A stretch of 64,000 nt of DNA from a virus (taxonomy: Duplodnaviria > Caudoviricetes): IMG/VR virus record IMGVR_UViG_3300042542_006078. The stretch is one strand, 5' to 3'. The number at the start of each line of letters is the position of its first letter. Within the stretch, counting starts at the first letter, position 1. The notes under the pieces are model-generated. The model was given only the letters and a program-made list of their open reading frames with translations, ran no database searches and had not been told where the DNA came from. Shown in pieces: positions 1 through 64,000 of this stretch. A program made the position numbers and the translations under genes.

Positions 1-4
1 TGCA

Positions 5-199
5 ATGAACAACAAGTTTTTTTGGATAGTTGCTGGTTTGACAGGAGCCATGCTTGTCATAGGAATAGGCGGCAAGATTTTTGTGGACAAAGTTGCCGAT
101 GTTGTGATTGATAAGCTCAAGAAAGATTATAGTCCATCTCCATATGGACCCGGAATCGATCCAGACAAGATTGATGTCAGTAAAATTAAGAAATTATAA
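5..199 (+). CDS. small single-pass membrane protein
   Basis: 64 aa ORF; hydrophobic N-terminal segment FFWIVAGLTGAMLVIGIGG. Confidence 0.6.
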   Translation: MNNKFFWIVAGLTGAMLVIGIGGKIFVDKVADVVIDKLKKDYSPSPYGPGIDPDKIDVSKIKKL

Positions 200-209
200 T
201 TCCTTTTTC

Positions 210-557
210 TTACAGAACTTGGCAATTTGTGATTTGTGATGGGTAAGCGCCATTGTCGCTAGCAAGCCTCAACATCTTTACTGCCATTATTTTACCCACT
301 TCTGGTTGTGGATTGATTCTCCTAAATTCACTATGCGTAAAATAAAGCTTAGTCCCGTCAGATAGCTGGACATAAATTGGGTTTCTTTTGAGTATTATCA
401 AGCTTATTTTTGATTTCTTTTCAGTTTCAGGCAAGTCGAGAGACATGTTGGGAAGAACGAATGATTTTGTCCAAGAAAAATTCTCCGAGACGCATATTGC
501 TCCATATCTTTCCAAACAATCCATCATATTCGTAAATTCTTTGAAATTGTTCTTCAT
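210..557 (-). CDS. hypothetical protein
   Basis: 115 aa ORF filling the gap between + strand genes; no recognisable motif. Confidence 0.55.
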   Translation of the reverse strand: MKNNFKEFTNMMDCLERYGAICVSENFSWTKSFVLPNMSLDLPETEKKSKISLIILKRNPIYVQLSDGTKLYFTHSEFRRINPQPEVGKIMAVKMLRLASDNGAYPSQITNCQVL

Positions 558-622
558 GATTACTTATTTAGTTTTACATGAGCGGAAAATATAAAATAAC
601 ATCTTCTTCCTTTATTTTGACC

Positions 623-880
623 ATGATGGTCGAGTTCCTTGATGAAAATGCTCAATCAAGGTCTTTGAGTGTTGGTGTTGATTACTCAATGAACAAAGTA
701 TTCTTTTTGGACAAGAGTGATCCAAAAATAGATTACGATTATCTTGAGAAAAAAATACTTGATAGCATGAAACCCGAGGATGTTCAGGTTCCTGAAATAC
801 CAACTGATTTCATGTATAAGGCCGAACAAGTTCGCATGGGCAAATTCAACAATGAAACTTTTTTTGACAAGAAGGAATAA
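623..880 (+). CDS. hypothetical protein
   Basis: ORF 578-880; ATG at 623 preferred; stop followed by next ATG 2 nt later. Confidence 0.55.
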   Translation: MMVEFLDENAQSRSLSVGVDYSMNKVFFLDKSDPKIDYDYLEKKILDSMKPEDVQVPEIPTDFMYKAEQVRMGKFNNETFFDKKE

Positions 881-882
881 AA

Positions 883-1224
883 ATGCCAACTAATAATGCT
901 GAAAGAGCAGGATTTTCTGTGTCTTTGAACAACGATGCTGAAAAAGTACCTTGCAAACTGAGAATCATGACCTTGGAGAGGGTCTACAAGATTATCGAAA
1001 GTAAGAACTATGATGCCAAAGTGAGTTCCGAATTGAAAAAATCTGCCAGCAAGTACCCGCAGCAGGCATTAGAAAATTTTATGCAAAACTTCGATAAACA
1101 TTTACTAAGAGCAAGAAAAGCAGTAAGATTAAGTAGCCCTACTGTTTCTCCGGTTGACGATTCAATAGAAACAAAAAACAAAGAAGAAGAGATCCCAAAT
1201 GCCCCCCAAGAAACAGAATTCTAA
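883..1224 (+). CDS. hypothetical protein
   Basis: 113 aa ORF, SD-like aaggaa upstream, overlaps dUTPase start. Confidence 0.65.
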   Translation: MPTNNAERAGFSVSLNNDAEKVPCKLRIMTLERVYKIIESKNYDAKVSSELKKSASKYPQQALENFMQNFDKHLLRARKAVRLSSPTVSPVDDSIETKNKEEEIPNAPQETEF

Positions 1225-1711
1225 TCTCACAAGTCACAACGGTCTTCTTGAAGGCAAGCTGCCAGTGAAGATAGTTGCTGATTCTCCTATGTTCATACCC
1301 AAATATAAAACAAATGGCGCTGCTGCATGTGATTTAATTGCAAATATCACCACTAACGATGCAGGACACAATTTTGTTTCTATAATGCCAAATCAAGTGG
1401 AAACAATTGATGTCGGTTTTAGTATGGAGTTGCCATTAGGTTGGGAAGCGCAGATCAGGGTCAGAAGCGGACTTGCTATACAAGGTTTGCAAGTTACCAA
1501 CTCGCCCGGAACTATTGATTCAGATTACAGAGGCAGAATTAAAGTAATTGTCAACAGCACAAGTAAAAACATCATAAGAATTACTCATGGAGATAGATTC
1601 GCCCAAATGCTGGTCAAACCAGTTTGGCAAATCGATTGGCAAGAAGTTAATGAACTTAGCGTCACTGATAGAAATAATGGTGGTTTTGGATCTACAGGAA
1701 TAAAATCATGA
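1199..1711 (+). CDS. dut: trimeric dUTPase
   Basis: motifs GAAACDL, RSGLA, SPGTIDSDYRGRIKV, RFAQML, RNNGGFGSTG. Confidence 0.96.
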   Translation: MPPKKQNSNLTSHNGLLEGKLPVKIVADSPMFIPKYKTNGAAACDLIANITTNDAGHNFVSIMPNQVETIDVGFSMELPLGWEAQIRVRSGLAIQGLQVTNSPGTIDSDYRGRIKVIVNSTSKNIIRITHGDRFAQMLVKPVWQIDWQEVNELSVTDRNNGGFGSTGIKS

Positions 1712-1917
1712 AAGTATTTGCAATTATCAGCATAGCCAGACAAGTCCAAGGTGAATATGTTGTCTGCAAGGTAGAAAAGGCATTCACTAGCTCTACAAAA
1801 GCTGGCGAATACGCTAATTCCTTGGCTAGACAATATGCAGAAACCATACAAACACCATCTGGTCCAATTCCATGTGTTTGTGAAAGAGGCGTATTTGAAA
1901 TTGATGTAGTGGAATAA
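1708..1917 (+). CDS. hypothetical protein
   Basis: 69 aa, ATGA overlap with dut stop. Confidence 0.65.
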   Translation: MKVFAIISIARQVQGEYVVCKVEKAFTSSTKAGEYANSLARQYAETIQTPSGPIPCVCERGVFEIDVVE

Positions 1918-1929
1918 AGGAGCAAAAAA

Positions 1930-2658
1930 ATGAGTACACACAATCCTCTTGAAGGCGACCGTCCTGAAATGACAGTCAAACTTCACGAAAACAGCGATGA
2001 TCATGTTTCAATTATTGTCGTCCACAAAGATAGACCAGAATATTTGAACATTTGCCTTCAATCAATTGCTGTCACATCATTCAACAACAACTATGAAATA
2101 ATTGTTGTTGATAACGGAAGCGGCAAGGAAAGTCAGGAATTTCTTAAAGATATTGAAGGCGAAGTGAAAGTTGTCAGAAATGACAAAAATTTATATTGGA
2201 GCGCAGCTTGTAACAAGGGAGTTCAAGCTGCCGATAAGAACAGCAAGTATTTTATTTTCATTCATTGTGATGTCGTGATACTCAACCCTGCATGGATCGA
2301 TCTATTGATCAATGTTTCCGAGGCTCAAGGCTCCGGTTTTGTTGGAATTGATACCCAATCCTATATGATGGGACAACAGAAGGTTGATTTTCTTCAGGAC
2401 CATTTGACTCTTATCACAAGAGAAGCTTGGAATGATATTGGCCCTTGGCCAGAATCTCTTCCTCAGATAGGAACAACTTTTATTCTGACAATTAGGGCTC
2501 AACAAAAGGGCCATAAACCGCAAATCATGAAAAATCCAATCATTCATCACTATAAGATTTTCAGCATGGATATTTCTGATTATGAAAGAATGACAGAACA
2601 AGCAATGACAACTTTGCCAAAACTCATGACGGATGTTTATTCCAAGGCAGTTGGATGA
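1930..2658 (+). CDS. glycosyltransferase family 2
   Basis: VSIIVVHKDR, IIVVDNGS, ACNKG, FIHCDV (DxD-like). Confidence 0.85.
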   Translation: MSTHNPLEGDRPEMTVKLHENSDDHVSIIVVHKDRPEYLNICLQSIAVTSFNNNYEIIVVDNGSGKESQEFLKDIEGEVKVVRNDKNLYWSAACNKGVQAADKNSKYFIFIHCDVVILNPAWIDLLINVSEAQGSGFVGIDTQSYMMGQQKVDFLQDHLTLITREAWNDIGPWPESLPQIGTTFILTIRAQQKGHKPQIMKNPIIHHYKIFSMDISDYERMTEQAMTTLPKLMTDVYSKAVG

Positions 2659-3317
2659 GACTAACAGTTAAAAATGATAGTTTTGCCGTTTTTGATAATG
2701 TCTTTGATCAAGACTTCTATGACTCTTTTGTCAAATTTTTTTGCCAACTAGATTACGCAAAGAATTTAGGAAAACATGAAAAAGTTTGGAGATTGTGTGA
2801 TGGTGATCATTATGCAGGAGAATATTCTCTAACTAGAAAATTGCCATTCAACTCTCCACTTGACGCTCTTCATGAAAATGTGAAGTTCTTGGTTAAAGAG
2901 CATGTTTCACAAATAGTGGGAGAAGAAGGAAAAGATTGGGTCGAAATTTCTTACAGACCTTACATTTACCCACAAGGTTCAAGAATTTCATGGCATAATG
3001 ATCTTGGTTATTCTGGAGCATGTATATTCTATTGTCACCAAGAATGGAACCCCAGTTGGGGAGGCGAGCTTATGGTGGCCAATGTGCCATCTAGAGAACT
3101 TGCCTGTATGAACCCCACCCCAGACTGCGAACTTAGTAGAAAACACATTAAACCTATTTTAGACTATTATGGTTTCGGCAATTATATTTCATGTCTTCCA
3201 AACAGAATGGTATTTACAAAAGGTGATACATGGCACACTATCAACAGAGTTGATAAAGATGCTGGTGAAAACCTTAGATTTTCATTCGTCGCCTTTTTTT
3301 TGCAAAAAAAGAATTAA
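2655..3317 (+). CDS. 2OG-Fe(II) oxygenase (prolyl-4-hydroxylase-like)
   Basis: WHND (HxD), W..SWGGEL, NRMVF, distal WH and RFS motifs. Confidence 0.8.
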   Translation: MRLTVKNDSFAVFDNVFDQDFYDSFVKFFCQLDYAKNLGKHEKVWRLCDGDHYAGEYSLTRKLPFNSPLDALHENVKFLVKEHVSQIVGEEGKDWVEISYRPYIYPQGSRISWHNDLGYSGACIFYCHQEWNPSWGGELMVANVPSRELACMNPTPDCELSRKHIKPILDYYGFGNYISCLPNRMVFTKGDTWHTINRVDKDAGENLRFSFVAFFLQKKN

Positions 3318-3345
3318 TTATTGAACAATCATTCGGGAATGAAAT

Positions 3346-4095
3346 ATGGCCAAGGTAATAGATTGTTTTACATTCTATAATGAATTCAAGATTCTTGATT
3401 TAAGACTCGCTGAACTAAAAGATGTAGTAGATCATTTTATTTTAGTGGAAGCTACCAAAACTCACTCTGGCGAAAATAAAAGATTGTATTTTGATGAATT
3501 AAAAAGCCAATATGAAGAATATCCAATAATTCATGTTGTAGTTGATGATATGCCAGAAAAAACCGATTCTTGGGTTAGAGAAAACCACCAAAGGCGTTCT
3601 ATTATAAAAGGCCTAAAAGACATAATTCTCGATGATCAAGATATTTTAATTTTAACAGATGTTGATGAAATACCTGATCCAGAAACAGTAAAAATTATAG
3701 CAAAACAAGGATTGGCAGATTGCGTTGCTTTGGAGATGGATTTGTATTATTACAATCTTCACTGCAAATGGCAAATCAAATGGACTCATTCAAAAATATT
3801 TACTTATTCTAAATTCAAGGAAGTTGGTGATTTTCAGGCAATGAGATTTTATCCTTGCAGAGTATGCATTCCAAAAGGAGGTTGGCATTTTAGTTATTTT
3901 GGAGATATTGATTTTATAATCAATAAGATTCAGTCTTTTGCTCATCAAGAATTTAACAAAGAAGAATATAAAAATCGTGAAAAAATTCAGAAATGCATAG
4001 ATGAAAAAACAAGCCTTTATGAAAATGTGCAAAATATTGACATAGAACCACATAAAAATGATTATCTGCCAAAAAATTGGAAAATATTGGCTTGA
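3346..4095 (+). CDS. glycosyltransferase family 17 (beta-1,4-GlcNAc transferase III-like)
   Basis: IDCFTFYNE…LRLAEL, FILVEATKTHSG, ENHQR, TDVDEIP, GGWHFSYFG. Confidence 0.85.
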   Translation: MAKVIDCFTFYNEFKILDLRLAELKDVVDHFILVEATKTHSGENKRLYFDELKSQYEEYPIIHVVVDDMPEKTDSWVRENHQRRSIIKGLKDIILDDQDILILTDVDEIPDPETVKIIAKQGLADCVALEMDLYYYNLHCKWQIKWTHSKIFTYSKFKEVGDFQAMRFYPCRVCIPKGGWHFSYFGDIDFIINKIQSFAHQEFNKEEYKNREKIQKCIDEKTSLYENVQNIDIEPHKNDYLPKNWKILA

Positions 4096-4096
4096 T

Positions 4097-4558
4097 TTAG
4101 ATTTTCTTGATGAATTTATTCCATTCGTCATTGACCCAAATGATTGGCGGATGATTGCTATAGTAAGCAGCATAGCTCATGCAGAATATTTCCTCATCAT
4201 CTTGTCTTATTGCTTCTTTTTGGGATTTTTTTTGAAACTTGTCTATTTGTTTTTGTTTTGTTCTTTTAATTATTTCACGCCATTCTTTTTTTAGTTCATC
4301 TGTAACTAGATGCTCCCATATTAAATGAGCAATTTCGTGAAGTGTCGTGAATCCACGACCATAATTCCAAGGCGCTGCTATTACTATTTTGTTTTTATGA
4401 ATGTAACCAATGTGATCGTTATCGCCATCTAAGGTATTGCCTTTGGTGTACTTGAATTTATATCCGTCAAAAAGTTTTCTATGAGATTTCGGCAATGAAG
4501 CCAAAAGTTCTTCAACATTTTTCTTCTCTTCGGATTCTAAAAAAAATCTAAAATTCAT
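4097..4558 (-). CDS. putative zinc metallopeptidase (HExxH) with capsid-targeting-like N-terminus
   Basis: TTLHEIAH motif and downstream EEIFC; N-terminus MNFRFFLESEE; SD aggag. Confidence 0.6.
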   Translation of the reverse strand: MNFRFFLESEEKKNVEELLASLPKSHRKLFDGYKFKYTKGNTLDGDNDHIGYIHKNKIVIAAPWNYGRGFTTLHEIAHLIWEHLVTDELKKEWREIIKRTKQKQIDKFQKKSQKEAIRQDDEEIFCMSYAAYYSNHPPIIWVNDEWNKFIKKI

Positions 4559-4620
4559 CCTTGTTTCTCCTAAAAACTATCTAGTTGAAAATGACTTAAA
4601 TTAGAATATTGTTCAAAAAG

Positions 4621-4628
4621 TATAAATA
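4621..4628 (+). promoter_or_regulatory. T4-type late promoter-like motif TATAAATA
   Basis: exact match to the T4 gp55 late consensus ~40 nt upstream of a structural-looking gene. Confidence 0.5.
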
Positions 4629-4670
4629 AAATATCATTTGTGGGAGCGCAATTAAATTGTGTTGAATATT

Positions 4671-6242
4671 ATGAACCAGCAATCTCTTATCAATTTTCCA
4701 AATGGCCTTCCAAACAATGGCCTTCCACTTCCTGTTGGAATTGTTTCTGGAAACATTTCTGTTTCATCAGGCAATATTTCACTCTACACAGCAAGCGGCG
4801 CTGTAAGCCAAGGAAATCCACTCCCTGTTGATATTGGCGGCGGTACAGTTAACATCAATGTTAATTCAGGCACAAATCTTAATGTTTCTGTTACATCAGG
4901 TCTGTTTGCAATTTTATCAGGTAGGGTAAGCGTTTCATCTGGTAACACTTCGATTTACACAGCAAGTGGCACAGTTAGTCAATTAAATCCATTCCCTGTT
5001 TCAATTTCATCAGGAGCATTTTCTAACAATACTATTCCAGTTAGTTTTGCAGCAGGAACCACAGATGCATTTGGAAGACTTAGGGTAAGTAATCCCTTCA
5101 CCGTTTTTGACAGTCAGCATCGTTATCAGATCAATGACAAATGGAATTATGTCACAAGTGGAGGCGGTTCAACTGTTTATGACACCAATGGCAGTCTTGT
5201 CAATTTGAATACTAACTTGGCATCAGGATCTCAAGTAATTGCTGAAACCAAAAGAGTAATGCCTTATCAGCCCGGTAAATCACTTCTTATTTATAGCACA
5301 TTTACGATGTCATCTGCACAAGAAAGCTTGAGACAAAGAATAGGTTATTTTGGCGAACAGAATGGAATTTATTTTGAATTAGATGGGGAATCAGTAAATT
5401 TTGTGAAAAGAAGTTATGTATCTGGTTCTGTTGTCGAAACAAAAGCAACAAGAAATGGGATTTCAGACTGGAATATAGACAACTTGGATGGAACTGGACC
5501 TAGTGGCTACAACTTGTCAAATTACAGCAGTTCTTTGATTTTATATATTGAAATAGAATGGCTTGGAGTTGGTGATGTTCGTGTTGGTTTTGTATTTAAT
5601 AACACATATGTACCATGTCATTCTTTTAAGCATACTCCTGTTGGTGGAAGTCCTATAAGCGGAACATATATGACAACCGCTTGTTTGCCATTAAGGGCTG
5701 AAATTACAAATAAAGGACCAATTGCTAATTCTGGTAATCTAAAACAAATTTGCAATAGTGTTATTTCAGAAGGTGGATACGAAGGATTTAGCAGAAGATA
5801 TAATGTAGATTTAGGAACAACCCCTAAAAATCTTGCAAATGATGATGAGTTATATCCAATTATTTCTTTGCGTCTCGCTTCAGGAAGATTAGATTCAATT
5901 ATTGTTCCTTCAAATTTGAATGCAATTGTGACAAGCAATCAAGATGTTCAATATAGAATTATTTTGGACGGCACCACTAGTGGCGCAGTTTGGACTACAC
6001 ATTATAATGGCAATGTTCAATATGATACTTCAGCTACATCATTGGCAAGTGGAAGTGGAACAAATGTCATTGGCGGATATATCAACAAGCAAGGATATAT
6101 TGATATTACCAGCCTGAATCAATTTAACTTTCAAATAGGAAGATTACTAGATGGAACAAGTCAAGTGTTGACAATTGCTATGGCTCCTACATCAGCAAAC
6201 ACGAAAGTTTTAGCTGATTTATCATGGTTTGAAATTATTTGA
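4671..6242 (+). CDS. putative virion structural protein (beta-rich)
   Basis: duplicated N-terminal repeat (SVSSGNxSxYTASGxVSQxNPxPV); DAFGRLRVSNPFTVFDS motif seen in large-phage structural proteins; ORF opens at 4659, ATG 4671 preferred. Confidence 0.6.
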   Translation: MNQQSLINFPNGLPNNGLPLPVGIVSGNISVSSGNISLYTASGAVSQGNPLPVDIGGGTVNINVNSGTNLNVSVTSGLFAILSGRVSVSSGNTSIYTASGTVSQLNPFPVSISSGAFSNNTIPVSFAAGTTDAFGRLRVSNPFTVFDSQHRYQINDKWNYVTSGGGSTVYDTNGSLVNLNTNLASGSQVIAETKRVMPYQPGKSLLIYSTFTMSSAQESLRQRIGYFGEQNGIYFELDGESVNFVKRSYVSGSVVETKATRNGISDWNIDNLDGTGPSGYNLSNYSSSLILYIEIEWLGVGDVRVGFVFNNTYVPCHSFKHTPVGGSPISGTYMTTACLPLRAEITNKGPIANSGNLKQICNSVISEGGYEGFSRRYNVDLGTTPKNLANDDELYPIISLRLASGRLDSIIVPSNLNAIVTSNQDVQYRIILDGTTSGAVWTTHYNGNVQYDTSATSLASGSGTNVIGGYINKQGYIDITSLNQFNFQIGRLLDGTSQVLTIAMAPTSANTKVLADLSWFEII

Positions 6243-6254
6243 TAATTTGGTAAA

Positions 6255-6288
6255 AAAACCACTCAAATAAAAATATTTGAGTGGTTTT
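6255..6288. terminator. bidirectional intrinsic terminator
   Basis: 15-bp stem aaaaccactcaaata/tatttgagtggtttt, 4-nt loop, between convergent genes. Confidence 0.8.
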
Positions 6289-6307
6289 ACTGTAAAAATA
6301 AATTTTT

Positions 6308-7258
6308 TTAGGCTATTACAGATGTGTCAACACTCTTCCATGCACCGCCAACATAGACCTCTATGTTGCTTGTGGCTGTGTTGTAGCAAATCATACCGTT
6401 GGTTGCAGTGCCAGCAGCAGCATCTCTTGCGGTAGCATTAGCATAGACTGGCATGACTGGCATACTTTGGATATAAATGTGACCATTTCTACCAGCACCA
6501 GAATTAGTGCCACAAGAAAGAAACATATCACCAGCACGATCTGTGCCAACACTATTACCAGTAGTAATTTCGATATCGCCACCACGACCATCTACTGTAC
6601 CAACGCCAGCTTCGATAAAGATGTCTCCGCCATTCACATCCATAGTAGCGGTTGAATTACCAGCATATATGCCTATGTCGCCTGCTTCTGGATCAGTTTC
6701 GCCGCTGCTGCCATCTCCATTACCGCTATCGCCAGCACGAATAGTTACACCACCAGCTTGACCATCATCGCCAGCATCGCCAGCTTCTAATAAAATACTA
6801 CCACCATCGCTGTCGCCAATGCCAGTAGATGCACTACCGCCATAGATATTTACATCGCCAGCATCGCTATTGTTTGCGCTGTCAGCATTGCCACCTCTAA
6901 TCGTTACACTTCCAGCGTCTGCATCTGGGCCATCTCCAGTATTGCCAGCTTCGATGTTGATGTTTCCGCCATTTCCGTCTCCATTTGCATTACCAGCATA
7001 AATATTTACATTGCCACCATCAGCATCAGTATTATCATCAGCACTTGGGTATCCTGCTCCAGTTTCGATTGTAATGTTTGCTGCATCAACGGAATTTACT
7101 GTTCCGTTTGCGGTAGAAATAATTATTTCCCTATTCAAATTTTCAAAAATTTGACTGACATCGACCAAGTTTTCTTGTTTTACAACATCATTCACGATTT
7201 TTGGAATGATGTCTACTGCCGATCCCGGTCCTGTGCCCTCAGTTGTTTGTGCGCCCAT
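6308..7258 (-). CDS. Gly/Asp-rich repetitive fibre/adhesin-like protein
   Basis: about ten imperfect GG(N/D/S)(V/I)xIxAG repeats; C-terminal GMICYNTATSNIEVYVGGAW fibre-type motif; SD gaggag. Confidence 0.65.
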   Translation of the reverse strand: MGAQTTEGTGPGSAVDIIPKIVNDVVKQENLVDVSQIFENLNREIIISTANGTVNSVDAANITIETGAGYPSADDNTDADGGNVNIYAGNANGDGNGGNINIEAGNTGDGPDADAGSVTIRGGNADSANNSDAGDVNIYGGSASTGIGDSDGGSILLEAGDAGDDGQAGGVTIRAGDSGNGDGSSGETDPEAGDIGIYAGNSTATMDVNGGDIFIEAGVGTVDGRGGDIEITTGNSVGTDRAGDMFLSCGTNSGAGRNGHIYIQSMPVMPVYANATARDAAAGTATNGMICYNTATSNIEVYVGGAWKSVDTSVIA

Positions 7259-7340
7259 GTTTTCTCCTCAATAAAATAAAACTATTGTCTTTATATTTAT
7301 TATTTTGAAAAAATAAATTATAAGACATCTAAATAAAATC

Positions 7341-8072
7341 ATGGCAAAACCAAGAAAAAAACCTGTCAAGACAGAAAAACAACCTCAAAACAATCAACAC
7401 GCAAGTGTTAAAAAACAACAATTTCATGTTGAGTTTTTGAATGCTGCTCAAAAATTAGCTTGGTCGGCATTTGACCAACATGATATTTTGTTTTTATTGG
7501 GTGCAGCAGGCACGGGGAAATCGCACCTCGGTTGCGCTTTTGCAATTAGTGAAGTTTTAGCAAAAAGAAAAGAAAAAATTGTTATCACAAGACCAACTAT
7601 TGAAGCTGGGGGAAGAGGTCTTGGGTTCCTTCCCGGCGATGCCGATGCTAAATTAACTCCTTATATGCTTCCTCTTTTTGATTGCATGGATATGTGTTTG
7701 GGAACATTTTCCCCTCAGCGTGAAGCAATTGCGAAGAGCGTGGAAATTGCACCTTTACAGTTCATGAGAGGCAGAACATTTCATAATTCTGTTTGCATTC
7801 TTGATGAAGCTCAGAACTGTAATTATGGCGAAATTAAATTATTTTTGACAAGATTCGGAAAGAACAGCAAAGTAATTATCACAGGCGACCCTCTGCAAAG
7901 CGACTTGCCTTGGAAAGATAGAGCTTTGATGAATGTTGTTGAAAAGTTGTCTGGTCTTAAGGGTGTTGGTGTCATTCAATTCAAACCTAGTTCAATTGTT
8001 CGCCATCCATTGATTGCTGGTATTCTTGAAAGGTTGGAGGATAAGGAGGAGAATGGCTCTAGTAGTACCTGA
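7341..8072 (+). CDS. phoH: PhoH family ATPase
   Basis: GAAGTGKS Walker A, ITRP, LGFLPGD, FMRGRTF, ILDEAQN, GDPLQSDL, IVRHPL. Confidence 0.96.
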   Translation: MAKPRKKPVKTEKQPQNNQHASVKKQQFHVEFLNAAQKLAWSAFDQHDILFLLGAAGTGKSHLGCAFAISEVLAKRKEKIVITRPTIEAGGRGLGFLPGDADAKLTPYMLPLFDCMDMCLGTFSPQREAIAKSVEIAPLQFMRGRTFHNSVCILDEAQNCNYGEIKLFLTRFGKNSKVIITGDPLQSDLPWKDRALMNVVEKLSGLKGVGVIQFKPSSIVRHPLIAGILERLEDKEENGSSST

Positions 8073-8463
8073 TCTTGGTGAAATTGAACTTCTGACCAAG
8101 TTGCTCATTAACACAACTGACACAGAAGACTATATTGTAAGATTGTATCAGAATAATTATAGCCCAAGCAATACCACCGTTGTTGGTGATTTTACCGAAG
8201 CCAACTTTACCAATTACACAGCTAAAACTATTGCAAGAAGTGATTGGGCATCTCCTTCAACTTTTGCCACCAAAGCCGAATCGAGTGTTACTGCTCAATC
8301 TTGGACTTGTGGCATTACTGGTAATACATTATATGGATATTATGTAATTGGCTCGACATCGGGAGTATGTTTGTGGGCAGAACAATTCGCTGCTTCTAGG
8401 ATTTTAGTTGACGGAGACATTCTTAATCTTACTCCAAAATTTACTCTTTCAAGCGCAAACTAA
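8053..8463 (+). CDS. putative virion structural protein
   Basis: SD aaggagga then ATG 8053; VRLYQNN…FTEANF…YGYYV…LWAEQF pattern typical of phage tail-associated proteins. Confidence 0.6.
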   Translation: MALVVPDLGEIELLTKLLINTTDTEDYIVRLYQNNYSPSNTTVVGDFTEANFTNYTAKTIARSDWASPSTFATKAESSVTAQSWTCGITGNTLYGYYVIGSTSGVCLWAEQFAASRILVDGDILNLTPKFTLSSAN

Positions 8464-8494
8464 TTCTTTTGCTGTTGCGTGGTAAATAATTTAT

Positions 8495-9892
8495 ATGACC
8501 GTATACAATGACACCATGAATGACGGTGTGGAGATAAATGGCTCCGCATTAGTAATAGCAAAAGTCAATGTTGACATTGATTTTTATTGGTCAGTAAACA
8601 ATACAATAGAAGTTGATTTAAGTTTTGAGTGGTCAATTGGAGAAATACCTCTTTACTGGTATGTGATTGAAGGATATTTGAATCCTCCAGATGCCACTCA
8701 AGCTTTGGCGATAACAGTTCCAGAAAAACAAAACTTCATTCAAACAATACTTGCAAGAACTCCGAAGGAAGTTTGTGAGTATTTTGAAAGAGAAAAGTTA
8801 CCTTGGCAAATTGTCAATATAAAGCGTTATAGACAGCCAGCAGACATTTATCTTAATGATCCAAATGTTTACACTAATGTTCTTGATCTTTTGAATTTTC
8901 AATGTCCTCAATTTTTAGTAAGCACAAATGCTATTACTTACATAGGAATGTCCGCCTCTGCCATTCCGGTTATTGCAAATTATATTGGAAGCGGAATTGC
9001 TAGTTTTTCTGGTAGCGCCTCAGCCTCTATTACATCTGGCGGCACAACTCCGACATCATCTTCATTTTCATATGCGAGTACAGGTTTAGTTATTACAACA
9101 GGTGGATATGGATTATACGATTCATCTTTGCAGTTTGATTATTTGACTTATGCCGGAATAACCACTTATTTGGAACAAGAGGTTCTGTTCGGGTTGGGTT
9201 CAAGCACTGCGACTATTGTCCCAGCAGCCAACACTATCGCAACTGCATGTGGTGCGTGTACGGCATTTCCTTCTGAGCTTTATTTGCAAACAAACTTAGA
9301 AAATTCAAACATTTTCTCTAAATTTCTGCAAAGAAATAATTTAGAGTTTAGCAAAGTCATGTCAATTTTTTATAATAGGCGTTTGGAGTCTTGGCTGGCT
9401 TTTCAACATTTTGTTGGACTTTCTGATGACAACACCACTGATGAAACATGGAGGTTTCAATTTGAGTGGAGTTGCACAACTAATTTCGGTGACTCGACTG
9501 GATTTCCAATGCTTAAGTTTTCCATGCTTGTTACAAGGAAAAATTTGGAAACAGGACTTAGTATGGATACAAGATTAGCAATTATTTTTACAACAGATTC
9601 AGTTTGTTCTGCAATCAGAAATTTCAAACAAGATTTATTATTTGATTTGAACACTAAAACTAAATATGTCACAAGCATAATAGGAGTTGTGGCCAGCAAT
9701 GTTTTATTGTCTGATAAAATAGGAATATTCGGTTCAACATATTGGCAATCAAAACCAACTTTAAGCGTCAGAATTTCAAGTCAAAACACAACTATTACTA
9801 CAGAAATGCAAGATATTTCTTTCATAGTTCCTCAGAATCCATCTGTATTTCAAGATCAGACTCTTTTCCAGAGATCGGATACTAATGTATAA
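8495..9892 (+). CDS. hypothetical, probably structural protein
   Basis: 465 aa, Ser/Thr/Gly-rich middle; TAAATA at 8483-8488. Confidence 0.5.
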   Translation: MTVYNDTMNDGVEINGSALVIAKVNVDIDFYWSVNNTIEVDLSFEWSIGEIPLYWYVIEGYLNPPDATQALAITVPEKQNFIQTILARTPKEVCEYFEREKLPWQIVNIKRYRQPADIYLNDPNVYTNVLDLLNFQCPQFLVSTNAITYIGMSASAIPVIANYIGSGIASFSGSASASITSGGTTPTSSSFSYASTGLVITTGGYGLYDSSLQFDYLTYAGITTYLEQEVLFGLGSSTATIVPAANTIATACGACTAFPSELYLQTNLENSNIFSKFLQRNNLEFSKVMSIFYNRRLESWLAFQHFVGLSDDNTTDETWRFQFEWSCTTNFGDSTGFPMLKFSMLVTRKNLETGLSMDTRLAIIFTTDSVCSAIRNFKQDLLFDLNTKTKYVTSIIGVVASNVLLSDKIGIFGSTYWQSKPTLSVRISSQNTTITTEMQDISFIVPQNPSVFQDQTLFQRSDTNV

Positions 9893-9899
9893 TTGAATT

Positions 9900-10205
9900 A
9901 TGGAAAACATTCTTTTGAGCATTGTGATCTTTTTATTGATTGTTAATTTGACACTTTATTTTTTCCTTTCCGTTTACATTGTCAGAATGAATAACAGGTT
10001 TGATTCTTTGATATCAGAACTTATACAGTTGATATCATTAAATGATTCGGAGCCTGTTGTTCCTCCTGATCCTGCCAGCAAGCCTAAAACTTGGGATGAG
10101 AAATACGAGATGGAAATTGAAATGATGACAAGAAGAATGAGGCAAGATTCTGGTCTTGCTGACATACCAACTGTTAGAAGTTACGATTTGTCATCGGAAA
10201 ATTAA
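9900..10205 (+). CDS. membrane-anchored hypothetical protein
   Basis: N-terminal 25-residue hydrophobic helix. Confidence 0.6.
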   Translation: MENILLSIVIFLLIVNLTLYFFLSVYIVRMNNRFDSLISELIQLISLNDSEPVVPPDPASKPKTWDEKYEMEIEMMTRRMRQDSGLADIPTVRSYDLSSEN

Positions 10206-10297
10206 ATTGAAAAAAACTTTGTTGCTTATTTTGCAAAAATTTGGTAAAAGGTGATGAGGCGTTAGTTTTTACGAATTGGCTCGTCACTAGGTGACGC

Positions 10298-11299
10298 ATG
10301 GAAACACTCAAAATTAAGTATGTCAATTTTTCTAGCATGAGGAGATTCGGCGTTGAAATAGAAGTTGGCCATGAAGTGAAGAAGAAAGATGTTCACTTGG
10401 CAATAAAGTCTTCTTCTCAACACGATGTCTATACAAGCCGATATGGATTGTCGAGCAATAACAGGTATTGGCATGTAAAAGATGATGCTACTTGTGGAAT
10501 CAAGGGAAGAAAAGGCCCCAAGGGTGTCGAGATAGCTTCTTTTGTAGGACACGGAAATCAAGACATCGATCATATTTCGCAAATTGCTGGAATTCTTTCT
10601 CAAATAGGATGCAAAACGAATGATAATTGCGGTCTTCACATTCATGCCGAGGCTGTTGATTTTACGATAGAGCAATGCAGTATATTGGTTGCTTACTGGG
10701 TTAAGATAGAAAAAATTCTCAGTATGGCTTTGCCAATTAGAAGAAATAGAAGCGAATATTGCAAATTCACTTTTCCTCATGATGCTTCTTTTGATTTCAA
10801 ATTGTGCAGAGAGACAAAATATTCAGCCGATTTGTTTTGGCAAATAATTTCTCCCAAGAATTTGGGTTTTTTTGATAATGAAGACAGAAGGTTCAATTTG
10901 AATCTTGTTAATTTTGTTCGATCAATTAGAGATCAGAATTTACATAGAAAAACAATTGAGCTTAGATGGCCTGAAGGTTCTCTTGATCCAATAGACATTA
11001 GTTGTTGGACTAGGTTGTTTTTGTCATTTGTTGAAAATTGCAAGTTTATGATCATGCCAAATAATTTGGAGGATCTTTCTTTGCAGCAAACATTGTGTTG
11101 TTTTGGTCTTGAAAATTTACAATCATTTACGATTTTCAGTAGGAATATGCATGAAACTAAGACTTGGTTTCTTGAAAGGATAATCAAGCATGAATCGGAT
11201 TCTGTTGAATTTTACAATGATGAAAAAATTCGCAATACGGTAATAGAAGCTAAAGAAATACTGAATAAAATGTGGTCGCCCTTGAGGAGATATGCTTGA
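10298..11299 (+). CDS. putative amidoligase (COOH-NH2 ligase type 2, Amidoligase_2)
   Basis: RFGVEIE, WHVKDDAT, VEIAS, NCGLHIH, RFNLN, TIELRWPEGS. Confidence 0.8.
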   Translation: METLKIKYVNFSSMRRFGVEIEVGHEVKKKDVHLAIKSSSQHDVYTSRYGLSSNNRYWHVKDDATCGIKGRKGPKGVEIASFVGHGNQDIDHISQIAGILSQIGCKTNDNCGLHIHAEAVDFTIEQCSILVAYWVKIEKILSMALPIRRNRSEYCKFTFPHDASFDFKLCRETKYSADLFWQIISPKNLGFFDNEDRRFNLNLVNFVRSIRDQNLHRKTIELRWPEGSLDPIDISCWTRLFLSFVENCKFMIMPNNLEDLSLQQTLCCFGLENLQSFTIFSRNMHETKTWFLERIIKHESDSVEFYNDEKIRNTVIEAKEILNKMWSPLRRYA

Positions 11300-11324
11300 T
11301 TTTTACTCATGGTCGATATATAAT
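11296..11324 (+). promoter_or_regulatory. sigma70-type promoter
   Basis: TTGATT-17 nt-TATAAT upstream of the small sigma factor gene. Confidence 0.6.
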
Positions 11325-11392
11325 CTTGATTAGAGCCTTTCTTCAAAAAAGGCGCAACTAACTGCTAACTTTCAAAACTTTCAAGGATTACT

Positions 11393-11935
11393 ATGACTAA
11401 ACATGAAATTAACGAACTTATTGTTCGTCACATTGATTTCTCTGAAAAAATAGCGAGATTGAATTGTAAAAAATATCCCGCAATAAGTTTTGACGAGCTT
11501 GTTTCTGCTGCTTACATGGGACTTGTAATTGCAGCAAATAAGTACAAATTAAATAGAAAAACTAAATTTACTACTTATGCATATTTGAAAATTAATTTTT
11601 CTATCAGGATTTACGCCAAAGAAAACTATCCTTCTAGATCTAGAGTGAAGCCTTTTTTACACGAACAAATAGACAGATCGATGATGGAAAGTATTCCTTG
11701 TAAAAATAAAAATTCAGATGAAAGCGAGATAGTCGAGGCTTTGACTCAGGGCTTGAATCAAAAAGAAAAAGAGATTTTTCTGGATTACTATCTTAATGGC
11801 AAAAGACTATCAGAAATAGCTGTCGAAAAAATGGTTGATAAATCAAGGATATCTCGAATATTTGAGGATATAAATAAAAAGCTTGCATTAAAATGGGAAT
11901 ACAGGAAATTTGAATTATATTCTATGATATCCTAA
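11393..11935 (+). CDS. small sigma-70 family RNA polymerase sigma factor (FliA/SigF/ECF-like size)
   Basis: region 2 DELVSAAYMGLVIAANKY…KFTTYAY; region 4 HTH GKRLSEIA…DKSRISRI. Confidence 0.8.
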   Translation: MTKHEINELIVRHIDFSEKIARLNCKKYPAISFDELVSAAYMGLVIAANKYKLNRKTKFTTYAYLKINFSIRIYAKENYPSRSRVKPFLHEQIDRSMMESIPCKNKNSDESEIVEALTQGLNQKEKEIFLDYYLNGKRLSEIAVEKMVDKSRISRIFEDINKKLALKWEYRKFELYSMIS

Positions 11936-11962
11936 ATAAAGTGAACCCATGATTGGTGAAAT

Positions 11963-12820
11963 ATGATCAAAACTCTTATTTTTGTTTTTATGACAACTTG
12001 CTCCTTACTAGATCAGGAAAATATTTCTCAAACACCACCATCTGAAGTCAGTGCCCCATTGATGGAATGGAACAGGTATGTTGGCAAAAATTTCACCATT
12101 ATGAGCATCGACAACGAGAAAGGCAAGGAGCTTGTTGATGATCTTGAGAATCTGAAAAAATCAGCCTTAACGAGATGGGGATTTCCTGATGTCAAGTTCA
12201 CAAAGGAATGCAGAGTATTTGTTGTTCCAGATTATGATTTGCTCAAAAAATTATTTAATCTAAATGTCGGCAAGGTTCAATTAAGGAAAGAATTGAATGT
12301 TATATGGTGTGTTGGGGATGACAAGCCAAATAAGTCAATTTTTCCTTATTTGACACAAGTTTGTCTTTATGAATATGAAACAGTTGAGTCAACAACTCTG
12401 CCAGTTTGGTTCAAAAGGGGTTGTATCACACTCAGTACAAGTGTTCCAGATGTGCGTGAAACATTGAAACCTTTCAATGAAATAGCAAGAAAAGAGCAAT
12501 TCAATCATTCAGCAGAACAAATGTTCACATTTACAGAGGAAGATTATAATAAGCAGACAACTGAAAACAAGAAGGTTTTTGATCAACAGGCTGCACTTCT
12601 TTGCTTGATGTTGAGAAAAGAGTTCGGCCAATTTAAGTTGCAGGGATTTCTGAGATTGCAAGCTAGAAATAAGCCGGAAGATGTTTTACAATTAGTTTAT
12701 GGATTCAAAAGTTTTTCTCAGTTTGATAAGCAATATGTTCGATTTATGAAAGAATTGTGTGCTGATATTGCTGACGATCATACACCAGATTCATATTTGG
12801 AAATTAAAAATAGTTTTTGA
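11963..12820 (+). CDS. putative secreted/lipoprotein-like protein
   Basis: signal peptide MIKTLIFVFMTTCSL; CTAAATA at 11932-11938. Confidence 0.55.
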   Translation: MIKTLIFVFMTTCSLLDQENISQTPPSEVSAPLMEWNRYVGKNFTIMSIDNEKGKELVDDLENLKKSALTRWGFPDVKFTKECRVFVVPDYDLLKKLFNLNVGKVQLRKELNVIWCVGDDKPNKSIFPYLTQVCLYEYETVESTTLPVWFKRGCITLSTSVPDVRETLKPFNEIARKEQFNHSAEQMFTFTEEDYNKQTTENKKVFDQQAALLCLMLRKEFGQFKLQGFLRLQARNKPEDVLQLVYGFKSFSQFDKQYVRFMKELCADIADDHTPDSYLEIKNSF

Positions 12821-12830
12821 GGATTCCCCT

Positions 12831-13130
12831 ATGATTTATCTCATGTCTTGGATTATTTTTGGCTTGATGGTTGGCTATATTGCTAAGGTTTTTCACCCCG
12901 GTGAGGAACCAGTTGGTTATTTGCCGACAATTGGAATTGGCGTTGGAGGGACATTTATTGGCGGGGCCATAAATTATCTACTTGGATATGGAGGAAGTCC
13001 ATTTCAAGCTTCTGGTTTTGTGATGTCAATTCTAGGCGGCGTAATATGCTGCGCCTCTTGGAGGTATTATAAACTGAAGACCGAACAGAGTGGACCTAAG
13101 TCTTTTTTAAGTGGAAAGAAAGTTGGTTAA
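12831..13130 (+). CDS. GlsB/YeaQ/YmgE family (transglycosylase-associated) membrane protein
   Basis: WIIFGLMVGYIAK…PG…TIGIGVGGTFIGG…GFVMSILGGV; ATG at 12831. Confidence 0.85.
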   Translation: MIYLMSWIIFGLMVGYIAKVFHPGEEPVGYLPTIGIGVGGTFIGGAINYLLGYGGSPFQASGFVMSILGGVICCASWRYYKLKTEQSGPKSFLSGKKVG

Positions 13131-13184
13131 TTGACTGTCAATTGATACAATTAATCCATGCAAGAAGGCGATGGGTAATAGATC

Positions 13185-13424
13185 ATGCTAGATAAAACTG
13201 TTGTAGAAGCTCTTAAAAAAACATATTCTAATTTGCACCCTCTGCTTTTTTACAGATCAACAGAGAAAGCAAAGAGTAATGGTGATCTTTTCGATATCGT
13301 TGATACGGTGCCGCACAAGTATCCTCTTATGTGGAACGAAAAGGAAAATAGGTGGTCAAATGTCGCTGATCCTTATTTTGTGGAACAATTTCTAAGCGAC
13401 TTCAATCAGAAAAACACCACTTGA
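13185..13424 (+). CDS. hypothetical protein
   Basis: 79 aa; candidate promoter TTGGTT-17-TACAAT with TG at 13123-13151. Confidence 0.6.
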   Translation: MLDKTVVEALKKTYSNLHPLLFYRSTEKAKSNGDLFDIVDTVPHKYPLMWNEKENRWSNVADPYFVEQFLSDFNQKNTT

Positions 13425-13445
13425 TAAAGCGGTATCATTAAAATC

Positions 13446-14108
13446 ATGCGCTTATACGAAGAATATTTCAAAAGACATAAAATAAATGATGTGCCTCTGG
13501 TCCATCATGTCAATAATAGTTGCATTGTATTCAGAACTAAAGATTATAAAATTTGGTATGATTTATTGTCAATTGATACAATAGTCAGCAGTAATTTTAC
13601 TTTACCATCTGCTGGAATTCTAAATATAAAATGGATTTATAGTGATCATCATCCCGGTCACTATGAAGTTTCATTACATTGTCAAATACATGATGGCTAT
13701 CTCAATGATAAAATTTTTATGAACAAGATCATTTCAAACATTAAATGGCATGATTATGAAAGTTTTATACATTCTTGCATGAAAAATTTCATGAATGTTG
13801 ATTTAGTCAGGGATAAAGATGAAGCTTTCGTTTTATGCTGGGAAATGTTTGTGGCATCTTATGATAGCTGGTTCTCAAAACAAGGAGGAGAAATCAAGTA
13901 TATGCTTTTTCAAACCTTGGATGAAGAATTAGATACAGCCACAAGGATTGATTTCATAGCAGAAATTCTAAAAAAATTAGCTTATACTTCTCCCGGTGTG
14001 TTTCGCAATTGGAAATACGAAGTGTTAAATAAAGTGCAGTATTTTGCTGACTGGTTTCTAGAATTGATTGATAAAAATGCTAAAGAACTATTGCCCTGTA
14101 AGGATTAA
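13446..14108 (+). CDS. hypothetical protein
   Basis: 220 aa ORF in operon-like run. Confidence 0.65.
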   Translation: MRLYEEYFKRHKINDVPLVHHVNNSCIVFRTKDYKIWYDLLSIDTIVSSNFTLPSAGILNIKWIYSDHHPGHYEVSLHCQIHDGYLNDKIFMNKIISNIKWHDYESFIHSCMKNFMNVDLVRDKDEAFVLCWEMFVASYDSWFSKQGGEIKYMLFQTLDEELDTATRIDFIAEILKKLAYTSPGVFRNWKYEVLNKVQYFADWFLELIDKNAKELLPCKD

Positions 14109-14907
14109 AAATCCTGTTTCAAAAAACTCTTTAGTTCGTCTTCTGACGGACCAGAAAATGCATATTATTTTCTGTGGTCAACATTTTGCTGATTATAAAC
14201 TTGATGTGGTTGGCGATTATATCGAAGTAGAGGAAGTATCAGAGGTAGATGATGGATGGATGGCCTCTATATGTCAAAAAACCAATTTAATTGATTATCA
14301 CGACAGCACTCTTCTTCTTGGTGGAATTAATTTTTTTGATAACACCAACAATAAAATGGCATCTTTATGTGTTGTGAGTAGTAGCGACAACAATGATTAC
14401 CTGAGAGTGATAAATCCCATCAATTCTTTTTGCAATTTAAGCCCAGATCAAGTATTAGATGTTGTTTTTTATGGTAGCATAAATGATTGTTGGGCTGCAC
14501 ATCTATCATCGAAAGATTTGTGCCTTGAAATGATTCAAAGTTCAATCAAACCAACAAAACACATTTTGAAAAATGAAAAAACTCCATTGATGGAATATTT
14601 TTTTAGATTTAGATTCAATCGTAGCAGCATTGAGACTTTATCTAGTTTGCCATTTGCCAAGATGGATGGTGGATTTATACTTTTCTTAAATTCAAAGCAA
14701 CAAAGAAGTGTTTTGAAGGTCACATGTTGCTGGCGTGGAAAAAACTCAATTTACAAAGCTTTATTGCTACCAAAGATTCCGAGTCATAATTTTAATTTTT
14801 TTGGCAAGAAACAAAATAAACAATGTTTGCAATCTAAGGTTTCTTTTGAGAAAATTGAATCGAATTCATTGGATTATGGTTGCACAGTCCTTCTATCAAA
14901 GGTGTGA
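14077..14907 (+). CDS. hypothetical protein
   Basis: long ORF (14068-14907), ATG 14077. Confidence 0.6.
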   Translation: MLKNYCPVRIKNPVSKNSLVRLLTDQKMHIIFCGQHFADYKLDVVGDYIEVEEVSEVDDGWMASICQKTNLIDYHDSTLLLGGINFFDNTNNKMASLCVVSSSDNNDYLRVINPINSFCNLSPDQVLDVVFYGSINDCWAAHLSSKDLCLEMIQSSIKPTKHILKNEKTPLMEYFFRFRFNRSSIETLSSLPFAKMDGGFILFLNSKQQRSVLKVTCCWRGKNSIYKALLLPKIPSHNFNFFGKKQNKQCLQSKVSFEKIESNSLDYGCTVLLSKV

Positions 14908-14912
14908 TAGGT

Positions 14913-15584
14913 ATGGTAAAATTAGATATCATAAATTTGCCTTGTAGGGAAATCACCATGACATATTGCAATCCTCCTTCAGGAGGATTTGCTATAGAGA
15001 AGGAAGCAAACAGATTGGTGAATTGGGACCATTGCCGTGAGCAGTTTGCGGTTAGATTTCTTGAAAAAACAGAAGGTTTTTATTTTTGTCATAAAGCATG
15101 TGAAGCTGATAGCGTTACTTGCTTTCTCAATAAATTTGAAAACATACTTTCGACTAGTGAAGGTTGTGATCTAATGGAAAAAACTCAATTTGCTCACACC
15201 AATCAGGAAAAAGTTCTTTATGTGAAACCAAGTTCTTTTTGGAAGGATTGTTTTTTTAAGAGATCATTGTTTACAATATTAGCTCGTTGCTCTCAAAATT
15301 ATTTGCCTCACAAAGACAATTTTGATGAAGCTCTTTTTTCTCCAAACTTCAAAGAATCAACATACACATATGAAACTAAACCTGCTGTATTGAGATTTAT
15401 GTTTGGATTCACCAAGTATACTGGTATATCTCCTGTTACGGCTGAGTCTACAGTTGTCAAGCATGGCTGGAAAGAGGAGTTTTATAAACTTGACGAATCA
15501 GAAATAAGAAATCGCTTAGTTCTGCCAGATGGCGTAAAAAAGAAGTGTAACATTGTTGGATCTGATTCATTGTGGGGGTCATGA
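14913..15584 (+). CDS. hypothetical protein
   Basis: ORF 14880-15584, ATG 14913 preferred. Confidence 0.6.
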   Translation: MVKLDIINLPCREITMTYCNPPSGGFAIEKEANRLVNWDHCREQFAVRFLEKTEGFYFCHKACEADSVTCFLNKFENILSTSEGCDLMEKTQFAHTNQEKVLYVKPSSFWKDCFFKRSLFTILARCSQNYLPHKDNFDEALFSPNFKESTYTYETKPAVLRFMFGFTKYTGISPVTAESTVVKHGWKEEFYKLDESEIRNRLVLPDGVKKKCNIVGSDSLWGS

Positions 15585-16371
15585 TATTTTGAGCAACAAA
15601 TGGTTCTTCACAGCAGATTGTCATTTTGGTCATGCAAACATCATCAAATATTGCAAAAGACCATTTATTTCAAACAATGACATGAAAATCTGCGATTTGA
15701 TCAAGAATGGCACCATACCCGCATCTGACTACAAGGTTCCTGAAATTAGCATTGATCTGATGGATAAGACAATTGCTAAAAGCATAAACGAAGTAGTAGG
15801 TAAAAATGACAACTTGGTGATTGTTGGGGATTTCTGTCTCCCTCATGGTGACAAAAATGAAAAATATTATCGTAGCATGATTAATTGCCAAAATGTTTTT
15901 CTAGTTTTGGGCAATCACGATGACAGAGATGCCTGCTCGGATGTTTTCACCGCATGTTACGAAAATTATTTATTCAAGATCGATGGGCAAAAAATATTTG
16001 TCAATCATTATCCAGCTAGATCTTGGAATAAGTCTAGCCAAGGATCATGGATGCTATATGGACATGTTCATGATGCATTTCATGATGAAGACAATGGTAG
16101 TCTTTCAAAACATGATAAACATGTTTTGTCTGAAAGTTTTGCTTCATTGATAAGAAAAAGAGGAATTCAACAGGATGGTCTTCTAGAAGAATTGCTTGAA
16201 ATTGTCGCTTCAATGAACGGTTCTCAATTAACTTTGGATGTAGGTGTCGATAATTTGTTGAGACCAGATTTGCCATTTGGCACTCCTTGGTCAATGTCTG
16301 ATATTAGGTCTTATATGCAAGAGAAAATTCCATTATGGAATGCACGAAAAACTGTTCATAGATTGATTTGA
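15553..16371 (+). CDS. calcineurin-like metallophosphoesterase
   Basis: TADCHFGH, VGDF, LGNHD, NHYP, YGHVH; true start may be TTG 15589. Confidence 0.9.
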   Translation: MLDLIHCGGHDILSNKWFFTADCHFGHANIIKYCKRPFISNNDMKICDLIKNGTIPASDYKVPEISIDLMDKTIAKSINEVVGKNDNLVIVGDFCLPHGDKNEKYYRSMINCQNVFLVLGNHDDRDACSDVFTACYENYLFKIDGQKIFVNHYPARSWNKSSQGSWMLYGHVHDAFHDEDNGSLSKHDKHVLSESFASLIRKRGIQQDGLLEELLEIVASMNGSQLTLDVGVDNLLRPDLPFGTPWSMSDIRSYMQEKIPLWNARKTVHRLI

Positions 16372-16473
16372 CATTCTTTTATTTACAACCAATCGAATTC
16401 ATGGTAGTTTGCTCCTGTGTGACAGACACACAGGGATAATGCGACCCTGACACTCGCATTGATTTTGGTGAGG

Positions 16474-16824
16474 ATGATCCACATGAGGATTTTCGCTGCT
16501 TTCGCTTTGGTTCTTGTTGTAGCTTCCAGCGCACAGGCTAAACCTTTCGGTTTGTTTTCGCCACGAAAGACAACTAACAACAGGCCTGTGGCGAACGCTG
16601 TTAATTTTTCGCTAGGCACCGCTCAGTCTGTTGCCAACCATATGGCCAAAATAGGAAGAATAGGCCATTTTGGCGGCAACCCCTATCCCCGTGAAGGGGT
16701 TGGAATGGGCGCAACTGCACAACAAGCGATTCGTAATTGTTGCTTTTATGGACAATACACCATCAAGGATCAAGGTGTAGCCCAAGGAAATAACGGGATG
16801 TGGTACGCTTGTAATCGATATTGA
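16474..16824 (+). CDS. small secreted Cys-containing protein
   Basis: signal peptide MRIFAAFALVLVVASSAQA; NCCFYG…GVAQG…WYAC; higher GC than neighbours. Confidence 0.65.
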   Translation: MIHMRIFAAFALVLVVASSAQAKPFGLFSPRKTTNNRPVANAVNFSLGTAQSVANHMAKIGRIGHFGGNPYPREGVGMGATAQQAIRNCCFYGQYTIKDQGVAQGNNGMWYACNRY

Positions 16825-16850
16825 TTTAATAGCAGTATAACAATTTCAAA

Positions 16851-16881
16851 AAAAACCGGGACATTTTTGTCCCGGTTTTTT
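16851..16881 (+). terminator. intrinsic terminator (probably bidirectional)
   Basis: aaaaaccgggaca-tttt-tgtcccggtttttt. Confidence 0.85.
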
Positions 16882-16949
16882 ATTCTACACACTCTGATAA
16901 AATTGATGTCGAGGAATCAACTGCTCGATAATTTACAGGATAAAATTCT

Positions 16950-17750
16950 ATGAATAATAAGTTCCTAATCGGACAACGCCTTGTCTTTCAGAACCAAGAA
17001 GTTTGTGTAATCACACATGATTCGGAAAAAAATAAATACTTTTGTCAGGTAGGAGAGGCTGGTTTGCAAATGTGGATTCCTGAAGATCAACTTCAGGAAG
17101 GATTGCCAGATGGTCCTCCAACTACGCATTTCAATAGGCGAACTCCTCATCTCATGATTGTGGATAGCTTTTATAAAAATCCTGATGAAATTCGCAACTT
17201 CGCTATGCAGCAAGAGTTCGCCTATGATAATCGATTCTATAAGGGACAAAGAACCAAGGAAAGATATCTCTGGCCTTATCTTAAGGAAGAATTTGAAAGA
17301 ATTATTGGAAGACCAATTGTTGACTGGTTAGATCAGCCAGCAAATGGATGTTTCCAAATCACTGGCTTTCAAGACCCCTTGGTTTATCATAGTGATGCTC
17401 AAAGCTATGCCGCTGCAATTTACCTTACTCCATTTGCTCCTCCTTCAGCCGGAACAAGTTTTTGGCGTGATAAGAAGCATCATGTTCGTCGTCCTCCAAA
17501 TCACCCTTTGGAATTTGATAGGTTCTCAAGCGATCAGGAAAGAATTCAAGTTGCAGATGAAGTTTACAATGACTACAACATTCTTCATCCTGATAATTGG
17601 GAATTAGTCGATAGGGTTGGAGCAATCTACAATCGTCTTGCTATTTGGGATGCAAAGATGATCCACTCGGCAAGTACATACGAAGGACTAATTAGCGAAG
17701 TAGTTGATAAGGCAAGATTGGTTCAACTTTTCTTTTTTACTGTTAGATAA
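16950..17750 (+). CDS. 2OG-Fe(II) oxygenase-like (DUF6445-type) with N-terminal SH3-like module
   Basis: IVDSFYKNPDEIR, YHSD (HxD), AIYLTP…GTSFW, YNRLAIWDAKMIHSA, RLVQLFF. Confidence 0.72.
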   Translation: MNNKFLIGQRLVFQNQEVCVITHDSEKNKYFCQVGEAGLQMWIPEDQLQEGLPDGPPTTHFNRRTPHLMIVDSFYKNPDEIRNFAMQQEFAYDNRFYKGQRTKERYLWPYLKEEFERIIGRPIVDWLDQPANGCFQITGFQDPLVYHSDAQSYAAAIYLTPFAPPSAGTSFWRDKKHHVRRPPNHPLEFDRFSSDQERIQVADEVYNDYNILHPDNWELVDRVGAIYNRLAIWDAKMIHSASTYEGLISEVVDKARLVQLFFFTVR

Positions 17751-17770
17751 TTGGTATTTTTGAGAAAATA

Positions 17771-17810
17771 TAGAACCCGCATTCTCTTTTTTTAGAGACT
17801 GCGGGTTCTA
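17771..17810. terminator. hairpin / probable terminator
   Basis: 11-bp stem tagaacccgca/tgcgggttcta after the oxygenase gene. Confidence 0.6.
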
Positions 17811-17849
17811 TCATATATAAGTTAGTTATATTTTTCTGAGGAGCAAACC

Positions 17850-18581
17850 GTGGAAAATCAGGAAGAAGTTTTAGCACAAGTTAAATTAAACCATGCCAAT
17901 CCTCTTGCCAATAAAAACATTGGCGATACTCCAATCAATTGGGATAGTAGCTCAGGTGATCCAACTGCTGTTGCAAATGCAGAATTTGATGGAACCAACT
18001 TCACAGCTTATTTTGAAAATAATCTAGTAGGAGTTTTTTTAACAGAAGCAACAAGTGACACAAAGGGAAGTATTTATTGGGACAAAACATTTGACTATAC
18101 GAGAAATATACATTTTAGTGGCGTTATTTCTGCTGGCAATGGAGATGGAGCAGACGGCATAACTGTATTTTTTGGTTGTGATAATTCATTGACTTCAAGA
18201 GATGATGCTACAAATGGAATAGCTATTTATTTCGAGGAATATAATGAAGGTAATCTCGTGCAAATTTTTTGGGACGGCAATCAAATTTTTGATGTTTACG
18301 AAGATGTGGGAACAGGAGATTTCAATACAAATTTTTCTTTAGATGATTTAACATGGAGACAATTTGATATTATTTATCAATATGTTGATACCACAAACTC
18401 TTATGTTACTGTTCTACTAAATGGCGTTTTCATTTGTCGTGTCAGAGTGGATGGCGAATGGGTCGAAACCGCTGGATCTATCGTTGGAATTAGTGGCTTC
18501 TGTGGTGCCAGCAATAATGATCATTATTGCAAAAAGTTTCAGGCGAAAAGTGCAAATCCTTGGCTTTTGATTAATGGGTAA
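17850..18581 (+). CDS. L-type (legume/ConA-like) lectin domain protein 1
   Basis: FLTEATSDTKGSIYW, GDGADGITVFF, IAIYFEEY, VGISGFCGASNNDHY; SD gaggag, GTG start. Confidence 0.7.
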   Translation: MENQEEVLAQVKLNHANPLANKNIGDTPINWDSSSGDPTAVANAEFDGTNFTAYFENNLVGVFLTEATSDTKGSIYWDKTFDYTRNIHFSGVISAGNGDGADGITVFFGCDNSLTSRDDATNGIAIYFEEYNEGNLVQIFWDGNQIFDVYEDVGTGDFNTNFSLDDLTWRQFDIIYQYVDTTNSYVTVLLNGVFICRVRVDGEWVETAGSIVGISGFCGASNNDHYCKKFQAKSANPWLLING

Positions 18582-18595
18582 AGAAAGAGGTAAAA

Positions 18596-19978
18596 ATGCA
18601 AAACAATAGCGGACCAAAAAAATCTAGAAATCCACTACAACCAGAAGCTCTTGGTGATTCTCCAATAGTTTGGAACAGTGGAATGGGTGATCCAACTTTA
18701 CTTGGAGCCAATCTTAATGGAAATGCGAGTTTCGTTGATGCAGATAAAGGAGTTATACTTTCTACTGATTCGGTAGAAAGTTCAGGAAGTTTGTATTGGC
18801 AAAATAATTTTGATTATGCAAATGATCTCTACATTAAGATGACCATCCATGCTAGCCATATGTCTGGAAGTGGTGGACTTGGATGGACTTTGTTTTTAGG
18901 TTCTGATACAAATTATACATTTATAGATGACGAAACAGGCTCAATAAATGTGTTTTTTGACGATGGTTTTTATGGTAATCCTTTTACCGATGCTGTTAGC
19001 TTGTGGGTTGATGGAACGAAAGTAGGAGGAGAAGGGTCGAATTATTATGTAGTTGATCCTCTCGATAATTCGATCTCAAAAAATGTTGAAGTTTTATTCC
19101 AACATGATAAATCTAATTTTAATTACATAACAGTTTTTATAGATGGTAAATATATTTGCAAAGCAAATTTAGGGACATGGACACCCGGCGGCAACTTTAT
19201 TGGAGTAAGTGCTGCAAGTTCATCTGATTCAGAATATGTCAACAACCATTACATAAAATCCATGGAAGTAAGAAGCATAGTTCCATGGATAAATGTCAAT
19301 TATCCAAAAATTCCAAAGAAAAATGATAAAATTTTTATTCTCATCAATGACACTTATGTTGATTATGTTGCTGAGGGATCTGACTCTGGAAATGAACCAA
19401 ACAATATTATGGCTTACTTAGATGCTAATTCCATAGCTTATGAAACATTTACGGACATATCTGAATTTGGATGGAACGATTTAGTTTATACAGGTAGAGC
19501 TGGTTATGTTATTATTCCCGAACTTGAAGATAGTGATATTCTTCCAGATTTGACTTCAGGTGCTAAAAATAAAATCAACAATTTTGTTTTTTCTGGCGGT
19601 AAACTGTTAATGTTTGCCCCTGATAATGGAGATGTTGTTCCTTTCTTGAACGATATATTTAGCTTTAGTATCATCAGTGGTGGAGAGGGTGGTATTAGCG
19701 AGCCAATAAGCCTCACAGTCGCTGGTTCTGCTCTTTTCCCAAGTGAAAGTGCTACTATTCCAAGTTTAAGTGATACTAGTTTTTTGGACACCTCTACTTT
19801 GCCAGCAGAGTCTGTGACAATTTATGAAGGAAGTGGTCCGAATCAATCTGTAGTAACCATGATTCCATATGGTTCTGGGAAAATATATGTTCTTGGCTGG
19901 GATTGGTTTGATGCTGCGCCGATAGGTCCAGAAGATGGTGGTTGGCTTAATTTGCTTGAATCTATTTTGCAATCTTGA
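18596..19978 (+). CDS. L-type lectin domain protein 2 with extra C-terminal domain
   Basis: ILSTDSVESSGSLYW, GGLGWTLFL, FIGVSAAS…HYI; C-terminal half with NFVFSGGKLL (GATase-like fold pattern). Confidence 0.65.
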   Translation: MQNNSGPKKSRNPLQPEALGDSPIVWNSGMGDPTLLGANLNGNASFVDADKGVILSTDSVESSGSLYWQNNFDYANDLYIKMTIHASHMSGSGGLGWTLFLGSDTNYTFIDDETGSINVFFDDGFYGNPFTDAVSLWVDGTKVGGEGSNYYVVDPLDNSISKNVEVLFQHDKSNFNYITVFIDGKYICKANLGTWTPGGNFIGVSAASSSDSEYVNNHYIKSMEVRSIVPWINVNYPKIPKKNDKIFILINDTYVDYVAEGSDSGNEPNNIMAYLDANSIAYETFTDISEFGWNDLVYTGRAGYVIIPELEDSDILPDLTSGAKNKINNFVFSGGKLLMFAPDNGDVVPFLNDIFSFSIISGGEGGISEPISLTVAGSALFPSESATIPSLSDTSFLDTSTLPAESVTIYEGSGPNQSVVTMIPYGSGKIYVLGWDWFDAAPIGPEDGGWLNLLESILQS

Positions 19979-19986
19979 GGAGTGAA

Positions 19987-20859
19987 ATGTTAAATCTTGA
20001 TGTATCAACGGATAAATTTGCAGATTTGAAAAAACTTTTCAACAATGCTAATGTTCATTATCGAATATTTGGCACAAGCTCTGATGGTTTGACTACCACT
20101 TTGAAATTCAACAAAAAAGTTAATTTTGAAAAAGCCAAAGAAATAATTGATGGAAAAGTAGTTGCCCAAGGTAATCTTATTCATGCAAATCCACTGGGTA
20201 GTATAAACATTGGAGATAATCACATCGATTGGCTTGGAGATATGGGTAGCCCCACTTTGTTTGGTGGCACTGTGAATGGAGATGCTTCATATTTAGACGA
20301 TATTTTTTCTGGTCAGCAAAAAAGGAATTTCGTGCTTCTTACTCCAGACTCAAATAATCAGTTGGGCAGTATTGCTTGGGAAAAAAATTATAATTATTCT
20401 AAAAATATTTTAGTTAAGGCGACAACATACAGTTCGGGTGATAGCGGAGATGGAATAACATTCTTTTTTGGAGCCGATTCAGAGAATCATAGTGGTTCTG
20501 ATGATAATGGAGCCCTTGCTGTTTACATTGATGAATTAAATGACAATACAATTAAAGTTTATATTGCAGGATCTTTACAAACTACATTTTATACAAACCA
20601 AAATTTGGATGATTCAAGAGCAACGAGTTGGATTTTTTTGATAAATTGGGAGTATGATTTTGCAGGCGATCTAAAAGGTTATTTGTCAGTTTACATCAAC
20701 AATTCATTTCAATTGAAAATTGATATCACTTCTTGGGCACAAGAAGGTGGACCATACATTGGCGCTTCTGCTAAAACATCAGCAGGCACAGACAATATTC
20801 ATTCGATAGGTCAATTTCAAGTTATGGGCGCTAATCCATGGCTTGCTATCAACAAGTAA
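19987..20859 (+). CDS. L-type lectin domain protein 3
   Basis: LLTPDSNNQLGSIAW, GDSGDGITFFF, LAVYIDE, YIGASAKT…HSI; SD gaggag then ATG 19987. Confidence 0.7.
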   Translation: MLNLDVSTDKFADLKKLFNNANVHYRIFGTSSDGLTTTLKFNKKVNFEKAKEIIDGKVVAQGNLIHANPLGSINIGDNHIDWLGDMGSPTLFGGTVNGDASYLDDIFSGQQKRNFVLLTPDSNNQLGSIAWEKNYNYSKNILVKATTYSSGDSGDGITFFFGADSENHSGSDDNGALAVYIDELNDNTIKVYIAGSLQTTFYTNQNLDDSRATSWIFLINWEYDFAGDLKGYLSVYINNSFQLKIDITSWAQEGGPYIGASAKTSAGTDNIHSIGQFQVMGANPWLAINK

Positions 20860-20895
20860 AAAAAGTTTGAAAAATTTTATCTATCCAACTGAATG

Positions 20896-20936
20896 AACTG
20901 CTTCCTTGATCGAATTAGATTAGGGAGCAGTTTTTT
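20896..20936 (+). terminator. intrinsic terminator
   Basis: aactgcttcct…agggagcagtt followed by a T run, after the lectin cluster. Confidence 0.7.
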
Positions 20937-20953
20937 GGTTTGGAGTGCTAATC

Positions 20954-21139
20954 ATGGCAAAGATCATGTTCTGGATTCATCGTTTTGATTCTGCAAAAAC
21001 GGCTCAAATAATGACCAAGATCTTAAGAAGTAAGCCTTACATCAAGGTTCCCGTGCAGAAATACCGGGATATACAGATATATAATTCAGAGCATTCGTGC
21101 TTCGACTCGCCTATGACAACCAGTCTTATGGACAGTTAA
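20954..21139 (+). CDS. small hypothetical protein
   Basis: GGAG SD then ATG 20954; 61 aa; no motif. Confidence 0.35.
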   Translation: MAKIMFWIHRFDSAKTAQIMTKILRSKPYIKVPVQKYRDIQIYNSEHSCFDSPMTTSLMDS

Positions 21140-21612
21140 ATCTTTTGCTCTTCGGAGCTAAAAGAACTGGTCGAGGCGGTCTTTTCTTGATAGTTTCCAA
21201 GAATTGGTAATGTTAGATTTTTATTGTCATTTAGACTCCAAACAACATTCATTAAATTAGATTTTTGTAATGCTATTTCGCATTTGTAGCATGGTTTTGC
21301 TAGTCTGAATTTTCCATGTCTATTTATTTTCATGCTAAGTATTGTTGTTTTTCTGTTGTAATACTTTTCATCAAGTTTGAGGAGAAGATCTGCTTCAGCA
21401 TGAAGGAATGGGTATTTTTTCCAGTGTGCGATATTAAATTTTTGAGCTAATTTATATGCCTTCGCTGACATCATGACGGGATTGTTCTTCCCCATTTCTA
21501 TAATTCTATTTTTTCTTATTGCAAAAGCATAATGAAAACCAGTGCGGCTTTTGTCTTCTCCCCAATCATCCAGCATGAGGCAAACACATTTATGGAGAGT
21601 AGAAGCTTTCAT
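21136..21612 (-). CDS. zinc-dependent cytidine/deoxycytidylate deaminase family protein
   Basis: LHAEADLL and AKPCYKC (HAE…PCxxC). Confidence 0.85.
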   Translation of the reverse strand: MKASTLHKCVCLMLDDWGEDKSRTGFHYAFAIRKNRIIEMGKNNPVMMSAKAYKLAQKFNIAHWKKYPFLHAEADLLLKLDEKYYNRKTTILSMKINRHGKFRLAKPCYKCEIALQKSNLMNVVWSLNDNKNLTLPILGNYQEKTASTSSFSSEEQKI

Positions 21613-21634
21613 GAAAAATTATAACCACATTCAA

Positions 21635-21663
21635 TTGACATAGCCATTACTTATTTGTAAAAT
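21635..21663 (+). promoter_or_regulatory. strong sigma70-type promoter for the tRNA
   Basis: TTGACA-17 nt-TAAAAT, 20 nt upstream of the tRNA. Confidence 0.75.
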
Positions 21664-21683
21664 TGAGAAGTCGAAAGACAATT

Positions 21684-21757
21684 GCCCCCGTAACTCAGGT
21701 GAATAGAGTAGCGTTTTTCTAAAGCGCAAGTCGTTGGTTTGAATCCAACCGGGGGTA
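21684..21757 (+). tRNA. tRNA-Arg, anticodon TCT (reads AGA); CCA not encoded
   Basis: cloverleaf: acceptor GCCCCCG/CGGGGGT, D stem ACTC/GAGT, anticodon stem GCGTT/AGCGC with loop TT-TCT-AA, T arm GTTGG-TTTGAAT-CCAAC, discriminator A. Confidence 0.9.
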
Positions 21758-21811
21758 TTTTTATTTTTTATCATATGATTTTTTCCATTTTCTTATTGCA
21801 TTGGTGCCATT

Positions 21812-22048
21812 ATGACGGAAGACAATGAAATTGAGAAAACTTACACTGCTGCTGGAGCATTATTTTTGGGATTGATTGGTTTGTTATTTGGATCAATGTT
21901 ATTTGCTTTTCCATTTATGTATTTTTGGAATAATGTTTTGATTGAGGTTTCTACAATTCTCAAAGAAATTAATTATTGGCAAAGTGTTAGCACGATTATT
22001 TTTATTTTCTTTATTGGAAGATTATTTAATTTTTCAGGGAACAAGTGA
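21812..22048 (+). CDS. small two-helix membrane protein
   Basis: two hydrophobic segments. Confidence 0.6.
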   Translation: MTEDNEIEKTYTAAGALFLGLIGLLFGSMLFAFPFMYFWNNVLIEVSTILKEINYWQSVSTIIFIFFIGRLFNFSGNK

Positions 22049-23062
22049 AATAAATTCTTCGTGTTTGTAGTTCTTGAAATCATTCACATATGTTATTCTT
22101 GTTTTGATATCAACTCCCAAAGCATTTTTTACATCTGAAATTAAATTATTTTCATCAAAGTCTTTTGTCTTGATAAGTTGTAGTTCTAGATCATCCAATT
22201 CATGCTGAATGGCTTTGAATCTTGTGATTCCATATTTTTCATAATATGTGATTGAGGCGACAAGTGGCCATTTTTTTCTGCCATCTGGCATTGTGAATAA
22301 ATTTCTAACTCTGCCATGTATCTTGGTTATTGTTTGCAGAGTTCTTCCACAACTGCATTCCCCTAACTCAATCACATCGCCATTTTTATATTTTTTGATA
22401 TAAGGATTTGTGAGTGTTGTTATTATTGCATTTCCTTCATCGTCTGCTTCAACAATTTGATTTTCCATGACATGATAATTTTGAGGATTGTCTGGACAAC
22501 TAATTGCTATTGTTCCGCATTCTTCAGAGGAATACATAGTTCCTCCTAACTCTCCTGTTGATTTTGCATCAATAAAGTTTGTAATTTTTGTTAAATCAAG
22601 CTGCTTGATTATGCTTGGATAAGAGTGTATGTAATGTGGATTTGCGTATTCAAGTAAAGATTGGATTGATGGTATTGGTTCAAATCCTATTTTGTATACG
22701 CTTCCTTGATTGACAAATATTTCTTTTGGAAATCCCCAATCGTGTTCTGTTTCAAAAGACTTATAGACAGGCTTGATTACTGCGATGTTTTTACTGAAAT
22801 CCCATTTTCTCCATTGAATTTCTCGAATATTAGTGGCTATGTACCAGCAATGGTCTGGAATGTATTTTTGTACTATGACAGGTTCACCAGTTGATCCAGA
22901 ACTTCGGCATGAAAACAAGCCTTTTTTCATGGGCATTTTTTGTAATTCTGCTCTTGTTAGAATTGGTAGATTTTTGACTAAATCAAAATTTGGCTTATGT
23001 TTCCATTGAGAATCTTCAAGTAATCGCAAAATGTCTTTTATGATGTCGATGTCTCTTCTCAT
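22034..23062 (-). CDS. phenylacetate-CoA ligase / CapK-like adenylate-forming enzyme
   Basis: RSSGSTGEP, YSSEECGTIAISCP, QIVE, YKNGD, GRVRN. Confidence 0.8.
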   Translation of the reverse strand: MRRDIDIIKDILRLLEDSQWKHKPNFDLVKNLPILTRAELQKMPMKKGLFSCRSSGSTGEPVIVQKYIPDHCWYIATNIREIQWRKWDFSKNIAVIKPVYKSFETEHDWGFPKEIFVNQGSVYKIGFEPIPSIQSLLEYANPHYIHSYPSIIKQLDLTKITNFIDAKSTGELGGTMYSSEECGTIAISCPDNPQNYHVMENQIVEADDEGNAIITTLTNPYIKKYKNGDVIELGECSCGRTLQTITKIHGRVRNLFTMPDGRKKWPLVASITYYEKYGITRFKAIQHELDDLELQLIKTKDFDENNLISDVKNALGVDIKTRITYVNDFKNYKHEEFISLVP

Positions 23063-23511
23063 TGGAATCTCCAGACGAAAAAGTAATATTCTTGAAGGTG
23101 TCTGGTAATATAAGGAGTTATCTTAAATTCTTTGGGTTCTGGGAAATATTCGGCTATTCTCATTTCTGGTTGTTTTCTCTTAAAGCTGCGAACTACAAAA
23201 TTTTTGCAGCATTTTTGTGCCATTTTGAAAACATTCTTGGCCAATTCCTTATTCAGATTAAGGACTCCATCACCAATGATGTTTTGGTAAAATTCTTTGT
23301 TTTCAATCCAGTTTCCCTGAATGACATTTGGCCCCTTGATCCAAGGTTCTAAATCCATTTGTTTATCGGAAATAGTAACAAGTTTTTTTGTACATCCCAA
23401 AAGAAGAGTTGATCCTCCTATTGAATATTCTTGATATATTCTGACATCTTCTTTATTGGGATTGAGTGGGTGTGGCTGAGGTTTTTTCCAGTATTCTTGA
23501 TTTACTTTCAT
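23059..23511 (-). CDS. hypothetical protein (degenerate methyltransferase-like fold possible)
   Basis: TLLLGCT…QMDL…IIGDGVLN pattern; ATGA-coupled to the ligase. Confidence 0.55.
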   Translation of the reverse strand: MKVNQEYWKKPQPHPLNPNKEDVRIYQEYSIGGSTLLLGCTKKLVTISDKQMDLEPWIKGPNVIQGNWIENKEFYQNIIGDGVLNLNKELAKNVFKMAQKCCKNFVVRSFKRKQPEMRIAEYFPEPKEFKITPYITRHLQEYYFFVWRFQ

Positions 23512-23583
23512 GGTTATTCCAAAATGATTTTTTACATGATATATAAGTATTATAGATCATTATCGCTCTGATCGGAGAAAATT

Positions 23584-24618
23584 ATGCTCAATATTGAAGC
23601 AGTTTTGACAAAATTGAATCTTGGATATCAAACAATCACTGAAAACATTATCAATCCATATTATTTCAGCGACAAACCAGATGATACAGGAGTTAACACC
23701 AACATTGATGATGGTGGCGGCGACATGTATGATGATGGAAATTGCCTAAATACAAATCTAACTCAGCTTTATGCCAATATAGATAATGATGGTGCGGATA
23801 ATGATACTGTTCGTGCTAATTCCATTCCATACACTCATACTGTTGCAGTTGCACAAGGAAGTGGAAATTACACCAATCCTCCCATGGATGGAATAATTGC
23901 CGATGGCAGTTCATATTTTGGTGCTGGGAGCCAATATTTTACAAATATGTATCCAGACATGTTTGTAATGGGAGCAACTGGTATTGATATTGAAGAGTTT
24001 TCAATCACAGGGAATATTGGCGCTGATGAAAATGGTAGTTATGAAGTTAATGTGTTTACTTTGACAAGTAAAGGTCGCCAATTTACATGTTTTAATAAGC
24101 AAGTTTATGACTCTGGCGATCCATCTATCAATCATTTTATTTTTGTACCCGGAAACGGAAGTGGAATTGTTCATCTTTATGATGATAGCAATGATTATGA
24201 TGATCATTGTTTGCAAAATTTAACTGGAATTGATGAAATTTATTTTCTACTAATTGCAAAAGACGAAAACGAATACATGGACAATTCTGAGCGGCAAATT
24301 ATTGCTCAGGCTTTTTTAGATGCTATTGCTGGATCACAAGGATCAAGAGGTCCAACTTATCTTAATCCAAGAATTACATTTAGAGCTAAAACTTATGATG
24401 CCACTACTCTTATGGGGCAATTGCCACCTGATGGCAATATAGAGAACATCATTAATCAGCTTAAGAATAAAACTGTGTTTGTTCCCGGTTGGCCTAATGC
24501 TTTGAAAAATGGAGATACATTTACCCTTCACGGTCAAGCAGCAAGTGATTTGAAAAGAAAACTTCCACAAATCAATTCAGGTGGAACAGTTCTTGAAATT
24601 TTCGATGATTCTAATTGA
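23584..24618 (+). CDS. Asp-rich putative structural/surface protein with C-terminal domain shared with ORF 45001-45297
   Basis: IDDGGGDMYDDGN acidic motif; C-terminal PRITFR…IENIINQLK…VPGW…LKNGDTFTLHG. Confidence 0.6.
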   Translation: MLNIEAVLTKLNLGYQTITENIINPYYFSDKPDDTGVNTNIDDGGGDMYDDGNCLNTNLTQLYANIDNDGADNDTVRANSIPYTHTVAVAQGSGNYTNPPMDGIIADGSSYFGAGSQYFTNMYPDMFVMGATGIDIEEFSITGNIGADENGSYEVNVFTLTSKGRQFTCFNKQVYDSGDPSINHFIFVPGNGSGIVHLYDDSNDYDDHCLQNLTGIDEIYFLLIAKDENEYMDNSERQIIAQAFLDAIAGSQGSRGPTYLNPRITFRAKTYDATTLMGQLPPDGNIENIINQLKNKTVFVPGWPNALKNGDTFTLHGQAASDLKRKLPQINSGGTVLEIFDDSN

Positions 24619-24749
24619 ATATAAATTATAAAAGATAAAATTATCACATTTTTTATTTCTCTTCTTTTTTAAGATATATAATATATTCATAAATTTGAAA
24701 TGAAAAATAAAACTTTGTAAAATTTTATTTTCTGTAGAAAGGTAATTTA

Positions 24750-25493
24750 ATGGACTGCACAGTAATCATTCCCACTCTTGAAATGGCCTTGCCAGCAACT
24801 GATTTAATTGTACAAGAATTAGTTCATAATTCTGAAAATGTAAAGAAGATAATTTTTATAAATAACAGAAAAGAACCAACTTTAGCGGCAAGATATTCAG
24901 ATTTTTCTAAGATAGTTTTTTTAGATAATTTGCCAAATTTGATTGTAAATCCTGCATGGAATTATGGCATGAATTTGGTTGAAACCAAGTATTACATTTT
25001 ACTCAATGATGATTTAATTGTAAGTGGAAAATTGATAGATGAGATTATAAAATTACATGAATCTAATGATTCTTTTAATCTTACAACAATAAACACTCAT
25101 CGAATATTTGGCATGACTCCTGATAATTTAGCAAATGCAAAAAAAGAGTTTTCTCAAAGTAAATTATCTATTCCTTTGAAATATAAAAAAGTTCATTACC
25201 CCAATTATCGTCAAGGATGGTTCATGCTTGGCAAAACTGCTGAGTGGACTCCAATTTATATACCAGCATGTGGTGTGTTGATGAATGGAGATGATTGGAT
25301 TTATCAAAGAAATCTTGAAAAATTTGGAGCAGCTATTTTTATTGAAAATAATTATTTATGGCATTTTGAAAGTACATCTTCCAATCATGTGTCTCATGGA
25401 AGAAATGATGTAATTGAAAGTGTTGCAAAACCATTAGAACTAGACCATGAATTGATTGTTAGAAATTATGGAAATATTTTTTTGGGCAAATAA
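24750..25493 (+). CDS. glycosyltransferase family 2
   Basis: TVIIPT, IIFINN, VNPAWNYG, ILLNDD, GDDW. Confidence 0.78.
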   Translation: MDCTVIIPTLEMALPATDLIVQELVHNSENVKKIIFINNRKEPTLAARYSDFSKIVFLDNLPNLIVNPAWNYGMNLVETKYYILLNDDLIVSGKLIDEIIKLHESNDSFNLTTINTHRIFGMTPDNLANAKKEFSQSKLSIPLKYKKVHYPNYRQGWFMLGKTAEWTPIYIPACGVLMNGDDWIYQRNLEKFGAAIFIENNYLWHFESTSSNHVSHGRNDVIESVAKPLELDHELIVRNYGNIFLGK

Positions 25494-25498
25494 TTAAG

Positions 25499-25972
25499 AT
25501 GAAAACTTTAGTTTTAGCGAGATATAATGAAAACATTTCATGGTCAAGTAAATATGACCATGTTTATATTGTTCAGAAGGAAAGAGATTTGCCAAATAAA
25601 GGAAGAGAGTCTTCATCTTATATTTGGTGGGTAATTCAAAATTATGAAAAATTACCAGAAAAAGTGCATTTTTTACAAGGCAATCCATTTGCTCACACAA
25701 ACGATAATTTGGAATCGACTTATTTTCCTGAAACTGATAGAAATGGCTGTGCGCTTCATTGCGGTTTGAAATTTGAAGAAATAACTATACCTCTTGGAAT
25801 AGAGTTGCCAGAAAGATGGTCATTTCCTGCTGGAGCAAATTTTGAAGTCACTAAAAGTGAAATTTTGAAATATAAGTATGATTGGTATAAAAAAGCTTAT
25901 AATCTGTCTATGAATCACGAACAAGCGCCTTGGATTTTTGAGCGTTTATGGTGTTTGATATACAAATTATAA
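25499..25972 (+). CDS. DUF3431-like protein
   Basis: VLARYNENISW, PNKGRE, NYEKLP…FLQGNPFAH, GANFEV…I, PWIFERLW. Confidence 0.75.
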   Translation: MKTLVLARYNENISWSSKYDHVYIVQKERDLPNKGRESSSYIWWVIQNYEKLPEKVHFLQGNPFAHTNDNLESTYFPETDRNGCALHCGLKFEEITIPLGIELPERWSFPAGANFEVTKSEILKYKYDWYKKAYNLSMNHEQAPWIFERLWCLIYKL

Positions 25973-25989
25973 AAAAGGAAAAATTAAAT

Positions 25990-27072
25990 TTGAAAAGAGT
26001 ATTAGTTGTTGGTTGCGGGTTGTATGGGGCAACAGTAGCCAGATTGTTATGTAAAAATTTTCGAGTGTATTTAATTGATAAAAGAAATCATATAGGCGGT
26101 AATTGTTATTCAGAATTCAAAAATAACATACATGTTCACAAATATGGACCACATGCATTTCATACCAATAGTGTAAAAATATGGGATTTTATAAGACAAT
26201 ATTCGGATTTTAACGATTTTAGGCTTAAAGTTATAGTAAATTATGATGGAAAGTACTATAACTTCCCAATAAATCTTATAACTCTGAATAATATTCTAGG
26301 CATAAAGAATTTGAAAGAAGCCGAAGAGTTTATTCAAAATAGAAAAGAAAATAATCAAAATTTTCAAGATTTTGTTATATCAAAGGTCGGCGTAAATTTG
26401 TATAAAATATTTTATGAAGGTTATACGACTAAACAATGGAATAAAAACCCAATTGAATTACCGGCATCAATAGCAAAAAGAATTCCTATAAGACTGGATT
26501 TTGATGAAAATTATTTTACAGATAAATATCAAGGCGTTCCGATAAATGGTTATACTAGAATGTTTGAAAATATGCTGGATCATAAAAATATAGAATTTAA
26601 TTTGAATGTGGATTTTTTTGATAACAAGAAATCATTAATTAATGATTTCGACCATGTGATTTATACTGGAAAAATTGATCAATTTTTTGATTATCAAGAT
26701 GGAGTTCTTGAATATAGGTCTTTGAAATTTCGAGAAGAGTATCACGATTCTACTTTTCAAGGAAACGCTCAAATTAATTATACAAACGCAGAAATACCTT
26801 ACACAAGAATAGTTGAACATAAATTTTTTCACAATCCATCAATTAAACACACAATTGTAACTTACGAATATCCAGATGACTATAATCCAGAAAAAATACC
26901 TTATTACCCTATTGAAACTGAAAACAATAAATTATTGTATTTCAAATATAAGTCACTTGCAGATGAGATGGAAAATTTTACATTCGGAGGTCGCCTTGGC
27001 ACATATTCATATATGAACATGGATCAAATAATTGGCAAGGCGATGAATGATTGTGAAAAAATAAATATTTAG
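25990..27072 (+). CDS. glf: UDP-galactopyranose mutase
   Basis: VVGCGLYG, RNHIGGNCY, HKYGPHAFHT, YTTKQW, YQGVP..GYT, YRSL, YTRIVEHK, PYYP, GGRLGTYSYMNMDQ; TTG start at 25990. Confidence 0.95.
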   Translation: MKRVLVVGCGLYGATVARLLCKNFRVYLIDKRNHIGGNCYSEFKNNIHVHKYGPHAFHTNSVKIWDFIRQYSDFNDFRLKVIVNYDGKYYNFPINLITLNNILGIKNLKEAEEFIQNRKENNQNFQDFVISKVGVNLYKIFYEGYTTKQWNKNPIELPASIAKRIPIRLDFDENYFTDKYQGVPINGYTRMFENMLDHKNIEFNLNVDFFDNKKSLINDFDHVIYTGKIDQFFDYQDGVLEYRSLKFREEYHDSTFQGNAQINYTNAEIPYTRIVEHKFFHNPSIKHTIVTYEYPDDYNPEKIPYYPIETENNKLLYFKYKSLADEMENFTFGGRLGTYSYMNMDQIIGKAMNDCEKINI

Positions 27073-27836
27073 TTTTTTTGCCAAAAAACTCCGCAGCCAT
27101 CTATGTGTGTTAAAGGTGTTGTTATTTTATTTCTTTCTCTAAACACAATTGTTGCTCTTTGACATCCTCTTACTGCGCTGTAGTCATCAATAATTACAAA
27201 TCCTTGGTTCTCAACTTTATGATAGCAAGAATCAAAAACATCCATAGTTGATTTATACATGTCTCCATCCATGCGTAAAATGCATAGTTTTTTTATGTCT
27301 TGGTTATTTGGCAATGTATCTGAAAACCAGCCTTTCAAAAATATGACATTCTCGTCCAATTCTTGATGCATTTCAAAGTTTTTCTTAACTTCTTCCAGAG
27401 AAACCTGAAGAAATTCCATTGTGTGATGATGATCTCCTTCATCTTCTGGATGTTCAGGTTTTGGCAATCCTTCAAATGAATCGGCAACAAAAACTTTTTT
27501 GTTCATATTGTATAGTTGAAAATATTTTTTGACGAATATACATGCTCCGCCACGCCATACTCCAGTTTCTATAAAGTCGCCATCAATATTATTTATTCTG
27601 ACTTCATCAAGACATTTGTGCAAGTTATTCAAGCGCATGATTCCTATCATAGTTTGCGCTCTTTGAGGCCAGTCAGAGCCATTTTTCCTATTGGCTGGTA
27701 CTGAAGTTTTTAGAATATTTTGAATTTCTTGATCATTTGGGTATTGATTTGTTTCAAAATATTTTTGAAAAATGTCTTCATCATTGACGGTATCTGTTAA
27801 AATTCTTTTTAGGAATTCCAGTTTCAAATCAATCAC
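27069..27836 (-). CDS. TylF/MycF/NovP family O-methyltransferase
   Basis: AQTMIG, GDFIETGVWRGG, VADSFEGLP, LKGWFSDTLP, LRMDGDMYKST, VIIDDY. Confidence 0.92.
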   Translation of the reverse strand: MIDLKLEFLKRILTDTVNDEDIFQKYFETNQYPNDQEIQNILKTSVPANRKNGSDWPQRAQTMIGIMRLNNLHKCLDEVRINNIDGDFIETGVWRGGACIFVKKYFQLYNMNKKVFVADSFEGLPKPEHPEDEGDHHHTMEFLQVSLEEVKKNFEMHQELDENVIFLKGWFSDTLPNNQDIKKLCILRMDGDMYKSTMDVFDSCYHKVENQGFVIIDDYSAVRGCQRATIVFRERNKITTPLTHIDGCGVFWQKN

Positions 27837-28410
27837 AAATTCTCCTTAGGATTGTTAATCCGTTGTTGTTGACATAAACTTTATGGATTTCCCATTTTTT
27901 GCCTTCATGTGTATGCAAGAATTCATCAATTGCAGGAAGAAGTCCTTGTTTATCAGAATCGATATTTTTTAGTTTACAATCTGGCCAATATATTGGTTCA
28001 TCTAAATTTCCATATGTTGTTGTATCATGCAAGATAATATATTTTTTTGTTTTATGTGAATGTAATTCAAGTTCTTTTTTAAGCTGAAGATATCTGTGTA
28101 AGGTGTCTATGAAAAGCAATTCTGTTTCTTCAATTTCTACATCAAGAACATCAGCATTGATGTATTGAAAATTAATTTCTTCTTTTTCCGCTTCTCTCTT
28201 TACATCGCTCATGTCAATAACTGATATATCATAGCATTTGAATGTTTTTGGTTTGCCTGCGAGTAGAGCCCATGTAGACACAATTCCTCTTACTCCCATT
28301 TCGGTGATATGTTGGCATTTTGCCGCATAGTTTTTCAGCGTTTCAAGATGCTGATTAATGTCTGATTCTGTGTTTTTTTTAAGTTCGTAATTTTGGTTTA
28401 TTATCGACAT
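27829..28410 (-). CDS. class I SAM-dependent methyltransferase (Methyltransf_24-like)
   Basis: TEMGVRGIVST, LLFIDTLH, IILHDT, NNNGLTIL. Confidence 0.8.
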   Translation of the reverse strand: MSIINQNYELKKNTESDINQHLETLKNYAAKCQHITEMGVRGIVSTWALLAGKPKTFKCYDISVIDMSDVKREAEKEEINFQYINADVLDVEIEETELLFIDTLHRYLQLKKELELHSHKTKKYIILHDTTTYGNLDEPIYWPDCKLKNIDSDKQGLLPAIDEFLHTHEGKKWEIHKVYVNNNGLTILRRICD

Positions 28411-28439
28411 AATTCCTCAATTGTTGTTTACATATAATT

Positions 28440-28853
28440 ATGGCAGCAAAGTTAGGTTTTCAAGAATATGTTCTATTAAAAGAGGGCAACAGCCGTACCG
28501 CTCTCAAGACATTGCTTTATCCTCTTTCGTATGGAGGATTGGGCAATTATCCTCCTGCTCACTACCTTCCTCAAGCAGCGGATGCTATTCTCTATGTTTC
28601 TCAAGATGAAAGATTGTACTGTAATGGCGACAAGTCTCCGTTCGATATAACTCATATTCCCGGTCATAAACAATATGGAGACAAGGTCAATAACGGTGAG
28701 GGCAAGCCTTGGGATATTCATTTAGTTCCCGGCAAGCCAAGAGAGCCGCTTGATCATGATCTTCCCGGCAAACAAATTCCTTACAAAGGATTTGTGAGGC
28801 TCATTACTAACATAAAATGTATTAGTCCCAAAGGACATAATTTGCCTGATTGA
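28440..28853 (+). CDS. hypothetical protein with capsid-targeting-like N-terminus
   Basis: N-terminus …LGFQEYVLLKEG resembles T4 MKTYQEFIAE. Confidence 0.6.
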   Translation: MAAKLGFQEYVLLKEGNSRTALKTLLYPLSYGGLGNYPPAHYLPQAADAILYVSQDERLYCNGDKSPFDITHIPGHKQYGDKVNNGEGKPWDIHLVPGKPREPLDHDLPGKQIPYKGFVRLITNIKCISPKGHNLPD

Positions 28854-29116
28854 ACATTCCGTCAACTCCTGACGGATGGAGAGTAAAAATGAATGATAAA
28901 CACATGAGAACATTGGCCGCTTTTGAGCAAGTCGGGGCCTTTCTGAACATATTTGCCAATTTCCTTTATTCTTATCACAAAGACCTCGTCAACGCTGGAT
29001 TCCAAAGAGACGAAGCATTAAAATTGGTTAGGCAGCTACAAGCGACAATATTTAAGGAATCATTTAACAATAGCACAACAAATGATCCTGATTTGGATCG
29101 GGATTACGAAGAATAA
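28850..29116 (+). CDS. hypothetical protein
   Basis: 88 aa; YxxLxxAGFxxxEALxL helical motif common in phage proteins. Confidence 0.6.
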   Translation: MNIPSTPDGWRVKMNDKHMRTLAAFEQVGAFLNIFANFLYSYHKDLVNAGFQRDEALKLVRQLQATIFKESFNNSTTNDPDLDRDYEE

Positions 29117-29198
29117 TTCTTAGTGTTTGGTGAAAATATATCGCCATGCTGAATCATTTTTTTAGACATCGCCTTCAGAATCTTAAATAGATTAGGAG

Positions 29199-29795
29199 GT
29201 GACTGTGTTTGCACATCGGAAAGTGCTTGTTCTCAATAAATCTTGGAGAGCCATTGGCATTATCACTCTTGAAAAGGCCATGGCAAAGATATTTTCTACT
29301 TATGATGATGGAACACCAAAGGCGAAAATTATTGATCCTAGCAATAATTTCATGCTTTTTGAGTGGGAAGAATGGTCGATGATAAGACCATCTGAAGGCG
29401 AGTTGAAAATAAGGACAATTAACAACTCTTTTAGAGTTCCAGAGGTTATTCAGTATACCAAATACGATAAAATGCCTTCTACCAAGGCGCACTTCAATAG
29501 AAAGAGTTTGTATCGAAGAGACAGAAGTACATGTCAATATTGCGGCGAGAAAAAAATAGCCGAGCAGCTTTCATTGGATCATGTTTTGCCAAGATGTCAG
29601 GGAGGCATGACTAATTGGGAAAACATTGTTGTTGCTTGCAAGGATTGCAATTCAAAGAAGGCTGGAAGAACTCCCAAGCAAGCTGGCATGAAATTATTGA
29701 AAGAACCCAAAAGGCCATTGTCAAGTTTGTATCTTGATGAATTGCATATTGAATCATGGTCGCATTTCTTGAATTTTGATGACATTATTTCTTGA
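29199..29795 (+). CDS. HNH endonuclease (McrA-like)
   Basis: RDRSTCQYCG…SLDHVLPRCQGG…WENIVVACKDCNSKK; SD aggagg, GTG start. Confidence 0.92.
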   Translation: MTVFAHRKVLVLNKSWRAIGIITLEKAMAKIFSTYDDGTPKAKIIDPSNNFMLFEWEEWSMIRPSEGELKIRTINNSFRVPEVIQYTKYDKMPSTKAHFNRKSLYRRDRSTCQYCGEKKIAEQLSLDHVLPRCQGGMTNWENIVVACKDCNSKKAGRTPKQAGMKLLKEPKRPLSSLYLDELHIESWSHFLNFDDIIS

Positions 29796-29820
29796 TTTGA
29801 TTTGCCGATCATGCTAAAAT
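29792..29820 (+). promoter_or_regulatory. sigma70-type promoter
   Basis: TTGATT-17-TAAAAT with extended TG; followed by the CCGTCT-N5-AGACGG hairpin. Confidence 0.55.
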
Positions 29821-29869
29821 CAAGTTGATAAACCGTCTTTTTCAGACGGCGCAACAGTAAAAAAGAGAT

Positions 29870-30085
29870 TTGTCTATGTGGTTAAAACTTTCTACAAGCT
29901 GGCTCAACATGAGCAATATTGTTCGTGTTGAGTTTATTGAGGAAAAGACGAGCCGTTTAGCAACTGTTATTTCAGTAAAACCGGGTGGATCAGATAAGAC
30001 TGTTTACGGTTCTGATGATGCTTTGCTAATCGAAAAATATTTGACTTCTACTCAAAGTCAAAAAAGTAAAAAAAGCTCTTCATGA
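29870..30085 (+). CDS. hypothetical protein
   Basis: 71 aa; WLNMSNIVRVE pattern. Confidence 0.6.
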   Translation: MSMWLKLSTSWLNMSNIVRVEFIEEKTSRLATVISVKPGGSDKTVYGSDDALLIEKYLTSTQSQKSKKSSS

Positions 30086-30092
30086 GGCTGAT

Positions 30093-31175
30093 ATGATACC
30101 AACAATATTCACTCTACTTGCTTCTGCTGTAGGATTTTGGGCTTTTTGCAAATACATCTTACTTGTTGAGATCAGAGTGGACTCTGATATCTACAAGACT
30201 TTGTTTGACCATTTTAGGAATTCAAATAAATTTACCTTGAACGAAGAGTTTACATCGGAATCGAGACATCCAGTCCTTTACATAGCATTCGTTTTTTCTG
30301 ATAAGACTCCTTGGTTTTTACTTTCACATAGTGAAAGATTGTTACAGGCTGGTTGGCACGGTAAAGATCATGTCACCATGATTTTTTGTTTGCGTTGGAA
30401 TTATAAGGCAATAAAGCAATTTCTTTCTCACGAATTAAAGGAATCAAGCCTTAAAACATTAGGAATTCCAGTCCGCATTTTGCTTCCTTATAGTGTTGAT
30501 AAAATTGGTTCAATTAAGCAGAAAGCTCCAGAGCCAATAATGAATCGTTCTTTATGGGGTGATATTGATGATGATATTTATGAGATGTTACAAGGTAAAA
30601 GGTTAAAGACAGGTGCTATTTTGTATGGTCTGCCGGGAAATGGCAAAAGTAGTTTAGTTAAATATATTTCAACCAAATATAACTTGCCAATCATGATTTT
30701 CACTCTAAATCCAGAGTGGAGTAATCACGATTTATTGATTATGTTTTCAAACATTCCCAAAAAATGCATTGTTTTAATGGAAGATTTTGACAATTATTTT
30801 GACAAGAGACAATGCATTATGGGCTCATCTGATAAGGTTGGAGTTAAATTTACCTTTGATATTTTCTTGAATGGTCTTGATGGTGTTTACAACACATATG
30901 AGAATGTCGTTTTTATCATGACTGCAAACGACATTGAAAAGATAGATGATGCCATCAAGCAAAGGCCTAGTAGGTTCAAGTTTCTAAAGCATTTCCATAA
31001 TCCAGATATGGAAACAAGATTGAAACTTCTTCCTCAAGATTGGGCAAAATCAACAGATGGCCTTAATCTTGATCAGATTTTCAAGATATCTGAATTGCAT
31101 CGAAATGGATGCGAATTTGAATTGGCCTTACAGAAAATTGATCGTCGCCAACAGATTCAGCCTACTGTTGGCTGA
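30093..31175 (+). CDS. membrane-anchored AAA+ ATPase, BCS1-like
   Basis: N-terminal TM; ILYGLPGNGKSS, VLMEDFD, FLNGLDG, MTAND…DDAIKQRPSRF. Confidence 0.85.
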   Translation: MIPTIFTLLASAVGFWAFCKYILLVEIRVDSDIYKTLFDHFRNSNKFTLNEEFTSESRHPVLYIAFVFSDKTPWFLLSHSERLLQAGWHGKDHVTMIFCLRWNYKAIKQFLSHELKESSLKTLGIPVRILLPYSVDKIGSIKQKAPEPIMNRSLWGDIDDDIYEMLQGKRLKTGAILYGLPGNGKSSLVKYISTKYNLPIMIFTLNPEWSNHDLLIMFSNIPKKCIVLMEDFDNYFDKRQCIMGSSDKVGVKFTFDIFLNGLDGVYNTYENVVFIMTANDIEKIDDAIKQRPSRFKFLKHFHNPDMETRLKLLPQDWAKSTDGLNLDQIFKISELHRNGCEFELALQKIDRRQQIQPTVG

Positions 31176-31797
31176 TCGTCCACATAAATTTATTATTGCT
31201 AAATGTGGTGACTCGTCCCAAGGTGTCTGCAACAGCTTGTTTTATTGGTGGATGAAACCAGTCATCTCCAACAAGTATTCCTCCTTGTTTGACTAGTTTT
31301 GAGTAGTTCGTAAGATCATTTTTAACCGAATCGTATTCATGACCAGCATCGATGTATATAAAATCTGCTTGAATGCCATATTTTTTCAAAACTAAAGCTC
31401 CATTTATTGAATCAATTGGAAATGGAGTGATATATTCTGTTGTTTCAGTGTGGATTACATTTGAAATAAACTGATCGTAAATTGTTGGCTTTCCATTTTT
31501 GAATTTGGAAATGGGTAATTTTTCATCTTCGTGAGTCCAATGTTCGACAGAGCCGAGCCAAGTATCAATGCAAAGAATTTCTGTATTAAGACCTAATCTT
31601 TTACATATTTTTGCCATGTTGATGGCCGATCTTCCTTTCCATGATCCAACCTCAATAATTCTTTGAGGTTTGAAATTTTGGATTACAAAATCAAAGATTG
31701 GAGAATCGCTTGCCCAGCCCTGCAAGTCAATTTCTAAAGGTTGAAAATCTGCATATATGTCGTGATTTCCATAAATTATTTTCCTCATTTCTTTCAT
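31162..31797 (-). CDS. class I SAM-dependent methyltransferase (Methyltransf_24)
   Basis: IEVGSWKGRSA, CIDTW, FIYIDAGHEYDSV, GGILVGDD. Confidence 0.88.
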   Translation of the reverse strand: MKEMRKIIYGNHDIYADFQPLEIDLQGWASDSPIFDFVIQNFKPQRIIEVGSWKGRSAINMAKICKRLGLNTEILCIDTWLGSVEHWTHEDEKLPISKFKNGKPTIYDQFISNVIHTETTEYITPFPIDSINGALVLKKYGIQADFIYIDAGHEYDSVKNDLTNYSKLVKQGGILVGDDWFHPPIKQAVADTLGRVTTFSNNKFMWTISQQ

Positions 31798-31818
31798 GAA
31801 AAATTTCTCCCTCTAAAT

Positions 31819-33108
31819 CTAAATTAGAGTAAAGTCAACAAATTCAATCTCCATGAATTCTCTAGGGAATTTAATTCCACTTGCATATTCTGAATTACTA
31901 CTGCTATTCCATTTTTCCTTAATCCTTTTAAGGATAACGGGATTGTGTGCGAAAAATAGTTCTACCTCCCTTGTCATGATTTTTTCATTTTGAATAGTAA
32001 GACCAGCAGCCTTGAAAAGCCTATGATAAGCTGTTAATGGGTCGAGAAGTCGGTTTGTTAAAGTAGGTTTGATTCCCATTCCAAAAAGCTCATCTTCGCT
32101 GAATATCAAATGAAGAAAAGCTTTGTTGACTTGAAGATGTGTGTGGCATCCATGTCTGCTTGTCCAAGGATGGCATCTTATAAAAATCTTTCCTGTTGGG
32201 TTTTTTACGGAAATTATTTTCTGGAATGATTTTTCAAATTCTTGTGCATGATCGATAATATCGTGAATGATAATCGCATCATATGGCCCTTCTTTCTCGA
32301 TATCGCTCCATTTGTCTGAATAGATGAGTGATTTATCTTGGCAATATTTGCTCCAGTTATCACTTTTTTCAATGTCATATGACACAAATTTTTTGGTGTT
32401 GAATAAAGTTTTAGCAACATAGCCGACATGTCCTTCTTTGCATCCAAATTGAAGAACATTTTTTTCTAATAGATCAACTTTGACCAAAGTACTTAGAATT
32501 GCCGCTGCCTGATGCAGTTTTTCTTCTTCGTTGTCATGAACGATGTCTCCTTCTTCCATTGCTTCTGGCCAATGATCGCTTTTCATAAGGAACCGTAAAT
32601 CTGTGAATTCTTTGAGTGAGTCATTGCTTGTAATTGTGACTTCATTCACTAAGTTTTCCTGATCAAGGAATTTCTGCATGAATGCTTTGAGAGAGTCCAA
32701 TGTTTGGATGAAGTGTTGAACATCTTTTATTTCACTTTCTGTGTAGTTTTTGTGTTGTTGGTTTACTTTTCTAGGTGCCATTTTCTTTTGAATTTGAGTT
32801 TGGTCTGGAAACATGAAGTTGGGGAATGGTGGTTGCATGGGAGGCATCCCTTGCATTTGTGGAGGATAAGGAGGCATTCCATGCATTTGTGGAGGATAAG
32901 GAGGCATCCCTTGCATTTGTGGATGGAATGGAATTGGGAGGTTTTGAGGCGAGGCGGGTTGCCTTGATGCTAAATTTACCTTATCAGGAGAAGTTGCATT
33001 TTTTTGTGCTTCTTCTTTTTTTATCTTTTCCAATTCCTGCTTCATAAGTTCGTGTCTTTTCCTGAACTCACGGAATTCTTTGCCTACTTCTTCATTATTT
33101 TCGCTCAT
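31819..33108 (-). CDS. methyltransferase-domain protein with Pro/Gln/Met-rich N-terminal repeat
   Basis: VLQFGCKEG, VSYDI, YDAIIIHDIIDH; ATG 33108 preferred over 33150. Confidence 0.65.
   Translation of the reverse strand: MSENNEEVGKEFREFRKRHELMKQELEKIKKEEAQKNATSPDKVNLASRQPASPQNLPIPFHPQMQGMPPYPPQMHGMPPYPPQMQGMPPMQPPFPNFMFPDQTQIQKKMAPRKVNQQHKNYTESEIKDVQHFIQTLDSLKAFMQKFLDQENLVNEVTITSNDSLKEFTDLRFLMKSDHWPEAMEEGDIVHDNEEEKLHQAAAILSTLVKVDLLEKNVLQFGCKEGHVGYVAKTLFNTKKFVSYDIEKSDNWSKYCQDKSLIYSDKWSDIEKEGPYDAIIIHDIIDHAQEFEKSFQKIISVKNPTGKIFIRCHPWTSRHGCHTHLQVNKAFLHLIFSEDELFGMGIKPTLTNRLLDPLTAYHRLFKAAGLTIQNEKIMTREVELFFAHNPVILKRIKEKWNSSSNSEYASGIKFPREFMEIEFVDFTLI
32840..32923. repeat. 30-bp tandem repeat (~2.8 copies) encoding MQ/HGMPPYPPQ
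   Basis: ggaggcat(c/t)cc(t/a)tgcatttgtggaggataa repeated. Confidence 0.9.
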
Positions 33109-33143
33109 GGTGAACTCTTTTATGGTTAGAAATTCGTCACTAA

Positions 33144-33431
33144 ATGACAAAGTATATATCCATGAAAAAATTACAAGTTTTGTCTGATTATAGCGAAGAG
33201 TTTAAGCGTGAGATAAAATATCTTTCTGTTGATGGTGAGATTTTTGATTGGGGTATGGATTTGGATTCTTTGGCTGAGGCCAAAAAAGTGATTTCTCAGC
33301 ATAGGGATTTGGCAGAATCTGTTTCTATGTCAATTATCAATCACTTTCTTGAAAGTTTTTCAGATTTTATTGGTCAGCAAATATCACTCAGAAAATTACT
33401 CGATTCAATCGAGAAGGGGTTTATTGAATGA
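33144..33431 (+). CDS. hypothetical protein
   Basis: 95 aa; ATGA-coupled to the SET gene. Confidence 0.6.
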   Translation: MTKYISMKKLQVLSDYSEEFKREIKYLSVDGEIFDWGMDLDSLAEAKKVISQHRDLAESVSMSIINHFLESFSDFIGQQISLRKLLDSIEKGFIE

Positions 33432-33961
33432 TTCTTTTTGAAGAAAATGATGATAGGTTTTATATAAAAGAATCTACATTGCAAAATGCTGGTAAGGGTG
33501 TTTTTGCATCTCGTGATATTTCTAAAGACGAATATTTGCCCATTTCTGGAGTTATGGTCAAAAGAGACTCGGATGCAGATCAATGCACATATTTTTTCAA
33601 TTCCTATAAATTTGCAGCTAATGTCAAGAGATGTGGCGATATAGTTGATATAGGAGAAAATGTCATAGTTCCTCTTGGCTTTGCAGCCATAGTCAACCAC
33701 ATCAATGATCAGAGGCAATCTGTTGAAATCAGATATGTTGGCGATCAGTTTCCACAAAAGTCTTCTCATTCTGGAAAAGCTGTTTATTGGTTTATCAGAG
33801 ATGTGAAAAAAGACGAGGAAATTTTTGGCAACTATGGCAAAGGATGGAACGATGTCCTCAATTGGGCCAACGATGTCAGATCAACTAATCAAATAGAAAA
33901 GCAAGATTGGGAAAAGTTTATTTTGATTGATCTTTATGGACTCAAAGAATTGGTTCAATAA
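33428..33961 (+). CDS. SET domain protein-lysine methyltransferase
   Basis: IKESTLQNAGKGVFASRDI, FAAIVNH, FIRDVKKDEEIFGNYG. Confidence 0.85.
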   Translation: MILFEENDDRFYIKESTLQNAGKGVFASRDISKDEYLPISGVMVKRDSDADQCTYFFNSYKFAANVKRCGDIVDIGENVIVPLGFAAIVNHINDQRQSVEIRYVGDQFPQKSSHSGKAVYWFIRDVKKDEEIFGNYGKGWNDVLNWANDVRSTNQIEKQDWEKFILIDLYGLKELVQ

Positions 33962-33976
33962 TTATTTGGAGAGAAA

Positions 33977-34510
33977 TTGGAAAAATTTGATTTTAGTAGG
34001 CGCAAGATTGTCGGCTTGGTTTTTGATTTATCAATCAGGCATGATAAGAATGGGCAGAGAATAATTGATTTGGTCAAAGAATCATTGAAAAAAAGAGTCG
34101 TCGATAATGACGAAGACTTGTTTTTCTTTGTGTCCAATTTATCGAATAAGATGCCAAAAGGTGTCGGAGAGACCATTCAACAGATTGACTCATATGATGA
34201 TCCAATAGATTTTAATTATGGACAATCAGTAAAGTACATCATTAATTGCTTTGATGATTCAGTTGAAGATGTGGACAAGATTTTTCTTGCTATTACAGAT
34301 AGATTTGATAAAAAATATAAAGGTCATTATAAATCTGTTTTTGATATAAGTAATTCAAAAAACATGGAAATTAAGGTGATTTATTTGGGAGTTGGCAATC
34401 ATTATGATAAAGATGTTTTAGAAAAAGAAATTTCCAATCGAGGTGGCTATTTTGCTCATGTTGATGATTTGAAAAATTTAATTGATATTCTTAAAAAAGC
34501 AGGGGTGTAA
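33977..34510 (+). CDS. vWA-like alpha/beta domain protein
   Basis: VGLVFDLS, IFLAITD, VIYLGVG…DKDVLEK. Confidence 0.5.
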   Translation: MEKFDFSRRKIVGLVFDLSIRHDKNGQRIIDLVKESLKKRVVDNDEDLFFFVSNLSNKMPKGVGETIQQIDSYDDPIDFNYGQSVKYIINCFDDSVEDVDKIFLAITDRFDKKYKGHYKSVFDISNSKNMEIKVIYLGVGNHYDKDVLEKEISNRGGYFAHVDDLKNLIDILKKAGV

Positions 34511-34512
34511 AG

Positions 34513-35286
34513 ATGACAGATAAAGTGTTTGTTGCAAAAACGATAGAGTCGAAACCTTTTTATATGTCTCCTGTTGAAATTATCATTCCTTTTCATAATG
34601 AGCAGGCCAAAGTAATATCTTTGATTAATGATATTTTTATAACTGTGCAAAAAAATCGCTATCTGATAACATTAGTTGATGATGGTTCTGGAAATAAAGA
34701 TTTCACTAAGGAATTAGAAAAAAAGAAAATACCCGGATTACGATTCTTGAATCATGATGATTGCAAAGGATTTGGTGCTTCTGTAAATACTGCTCTCAAA
34801 AATCCATTCAGCAATCAAATTCCATTTGTTGCCATATTGCACTCTGATGTGCGTATTCGTGATCAAAACTGGCTTTTCAATCTGGGTCAAACCTTGTCTT
34901 CTCTTAAGCAAACAGGCGTTAAAATGATCTCTTCTTTAACCGACAATCCAGTTGTCGAAAATGAGTTTTTGAAAGCAAGTCATGGAGAGAAGAAAAAAGA
35001 TCATGTTTTAACAGATGGCTTTTTACCAATGTACTGTGTTTTATCACATAGAGATTTATTTAACAGGGTTGGTTTTTTGAAAGAATATCCATATGCGGGT
35101 GGAGAGGTAGAAGATTTCGCACAAAGAATGAAAAAAATGGGATTTAAGCAGGGAGTTTGCGGAAGCAGTTGGGTACAGCATGAAGGAAGAGGAACCCTAT
35201 CACAGTTTGCAAAAAATAAAAAAGTTCAAGAAATATTGCGAAATGTCGAGAATGAAAGAAACAAAGAGTATAAAAATGGTAGTTGA
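34513..35286 (+). CDS. glycosyltransferase family 2
   Basis: VEIIIPFHN, ITLVDDGS, GFGASVN, ILHSDV, GGEVEDF. Confidence 0.8.
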   Translation: MTDKVFVAKTIESKPFYMSPVEIIIPFHNEQAKVISLINDIFITVQKNRYLITLVDDGSGNKDFTKELEKKKIPGLRFLNHDDCKGFGASVNTALKNPFSNQIPFVAILHSDVRIRDQNWLFNLGQTLSSLKQTGVKMISSLTDNPVVENEFLKASHGEKKKDHVLTDGFLPMYCVLSHRDLFNRVGFLKEYPYAGGEVEDFAQRMKKMGFKQGVCGSSWVQHEGRGTLSQFAKNKKVQEILRNVENERNKEYKNGS

Positions 35287-35325
35287 ATAGTGTATATACT
35301 ATGATCAGATTCATAGGAGGTCATA

Positions 35326-35481
35326 ATGCGTTGCAAAAAAAATGACGGCACTTTCACAACCACTACTTGGAAATTTTACACAGCAGCTTGCTCAAAAGTT
35401 CAACAGTCTCTTGGAATTTGCTCTGGTGTATCAGGTGCGTGGGTTCCCGCTGTGACTGTTTGCAATCTTCGTCTTTTCTGA
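35326..35481 (+). CDS. 51-aa Cys-rich peptide (not in the ORF track)
   Basis: SD aggagg; MRCKKNDGTFTTTTWKFYTAACSKVQQSLGICSGVSGAWVPAVTVCNLRLF; own terminator downstream. Confidence 0.65.
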   Translation: MRCKKNDGTFTTTTWKFYTAACSKVQQSLGICSGVSGAWVPAVTVCNLRLF

Positions 35482-35506
35482 TTTCTATTTTCCAATTATT
35501 TCCATG

Positions 35507-35539
35507 AATCATGGCTGGGTAACCAGCCATGATTTTTTT
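35507..35539 (+). terminator. intrinsic terminator
   Basis: 12-bp stem aatcatggctgg/ccagccatgatt, GTAA loop, T run. Confidence 0.9.
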
Positions 35540-35598
35540 GTTGACTTGATATTTGAATATTTGTAATATAAATCCTCTATGTCCAAGAGGGTTTTTTG

Positions 35599-36246
35599 AT
35601 GCTTTCTTTTGTTCTGGCTTGTTTTTCTTATTTCAACAATAATTTTTTTGAAAATCATCTTGTTATTCCTGAATTACAAATTGATCTGACCAAAAAATTC
35701 GCAATGCGTTTTGATGGGATTACAAATCAGCTTGTCGTTGGAAGCGGCATCTTGCATGTAAAAAATAAATATGATTTTTCAAATCATGTATTGCACGAAA
35801 TGATTCATATTGACAACCATATAAATCACATTGAAGATGTGAACAACAACCAATATCACACCATGAAGTTTGCAAGCCATGCATTAAGAATTGGACTTGG
35901 TGTCCAGAAAGATAAAAATCAAGGATGGTCACTTACCAAAATAATCGCACAAGGTAAGATGAGGAAAGATTTCAAAATAAATCATGAAGCCAATCGCAGA
36001 ATGAATGATTTAGTTGAGAATTTAGACTTTGATGAAAAAAATTATTTGAATTGTTTGGAATTGCTGATTGAACAGGCAAAGCTTTTGAAGCCAAGCAAAT
36101 TATTTTTTCTTAAATATGAATGTTCATGTCCGCCACCACACAACTCAATCAGGTCTGGCAGAAGACCTGATGGCAATAATCCAATTGATATAATTTGCGA
36201 TCATTGTAAATATAAGTTTATTTGTGTTTCTCCTTTAGATGACTGA
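35599..36246 (+). CDS. SprT-like zinc metalloprotease with C-terminal Cys cluster
   Basis: VLHEMIH, YH..KF, C-terminal KYECSC…ICDHC; promoter-like TTGACT-17-TAATAT at 35541-35569. Confidence 0.7.
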   Translation: MLSFVLACFSYFNNNFFENHLVIPELQIDLTKKFAMRFDGITNQLVVGSGILHVKNKYDFSNHVLHEMIHIDNHINHIEDVNNNQYHTMKFASHALRIGLGVQKDKNQGWSLTKIIAQGKMRKDFKINHEANRRMNDLVENLDFDEKNYLNCLELLIEQAKLLKPSKLFFLKYECSCPPPHNSIRSGRRPDGNNPIDIICDHCKYKFICVSPLDD

Positions 36247-36625
36247 CATGCGGCATTTCAAACTCAGCATCTGGATCAATTCTTTTGATGACTTTTTGAA
36301 AGACTAGGTAAAGTATTGTCGTGATAATCGTGAACTCAAGGAATGAGTTCAAAAGATTGCCTACTTCTATGTCCATTCCTTCTATTGGCGTAAAGACAAG
36401 GTGCCTCCAGTTGCCACTTGTTTTGGATAGAAGGAAATTAATTATTGGCATGAGGAATGATTCGGTTATAGAAGAAGCAAATTTCTGTGTTTGAGTCGCC
36501 AAAACAAGGGCCAATGCCATGACAAAGAAGTTTTTCTTGTAAGCGAAATTCTTGTATTCGTTGAATTCTTGCTTCAGTTTGTCTTGACTGATGAAATTTT
36601 TTTCAGTCGAAGAATTTTCCTGCAT
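36218..36625 (-). CDS. mscL: MscL-like large-conductance mechanosensitive channel
   Basis: EFNEYKNFAYKKN amphipathic helix; TM1 aligns to E. coli MscL with K31, S34-S35, M42-P43 conserved; TM2 VGNLLNSFLEFTII. Confidence 0.78.
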   Translation of the reverse strand: MQENSSTEKNFISQDKLKQEFNEYKNFAYKKNFFVMALALVLATQTQKFASSITESFLMPIINFLLSKTSGNWRHLVFTPIEGMDIEVGNLLNSFLEFTIITTILYLVFQKVIKRIDPDAEFEMPHVSHLKEKHK

Positions 36626-36803
36626 TACTTAAACTCCATTTTACTTCCAAACAAAAACCGTGTATGGTCGCTATTGCCATCATCGTGTGATGGCGCTGTT
36701 CATAGATCATTATACCTGATCCGTGACTCATGGGCAATTCTTGTAAATCTGTCGTGATTCAACAGGACAGAATGGAACCGCTATTTTTAGCCGGGGAGGC
36801 ACG

Positions 36804-38069
36804 ATGTCTACCAATATGATCAATTCAAGAAGCTCGTCAAAGGATGATGGGCTAAAGATGATGCAAATGCCGAATGGCACTAAGCATCTGACTGGGAATC
36901 TCTACATGATTCCATTTGCCAGCATTCGTTCTCCGCAAAACAATCCTCGTCTCTTGACTGAACAGGGCAGGAATGACCTTCTTGATAGGGAGCTTTCGAG
37001 TCAGCTTCGTGATTCGATTCGTCGTAACACCTTGCTTAATCCGCTTGTTTGTCGATGGGTTATCGAGGATGGCAAAGCCATCCCAACAATAGTAGGTGGT
37101 GATCGTCGTCATCGGGCCTTGGATGTTCTTATTAGGCAGAAGGTTGAGGTCGTTGACCCTCGCAGCCCTCGACATAGCGATAACGGGCATTTTGTCAATT
37201 CTTCGGTAACAACAGCCGATCTTGCTTACGAATTTGTGCCATGCCAAGTTTTTATTTGTAACGATGACATTGATGCACTCACTTTAGCATGGGCAGAAAA
37301 TAAGAACAGGATTAACTTAACTGATGGCCATGAGATAGCCCAAGTTATCCAGCTTCGTGAGAATGGGGCTACAGATTCTCAGATAGTTGATATTCTCCAG
37401 CGCAACCAAAAATGGCTTGCCGATACTGACAGGTTGATTGCTTCTCTTGATTCTCACACCTTGACCGACTTGCTTGAAGGCCGTCTGGAAAGGACCGCTG
37501 CTGTTGAATTGGCCGCAATTGAAGATCTTGCTGTTCGTGACAGCGTAAGGCTTGAGGCAAACGAACAGGCAGTAGCATCTTGGTCGAAGAAGATTAATCG
37601 TTTGAGGAACAAGGTTGATGCTGCCAATGCCAATATTGAGAGAGCAGAAGGCAGAATGGTGCTTGCCATGGACGATGAGGAAGTCGAAGAGGCAAGGGAG
37701 GAGCTTGCAGTAGCACAGGCAAATTCCCGTGATGCTCGAAGAGAAATGTCTGAGAACGAAAATCCAGTTACAACAACTGGTAATATTAGGACTGCATCAA
37801 GATCACAAACAGGATCAGTTCCAACTACTGGAAACAAGCGTGGACCAAAGGGCGGTTCAAGGAAGATGAGGGAATCTAAGATTCAGGAGGGTCTTGAGTT
37901 CTTCGTGAATCTGGTGAAATCTAAAGGTCTTCCTCCTGATGCCTCTTTCACAGCAGATGTAAACGCCATTAAACTTGTGGCCAACATTTTCCGTGATAAT
38001 ATTATCGGCAACAATCCTGATTGGATGGGAACCCTGAGACGGTTCTACTCAGATCGTGATTCAAAATGA
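36804..38069 (+). CDS. ParB/Srx N-terminal domain protein with long coiled-coil tail
   Basis: NNPR, LRDSIRRNTLLNPL, IVGGDRRHRAL, AWAENKNRINL; SD ggggagg. Confidence 0.8.
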   Translation: MSTNMINSRSSSKDDGLKMMQMPNGTKHLTGNLYMIPFASIRSPQNNPRLLTEQGRNDLLDRELSSQLRDSIRRNTLLNPLVCRWVIEDGKAIPTIVGGDRRHRALDVLIRQKVEVVDPRSPRHSDNGHFVNSSVTTADLAYEFVPCQVFICNDDIDALTLAWAENKNRINLTDGHEIAQVIQLRENGATDSQIVDILQRNQKWLADTDRLIASLDSHTLTDLLEGRLERTAAVELAAIEDLAVRDSVRLEANEQAVASWSKKINRLRNKVDAANANIERAEGRMVLAMDDEEVEEAREELAVAQANSRDARREMSENENPVTTTGNIRTASRSQTGSVPTTGNKRGPKGGSRKMRESKIQEGLEFFVNLVKSKGLPPDASFTADVNAIKLVANIFRDNIIGNNPDWMGTLRRFYSDRDSK

Positions 38070-38085
38070 TAAATTGAATTGTTTG

Positions 38086-38124
38086 AATAAATGCAAACAG
38101 GCCAAAAACCTGTTTGCATTTATT
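38086..38124 (+). terminator. intrinsic terminator
   Basis: 16-bp stem aataaatgcaaacagg/cctgtttgcatttatt. Confidence 0.85.
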
Positions 38125-38150
38125 TTTGATAAATGATTTGAATATATATT

Positions 38151-38462
38151 TTGATGATTAAATCTTGCCCATTTTGTGGTCACAGTTTGCAAAAAGAATT
38201 GCAAGATGGTTTGACATCTTGCTGCAATTGTGAACAGGTATTCGATACGAGCGAATTAAACAAACTATTGTCTGCTTCTTGGTTGGTTCGCAAGAACCAT
38301 TATAATCGAGAGCAACTTAAATGGCACACCAAATTGGATGACGAACTAATCACTTTGGTTATGACATTTGTTTCAGAAAATAGTTATTCACATCAGGAAT
38401 TTGTTCAATTCCTGAAAAGATTAGGTCGATTTGCCATTCATCAAAAATCAGCCAATCGATGA
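38151..38462 (+). CDS. zinc-ribbon protein
   Basis: CPFCG…CCNC. Confidence 0.6.
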   Translation: MMIKSCPFCGHSLQKELQDGLTSCCNCEQVFDTSELNKLLSASWLVRKNHYNREQLKWHTKLDDELITLVMTFVSENSYSHQEFVQFLKRLGRFAIHQKSANR

Positions 38463-38465
38463 TTT

Positions 38466-38720
38466 TTAGTTATCTGCCAATTGATCATCTGAGTCTGTAA
38501 TGGCAGATATCTGTCCTTTTGGGGCACGGCTATCGATTTCAACCGAATTGGATGCTGATGCCAATTCAGATCGAAGAACCATGACCTTTTTGGGGGCTTC
38601 GATACCAATCCTTACCTTATTACGATTATCGATTCTTACAATTGTTAGGGTTATGGGTTCCTCAAGACCGGGAACCCGAACGATTATTTGCTCATCCTTT
38701 TTGCGACTTAGTACCAACAT
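38466..38720 (-). CDS. csrA: carbon storage regulator CsrA/RsmA
   Basis: MLVLSRKKDEQI…VRIGIEAPKKVMVLRSEL (RNA-binding Arg44 equivalent kept). Confidence 0.93.
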   Translation of the reverse strand: MLVLSRKKDEQIIVRVPGLEEPITLTIVRIDNRNKVRIGIEAPKKVMVLRSELASASNSVEIDSRAPKGQISAITDSDDQLADN

Positions 38721-38929
38721 TTTTATTTCCTTTGTGGTATTCCCCGTATATGACGGTTTTCTAAGTTAAGTTAGTTTTGTTTCATAGAAATTTTTCACTT
38801 CTGGCAAAAAAAAACGATTTTGGTATTTACAACCAAAAGTAATCAAATTACAAATGAGTTAATGGCACGAAATAAACCTTTCTATTGTTTGGAAGGTAGG
38901 TGTCATTAACTTTAGTTACTGGTGTCACT

Positions 38930-39379
38930 ATGAAGCACAATAATAACAGCAACGGCGAATTTCGCCTTTTTTCTGAACAACTCAATCAGATTCGGGATTC
39001 TATTCGGGATCATGAAAAGGAAATTGAGACTCATATCGAGCATATTAGAAAGCTTCGACTCCAACAGAGGCGTTATGAAAAATGCAATCGTCTTCTTTCT
39101 GAAAATGATGATGACAACAAACCAGCCGCTACTCGATCCCGCTCTGCGTCAACAAATGATCCAAAACGCATGGCCTTGCCAGCACTTTTGGAAATGATCG
39201 GCCAACAACAGAACAAGGGAATCAGGTATAAGGATATGGCTGTTCTTGTGAAGAACTCTGGATATCGGAGCCATTCCAAGAACTTTAGCAACATGGTATA
39301 TCAAGCACTTGAAAAACTTGTCAATAAAGGTAGGTTTCAGAAAGACAGGGAAACTCTTGAGTACACATACGCAGGTTGA
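38930..39379 (+). CDS. coiled-coil + winged-helix DNA-binding protein
   Basis: N-terminal heptads; C-terminal GIRYKDMA…VYQALEKLVNKG.. Confidence 0.55.
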   Translation: MKHNNNSNGEFRLFSEQLNQIRDSIRDHEKEIETHIEHIRKLRLQQRRYEKCNRLLSENDDDNKPAATRSRSASTNDPKRMALPALLEMIGQQQNKGIRYKDMAVLVKNSGYRSHSKNFSNMVYQALEKLVNKGRFQKDRETLEYTYAG

Positions 39380-39402
39380 TTCAAGATGTTGTTGAATATT
39401 TC

Positions 39403-39433
39403 AAGCAGACAGGTCAATCCTGTCTGCTTTTTT
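39403..39433 (+). terminator. intrinsic terminator
   Basis: aagcagacagg-tcaat-cctgtctgctt then T run. Confidence 0.85.
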
Positions 39434-39538
39434 GTTTGCCCTCGAATAATAAGAAAAAACATATATACTCCGACAGGCCAATGAGGTAGATTACATCTGG
39501 AAATCCATCGAAAGATGTGGCTCTGTAAGGAGTTTCGC

Positions 39539-40801
39539 ATGGCTAGGAAAAAGGGGCCTTTTTGTGATTATTGCGGTCTTGCTAGTTCTCAAGTTGGTAC
39601 ACTTGTAGAAGGCCCAACAATTGACAAAGAGCAGAATGGCAGACCAGCAGGAAATAAGGTTTACATTTGTGCTGAGTGTATAGATGTTTGCCAGTCGATG
39701 GTTCGCAAAAAGTCTTCAACCAAGTTCAAGCTGGATGATTTGCCAACCCCAAAGCAAATTGTTGAAGAGCTTGATAAATCAATCATTGGTCAAGATAAGG
39801 CCAAGAAATCGCTTGCAGTCGCAATTATCAATCACTACAAGCGTTTGTCCCAAAATGTCGAAGTGACTGATGATGATCCATTTTCGGATGTGACAATTGA
39901 AAAGTCCAACATTCTTTTAATTGGCCCAACAGGAAGCGGCAAAACATCTCTTGCCAGAACAATATCGAAAATGTTGCGTGTTCCATTTGCAATTGGAGAT
40001 GCCACTACTCTCACCGAAGCTGGATATGTGGGAGAAGATGTGGAAAACCTCGTCCTCAAGATATTGAGGGAGGCCGACTTTGATGTCGATTTGGCTCAGA
40101 CTGGAATCATCTTTTTAGACGAAATCGACAAGATTGGGAAGACATCCCACAATGTGAGCATTACTAGGGATGTGAGCGGAGAAGGAGTGCAGCAAGCACT
40201 TTTGAAAATGCTTGAAGGAACAATATGCAATGTGCCACCGGGAGGAGGCAGAAAGCATCCTGAACAACAGTTTGTTCAGGTTGATACCACAAATGTGCTT
40301 TTCGTTTGCGGAGGTGCATTTAATGGTCTTGATGATATTGTTAAACGCAGAATCGGTAAAAAAAGCATGGGATTCAATAGCACTGCCAAAAATGAAAATG
40401 AAGATTGGTTTCTCGAACAAGTCACTCAAGAGGACTTGATTGAATACGGTATGATTCCTGAGCTTGTTGGCAGGCTTCCAATCGTGACTCCTTTGCGGGG
40501 TCTTGATGAAGAAGCTTTATTGAAAATTTTGACTGAACCTAAAGACGCATTGATTAAGCAATATCAAAAAATGTGTTGGCAGGACGATGTTAAGCTCGTA
40601 TTTACGAATGATTCCTTGAGATCCATAGCAAAGAAAGCTATTGATATAGGAACTGGAGCTAGGGGTCTGAGAACAGTCATGGAGGGATTTATGATTGAAA
40701 TTATGTACAATTTGTCCGAACATCAGGGAGAAAAAGTCACTGTGACTAAGGAAGTAGTGGATGGACAACCAGCTAAATTTAGCAAAAATTTGGCAGCATA
40801 G
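39539..40801 (+). CDS. clpX: ATP-dependent Clp protease ATP-binding subunit ClpX
   Basis: ZBD CDYCG…ICAEC; [15 protein letters not shown]; [15 protein letters not shown]; LDEIDKI; [14 protein letters not shown]; GRKHP; MGF loop; TGARGLR; SD aaggag, ATG 39539. Confidence 0.97.
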
Positions 40802-40827
40802 TTGACAAAAATAAGGCATTCTGTCTT

Positions 40828-41484
40828 ATGGACAAACAATTAAAAAAACTTACTCTTTGCGGGGATGTTCATGGCAATATCCCCGCATATCTTGATCTTG
40901 TCAAAAATTCAGATTATTCAATACAACTTGGCGATCTCGGCTTTATTTACAAGCCGATTATATTTAATGTTTCATCTGAATTTCACAAAATTGTAGCTGG
41001 AAATCATGATAATTATACTATAGAGAAAGGTGTGTTCGTTGATCAAACATCACATTTTCTTGGTGATTTTGGTGTTCATGTTGTTCCTGAAATCGGCTCT
41101 TTCTTTTTCATTCGTGGAGGACAAAGCATCGACAGGGATCAAAGGCTTGTTGGGATAGATTGGTGGCATGAAGAGGAATTGAGCTACGAAAAATGTGTTC
41201 AGGCTTGCAATTATTACCAAGAAATCAAGCCAGAAATCGTAATATCTCATGAATGCCCAAAAGAAGTAATTCCTTATGTGTCTAAAATGGAGAGATATAA
41301 CGGAAGGCCTATAAGGGAAAGCAGGACTTCTTTGATTTTGCAAAATATGATTGAAATCCATAGACCTAGGCATTGGTTTTTTGGTCATTATCATGTAAGT
41401 TGGTCTATGATGATAGGTAGAACGCAATTTCGTTGCCTGAACGAGCTTGAAACATTTAACATATTTGAAGGCGGTCTTTCATGA
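40828..41484 (+). CDS. calcineurin-like metallophosphoesterase
   Basis: GDVHG, LGDLG, GNHD, ISHECP, FGHYH. Confidence 0.88.
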   Translation: MDKQLKKLTLCGDVHGNIPAYLDLVKNSDYSIQLGDLGFIYKPIIFNVSSEFHKIVAGNHDNYTIEKGVFVDQTSHFLGDFGVHVVPEIGSFFFIRGGQSIDRDQRLVGIDWWHEEELSYEKCVQACNYYQEIKPEIVISHECPKEVIPYVSKMERYNGRPIRESRTSLILQNMIEIHRPRHWFFGHYHVSWSMMIGRTQFRCLNELETFNIFEGGLS

Positions 41485-42077
41485 ACTACTTGGTGTCAAC
41501 ATTTCTTGATGAAGAGAGTTGGGAAAAGTTTGGACTTAATTGGTTGAGAAGCGCCAAATCTGCTTCATTACAGGCTTTGATTATTGGCAAGAATTTGCCT
41601 GAAGTCGCACAACAGAAAATTAAAGAGTTGAATTACAAATTTGTTCCAGTCGAAAATAAATTCAAGACTGATTGTAATTTTCATTACACTCTTTCACGCA
41701 ATCTTGAAAAAGGACAAAGATGTTTGTGGACAAGACCTGATTTGTTGCCAAAGGCAGGATTTGAAACCGATGCAGATGTTACATGCTCTTATTCTAATAT
41801 AAATATAAATGATTTGGTTTCTCCAGTCATCAATCTTTATGACAGAGCAGCCATGATCCAGTCTTTGCAACAGAATATTGAAAAAATACATGGAAAATAT
41901 TTGTCGAGTAATTACATGCTCGGAACATCTGATTTTTGGAATGGTCTTTTTGGATGCAGGGCTTACTTATTTGAGAAAGGATATTTGCAAGGAAGTGGAC
42001 ACAGCGATGATTTGGTATTAAACTTTTTCATAGTCTTTGCAAACTCTTTTTCTGTAGAAGTGAAAAACTATGCCTGA
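41481..42077 (+). CDS. hypothetical protein
   Basis: 198 aa; ATGA-coupled. Confidence 0.6.
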   Translation: MNYLVSTFLDEESWEKFGLNWLRSAKSASLQALIIGKNLPEVAQQKIKELNYKFVPVENKFKTDCNFHYTLSRNLEKGQRCLWTRPDLLPKAGFETDADVTCSYSNININDLVSPVINLYDRAAMIQSLQQNIEKIHGKYLSSNYMLGTSDFWNGLFGCRAYLFEKGYLQGSGHSDDLVLNFFIVFANSFSVEVKNYA

Positions 42078-42189
42078 TTTCATACCAATGACACTATTTC
42101 ATATTGGGTCTTTTGTTTTTTTTATGATTGCAATGACCTTTGTATGTCTTTTTTTTATGGTAATATCGGAGCCCAGTGATAAAGAATGA
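42070..42189 (+). CDS. 39-aa single-TM peptide (not in the ORF track)
   Basis: MPDFIPMTLFHIGSFVFFMIAMTFVCLFFMVISEPSDKE; overlaps upstream stop and is ATGA-coupled to the next gene. Confidence 0.5.
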   Translation: MPDFIPMTLFHIGSFVFFMIAMTFVCLFFMVISEPSDKE

Positions 42190-42617
42190 GCATTCTCTTA
42201 TTTGTTTATGGAACTTTGAAAAATAATTTCTCTCGTTCCCTTGCAAATTTCAATCAGCACTATTTGGGAACAGCAAAGACAACACCAGAATACGCCATGT
42301 TTGCTCTCGGTGGTTATCCAGCCTTGCTAAATAAAAAGCTAGCAGTGCAAAATGATGTCGTTGCTGATAGGTCAATTTTTGGTGAAATATGGGAAATCGA
42401 TGATGAGTGTGTCGTAAAATGTGATAAAATTGAAGGTGTTGATTTTGACCTCTTTGAAAGAAGCCGCATTGATATTGAGGAATTCACTTTGTTAAATTTG
42501 CCTCTTCATAAAAGTGTATGGCAAGATGTCGAACTTAAAAAATCTTGGGCTTATTTGTACAAAAAGCCGATTAGAGGTGCTGCAAACTGTGGCTCATATT
42601 GGCCTCGTCATGGATGA
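42186..42617 (+). CDS. gamma-glutamylcyclotransferase / AIG2-like protein
   Basis: LFVYGTLK, YPAL, IFGEIWEI, DKIEG. Confidence 0.85.
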   Translation: MSILLFVYGTLKNNFSRSLANFNQHYLGTAKTTPEYAMFALGGYPALLNKKLAVQNDVVADRSIFGEIWEIDDECVVKCDKIEGVDFDLFERSRIDIEEFTLLNLPLHKSVWQDVELKKSWAYLYKKPIRGAANCGSYWPRHG

Positions 42618-42642
42618 TTAAAATTTACGGAAATTAATTAAA

Positions 42643-43011
42643 ATGGTTATTTTTTTATCTTTTCTTGGCGGAATTTTATTTGCATCAACTATTTTCTTTT
42701 TGTACAGAATTTTTCTTGTTGGTCAAATTGAATCACTGCAAAATAAATCGGTTCTCGATGATCTTGAAATAGCTACCAAGGAGCAATTGCTCAAGGAATT
42801 CAGGAGCAGACCAAATAATTCATATATTCTTTTGATGCCTCTCAATAAAAAAGATGAAGCTGGCATGAATATTGAACTGAATTCATTCTCGCCATACGAC
42901 AGCGTTAGTCTTTTGCATTTGGCAACTTGTCTTATATTCCGTGACATGAAAAATAGAGGAATGAGTGTGCCTGATTTGCCTCCAATTGATGAATATGACG
43001 ATCAATTATGA
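42643..43011 (+). CDS. membrane-anchored hypothetical protein
   Basis: N-terminal TM helix. Confidence 0.6.
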   Translation: MVIFLSFLGGILFASTIFFLYRIFLVGQIESLQNKSVLDDLEIATKEQLLKEFRSRPNNSYILLMPLNKKDEAGMNIELNSFSPYDSVSLLHLATCLIFRDMKNRGMSVPDLPPIDEYDDQL

Positions 43012-44150
43012 AAAAAAAAGCAAAAATATGTCTTAACACAATGGTCGCAAATGAATCTCATGTTATTTTGAGAATGTTGGAATCTTGTTGGAAATATATT
43101 GATTATTGGATTATTCAGGACAACGGCTCCAAAGATGGAACTCAGCAACTTATCACTAATTTTTTTGCTGAAAAAGAAATCGAAGGATTTCTTTATGAAA
43201 CTAATTGGCAATATCCCGGTATCAACAGAGATGATGCTTTGCAAAAATGTCTTGTCGCCAATCATGGTTGCGACTGGATTTTGAGAATAGATGCTGACGA
43301 ATCAATTCAAGTAAGCGATGATTTCGATTGGAGTCTTCTAGAAGATAATTCCATTCAAAGTTTTAACATTATGGCTTCTCAAGGAAATTGCATTTACCAT
43401 AGGTGTTGGTTGTGGAATGCTAAACTGCCTTGGAAGTTCAAGCACGACAAAAGACATGAAATTATTTACCTAGATGGAGTTGGGGAAGGATTCCAAAGAT
43501 ATCCTATGCCTGATGGATTTAGGCATGTTGTATTTGGTGATGGAAAATCTTGGTTCAATCCTACTAAGTTCTATGGCGATGCTCTTGAAATAGAAAAAGA
43601 TTTGTTAACATCTGGCAAAATGAAATCTGACTTTTATCATTTGTTTTACATTGCCAAAAGCTATCGTGATGCAGTTCTCAGCACGGATTCAAATTGGCCT
43701 TTTGGTGTGATCCATAGGGATGAATGCACAAGAAGAGCAATTTTCTTCTTTGAAAGATACCTTGATACTGCTCATGATTATGGAAAAAACAAAGATCCTA
43801 AATATATTGATGAAATGGGTTACATATCATTAATTTCAATTTCAGAATGTTATAGATTGATGGGCCAACACGAAAAATCACTCAATTGTCTCAGTGAAGC
43901 CGAAAAATTCTGCCCTGAGAGAAATGAACATTTATTGGAAATGGCTCATGTTTTTCTTGATATTGGTGAAAATCTAGATGCTTTAAGAGTTTTGATAAGA
44001 GCTTCTTCTCCTGAGAGAAAAAATCCTTTCCCTAATTATACTTTATTTTTGAATAATGACGCTTATTGCGACACAGGAGACTACATCCATCATCTTTGCC
44101 AAGAAATTCATCAGATTATTGTTGAAAAATCTTTGATAATTCAACAATAG
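43008..44150 (+). CDS. GT2 glycosyltransferase fused to TPR-like helices
   Basis: ICLNTMVANESHVILRMLES, IIQDNGSKDGT, LRIDADE, HE; C-terminal FYIAKSYRD…PERNE repeats. Confidence 0.8.
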   Translation: MKKKAKICLNTMVANESHVILRMLESCWKYIDYWIIQDNGSKDGTQQLITNFFAEKEIEGFLYETNWQYPGINRDDALQKCLVANHGCDWILRIDADESIQVSDDFDWSLLEDNSIQSFNIMASQGNCIYHRCWLWNAKLPWKFKHDKRHEIIYLDGVGEGFQRYPMPDGFRHVVFGDGKSWFNPTKFYGDALEIEKDLLTSGKMKSDFYHLFYIAKSYRDAVLSTDSNWPFGVIHRDECTRRAIFFFERYLDTAHDYGKNKDPKYIDEMGYISLISISECYRLMGQHEKSLNCLSEAEKFCPERNEHLLEMAHVFLDIGENLDALRVLIRASSPERKNPFPNYTLFLNNDAYCDTGDYIHHLCQEIHQIIVEKSLIIQQ

Positions 44151-44592
44151 TTTCATCGGCATTCTTGTGTCTAATCGCTTTGCCGCCCATTTCTTTCCAT
44201 TCTTTGATATTAATGTCAAGATCATCAATTAAAATGTTGTTTTCGCAGGAGTATTTCTTTTTCTTATCACTATGAGAAACGCACAATATTCTTGATGATG
44301 GGATGCCAAGATTGTTTTTGCACCATATTTTTTTACCTCTGGCAGCAGCACGATATCCAGAACAAGATGTTAGGATAAATGGATTGTATTTTTTGATATG
44401 GTCCCATAAAGTCGTGCAATCTTCTGTTCTAGGTAGATTTGCCCAGAAATCACAGTTTTCCTTTTCGCTAAGACTTTCCATGTGTTCGTAAAATTTGATA
44501 CTGAAAATTGGCAAAATGTCATATCCGTATAAATCATTCATATGTTTTTGTAAATCAACTAAAACTCCATCTAAGTCGCAAAAAATAACCAT
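44116..44592 (-). CDS. HAD-family 5'(3')-deoxyribonucleotidase
   Basis: IFCDLDGVLVD, ILTS, GK..W, ILIDD…W…GG. Confidence 0.85.
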   Translation of the reverse strand: MVIFCDLDGVLVDLQKHMNDLYGYDILPIFSIKFYEHMESLSEKENCDFWANLPRTEDCTTLWDHIKKYNPFILTSCSGYRAAARGKKIWCKNNLGIPSSRILCVSHSDKKKKYSCENNILIDDLDINIKEWKEMGGKAIRHKNADETIVELSKIFQQ

Positions 44593-44705
44593 GTGTTTTT
44601 CCCTCGTTGCTCAATATTAACTTAAAACTGTTTGAAATGCTAGTTTACTATTTTTTCAAAACGCTGTATATTGAACCCACTAGATGACAGAAACGCCATG
44701 ATGGC

Positions 44706-44993
44706 ATGAGGAATCAGATGAAAAATCTTATGGGAAAAAACCAAACCTTGCAGCTATACAAGGTGATAGCATCTTATGATAAAGATATAGACGATTGGTT
44801 TGTCGAAAGATTAGAAGCTACAGATACTTTTTTTGAAATCAAAGTTCCTAGCCAAGAGGAAATTTGCAAAAAAGTTGGAGTGAATAGGAAAAGGCACATA
44901 GCATTAGTTAGTAAGAATGATGTTTTCATTTGTGAAAAGTCAACCAATCGTCCAGTGGCATACATGAAAAAGGCAACCAAAGTTGATGATTAG
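44706..44993 (+). CDS. hypothetical protein
   Basis: 95 aa; candidate promoter TTTACT-17-TATATT at 44644-44672. Confidence 0.55.
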   Translation: MRNQMKNLMGKNQTLQLYKVIASYDKDIDDWFVERLEATDTFFEIKVPSQEEICKKVGVNRKRHIALVSKNDVFICEKSTNRPVAYMKKATKVDD

Positions 44994-45000
44994 CCGGGAT

Positions 45001-45297
45001 TCACGGATTAGTTTTATTTTCTTGCACTAATTCAAGAACCTTTGGCTTTTGGCCGATATATGTTTCATAACATTGAATGGCTTTTGTGCCATACAGAGTA
45101 AATGTATCTCCATATTTTAACGGTTTGTTCCAGTATGGAATAATAACTTGGACGCTTTTAAGTCCAAGTATTATATTTTCCATGCTGTTTGGCAATGTCT
45201 GACTTGCAAGTTCAACAGGATCAATTGGATTGACCCTGAATGTGTACTTGGGTTCTAACTTCATGTTTTTTGGTTTGCCCACGATTTCTCCTTTCAA
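45001..45297 (-). CDS. stand-alone copy of the domain at the C-terminus of ORF 23584
   Basis: PKYTFR…MENIILGLK…IPYW…LKYGDTFTLYG; SD aaggag; TAAATA directly upstream. Confidence 0.65.
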   Translation of the reverse strand: MKGEIVGKPKNMKLEPKYTFRVNPIDPVELASQTLPNSMENIILGLKSVQVIIPYWNKPLKYGDTFTLYGTKAIQCYETYIGQKPKVLELVQENKTNP

Positions 45298-45326
45298 TAT
45301 TTAAGTTAAAAAAATCAAATATTGAT

Positions 45327-45355
45327 TTGACATGATCAATTTATGGAAATATTCT
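45327..45355 (+). promoter_or_regulatory. sigma70-type promoter
   Basis: TTGACA-17-TATTCT, followed at once by hairpin CTGTCA-TCAAA-TGACGG. Confidence 0.65.
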
Positions 45356-45409
45356 TAATATAAATCTGTCATCAAATGACGGATATTCGTTTAAGAATCG
45401 GAGGTCGAT

Positions 45410-46324
45410 ATGAGCGAGAAAAAGACTGATTCAGTAATTAAATTTTTTTCTGATGAAAATTCTTTCTCAAATCTAAAAATGAGGGTAGCTATACTTGGAA
45501 AGATGCCTGATTTTGTTTCTTTTCAAAAAGGCATTCAAAAAATTGAAAAGATCAAGATGGAAAAGATAAATCCTGAAATGATGCCTTGTTACAAATCTCC
45601 TCTTTTGACTAAGGAACAAGAGGTTCATTTATTCAGAAAGTTTAATTATCTCAAATATAAAGCCAATAGTCTTTATGGAATTGAAAAAGAATCCAAATTC
45701 TTTGATGTAAAGAAGAAATTAGCGGATCACATCTATAAAAAAGCCATCCAAACCAGAAACTTGATTGCTGAAAGTAATTTCAGGCTGGCTACTCAAATCA
45801 TGAAACACAAGAAGGGCAATCAAGACTCCAACACAGAATCCGTATTGAGCGATGCTTACTGGGATGTACTCAAAGCGGTAGAATATTTCAACTGGACATT
45901 GGGACTCAGATTCAGCACTTATGCTACATGGGTAGTTAAGAAGAACTATTTTAGAGAAGCCAAGAACAAACAGACCAACTCGGAAAAGTTGACATTTCTT
46001 GATGATTCAAGAGCCGAAAATATTGAAGATCGAAATGGAATTAGTTCAGAAGAAAAAAATCAAGAAGCTAGGCAATATATGGTCAATAAGCTTATAAACT
46101 TATTGATTAAAGAAAATATAGGAACAGATAGGGCTAGGCAAGCTTATGTGCTTGAAAACTACTTTGGTGTCAACGGAAGAAAAAAGCTCACCCTTGAGCA
46201 GATTAGCGCACAGATTGGCGTAACAAAAGAAAGAGTGCGTCAATTGAAGGAAAAAGGATTGCAGTGGATAAGGCAAAAGGTAAACGATCTTAATCTTAAC
46301 ATGGAAGATGCTAGTTACTTTTGA
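45410..46324 (+). CDS. RpoD/RpoS-like sigma-70 factor
   Basis: region 1.2 PLLTKEQEVHLF; 2 RNLIAESNFRLA…RFSTYATW; 4 LTLEQISAQIGVTKERVRQL; region 3 largely missing; SD ggagg. Confidence 0.9.
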   Translation: MSEKKTDSVIKFFSDENSFSNLKMRVAILGKMPDFVSFQKGIQKIEKIKMEKINPEMMPCYKSPLLTKEQEVHLFRKFNYLKYKANSLYGIEKESKFFDVKKKLADHIYKKAIQTRNLIAESNFRLATQIMKHKKGNQDSNTESVLSDAYWDVLKAVEYFNWTLGLRFSTYATWVVKKNYFREAKNKQTNSEKLTFLDDSRAENIEDRNGISSEEKNQEARQYMVNKLINLLIKENIGTDRARQAYVLENYFGVNGRKKLTLEQISAQIGVTKERVRQLKEKGLQWIRQKVNDLNLNMEDASYF

Positions 46325-47022
46325 AAAACAACATCCAAAAACTTGATGTTATAATTCTTTCTTATACGAAAGATTTGTGTTACTATGGAATAACACAAAG
46401 ATGCATATCATCTTTGTTTAGAAATAATATAAATTTATCATTGAATGTTATAGTTGTAGAAACAAATAGTAATTTAGAAAATGAATATTTGTTTTATAAC
46501 GGATGTAAGGTTGTTTTACCTTGCGAAGAATTTAATTACAATAAATTTATGAATATAGGACTTCAATATTGTAATTCAGAATTTGTTATGATGTGTAATA
46601 ATGATTTGATATTTGGACACAATTCGGCAGAAAACCTTTTACAAACTATGATAAGCAATGACATGAAAAGCGCATGTCCTCTTGAGCCAAACTGGCATAA
46701 AACAAAACTGAGCGAAGTGGAATATCAGTCGCCAATTTTGGAAGGATATGAGGTTGAAAAACATATTGTTGGTTGGTGTATTTGCGCTGATAGAAAGATG
46801 TTGTGTGATAATCAAATTTTGGATGAAAAGTTTTCTTTTTGGTATCAAGATAATGATTATGCCAATACATTGAAGAAATTAAACATAAAGCACTTTCTTG
46901 TAAAATCCAGTCATGTCTATCATGAATTTAGCATTTCGCACAAACTACTAGGAAACAGAGCGCACGAATTAACACATGGCTTAAAAAGCGTTTACGAAGA
47001 AAAGTGGCAAGGCAACTATTGA
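46321..47022 (+). CDS. glycosyltransferase family 2
   Basis: DVIILS, IVVETN, FNYNKFMNIG, MCNNDL, LDEKFSFWYQDNDY, VYH. Confidence 0.8.
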   Translation: MKNNIQKLDVIILSYTKDLCYYGITQRCISSLFRNNINLSLNVIVVETNSNLENEYLFYNGCKVVLPCEEFNYNKFMNIGLQYCNSEFVMMCNNDLIFGHNSAENLLQTMISNDMKSACPLEPNWHKTKLSEVEYQSPILEGYEVEKHIVGWCICADRKMLCDNQILDEKFSFWYQDNDYANTLKKLNIKHFLVKSSHVYHEFSISHKLLGNRAHELTHGLKSVYEEKWQGNY

Positions 47023-47061
47023 CAATTTATTTTGAAATGAGACAATGAGTTTCTAGTAGTT

Positions 47062-47640
47062 TTGTTGAATATGCAAGGAAGTAATATGTTACAAGATGGA
47101 CTTTCTGCTTGTAAATCATGGAAGGGCAAAGCCCTTCTTGTTAACGATTTTTATCAGTCTAGGAGAATTGATAGTTCACTTGAGCCAATGTGGATTCATG
47201 GAGCATATGAAATTGTTAAAAATTATATTGATGATACTTTGCAAAAGGATCAAATTAAATTTTTCTATGATATCATTAGAAGTCATGAGTTGCCTGATGG
47301 ATTTGAAGTCCCATCCATGCCCAATGTTCCAAGTAGCCCAATTAGGATTATGCACGAAGGCTGGAAGATAGGTAGTCCAACTTGGATATTTATGGGTCGT
47401 AACCAACCGGGAGCAGCAGTCCATGTTAATGGAGATTGGATCGCAGTAAAAAGAACAATTCCTGCCGAAATGTACAAATTTTTCGATCCTCAACTCCCAG
47501 ATTCTATTTGGATGGCTTACAGCACTAAAAATCAAATGGCGAGTATGAATTCTTCTCAAGATGATGGTGGAATAGGTCCGGCCATGGATTTTGAAGACCT
47601 AGTTGAAGCAATTGAAAAGAAGATTGCACAGAAAGTTTGA
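47062..47640 (+). CDS. hypothetical protein
   Basis: 192 aa; TTGACA-16-GACAAT with TG at 47019-47046. Confidence 0.55.
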   Translation: MLNMQGSNMLQDGLSACKSWKGKALLVNDFYQSRRIDSSLEPMWIHGAYEIVKNYIDDTLQKDQIKFFYDIIRSHELPDGFEVPSMPNVPSSPIRIMHEGWKIGSPTWIFMGRNQPGAAVHVNGDWIAVKRTIPAEMYKFFDPQLPDSIWMAYSTKNQMASMNSSQDDGGIGPAMDFEDLVEAIEKKIAQKV

Positions 47641-47681
47641 TTTTAGAAATCATTAAAATTAGGATTATTCTTATCAAAATG

Positions 47682-47711
47682 ATAAGCCCCTTGTTGAAAA
47701 AAGGGGCTTAT
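47682..47711. terminator. bidirectional intrinsic terminator
   Basis: ataagcccctt/aaggggcttat stem between convergent genes. Confidence 0.8.
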
Positions 47712-47735
47712 TTGAATTTTTACTTATATGTAAGA

Positions 47736-48812
47736 TCAATCAAGGTTTGTAATAATACCATCTGTTGCGCCAACAATTGCCTTCAATGTTAATGCGTTTG
47801 TGGTGTCTTTGATAGCTCTAACAGATCCGTCACACATGACTGCATTAGCAACGCCACTGTGGAAACTAAAAGGTTCATCGTTAGGACCACAGTTGTTTAC
47901 GCTCCAAGGACAGCTAGAAGGACCGCCAATTGGTGTTTGATTATTGTTAATTCTAGCCGTTTTATCAGAAGTGCTATTACTCGGACCAGACAAGCCGTTT
48001 CCGCTCGCATCGGGGTCAGCCCACGCATAAACACGACGAGCAGTTGTTAGGCTTAAATCACCAATTACGGGATGACCGGGAGCAGATACAGGTGAACTTC
48101 TTGCAGAACCAGCACCGAACATAGTCATTGTTGGATGCGCTCTACCAGCATCTTCAATTACAAGCAAAGTATTGCTTGTTCCATCTAAAATACTTGTAAT
48201 AGTAGATCCTTGAGCAGTTAAAGGTCCATAATATTTTCCTTTATAGCTAGCAGAACCAGTTCCAGATACTCTTGAATTTGTGCCTTCATCAATATCGCTA
48301 ACACAAGCAACCATATAGTCAATAACACCAAGATTTTCACCATTTGATCGAGCAGTAGATCCAAGTGGTGTAGAAGGACAAACAAATGTCTTTACTTGTG
48401 TTTGAGAGGCAGTCCAACCGCTAGGATAAGCTGGATCATCATAATCTCTTCCTTTTGCCAATGCGTGTAAAAGCGTTGTGTTGTATCCAGTCCAGTTTGT
48501 GTTCGTGTGATCAAACATTTTATATGTTGATTCTTGTTCGATGTAAGGAAGAATTTGCGTACACCAAGAATGAATCATATAAGTAGTAGTATTAGATCCA
48601 GTGCTATCAATTTGACCGGGATGAGGCAACTTGCTATATCCTGATTCAAATGCGTGAAATCCTAGACCAATTTGTTTCAAGTTGTTAGTGCAACTCATGC
48701 GATTAGCTGCTTCACGAACCTTTTGTACTGCTGGGACAAGAAGTCCGATAAGCACAGCAATGATGGCAATAACAACTAACAATTCAATCAATGTAAAACC
48801 CTTGCGCTTCAT
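47736..48812 (-). CDS. DUF1559 prepilin-type N-terminal cleavage/methylation domain protein (Planctomycete family)
   Basis: KRKG|FTLIELLVVIAIIAVLIGLLVPAVQKVREAANRMSCTNNLKQIGL; SW…LPYIEQ; FVCPS; DGTSNT; C-terminal H-X9-DG (HSGVANAVMCDG); SD ggaggag. Confidence 0.95.
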   Translation of the reverse strand: MKRKGFTLIELLVVIAIIAVLIGLLVPAVQKVREAANRMSCTNNLKQIGLGFHAFESGYSKLPHPGQIDSTGSNTTTYMIHSWCTQILPYIEQESTYKMFDHTNTNWTGYNTTLLHALAKGRDYDDPAYPSGWTASQTQVKTFVCPSTPLGSTARSNGENLGVIDYMVACVSDIDEGTNSRVSGTGSASYKGKYYGPLTAQGSTITSILDGTSNTLLVIEDAGRAHPTMTMFGAGSARSSPVSAPGHPVIGDLSLTTARRVYAWADPDASGNGLSGPSNSTSDKTARINNNQTPIGGPSSCPWSVNNCGPNDEPFSFHSGVANAVMCDGSVRAIKDTTNALTLKAIVGATDGIITNLD

Positions 48813-49026
48813 TTTCTATTTCTCCTCCCGCCATATAATGACGGATTTTTCCCAATAAAGTAACGATGATATAGTAGCCAATAAAAATATAGGATTAAAA
48901 GTGTTTTCGGAGAATAAAAATTGAAGATTTGATGAAGAAAATTTTTCCAAAATAACACTTTGTTTCAATTAAAATGTTTGCTAAAATTAAAATGAAAGAA
49001 AAATATTGTCGATGAGGTGTTTTCAA

Positions 49027-49500
49027 ATGAAAGTGAAATTTTTCAAAAATATACTTCGCAATGGCGGTAAAGTTAGCTTTTTATTGCCAGAAAAAAAGTA
49101 TTTTCCCGGTCATTTCCATGTGACTGAAGTCGCAAAAGTGACAAAAAATTGCATTGATTGCGGCGGAGAATCAAGGCAATTTAATTTTGTAACATTGCAG
49201 CTATGGCTTGGAGATGATTTTGATCATAGGATTAATTCCCAAACCATGAAAAATATCATGGAAAATATTGAATCTTGTTGTGATGAATGGGACATAAAAG
49301 TTGAACTAGACAGCGGAACAACTGGTTTATACGATATAGAGGAGGTTATCCTTTACTCAAACCAAATTAACAACTCTAATAAAACTGGTTACGACAACGA
49401 GAACATTACTTTTCAACTAGAAAGAACTTATACCAACTGTCTTGCTCCACAAAAGTGTGGCTTGAAAGACCAAAGAGAATGCAGCGATTCTTGCTTCTGA
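49027..49500 (+). CDS. DUF6428-like protein
   Basis: HFHVTEVAKV..CIDCGG..R…LQLW..DDFDHR; C-terminal TNCLA…C. Confidence 0.7.
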   Translation: MKVKFFKNILRNGGKVSFLLPEKKYFPGHFHVTEVAKVTKNCIDCGGESRQFNFVTLQLWLGDDFDHRINSQTMKNIMENIESCCDEWDIKVELDSGTTGLYDIEEVILYSNQINNSNKTGYDNENITFQLERTYTNCLAPQKCGLKDQRECSDSCF

Positions 49501-49525
49501 AAAGAATACTGCTAGGGAGTGAAAA

Positions 49526-49783
49526 ATGCTTGATGCCATCATGCCAGTTGTGCAACCAGAAATTTGCTTTTCAATCGAAGATGAATGCAAAGATTTTTCA
49601 GACGCTGATACAGTTAAAAGACTTTATAAAAAAGTCAAAGATGAAAATCCAATTGTTGCCATGTGGATAAAGAATTGGGCAAAGCAAACCAAGGATCGAA
49701 TTGGTTCTATGGCATGCGCTTTGATTACCTATCGTCTCATTCAAAGCCAAATTGAAGCAGACATCATGAATAGCAACTACTAA
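49526..49783 (+). CDS. hypothetical protein
   Basis: 85 aa, SD gggag. Confidence 0.6.
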   Translation: MLDAIMPVVQPEICFSIEDECKDFSDADTVKRLYKKVKDENPIVAMWIKNWAKQTKDRIGSMACALITYRLIQSQIEADIMNSNY

Positions 49784-49850
49784 AATTCTTGGTTATCGAT
49801 ACATTTTTGATCTGTTTATACATATCTAAATGTGTCAATAACCAAGGAGC

Positions 49851-50255
49851 ATGATGGAACAAGACTGCCGAACCTTGGGCGAAAAAGTGAGTGACGGAGT
49901 AGCCAAATTTGGCGGGTCTTGGTATTTTATCATAACTGGTTTTTTTGTTATTCTTTTTTGGGTTTTTTTCAACACAATACCTTTCTTTTACCATTATGAT
50001 GGTTATCCTTTTATTTTACTCAATTTGTTACTTTCGCTTATAGCAGCTTTTCAAGCTCCATTCATTTTGATGGCGCAAAGAAGAGTTGAAGTCAAACAAG
50101 ATGCCATTTACAGGGCCTTGTTTAGGGAAATAAAAGAACTAGTCGAAATTGATCTAAGTCTTGAAAATGAGGTATTGGAAACAAACAAGAAAATGGAGCA
50201 AGAAATACAAGTTTTGAAAGAAATGCTCAAGCAACAACAAAAAGAGAGCCAATGA
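49851..50255 (+). CDS. DUF1003 membrane protein
   Basis: SDGVAKFGGSWYFI…DGYPFILLNLLLSLIAAFQAPFILMAQ; SD aaggag. Confidence 0.87.
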   Translation: MMEQDCRTLGEKVSDGVAKFGGSWYFIITGFFVILFWVFFNTIPFFYHYDGYPFILLNLLLSLIAAFQAPFILMAQRRVEVKQDAIYRALFREIKELVEIDLSLENEVLETNKKMEQEIQVLKEMLKQQQKESQ

Positions 50256-51151
50256 AATACCGTTGCACATCTACTATAATTTTTGATTTTGAAACTGATT
50301 TGCCTTATGAGCAAGCAATCAACTTGGCCAAGAATTATCTCGATGAGATACCAATCAAAGAAGGCCTAGAAAACACCAGAACAGTTTTGCAACTCGATAA
50401 ATTGAAATCAAAAGTAGAAAAAATTAAATTGGGCGAATTCAAACTTGATGAAGTATTTCCTTTTCTTACAGAAGAAAATTCTAAAAAACAATTCATAGTA
50501 GACGATAAAACTTATGATGTTAAGATGAATACTGACAGGTATCATCTTTTCAAAAACAATTTATCTTGTGTTTCCTGCGGACTAACCGGAACCAGACTTT
50601 TCCTTGAATGTCATCCAGCAGATATGAAACCTCATTTTAATCTATATGGGGAAGAGGACAGAAAATTGGTTCTCTTTACCAAAGATCATATTACCGCAAG
50701 GGCATTCGGAGGAGAAAACACATTAGAAAATTATCAAACCATGTGCAGCACATGCAATAGCTTGAAAGCTCACAGCAACTTATCGTTAGAATCAGTATCA
50801 AAACTGAGGAAAATTTACAACGATAATAGGAAAAAAATCACCAAGAAAAAATTGCATGTTCTGATTGAAGATGAAAGAAAAAAACTTGAATTACCTTGGC
50901 CTCATTTGATATATGAGCAAAAAAACATCATACCAAAAAATGGAATACAAGTTAATTGTGACTTGGCTATTATTGAAGAGGATGCAAATTTGATCTGCAT
51001 TCCAGAAAAACAATTGCCAGAATCAATATTGTCAAGAGGTTATATAAAGGATCAGTCTTATCTGGAAGAAATTGTTGAAATAAACGGAATGATTATTTGT
51101 AAATTGACAGATGGAAGAATTGTTCGCTTGAATAAGAAATATATGAAATAA
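50252..51151 (+). CDS. HNH endonuclease domain protein
   Basis: CVSCG…TKDHITARAFGGENTLENYQTMCSTCNSLK. Confidence 0.78.
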   Translation: MKYRCTSTIIFDFETDLPYEQAINLAKNYLDEIPIKEGLENTRTVLQLDKLKSKVEKIKLGEFKLDEVFPFLTEENSKKQFIVDDKTYDVKMNTDRYHLFKNNLSCVSCGLTGTRLFLECHPADMKPHFNLYGEEDRKLVLFTKDHITARAFGGENTLENYQTMCSTCNSLKAHSNLSLESVSKLRKIYNDNRKKITKKKLHVLIEDERKKLELPWPHLIYEQKNIIPKNGIQVNCDLAIIEEDANLICIPEKQLPESILSRGYIKDQSYLEEIVEINGMIICKLTDGRIVRLNKKYMK

Positions 51152-51193
51152 TAAATAACTGGTCTAAATATCTGTGTAAAATAGAGGTGAGTT

Positions 51194-51820
51194 ATGAAAA
51201 TAGAAGATTGGGAGAAAGAACTAAAAAAACAAATTATGGATGAGCCACAGACCGTGACTCCAAATGTAAATAATAATCCAGTCAATAATGAACAACCCAA
51301 TCTCAGTCAGCAGCCTAAAGTTAATGAAGACCCAAAATCTTTGCCACCACCAGTTCAGTTGGTCGTAAATAACCAACAACAAGATGGAAGTGGCACATGG
51401 ATGTTCGTTCTGATGCTTATTGCCTTGGCTGCGGCAACTTTGTATGTTTATGATGACAAGACAGGAGGTAAACTTAAGTCGTCTATCACCTCTTCTTTTC
51501 ACTCTAAAACAGAATCAAAGACGATAATTGAAAGATCAGATGCTGAAGTTGCAAAGTTGAAGGCCGAACTTGATAAATTTAGATCTGAAAACAAAGCATC
51601 TATTGATTCTATTCAGGCAAAACTCAATACCAATTCCACCAAGATTGGTTTGATGGGCATTCTTTTGAATGAAAATTTCACCATGATCATGCGTGGAGAA
51701 AATTTAAGTGACTTTATATTCTTTAATCGGGACTGGACTTTGGACAGAATGCCGAAGCATATTGAGATTACTGAAGATGACAGGGAATATCTGAAGAAAA
51801 TGGTTAGGTCGGGTCAGTAA
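51194..51820 (+). CDS. single-TM coiled-coil protein
   Basis: Pro/Asn/Gln-rich N-terminus, TM WMFVLMLIALAAATLYVY, coiled coil; CTAAATA at 51164. Confidence 0.6.
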   Translation: MKIEDWEKELKKQIMDEPQTVTPNVNNNPVNNEQPNLSQQPKVNEDPKSLPPPVQLVVNNQQQDGSGTWMFVLMLIALAAATLYVYDDKTGGKLKSSITSSFHSKTESKTIIERSDAEVAKLKAELDKFRSENKASIDSIQAKLNTNSTKIGLMGILLNENFTMIMRGENLSDFIFFNRDWTLDRMPKHIEITEDDREYLKKMVRSGQ

Positions 51821-52551
51821 CACTTAAATGTAGATCCTCCTTGGTAACTTGATGCTTTCATGACATCATTAATCGACATGGAAATGTAGTCAGAAGCAAT
51901 TTCAGCCAAGTCTTTATCTTTTCTTAAATCATATATGATCTCAACTTGCATCGATGAGACATTTGCATCGTAATCCCATTTCCGAAAATATTGGTTGAGG
52001 TTCTGCCTTGACCATCCGCTCATTTGACCGCCAGCTTTACCCTCGTATGCAGTTATTCCACATTGATTAAGGGAATTAAGAAAATAATTTTTTTGCCATA
52101 AGTCGCATGAAAGGCTGTTTGGACTACCTGCTCCATATCCAACAACTACATCAAGGCGAGGATCTTTAGATATTTTTCTGTGACGATTACTCATGCCGTG
52201 AATATAAAAAATATAGGCAATTTGGTGGCGTGTCAGAATCCTGTTCTTAAACCTAATGATCGGATCAAGGAATTCTTCTCTAACAACATCTTCCTTGCAA
52301 TGATAAACATTGTTGCAATCAGCTTTATCTTTCATGAAATCAACGGATTCTGCTCTTTCCCATCCACGATTGATTACAGCATAACAATCAATATTTTTAG
52401 CAATGTGTTCCACTATCAAATCCGTATTTTCATCGTCCTGCCCGTAGCCGTGTGGGGCCACTAAGATGACGGGATTGAGCCCTTCAATAATGCTCACTCT
52501 TTCCATACTGTTATTATAGATGAGATTTTTTAGATTACTGCAAATATTCAA
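51814..52551 (-). CDS. N-formylglutamate amidohydrolase / poly-gamma-glutamate hydrolase-like protein
   Basis: ILVAPHG…ENT, YIHG, QVEI zinc-hydrolase pattern; start may be 52506. Confidence 0.45.
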   Translation of the reverse strand: MNICSNLKNLIYNNSMERVSIIEGLNPVILVAPHGYGQDDENTDLIVEHIAKNIDCYAVINRGWERAESVDFMKDKADCNNVYHCKEDVVREEFLDPIIRFKNRILTRHQIAYIFYIHGMSNRHRKISKDPRLDVVVGYGAGSPNSLSCDLWQKNYFLNSLNQCGITAYEGKAGGQMSGWSRQNLNQYFRKWDYDANVSSMQVEIIYDLRKDKDLAEIASDYISMSINDVMKASSYQGGSTFKCY

Positions 52552-52618
52552 GAACTAATTTTTTTCTTCAAACGATAAATAGTTTCTGTGTTCTATTTGT
52601 TCCCTTTTAAGGAGATTG

Positions 52619-52783
52619 ATGATTACTGATAAATTATTGTTGGACTTATCATCCAAAAACCCAGATGTCGTTAAAAATTATCTAGAGGCAATTCTTGCAG
52701 TTAAATACATACTGAATAAAAAAGGTATGCTCATGGAAATCAAAAAGATCAAATCAAAGAAGAAAACTAGTTTTTTAGCTTGA
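52619..52783 (+). CDS. 54-aa basic protein (not in the ORF track)
   Basis: ATAAATA at 52575, SD aaggag; MITDKLLLDLSSKNPDVVKNYLEAILAVKYILNKKGMLMEIKKIKSKKKTSFLA. Confidence 0.55.
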   Translation: MITDKLLLDLSSKNPDVVKNYLEAILAVKYILNKKGMLMEIKKIKSKKKTSFLA

Positions 52784-52825
52784 ATATAAAAAATTTTATT
52801 GTTCAGAAAAATTAAAAATTTTTAC

Positions 52826-52854
52826 TTGCCAAAATAAAAACATTATTTTAGAAT
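52826..52854 (+). promoter_or_regulatory. sigma70-type promoter
   Basis: TTGCCA-17-TAGAAT upstream of the RNA ligase. Confidence 0.6.
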
Positions 52855-52875
52855 TCATTATCAAGTCATTAAATC

Positions 52876-53886
52876 ATGACGGATTGTTCAAATATGCATG
52901 TTGCTACAATTGAGAAAGTGGTGTCTGTTAGGGAACATCCAAATGCAGACTTGCTACAAATAGCTACTATTTTAGGATGGGATGTGGTTTGTAAAAAACA
53001 AGATTGCCAAAAAGACGAACTTGTTGTTTTTATAAACATTGATAGTGTTGTTGATCCTCATCCATTTTTTCATTTCCTTAAAGCAAAAAGTTATCAAATA
53101 AAACCAATCAAAATCAGAGGACACATCAGTCAGGGACTTATTGTCCCCATAAAAGATTTACAACAATTTGGTTTCACCAAAATACAAGAATTGTCAATTG
53201 GCAGTGATGTTAGCAAAATAGTAGGAGCCAAACACTACGAGAAAATCGAACCATCAAGAACAACAGGAAAATCAAAAGGTCTATTCCCTAGTTTTCTTTT
53301 CAAAACAAATGAAAACAATCTCAGAAATTTTCCATTAGCCATCGAAGAGATAAAAGACAAGGAAGTTTACATAACACAAAAAATAGATGGAACAAGTGCT
53401 ACTTTTTATGTGAAATCTGGTAGGTTCGGAGTTTGTAGCAGGACTCTTGATCTTCAAGAAGATGAAAATCATTACTGGAATATGGTAAAAAAATATGATC
53501 TTGCATTCAAAATGTTGAATTTAGATGACGATATAGCTATTCAAGGAGAAATATATGGGCCAAGCATACAAAACAACTCTTCTGGTATAAAACAAATATC
53601 ATTCGCAGCATTTAATATATTTGATATAAAAAGATTAAATTATGGATCTTTGCAAGAATTGACTGATTTTTGCAGCACAAATGATATACCGCAAGCTAAA
53701 ATAATTTATCGTGGAAAAATGAATTTTGAATTAAAAGATTTAATTAGAATGGCAAGTGAGCAATTTTATGATAATAACAACCCTTGTGAGGGAATCGTAA
53801 TAAGGACTGTTGAGCCAATAAATTCAAAATGTATGGCTCTTAATAGATGGAGTGCCAAAGTTTTGAATGAAAACTACGATATATAG
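52876..53886 (+). CDS. ATP-dependent RNA ligase (DRB0094/Rnl2-like, N-terminal OB-type domain)
   Basis: HPNADLL; motif I TQKIDGTS; QGEIYG; AFNI; EGIVIR; SAKV. Confidence 0.9.
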   Translation: MTDCSNMHVATIEKVVSVREHPNADLLQIATILGWDVVCKKQDCQKDELVVFINIDSVVDPHPFFHFLKAKSYQIKPIKIRGHISQGLIVPIKDLQQFGFTKIQELSIGSDVSKIVGAKHYEKIEPSRTTGKSKGLFPSFLFKTNENNLRNFPLAIEEIKDKEVYITQKIDGTSATFYVKSGRFGVCSRTLDLQEDENHYWNMVKKYDLAFKMLNLDDDIAIQGEIYGPSIQNNSSGIKQISFAAFNIFDIKRLNYGSLQELTDFCSTNDIPQAKIIYRGKMNFELKDLIRMASEQFYDNNNPCEGIVIRTVEPINSKCMALNRWSAKVLNENYDI

Positions 53887-53917
53887 TTGGAAAAGCTCAA
53901 ATTAGGGAAAGGTAAAC

Positions 53918-54337
53918 ATGAACGAAAGCAATCTTATGCCACCAATCGGTTTCAATGAGGCGACAAACTCTACTGGTGGCAAATCCATATCGGTACTTTT
54001 CAGCAAGTTGTTTGAAGCAAGGGATTTTGCTCATTACGCCCATTTACAAACAAAGTCTTATAGCCAACACAAAGCACTAGGTTCTTTCTATGAAGAGATA
54101 GTTGATTTAGCAGACACACTATTTGAAACTTATGCTGGTCAATATGGAATCATCAAATTTAACATGGCCTCCGCTCCAGTTAATCAAGATGTAATTTCTT
54201 ACTTTGAAAACTTGGCAAAGACAGTTGCAGATTCTCATAATATTATTGACAAGAAAGACACTCATCTTCATAACATTCTTGATGAAGCTACCGCTTTAGT
54301 CTATCACACTATCTATAAGCTGAAAAACCTTAAGTAG
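53918..54337 (+). CDS. Dps/ferritin-like four-helix protein of T4-like phages
   Basis: AHYAHLQTKSYSQHKALGSFYEEI…DTLFETYAGQYG; LHNILDE…YKL. Confidence 0.75.
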   Translation: MNESNLMPPIGFNEATNSTGGKSISVLFSKLFEARDFAHYAHLQTKSYSQHKALGSFYEEIVDLADTLFETYAGQYGIIKFNMASAPVNQDVISYFENLAKTVADSHNIIDKKDTHLHNILDEATALVYHTIYKLKNLK

Positions 54338-55336
54338 TCAATCTGCTTCGTAATAGTAAATAGTCCTGAGCGGAGTTGGATGTAATTCTAACTCCGTTCC
54401 TTCTTTTATGAACAATAATATTGCGTTCAAACTCCTGTCAACTGAAGGAGATACTTCCGAATATTCAACAAATTGTCTTGTCTTCTGGCCCCACATCATC
54501 TGAACACTCGCTGCTCCAGAAGAATAAAACCAGTCTGTATCTGTTCCAGAACCATGAGCGTTTTCAATTCTTTCAGTCTTGTAACCATTTAATCCAGTCA
54601 TCTTGGCTATGATTCCAGAAATCTTGTCTCCATCTTCTTTCTTGCATATTTCAGGTGGATAAATTGATTCTCCCGGTGTGTGCATGTTCAATACAGCTTT
54701 GAATTTCATATTATTCATCATGCTCATCATGAGCTTGATTGGAGAAGGAGATGCATTGTTAGGCCTCTTTGGATAAGGAAAGCTTGTATGTGGATTGTAT
54801 CCTTCAATTTTATCTGGCTTAAGATATGTATCTGGACTTGCAACAGGAATAAAGTAAATGTCACGATTATCAACTATCCATGTAATGTCATCATTCTTTC
54901 CGTAACTACTTAAAATCTTTTCAATTAAATTCATGGTTGCTAGTATTGAAAACTCCTCGTCTCCATACAATCCAGATTGAATCAAAACTTTTGGTTTTTC
55001 TTTGTTTCCAATTCTAAAGTAATTACATTCAGTGCCTTGAGATGTTTTTCCATATGCTGTCACTTCAGTTACTGAAGGAGCTTCCAAATTCCACTTCTTA
55101 AGTTGTTCTATAATGTCGCCATATCCCTTATAAAATTGCATCACTGGACTTATTGTAAATGAGTGATCTGCTACTTTAGAAGGACTTGAATGAGATTGGG
55201 GCAAAGAATCGTTATTTTTAATGATTACTTGTTTATTTTTTGATGTAATATTTTTCTTGTATATGAGAATTCCTTCTGACACCAAGAGAAGTGGAACAAG
55301 AAGAATTAAAATAGTTCTTGAATTCACCATAATCAT
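54338..55336 (-). CDS. membrane-anchored M14 carboxypeptidase-like protein, probably catalytically inactive
   Basis: M14 scaffold (YGKTSQG, VLIQSG, FIPVASPD, NMHT, GTDTDW) but LYGDE replaces the IHxxE motif and the catalytic Glu is absent. Confidence 0.72.
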   Translation of the reverse strand: MIMVNSRTILILLVPLLLVSEGILIYKKNITSKNKQVIIKNNDSLPQSHSSPSKVADHSFTISPVMQFYKGYGDIIEQLKKWNLEAPSVTEVTAYGKTSQGTECNYFRIGNKEKPKVLIQSGLYGDEEFSILATMNLIEKILSSYGKNDDITWIVDNRDIYFIPVASPDTYLKPDKIEGYNPHTSFPYPKRPNNASPSPIKLMMSMMNNMKFKAVLNMHTPGESIYPPEICKKEDGDKISGIIAKMTGLNGYKTERIENAHGSGTDTDWFYSSGAASVQMMWGQKTRQFVEYSEVSPSVDRSLNAILLFIKEGTELELHPTPLRTIYYYEAD

Positions 55337-55405
55337 TTCTCCATATTGTTATATATGCGTAACAATTCGTGATTAAAATTTCGTTGATCAACTGGTAAAT
55401 AAATT

Positions 55406-56176
55406 ATGAAGAATTTCAAAGCATGGTTATTTGAATCGGAAAGTTATATCGATGATAAAACAGTGTCTTACTCAGATTGTTTTGGCATTATAAGAGATGC
55501 CATAAAACTAAGAGATTCAGGAATTAGTGCATCAAGTTTAATTGATGCTAGAATTGGCATGGACACTAAACCATTTTTTTATTTGGAAGATATCAATAAA
55601 GTTTTTCTTGGAAATTTTGGCTCATATCATAGATCAATAATCGATAATCTTAGAATTAGAAATTCTGAAGATGAAAATTTGCGAAATGAACTAGCAAGGC
55701 TTTATTACGGTCTTTCTGGCGCAAATTCCCCCATGGGAGTAGTTGGTAGAATTGCATATGGAATAAACTACAACAATATTAATATTTATATTCCTCGTGA
55801 TTTGAGAGTTGATTTGGAAAGAAAAAATATGCAAGAACTCAAAGATAAAATGAGGGGCATGGATATCATTGCTTTTTACAAATCAAAGAGTGGTTCTAAA
55901 ACTGACGAGAATGTTAAAAAGTGTCTTAAAAAGCTTGAACAAGATGGCCATGTCAGAAATAAAGACAAAACAATTGTAATTAATGAGAATAAAGTCACCA
56001 TTTTTGATTCCCTTGAAGATGATTATAAATCTCCTGAAAATGAAAAAGAAGAAATTAAGCTTACAATGCAACAATCAAAAGAAAAAAGTCGTAGATTTAT
56101 TCCTAAGCCTCAAACAATGAGACAGGCAGCATACCAAGCTGGTATTCCAATGGGTGATTGGAACACAAATCTTTAG
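55406..56176 (+). CDS. paralog A of an uncharacterised tandem family
   Basis: MKNFKAWLFESE; KPFFYL..KVFLG..G.YH; VGRIAY; shared tail …AYQAGIPMGDW; TAAATA at 55396. Confidence 0.75.
   Translation: MKNFKAWLFESESYIDDKTVSYSDCFGIIRDAIKLRDSGISASSLIDARIGMDTKPFFYLEDINKVFLGNFGSYHRSIIDNLRIRNSEDENLRNELARLYYGLSGANSPMGVVGRIAYGINYNNINIYIPRDLRVDLERKNMQELKDKMRGMDIIAFYKSKSGSKTDENVKKCLKKLEQDGHVRNKDKTIVINENKVTIFDSLEDDYKSPENEKEEIKLTMQQSKEKSRRFIPKPQTMRQAAYQAGIPMGDWNTNL
56069..56162 (+). repeat. 3'-cassette copy A
   Basis: 94 nt, 3 mismatches to copy B (56890-56983). Confidence 0.9.
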
Positions 56177-56190
56177 TGAATAATAAAAAT

Positions 56191-57012
56191 ATGAGTAATT
56201 TATCTTTTAAGAAATGGTTTAATTTGCGAGAATCTGATGATTATTCTCCTGATATGAAAAATGCTTTAGAAATATTCATGAAACCAGAAGAAATTTTTGA
56301 AATTTCGCCTGCTTCAATTGCAGATGGTAATCTCACAAACACTCACAAGCCATTCATTTATCTAGAATCTACAGATACAGTTTATTTGGGCATAGATGAA
56401 GGCTATCATAATAATTTAATTTTTCAAAAAATTAAGCAAGATCCAAATATAGGACTGGAACTTCGGAAAGCTTATGATGGAATTCACCAATCAGATTCCG
56501 ATGTTGCTGCTGCTGTTGGCAGAATAGGCTATAAGGTTAATTTTGCCAAATTACAATATAGACTTCCAGCAAATAATATCAAAAAGTTTTTATATGGAGA
56601 TGACGAGACAAATTGGCCTGAAATTATAAAAAAGCTAGCCGTTATTCCCTATCCAATTAAACAAATTTTCGATCAAATTGATTTAATATCAATTTATCAA
56701 ACACCGATACCAATCGCAGCATCATCCTGCAAAAAATTACAAGAAAACGGAGAAATTCGTGACCCATTAAAAACCGTTGTATTTCTTAACAATAAAGTGC
56801 ATATGTTTAATGAATTAATTACTCATGCATCTTCTCCATCCAGCGAAGAAGAACAATTAGATAAAAAAGAAGAACCTAAAATTACAACTCAGCAATCAAA
56901 AGAAAGAAGTCGTAGATTTATTCCTAAGCCTGAAACAATGAGACAGGCAGCATACCAAGCTGGTATTCCAATGGGTGATTGGACAAATTATATTGGCAAA
57001 ATTTTTCGGTAG
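56191..57012 (+). CDS. paralog B of the tandem family
   Basis: ORF 56158-57012, ATG 56191: MSNLSFKKWFNLRES; KPFIYL…YLG…GYH; VGRIGY; shared tail. Confidence 0.75.
   Translation: MSNLSFKKWFNLRESDDYSPDMKNALEIFMKPEEIFEISPASIADGNLTNTHKPFIYLESTDTVYLGIDEGYHNNLIFQKIKQDPNIGLELRKAYDGIHQSDSDVAAAVGRIGYKVNFAKLQYRLPANNIKKFLYGDDETNWPEIIKKLAVIPYPIKQIFDQIDLISIYQTPIPIAASSCKKLQENGEIRDPLKTVVFLNNKVHMFNELITHASSPSSEEEQLDKKEEPKITTQQSKERSRRFIPKPETMRQAAYQAGIPMGDWTNYIGKIFR
56818..56990 (+). repeat. 3'-cassette copy B
   Basis: 173 nt, 7 mismatches to copy C (~96% identical). Confidence 0.92.
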
Positions 57013-57026
57013 ATTCTAAATAATAT

Positions 57027-57884
57027 ATGTTAAATTTCAAAAAATGGATTGAATTTTTTGAGGCATCTTTGACTAATGAGTTATCAATTGAAGATGCTGT
57101 AAATGCATTTGTTGAACCAAGACCAGAATATGAATTGACAGCATCTACACTTATCGATGCAAACTTGTGTCCAAGCAATAAGTCATTTATTTATCTCAGT
57201 TCAAAAGACAAAATCTATGTTGGACAAAATGGCGAATATCATAGAGAAATAATCGCAAGAGAAAAAACAATAGATCCCATCTTGGCATCGGAGCTTCAAA
57301 GATCTTACGAGACATCATATGGAGGAGAATCTTATACTGCGCCAGAAAACGCTGTTGGTAGGATTGGCTATGGAGTCAATTATGATAGACTTAAAAAAAT
57401 ATTACCACTTGCAAATATCAAAGGTTTTTTGAGCAATGAAAAAGAAATTAGTGATGGAGAAGCAGCAATGCATATTTTTATGCCAACATCATTTCCTATC
57501 AAAAAATTGTTCAGCGAAATTGATGTCATAGCAATTTATTCTGGAGTCAAAACCCCAATTTCTGTTGCTGCAAGAGCAGTGCAATTATTGATGGAGAATT
57601 CATCATATTCGCCAAGAAATATAGACAACACAATAGTCATGTATGACAATAAGGCCCATTTTGGCAAAGAATTCATTACTCACGCATCTTCTCCATCCAG
57701 CGAAGAAGAACAATTAGATAAAAAAGAAGAACCTAAAATTACAACTCAGCAATCAAAAGAAAGAAGTCGTAGATTTATTCCCAAGCCTCAAACAATAAGA
57801 CAGGCAGCTTATCAAGCTGGTATTCCAATGGGTGATTGGACAAACTACCCCTACATTTTTAGAGGAAATAATTATAATGGATAA
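57027..57884 (+). CDS. paralog C of the tandem family
   Basis: MLNFKKWIEFFEAS; KSFIYL..KIYVG..GEYH; VGRIGY; shared tail; CTAAATA at 57016. Confidence 0.75.
   Translation: MLNFKKWIEFFEASLTNELSIEDAVNAFVEPRPEYELTASTLIDANLCPSNKSFIYLSSKDKIYVGQNGEYHREIIAREKTIDPILASELQRSYETSYGGESYTAPENAVGRIGYGVNYDRLKKILPLANIKGFLSNEKEISDGEAAMHIFMPTSFPIKKLFSEIDVIAIYSGVKTPISVAARAVQLLMENSSYSPRNIDNTIVMYDNKAHFGKEFITHASSPSSEEEQLDKKEEPKITTQQSKERSRRFIPKPQTIRQAAYQAGIPMGDWTNYPYIFRGNNYNG
57675..57847 (+). repeat. 3'-cassette copy C
   Basis: direct repeat of 56818-56990. Confidence 0.92.
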
Positions 57885-59538
57885 GGTTAATTTTTCAGAA
57901 TGGCTTGAACTTCGTGAAGAAAAAGATGCCTGTTACCATAAGGTAAAAAGACGATACAAAGTATGGCCATCAGCCTACGCCTGTGTTCCTACAAAAACTT
58001 CAAAAGCACTTACAAAAGAAGGCTGGAAGCATTACGAAGAATTAAGTGTAGGAGATGAAATACTTACATACAGTATGGCAAAGGATTCCTTAGAATTTCA
58101 ACCAATTAAAAATTTGTATTCTTATCAAGACGCTGAAACATATGTAGTTCAAAATGGCAATAAAGGTTTGAAGTTTGAGTGTACTCCAAATCATAAGTGG
58201 GTTGTTAAATATAATTCATGCAAAGAGAATATAGGAACAAAAAAATACACAGATTTAGTTAATGATATGAGGCTTGTCACAACTGAAGAGTTATTGGCAG
58301 ACTCTGAAAGCAATGGAAAATTAGTAATAAGTTCAAATTATAGTGACGATAATATTGTAGAATTAGAAAATTTCAATCTTATTGAGGAAAGAAAAGCTGA
58401 TGTGTGGTGTCCTGAAACAGATAATGGCACTTGGTTAATGATGCAAGAAAATGATGGACATGAAATTATAACAATTACTGGAAACTCAGGCGCACTTGTC
58501 CGTTGTCGAAAAGTTGGAGCAAAGAATTGGGGAATATCTGAAAATGTTGATAAAATTGCAATCAGATATTTTCATGAAGATGGTCGTGGATTAATGAATA
58601 ATTCATCTTTGAATTATGACAAATTAGATGATGAAGAATATTCCGATGTAGAAGATGAGTATCTAGGATTAAGTCAACCACCATCAGACTTACACAATAA
58701 AAAAATAGTTTTTGCATTTACGCCTGAAGGCGAACAAAAACACAATAGACTAATCGAACTCTTATCTAAAGCATCAAAAAAAGGTGTTCGTCGTGAAGTC
58801 TTAGATTTATCAGATTATCAAATAGAGTGGCAAAGTGGAGATGGTCAACTGGGATTAAAAAAATTAAGAAATCAAAGAGATGAATTTCATGAAGGAACTT
58901 TTGATTTAGAAAAAGAGAGAGGTCTTCGTGGTTGGTTTGATCGCAACAAAGGAAAAGGATGGATTGATTGCAAAGCCAGTAAAAAAGGACATCTGGTGCC
59001 ATGCGGCAGAAAAAAAGCAGGAAAAGGCACTGAACGAAAATATCCTGCTTGCAGACCAACATTAAGTGCCTGCAACAAATCGAAACATAAAAAGAAAACT
59101 AGTAAGGCAATAAGTTGGAAAACCAAAAGTGAAACTTATTATCACACCACAAACTGCATTTTGGAGGGCATGATGAACAATTATTATGAATGGATGAATT
59201 CCATAACACACTTTTTTGAAAATCAAGAAAATTATGGGTCTTCATGGGGAGAGATCGAAAATTTTCTAAAAAGAAGCACATGCAATGAAAAAAGAGTTCA
59301 CGGTTTTTGTAGCCACCCAAGATGTGATAAGGCTCAAAATTTGATGGACACCGCAAGTGATGGTTCAGCTATGTCGCCAAATGACATGGAGAGAATTCAA
59401 AAATTTATTCATGAAAAATCTTGTTTTTCGATGAGAAAAGAAGGAATGTGTTTTCATCCTGCTTGTCGCACAAATCAAAGACACGCTGAATGGATTCAGG
59501 ATCAAATCAATCAAAATTACGGAAGCGAAGCGATCTAG
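57877..59538 (+). CDS. modular Cys-rich protein (possible polyprotein) containing a mini-intein
   Basis: ATG 57877 MDKVNFSEWLELREE; module DACYHKVK…WPSAYA|SGALVRCRKVGAKNWG; module GLRGWF…WIDC…PCGR…YPACRP; two C-x8-C-x-HP-x-C repeats. Confidence 0.75.
   Translation: MDKVNFSEWLELREEKDACYHKVKRRYKVWPSAYACVPTKTSKALTKEGWKHYEELSVGDEILTYSMAKDSLEFQPIKNLYSYQDAETYVVQNGNKGLKFECTPNHKWVVKYNSCKENIGTKKYTDLVNDMRLVTTEELLADSESNGKLVISSNYSDDNIVELENFNLIEERKADVWCPETDNGTWLMMQENDGHEIITITGNSGALVRCRKVGAKNWGISENVDKIAIRYFHEDGRGLMNNSSLNYDKLDDEEYSDVEDEYLGLSQPPSDLHNKKIVFAFTPEGEQKHNRLIELLSKASKKGVRREVLDLSDYQIEWQSGDGQLGLKKLRNQRDEFHEGTFDLEKERGLRGWFDRNKGKGWIDCKASKKGHLVPCGRKKAGKGTERKYPACRPTLSACNKSKHKKKTSKAISWKTKSETYYHTTNCILEGMMNNYYEWMNSITHFFENQENYGSSWGEIENFLKRSTCNEKRVHGFCSHPRCDKAQNLMDTASDGSAMSPNDMERIQKFIHEKSCFSMRKEGMCFHPACRTNQRHAEWIQDQINQNYGSEAI
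57982..58485 (+). mobile_element. mini-intein, 168 aa, no homing endonuclease
   Basis: block A CVPTKTSKALT…L.VGDEILT; block B TPNHKW; block F DVWCPETDNGTWL; block G ITGN followed by +1 Ser. Confidence 0.9.
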
Positions 59539-59540
59539 TC

Positions 59541-59756
59541 TTATTTTTTTGGATGATCTATTTCAATCATGCATTCTTTTCCTCCTTCCACAAAAGGCCA
59601 AGGATCGTGAATGCAGCTTGTTATTTCAACCGACTTGTCTGCAATCCAATCATTCATCTTTGGATCAAAATCTGGCATCTTAGGATGCCAGACTAATCTT
59701 CCTTTAAGGCCTTTGGTTATGTAACCGGGATAAAGGAAAATGGTTGTTGGCTTCAT
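59541..59756 (-). CDS. hypothetical protein
   Basis: 71 aa; promoter upstream on minus strand. Confidence 0.55.
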   Translation of the reverse strand: MKPTTIFLYPGYITKGLKGRLVWHPKMPDFDPKMNDWIADKSVEITSCIHDPWPFVEGGKECMIEIDHPKK

Positions 59757-59789
59757 CTTGTTTCCCCAAGGCTCTTCTTGTTTCGATTC

Positions 59790-59818
59790 AATTTAATGTT
59801 TTTATTACCGATAGTCAA
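59790..59818 (-). promoter_or_regulatory. sigma70-type promoter
   Basis: TTGACT-17-TAAATT on the minus strand. Confidence 0.55.
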
Positions 59819-59891
59819 GTATTTGATCGAGAATGGTCGATCAAAATAATAAATAGAATTGGCAGCAAAACAATTTTAAGCAAGGAGGCTT

Positions 59892-60056
59892 ATGTTTATT
59901 GTCTTATCTTTGATATCCATGTTTTTTGTTTTCATAGGTTTCTCTTTGATTATCGTGTCACTTTTCATGATATTCAGTCAAGAATATACCGAAGACTGCA
60001 ATAAATTAAATTCTACGCACATCCGCATGATTATAAGGATTTTGAGAAAAAAGTAG
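59892..60056 (+). CDS. 54-aa single-TM protein with basic C-terminus (not in the ORF track)
   Basis: SD aaggagg; ATAAATA at 59849; MFIVLSLISMFFVFIGFSLIIVSLFMIFSQEYTEDCNKLNSTHIRMIIRILRKK. Confidence 0.55.
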   Translation: MFIVLSLISMFFVFIGFSLIIVSLFMIFSQEYTEDCNKLNSTHIRMIIRILRKK

Positions 60057-60059
60057 AGA

Positions 60060-60317
60060 TTAAAAACTTTGCAAGAATATGGGGGTGTTAGGCCCCATCC
60101 AAGAACCACTAACATTAAATTCAAAAAATTCCTCTGCCTCTTCAAGATTCATTTCACGGCAGAGGATTTCTATACATTTATCTCTGTCGTAGATGGCAAG
60201 TGTTGGTTGGCTTATTCTTCTTCCGATTCCAATTAAAGCTTCATCATATCCATCTGCCAGTAAGGCATCTGGATTTTCATCAATAAGTTGTTCTTTGATT
60301 GCTTCGCATGAACGCAT
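60060..60317 (-). CDS. conserved phage hypothetical protein
   Basis: ADGYDEALIG…AIYDRDKCIEIL…EEAEEFFEFN..GSWMG..TPIF pattern common in large phages. Confidence 0.7.
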   Translation of the reverse strand: MRSCEAIKEQLIDENPDALLADGYDEALIGIGRRISQPTLAIYDRDKCIEILCREMNLEEAEEFFEFNVSGSWMGPNTPIFLQSF

Positions 60318-60392
60318 CGCATTCCCTCGTGTTGCTCATAATCTCTTTTGGCAATCATAAAGCAAAAAAGGTGAAAATCAATTACAAAAAAT

Positions 60393-60421
60393 AACCGCCA
60401 GAGCAAAATACTCTGGCGGTT
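60393..60421. terminator. intrinsic terminator-like hairpin
   Basis: aaccgccagag-caaaata-ctctggcggtt. Confidence 0.75.
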
Positions 60422-60451
60422 CAAGTTTTAATTTCTTTTTAGAAAATAAAA

Positions 60452-61174
60452 TTAGTTGGTTTCATCGGGTACAGTTATGGTATTGATTCTCTTTACCTTG
60501 AAGCCGGGAATAGAGTCATCAATTGTTTCAACAGTCACTTGTCTAGTCCGCACAGGAGGCTTGCTAGATTCAGTTTGTGAATTGCTTTTTGGGCGATTCA
60601 CGATTGCCTTCACCTCAACAACCCCACTCTTGTTGTTGCTCTTGGGGGGCACACGACGACGAACGCTTTCGTAATCATCATCTGCACCTTCATTTGGAGA
60701 AGAAGGTGAGTTTGGAAGTCTGTTCTTGGCGTAAAAAATACGCCACAGGTTAGCCGAATCAGACTTGTGGGCAGGGTTGGAATTAGGATAAGGTCCGAAA
60801 TCAACACGCCTATTAAGTTGCACTACAGCGATATAAGTCAAAGCTTCACGGGCTGCTTGAGAGACGAGAGGATCGGTGTCCTCCAGAAGCATGAAAAGTG
60901 TTTCATCAGGCTTATAAGCCATTCCTGCTGCAAAGGCAGCGGCAACCCTGTGAGTAGTATCTCCAGAAGTAATGGCTGGCATCAGCATGTCCGTATTGCT
61001 ACGGAGATTACGGGCCAATCCAGTTGCGTGAAGCCTCATCTGAGTAATGCTTTCAGGCGTATTAAAATAGCTCGTTCTCGATGGAGAACAATTTCCACTT
61101 TGGCATCCCACCGCTTGACACATTGCATCAAGACCGTTTTGTCCACCCACGAAAAGCAATGTCATTAACAACAT
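60452..61174 (-). CDS. secreted protein with HEAT/ARM-like repeat and low-complexity tail
   Basis: signal-like MLLMTLLFVGG; HRVAAAFAAG…LFMLLEDTDPLVSQAAREAL; SD aaggag. Confidence 0.6.
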   Translation of the reverse strand: MLLMTLLFVGGQNGLDAMCQAVGCQSGNCSPSRTSYFNTPESITQMRLHATGLARNLRSNTDMLMPAITSGDTTHRVAAAFAAGMAYKPDETLFMLLEDTDPLVSQAAREALTYIAVVQLNRRVDFGPYPNSNPAHKSDSANLWRIFYAKNRLPNSPSSPNEGADDDYESVRRRVPPKSNNKSGVVEVKAIVNRPKSNSQTESSKPPVRTRQVTVETIDDSIPGFKVKRINTITVPDETN

Positions 61175-61219
61175 TTGTTGAACTCCTTGTTTTATGCCGC
61201 CAATTTTTGACGGAATACT

Positions 61220-61252
61220 AAAAAACTGTGGCGAATAAATATCGCCACAGTT
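61220..61252 (-). terminator. intrinsic terminator
   Basis: 11-bp stem aactgtggcga/tcgccacagtt with U6 on the minus strand. Confidence 0.75.
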
Positions 61253-61394
61253 AAACTAATCTGTTTACTTGTTTTTGTAAAGTGTTGAACTACAAGGGCC
61301 TTTCTTGAAAACTAAACCAAACTTTCTATTTGTTGATATCTTGTGATAGAAAATTAAACATATTTTGTTTTTATTGTCAAGAAAATTATTTAAT

Positions 61395-62960
61395 TCAAGA
61401 CATGCCTAAAAGATTCTTGGCTTTAGCTTTCACTTCTTCGGCTATTTTCTGACCTGCATCGCTTTTAGCAAGTAGATCAACAACTTGGGAAAAGTAAAAA
61501 TAGACTAGAGAAACAAACTTGAATTTACCAGCTATTTCAAGGAAATCTGTGAATCCTGCTCCGTATGCCGTCAGGCCAGCAACTGTAGGACCAAGTATCG
61601 GATTTTTGATTGTGTGCTTTGCCATTCCAAGCATTGTTCCAAGTATCTTATTCAAAGATTCCAATTTCAACTTGTCCCTATCACCAGATCCAATTCCCTT
61701 TATTATTTCGTAAATCGCCAATGCTGCGGCGATTTTCTTACCAGTCAATTCAATCATCTTTGAATAACCAAACAAGAAATCAGCGCCCTTAATTGTTTTG
61801 CTTATTGTTGGATTTTTAGTGGCAAGATCGTAAACATTGGATATTTGAAGGTTTGAAAACATATCTCCAATTACATCATGCAAAGAATCAACATCTGAAA
61901 ACATATGATGAGCAGCATCTGCATAACTATGTTCCATAGCCTTGATTCGAGGCGTTCGCCAATCGCCAGATTGTGTTATCGCAGTTAAGTGGCCAAGGCT
62001 GACCCCTGTTCCAATAGTAGTTGGATCAATTATCCCCATATGTTCTTTTTCCTTGCCTATCATCTTCAATAAGTTTTTCTTAGGTCTGTATGGATTAATT
62101 TTGAACTCTTGATTGTTCACACTAAGAACGATCTCATCGCCACTACCAGACTTAACTATTTTGTTGCCAACAATTTGGCACCAGTCATTCCAAAGAACCT
62201 TTGAAATATCATCGCCATACAAATCTTGCAAAGTATCCAAGAATGCTGCATAGCCTCTCATTCCTACATTGCTGTCTTTTGCGACAACATCAAGAATTGG
62301 GTTTCCTTCTTTGTCCAAAACAACTTTCTTATTTTTTTTCCTCTTTTGCAAAGTAAATCCAGATTTTTTTTCTTTTGCTTTAATGTCTGCTCTTAACATT
62401 GTGTCATATGCTCTGGTATTCACAGAATCGATACAACCGAATTTACCAACTATCAATTGTGTTGCGAAAGCAGCCTTTGTAATTCCCAATCCCTCCACAT
62501 TTTGGTAAATGTACTTCCATATTTCAAATTCAGATGAAGTGCTAAGTGATGTGGTTTCACCTTTCATGAGTCGCATGATATTGCTAAAAATGGAATTTTT
62601 ATTTTTCCACAAATCAGCGATATAGAAAGCTTGATTTGGTCTTTTTTTGTTTGCGCCTATCATGTTTGCATATTTGTGGAAAGGCTGTAATTTATAATTC
62701 CAATTGTCGGTCCTTACTGCATCTTCAAAAATCCATTTCAAGAATTCAGGGAATGTTTGCCTTACAATCTGCCACTCTTTCTGAATTGTATAAAACACGA
62801 AAGCAAACACGATGAACATGTTCGTAGAATTGCTTTTTGCAAATTCATTTATTTTTGGGTTATGCAAGCAAAAACCGCTTACTTCTGAATCTCTTTTTTG
62901 ACCCAAAGTGATTAAAGTATCTTCTTCGGCAATTAGCCAATCTTTGAAATTAATGTTCAT
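61395..62960 (-). CDS. capsid-targeting-like leader + HhH DNA glycosylase-like domain + hydrophobic C-terminal domain
   Basis: MNINFKDWLIAEE; EGLGITKAAFATQLIVGKFGCIDSVN resembles the HhH-K…D motif; CTAAATA 4 nt before ATG. Confidence 0.55.
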   Translation of the reverse strand: MNINFKDWLIAEEDTLITLGQKRDSEVSGFCLHNPKINEFAKSNSTNMFIVFAFVFYTIQKEWQIVRQTFPEFLKWIFEDAVRTDNWNYKLQPFHKYANMIGANKKRPNQAFYIADLWKNKNSIFSNIMRLMKGETTSLSTSSEFEIWKYIYQNVEGLGITKAAFATQLIVGKFGCIDSVNTRAYDTMLRADIKAKEKKSGFTLQKRKKNKKVVLDKEGNPILDVVAKDSNVGMRGYAAFLDTLQDLYGDDISKVLWNDWCQIVGNKIVKSGSGDEIVLSVNNQEFKINPYRPKKNLLKMIGKEKEHMGIIDPTTIGTGVSLGHLTAITQSGDWRTPRIKAMEHSYADAAHHMFSDVDSLHDVIGDMFSNLQISNVYDLATKNPTISKTIKGADFLFGYSKMIELTGKKIAAALAIYEIIKGIGSGDRDKLKLESLNKILGTMLGMAKHTIKNPILGPTVAGLTAYGAGFTDFLEIAGKFKFVSLVYFYFSQVVDLLAKSDAGQKIAEEVKAKAKNLLGMS

Positions 62961-63883
62961 GAAATATTTAGCGATTCTTTTAGAAAATTATGGAAATTTT
63001 CAGGGCAAAACCATTTTTCCCATGTTTGTCTTGCAGCTATTGAAGCTTGTATCAAATTCCTTTTTTCTTTGAATTCATATATTTTCTGAGGTATTGAATC
63101 TATTTCGCTTTCTTTTACTCTTAAAACAAATTCGTCGTAATTAATTTTATGCTCAATCGGCAGTTTTGTTTCATCAGAGATTAAAATAGGAATCCTGCCA
63201 GAAGCGATTGTTTCAAAAAATCTTACAGATGACATGCCAAACCCTTTTGGGCATAGAACGAATTTGCTCATTTGTATCAAGCCGATATAATTTCTTTCTA
63301 TTTCTTCTGTTTCTCTTCCCATAAATTTTTCAAACCAATAGCGTTTATTTATCACGACATTTTTCAAGCCAGAAACAGAATTGGCAGCTTTTTTCCTGAT
63401 TTCATTGCAAAAGTATCCTTGAAAAGAAACATCGTAGTGGGCAAGGTCTATAGAAGAAATTAATTTCGGCACTTCAACAATTGGCTGATAATACAAACAC
63501 TTGTTTTTACTTGATTTGTTTACAGAAAAGGCAAAGACAATTGAATTTTCTAATGTTTTGATTGGTCTTGTTTCATCAGATCCAACAAAAAATATGTGCT
63601 TCTCGGGTTTGTGTTTGAAAAAAGCCAGATTTTCAGACAAGTGATTAAAAAGTTCTTTTTCGTCTTTTAGATGATGTGTGTGGATTATTAAATAAGGCAC
63701 AAGGAAATAATCACATTCAGATGGACTGTAGTTGGGTATTGAACTAATTTTTCCTATGTGGTGATAAGAATTGTTGAGTTTTGGCTTTTTTCCAATGTTT
63801 TTTTCATCAAATGGAGTGCAACACCATTCAGAGTTGTGGGTTCTTTCATTTAGGGATAAGCGATCATAGACATGAAATTTCAT
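62957..63883 (-). CDS. exostosin family (GT47) glycosyltransferase
   Basis: CDYFLVP, VSFQG, SKFVLCPKGFGMSSVRFFETIASGRIPILISD..LP. Confidence 0.88.
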   Translation of the reverse strand: MKFHVYDRLSLNERTHNSEWCCTPFDEKNIGKKPKLNNSYHHIGKISSIPNYSPSECDYFLVPYLIIHTHHLKDEKELFNHLSENLAFFKHKPEKHIFFVGSDETRPIKTLENSIVFAFSVNKSSKNKCLYYQPIVEVPKLISSIDLAHYDVSFQGYFCNEIRKKAANSVSGLKNVVINKRYWFEKFMGRETEEIERNYIGLIQMSKFVLCPKGFGMSSVRFFETIASGRIPILISDETKLPIEHKINYDEFVLRVKESEIDSIPQKIYEFKEKRNLIQASIAARQTWEKWFCPENFHNFLKESLNIS

Positions 63884-64000
63884 GTCTTATTATAGTATGT
63901 TGACATGCTAGATGACGGCGCAGGCATCGAGGCCGTAATCCTGCCTCGATTGTGTTGGTATGGTCATCTCAGGCAAGGAGCAGCCCTCAACAACGACCAT

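Follow-up and report, generated by a model that had tools for sequence, protein, structure and literature searches.

Results

The locus described here lies in a 64,000-nucleotide stretch of viral DNA (Duplodnaviria, Caudoviricetes; IMG/VR record IMGVR_UViG_3300042542_006078), which we refer to as the window. A complete open reading frame with an ATG start occupies positions 47736–48812 on the minus strand and encodes a DUF1559 / H-X9-DG prepilin-type protein of 358 residues, with a GC3 of 25.6%. The protein matches PF07596 (DUF1559/SBP_bac_10) in Pfam over residues 30–339 and model positions 1–266 of 268 (E 1.3e-42, 147.2 bits against a cut-off of 23.3) and PF07963 (N_methyl; 33.6 bits, cut-off 21.2), together with the NCBIfam models TIGR04294 (H-X9-DG; residues 314–335, 34 bits, cut-off 19) and TIGR02532 (residues 3–25, 31 bits, cut-off 16.3). 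All four scores are above cut-off, confirming that the frame encodes a complete member of the DUF1559 family, as the sequence-only reading of this DNA had held. The equivalog models for GspG (TIGR01710; 30.5 against a curated cut-off of 88.85) and ComGC (NF040999; 37.6 against 75) fall below their cut-offs, with matches confined to residues 4–56.

The segment at 48798–48812 (minus strand) encodes the class III leader peptide MKRKG, with prepilin peptidase cleavage predicted after Gly5 (MKRK-G/FTLIE; N_methyl/TIGR02532 match, residues 2–25). Read from the sequence, the prepilin motif consists of G5 at −1, F6 at +1 and E10 at +5, and the PAVQKVREAA and CTNNLKQIGL stretches are both present. Towards the other end of the protein the H-X9-DG motif (47826–47861, minus strand; TIGR04294) spans H318–G329 and falls among the beta-strands of the C-terminus, which the structural model places at residues 321–326 and 331–335. 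H318, D328 and G329 are invariant across 40 homologues and intact in the phage copy, as are all other residues invariant among the homologues, including four Cys.

The AF2 model of the protein (pLDDT 82) has a long N-terminal alpha-1 helix at residues 8–59 (48636–48791, minus strand; pLDDT 86–94), the predicted pilin polymerisation and membrane-anchor segment. All 21 solved chains matching at Z ≥2 are pilins or pseudopilins, with a best Z of 4.2, and a Foldseek search of the PDB gave nothing at E ≤0.001, the matches being to pilin helices only, at E >0.3. No solute-binding protein occurs among the 21 chains or the Foldseek matches, which does not in itself exclude that fold. Because of the prepilin motif together with this weak fold match we read the DUF1559 protein as a putative filament subunit.

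A Shine-Dalgarno sequence, GAGGAG, lies 9 nt before the ATG at 48822–48827 (minus strand), and AGGAGA is kept in the relative L016. The leader also contains a hairpin, CCGTCATTATATGGCGG (48828–48844, minus strand), which belongs to a dispersed family sited before start codons; the window holds four such sites where 0.01 would be expected, and all four are situated 10–30 nt before start codons. The alignment with L016 shows that a 31-nt stretch holding the hairpin is missing there. A bidirectional intrinsic terminator at 47681–47712, with an 11–12 bp stem and T-runs on both strands, is common to the DUF1559 gene and its convergent neighbour. The Shine-Dalgarno sequence, leader hairpin and terminator had all been noted from the sequence before this work and all three were found again here, while an upstream scan for sigma-70-type promoters gave matches no commoner than in shuffled sequence.

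The convergent neighbour (47062–47640, plus strand) is a conserved phage gene with orthologues in the relatives L016, L004, L015 and L108 at 43–51%. The divergent neighbour (49006–49500, plus strand) encodes a DUF6428 protein (PF20001, 104.9 bits) and occupies a variable slot, which holds a sulfotransferase-like gene in L108 and is empty in L004 and L015. The closest named homologues of the DUF6428 protein are from Bacteroidia, Flavobacteriia and Sphingobacteriaceae, at 36–39% identity. On a Gemmataceae chromosome the DUF1559 orthologue lies within the arrangement ArsR-MIP-DUF6428-ArsC-ArsR-DUF1559, and we considered co-transfer of both genes from such an ars-like host cluster. This was rejected, as the phage DUF6428 protein is just 30% identical to the Gemmataceae copy, its closest named relatives are Bacteroidota, and the other cellular orthologue loci searched had no tblastn match in their flanks. 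Pfam and PHROG scans of the other open reading frames of the window found no second planctomycete-specific gene. Within the window it is thus the DUF1559 gene that carries the host assignment, given the Bacteroidota affinity of the DUF6428 protein.

The cellular relatives of the DUF1559 gene are planctomycete. Of its best 80 GTDB loci, 79 bear the label Planctomycetota or that of a family or genus within it, and the remaining one is a MAG labelled Alcaligenaceae. Each of four candidate host genomes, all planctomycete, has 41–89 or more DUF1559 matches. Each of the four nevertheless contains exactly one orthologue, at 69–77% identity, the next paralogue being at 51% or less. In the tree the phage clade nests within cellular copies from freshwater planctomycetes, with a cellular member (P0006) in its sister group, and Gemmata and Frigoriglobus fall outside. 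These relationships show the phage gene to be the orthologue of one single DUF1559 paralogue in freshwater Gemmataceae-type genomes. They also agree with what had been stated in the sequence-only reading, namely that the family is hugely expanded in Planctomycetota and that the QKVREAA variant is typical of Gemmataceae (QKVREAA goes with the Gemmataceae-type clade and QAAREAA with Pirellulales), and the nearest homologues are from PVC bacteria, where non-PVC ones would have spoken against that reading. Two phage clades, A and B, lie in the Gemmataceae-type clade and a further phage, L003, nests in Pirellulaceae DUF1559; clades A and B are separate in the free tree (supports 85/83 and 93/98), although a single clade is not rejected by the AU test (p 0.24).

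At the cellular loci examined the orthologue is always followed by a gene for a lipoprotein of 119–130 aa, which the phage lacks. Complex prediction with the phage globular domain and the host lipoprotein partner gave a score of 0.00, which counts neither way on binding. All four candidate hosts encode a prepilin peptidase (PF01478), which was not found in G001, a phage fragment that covers the region of the gene. No Gp23 was found in G001 either, which is uninformative for a fragment of 80 kb. The phage has a GC content of 35%, compared with 51–57% in the candidate hosts.

Comparison with G001 provides further insights into the history of the gene. This phage is 99% identical and matches the window contiguously over 40000–47625 and 48921–58000, exactly without a 1295-bp cassette (47626–48920) that comprises the gene, terminator, Shine-Dalgarno sequence, hairpin and upstream leader. 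The G001 junction has GAAGAA microhomology, and a recombination patch of about 1.6 kb (47400–49020) surrounds the cassette, identity to G001 being lowered to 85–87% in 47400–47625 and 93% in 48921–49020, against 99–100% elsewhere. The last codons of the convergent gene differ in G001; as its C-termini differ in all relatives, the direction of gain or loss of this indel cannot be read there. No empty junction of the G001 type was seen among the joints in four runs examined. As G001 lacks it, the gene can, in some cases at least, be dispensed with.

The DUF1559 slot is filled in the window and in L016, L108, L004 and L015, which makes five diverged backbones, and three of them, the window, L016 and L108, carry a closely alike globular part although their flanks are saturated. 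For this part (codons 51–345; 47778–48662, minus strand) dS is 0.28 against L016 and 0.39 against L108, whereas for codons 1–50 it is 3.2 and 1.5 respectively and the flanking genes are saturated; dS and the alignment thus indicate that the globular part was recently common to diverged phage backbones. The cassette has been gained, lost and exchanged among related phages. Within phage clade A the dN/dS of the gene is 0.067 against L016 and 0.105 against L108, every copy seen is intact, and of the 188 positions that do not vary among cellular orthologues the phage copy retains 187, departures from the host copy being found solely in regions that vary between hosts too. Strong purifying selection has kept the phage gene faithful to its host orthologue.

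The surroundings are those of a phage. The GC3 of the DUF1559 gene (26%) is in keeping with that of the neighbouring genes (21–38%) and not with that of cellular homologues (49–98%), and the window encodes virion structural proteins (phrog_1645, E 1e-102, and phrog_1644), PhoH, dUTPase, DenV, RNA ligase and HNH. Gene synteny is common to at least 18 contigs from several samples, the longest being 315 kb, and an independent 6.4-kb contig (X4 record 1) spans 45500–50804, including both junctions, with 17 mismatches. With a run counted as containing the stretch when at least 80% of its words are present, the stretch occurs in 20 runs from 15 studies, and no RNA run is among those listed. Short-read contigs tend to end near 48766–48800, with GC-rich loose ends in run X6; we attribute these breaks in the short-read graph to the conserved N-terminal coding stretch, which is common to many cellular paralogues. 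The earlier view that the gene is phage-borne and sits among phage-type genes is upheld by its codon usage, the shared synteny and the bridging contig. CheckV rates the 80-kb G001 record, classed as viral in IMG/VR, as 18% complete, from which we estimate a genome of about 440 kb for the phage clade. There is no sign of lysogeny in the window. In INPHARED, from which records close to the window may have been missing, neither tblastn with the protein (E 1e-5) nor megablast with 20 kb gave a match. Very few phages of Planctomycetota are known.

Discussion

Taking these observations together, we propose that the DUF1559 gene is probably a host-derived, long-resident and functional moron of an uncultured huge phage of lytic type, whose host would be a freshwater planctomycete, most likely of Gemmataceae type. 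The gene, lying on the strand opposite to its neighbours with its own Shine-Dalgarno sequence and terminator, would be transcribed alone, and the class III signal would direct the precursor to the cytoplasmic membrane, where the prepilin peptidase of the host would cut it after Gly5 and methylate Phe6. In a type IV filament or a pseudopilus-like envelope machine the mature protein may then sit beside the orthologous DUF1559 subunit of the host or be substituted for it. As hardly any position conserved in the host orthogroup has changed, the phage copy should be competent for assembly. That the protein is processed, that it enters a filament and that the phage gains from it are all inferred.

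As to the benefit, we tentatively favour a remodelling of surface fibres or receptors, by which the phage might exclude superinfecting phages or avoid the loss of progeny on cells already infected, in the manner of P-FimU; the sequence-only reading had likewise offered a change of host pili or surface as an inference. A dominant-negative block of the filament seems improbable, and the rest of the odds go to some other benefit. The missing gene for the lipoprotein partner, and likewise the dispensability of the gene in G001, have been counted against the explanation we prefer.

The alternative that survives best, possible though doubtful, is that the protein keeps up an envelope or uptake function of the host during infection, as an auxiliary metabolic gene would, performing the normal job of the host orthogroup while host expression collapses and with no part in competition between phages. 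Faithful orthology combined with strong purifying selection (187 of 188 positions, dN/dS 0.07–0.10) fits upkeep of a host function and replacement of a subunit equally well. That the gene matches one particular orthogroup, kept as a single copy in each of the four genomes, is also what an auxiliary gene would give, and presence or absence in near-identical phages with exchange between phages is typical of auxiliary genes in variable islands; moreover, of the DUF1559 genes of Planctopirus limnophila two are essential (PMC10632474). On the other hand no limiting step can be named for such a gene, and the lipoprotein partner of the cellular gene was not acquired with it. The recent exchange among phages, which took in the globular domain but not the gene in full, points to selection acting on variants of the surface.

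It is improbable, in our judgement, that the host belongs to another phylum such as Bacteroidota, with the gene having arrived indirectly and acting there. The DUF6428 homologues from Bacteroidia, Flavobacteriia and Sphingobacteriaceae would agree with this, as would the gap in GC content between phage and candidate hosts and the lack of a second planctomycete-specific gene in the window. However, the 36–39% identity of those homologues is far exceeded by the 69–77% between the phage protein and its planctomycete orthologues, the retention of all orthogroup-specific positions implies a protein that works with the partners of that orthogroup, and several unrelated low-GC phage lineages (L003, clade A and clade B) each sit in planctomycete DUF1559 clades. 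Huge phages are, besides, often much more AT-rich than their hosts.

That the gene is a passenger, a neutral hitch-hiker from the host that is decaying and has no role in infection, is already unlikely and now hardly tenable. It is true that the gene is missing from the 99%-identical G001 and that its surroundings vary, the neighbour being a DUF6428 gene, a sulfotransferase-like gene or nothing. Every copy seen is nonetheless intact with a low dN/dS, the composition has shifted wholly to that of the phage, which indicates long residence, and the slot is filled in five diverged backbones, between which an allele has spread. The last alternative, a planctomycete gene misjoined to phage DNA or a contig that is cellular throughout, could draw on the breaks in the short-read graphs near the N-terminal coding stretch, but is refuted by the phage-like GC3 together with the single contig over both junctions, which show that the window is not chimeric at this place as the sequence-only reading had allowed it might be, and by the recurrence of the same synteny across contigs, samples and studies.

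No paralogue family of Planctomycetota is larger than DUF1559, which has 68 copies in P. limnophila and is without known function in any organism (PMC10632474); our literature search found no article mentioning DUF1559 together with phages. What is new here is the absence of the cassette from a phage 99% identical, the sharing of the globular part (dS about 0.3) across three backbones, and the strength of the selection under which the gene is held. As one paralogue has been copied by phages, is strongly selected and has its globular domain traded among them, it stands out from the others as important to the cell surface or envelope while infection proceeds. For a clade of huge lake-water phages the gene also supplies a concrete hypothesis as to the host, namely freshwater planctomycetes of Gemmataceae type. 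With the site filled in one genome and empty in another that is 99% identical, nature has set up an experiment that could be followed in lake time series. A bolder proposal, which we regard as unlikely but worth stating, is that the copied orthogroup is a subunit of a surface fibre or envelope port through which huge phages of planctomycetes enter, and that the cassette is a mobile determinant of exclusion or host range whose globular domain is traded among co-infecting lineages, its presence/absence polymorphism being maintained by frequency-dependent selection. Were this correct, the function of this very large family would for the first time be open to study, and a receptor used by phages of Planctomycetota would have been identified.

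Compared with the DUF1559 proteins of Planctomycetota (PF07596, TIGR04294), the phage protein has the same G/FTLIE signal, PAVQKVREAA helix, four Cys and H-X9-DG motif, and is 69–77% identical to one orthogroup. It differs in being encoded by a huge phage of 35% GC with phage codon usage, by a gene that is monocistronic and without the downstream gene for a 119–130 aa lipoprotein found after every cellular orthologue examined, and its leader is short (4 residues) where cellular N-termini are longer.

A further resemblance is to GspG/PulG, the major pseudopilins, and to GspK and other large minor pilins of 'modular' build (Raynaud et al. 2021, PMC8179133). All of these have a prepilin motif at the N-terminus and a long alpha-1 helix, the C-terminal beta-sheet modelled for the phage protein aligns with EpsG, PulG, PilA4 and PilV, and its helix and sheet are separated by a large insertion such as is seen in big minor pilins. 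It is set apart from GspG and ComGC by scores under the curated cut-offs, by matches limited to the N-terminus and by structural Z values of at most 4.2.

Phage-encoded pilins have been described as P-FimU of Pseudomonas F10-like prophages and the PilA-like proteins of virulent phages, PilA-like genes also occurring in non-temperate phages (Sztanko et al., Cell Rep 2026, PMC12952977). As with P-FimU, a phage here encodes its own version of what is, putatively in our case, a type IV filament subunit of the host, and is proposed to act by taking the place of that subunit, although the protein family and the host phylum are different and the present gene is found in a huge phage with no sign of lysogeny in the window. 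A DUF1559 protein acting in this way would have to enter the host filament and block adsorption by competing phages. P-FimU is reported to be highly diverse and diversifying, an expectation that DUF1559, being under purifying selection, does not follow. The globular domain of DUF1559 is nonetheless exchanged between phages as a block.

Cyanophages carry psbA and pstS as host-derived auxiliary genes. DUF1559 is neither a metabolic enzyme nor part of a known transporter, but the likeness to these genes takes in a host orthologue under purifying selection, a phage-like composition, location in a variable region, patchy presence and mosaic exchange within the gene.

A complete DUF1559 protein with a possibly pilin-like fold

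The ORF at window 47736–48812 (minus strand; ORF call and profile matches) encodes a protein of 358 aa that covers the PF07596 (DUF1559/SBP_bac_10) model almost entirely (E 1.3e-42; 147 bits, cut-off 23.3) and also matches PF07963 (N_methyl), TIGR02532 and TIGR04294 (H-X9-DG, residues 314–335). All four models thus bear out the sequence-only reading of a complete DUF1559 protein with a class III signal and an H-X9-DG motif. The leader reads MKRK-G/FTLIE with Glu at +5, H318-X9-D328-G329 is uninterrupted, and every residue that does not vary across 40 aligned homologues is kept, including C41, C145, C301 and C308. The expression signals described earlier are likewise all present: a Shine-Dalgarno (SD) sequence, GAGGAG, 9 nt 5' of the ATG (minus strand), an adjoining leader hairpin, CCGTCATTATATGGCGG, at 48828–48844 (minus strand), and a bidirectional terminator with an 11–12-pair stem at 47681–47712, serving both strands.

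The AlphaFold2 model (pLDDT 82, pTM 0.81) opens with an N-terminal helix of 52 residues, after which comes a largely irregular, beta-rich domain; the H-X9-DG residues fall in two C-terminal strands. Foldseek returns weak matches to pilin helices only (E >0.3), and exhaustive structure alignment gives 21 chains at Z ≥2, all of them type IV pilins or pseudopilins (PilA4, EpsG, PulG, PilV and ComP among them), the best Z being only 4.2; none is a solute-binding protein, despite the Pfam identifier SBP_bac_10. The model fits a pilin core carrying a large insertion, the arrangement found in big minor pilins (PMC8179133).

The leader hairpin belongs to a family, CCGTC-N7-G(A/G)CGG, with four copies in the window against 0.01 expected, the others lying at 61197–61213 (minus strand), 28859–28875 and 29833–29849. 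All four stand beside an SD, 10–30 nt upstream of a start codon, and the copy upstream of DUF1559 falls within a 31-nt stretch missing from the diverged phage relative L016.

Residence in a phage genome

Several lines of evidence show that the contig is phage DNA and soundly assembled, neither chimeric nor cellular. The gene has a GC3 of 25.6% in a window of 35% GC, like its neighbours (21–38%) and unlike its cellular homologues (49–98%), which is not expected of a chimeric or recently joined planctomycete fragment. As had been proposed, it sits among phage-type genes: the window encodes a virion structural protein (phrog_1645, E 1e-102) whose best relatives, at 40–43%, are from Puniceispirillum phage HMO-2011 and cyanomyoviruses, a minor coat protein (phrog_1644), PhoH, dUTPase, endonuclease V, RNA ligase, an HNH endonuclease, two sigma factors and several glycosyltransferases. 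The IMG/VR viral record G001 is 99% identical to the window; CheckV puts the completeness of its 80 kb at 18%, so that the whole genome should measure roughly 440 kb. A 95%-identical protein (P0001) is encoded in matching gene order on no fewer than 18 lake-metagenome contigs of up to 315 kb, and at least 80% of sampled words from 47000–49500 occur in 20 public runs from 15 lake or freshwater studies (2017–2024). In one of these runs, X4, a single 6.4-kb contig covers 45500–50804 with 17 mismatches and no gaps, bridging both junctions.

A single tRNA-Arg(TCT), at 21683–21758, reads AGA, a codon preferred in AT-rich phage genes. The glycosyltransferases (62957–63883 on the minus strand, 1930–2658, 43008–44150 and 46321–47022) include one that is exostosin/GT47-like (PF03016, E 8e-17), a family that is unusual among phages; as a set, these enzymes may serve to modify surface glycans.

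Orthology to a single planctomycete paralogue

When one genome per GTDB species is considered, 79 of the best 80 loci are labelled Planctomycetota or its families or genera, the exception being a MAG labelled Alcaligenaceae; the planctomycete affinity proposed from sequence therefore stands. So does the massive expansion of the family there, with 41–89 or more DUF1559 matches in each of four candidate hosts, freshwater planctomycete genomes of 51–57% GC that include an 8.8-Mb Gemmataceae chromosome. Each has exactly one copy at 69–77% identity to the phage protein and a runner-up at no more than 51%, so that the phage gene is the orthologue of one particular paralogue. Assignment of the QKVREAA variant to the Gemmataceae type agrees with the sequences, Pirellulales copies reading QAAREAA.

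In a careful tree the window copy joins four others in a phage clade (clade A, support 100/99); of these four, L016, L108 and L109 lie in low-GC phage-type contexts. Clade A is nested within cellular freshwater planctomycete copies (support 98/98), its sister group including a protein of cellular context (P0006); the Gemmataceae chromosome copy falls just outside that freshwater clade, and those of Gemmata and Frigoriglobus branch at a greater distance. Phage clade B, comprising L102, L001, L002 and others, has a different cellular subgroup as its sister, although an AU test does not reject one origin for both phage clades (p 0.24). Other low-GC viral contigs carry DUF1559 genes of quite distinct lineages, within Pirellulaceae (L003) or on deep branches (L005–L010), so phages have captured the family several times.

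Gain, loss and exchange of the cassette

A 1295-bp cassette (47626–48920) is missing from G001. It runs from the final five codons of the convergent gene through the terminator and the DUF1559 ORF to the SD, hairpin and about 110 bp of leader; in G001 the junction has GAAGAA microhomology, and both sides are 99–100% identical to the window. Close to the gap, identity drops to 85–87% over 230 bp on the left and 93% over 100 bp on the right, the imprint of a recombination patch about 1.6 kb long. A DUF1559 gene fills the slot in all four diverged relatives (L016, L108, L004 and L015), so that loss is the simplest reading of the empty site. The occupant in L004 and L015 is only 42–44% identical to the window copy and nearest to another paralogue of the Gemmataceae chromosome (49–50%), a case of turnover within one slot.

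Comparison with L016 reveals exchange between backbones. The DUF1559 genes share 95% protein and 91% DNA identity (dN 0.027, dS 0.40), whereas six flanking genes reach only 51–79% protein identity with saturated dS. L108, a third backbone with a sulfotransferase-like gene in place of DUF6428, repeats the pattern, with DNA identity to the window of 88% in the gene and 67–68% in its flanks. The high identity to L016 is bounded by the stop codon and, at the other end, stops short of the SD. In the same comparison, codons 1–50 (signal and helix) have a backbone-like dS of 3.2 and codons 51–345 (globular domain), a tract of phage composition, one of 0.28. So the gene already occupied the slot in the common ancestor, and its globular-domain part was later replaced or homogenised by phage-to-phage recombination. 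Within clade A dN/dS is 0.07–0.10, and of the 188 positions on which at least 18 of 19 cellular or presumed cellular orthologues agree, only one (E201Q) has changed. By these measures the gene behaves as a selected, mobile cassette.

Further variants were seen. One contig of run X7 joins 48812 to 48921, the 108-bp leader being skipped or replaced, and over 47883–48288 (runs X7 and X6) one sample contains two alleles of the gene body (0 versus 35 differences in 406 bp), so that a single lake harbours several cassette variants together. L109 (metagenome contig JACCDJ011249661.1, assembly GCA_013562115.1) is an 82%-identical clade A allele that lies amid many tiny ORFs and shows no synteny with the window; at least one phage-like backbone unrelated to the window's has thus received this allele family. 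Between DUF1003 and DUF1559, the window (49006–49500) and L016 carry DUF6428, L108 a sulfotransferase-like gene and a small ORF (3000–3719), and L004 and L015 no cargo; this position is an accessory-gene hot spot.

Possible role in the host envelope

Downstream of every cellular orthologue examined, at a distance of no more than about 100 bp, lies a gene for a lipoprotein of 119–130 aa with a conserved G-C lipobox (L020 7117–7476, L021 7093–7470, L022 7110–7502, L026 7088–7474, L048 7154–7525, L030 4964–5332), which has a weak CarboxypepD_reg match. The pair is a conserved two-gene unit that may offer a clue to DUF1559 function. The phage window has neither such a lipoprotein gene nor a second prepilin-type gene. 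Prepilin peptidase is encoded by all four candidate hosts and is absent from the phage fragment covering the DUF1559 region.

On the Gemmataceae chromosome (OZ245717; L100 4915–10478) the order is ArsR, MIP channel, DUF6428, LMW phosphatase (ArsC-type), ArsR, DUF1559, lipoprotein, ArsR, and in the phage DUF6428 directly adjoins DUF1559. Identity between these two DUF6428 proteins is only 30%, and that of the phage is nearest to Bacteroidota copies, so co-transfer from the host is not supported.

The phage protein looks functional and is under selection as the orthologue of a host envelope protein; its gene is phage-resident, with expression signals of its own, and the cassette is gained, lost and exchanged. 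We suppose that host peptidase would process it and that it would enter a type IV filament-like machine, replacing or joining the host subunit. The benefit could be exclusion of other phages or receptor remodelling, which we favour tentatively and with which domain-level exchange and presence/absence polymorphism agree. An auxiliary role in upkeep of a host function fits equally well, given how strong the purifying selection is and how nearly all host-conserved positions have been kept; we consider it only a little less likely. A dominant-negative block is improbable.

The literature searched makes no mention of DUF1559 together with phages, and the papers found that mention DUF1559 give it no function. 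What this phage adds is orthology to a single paralogue, a host hypothesis for a huge-phage clade and population-level cassette dynamics. There is experimental precedent in the prophage-encoded FimU of Pseudomonas F10-like phages, in which replacement of a surface subunit blocks competing phages, and virulent phages carry PilA-like genes (PMC12952977). The DUF1559 protein resembles that FimU as a phage-encoded pilin-like mimic of a host protein, a kind already known; the presence/absence, exchange and mosaic structure of its cassette are new.
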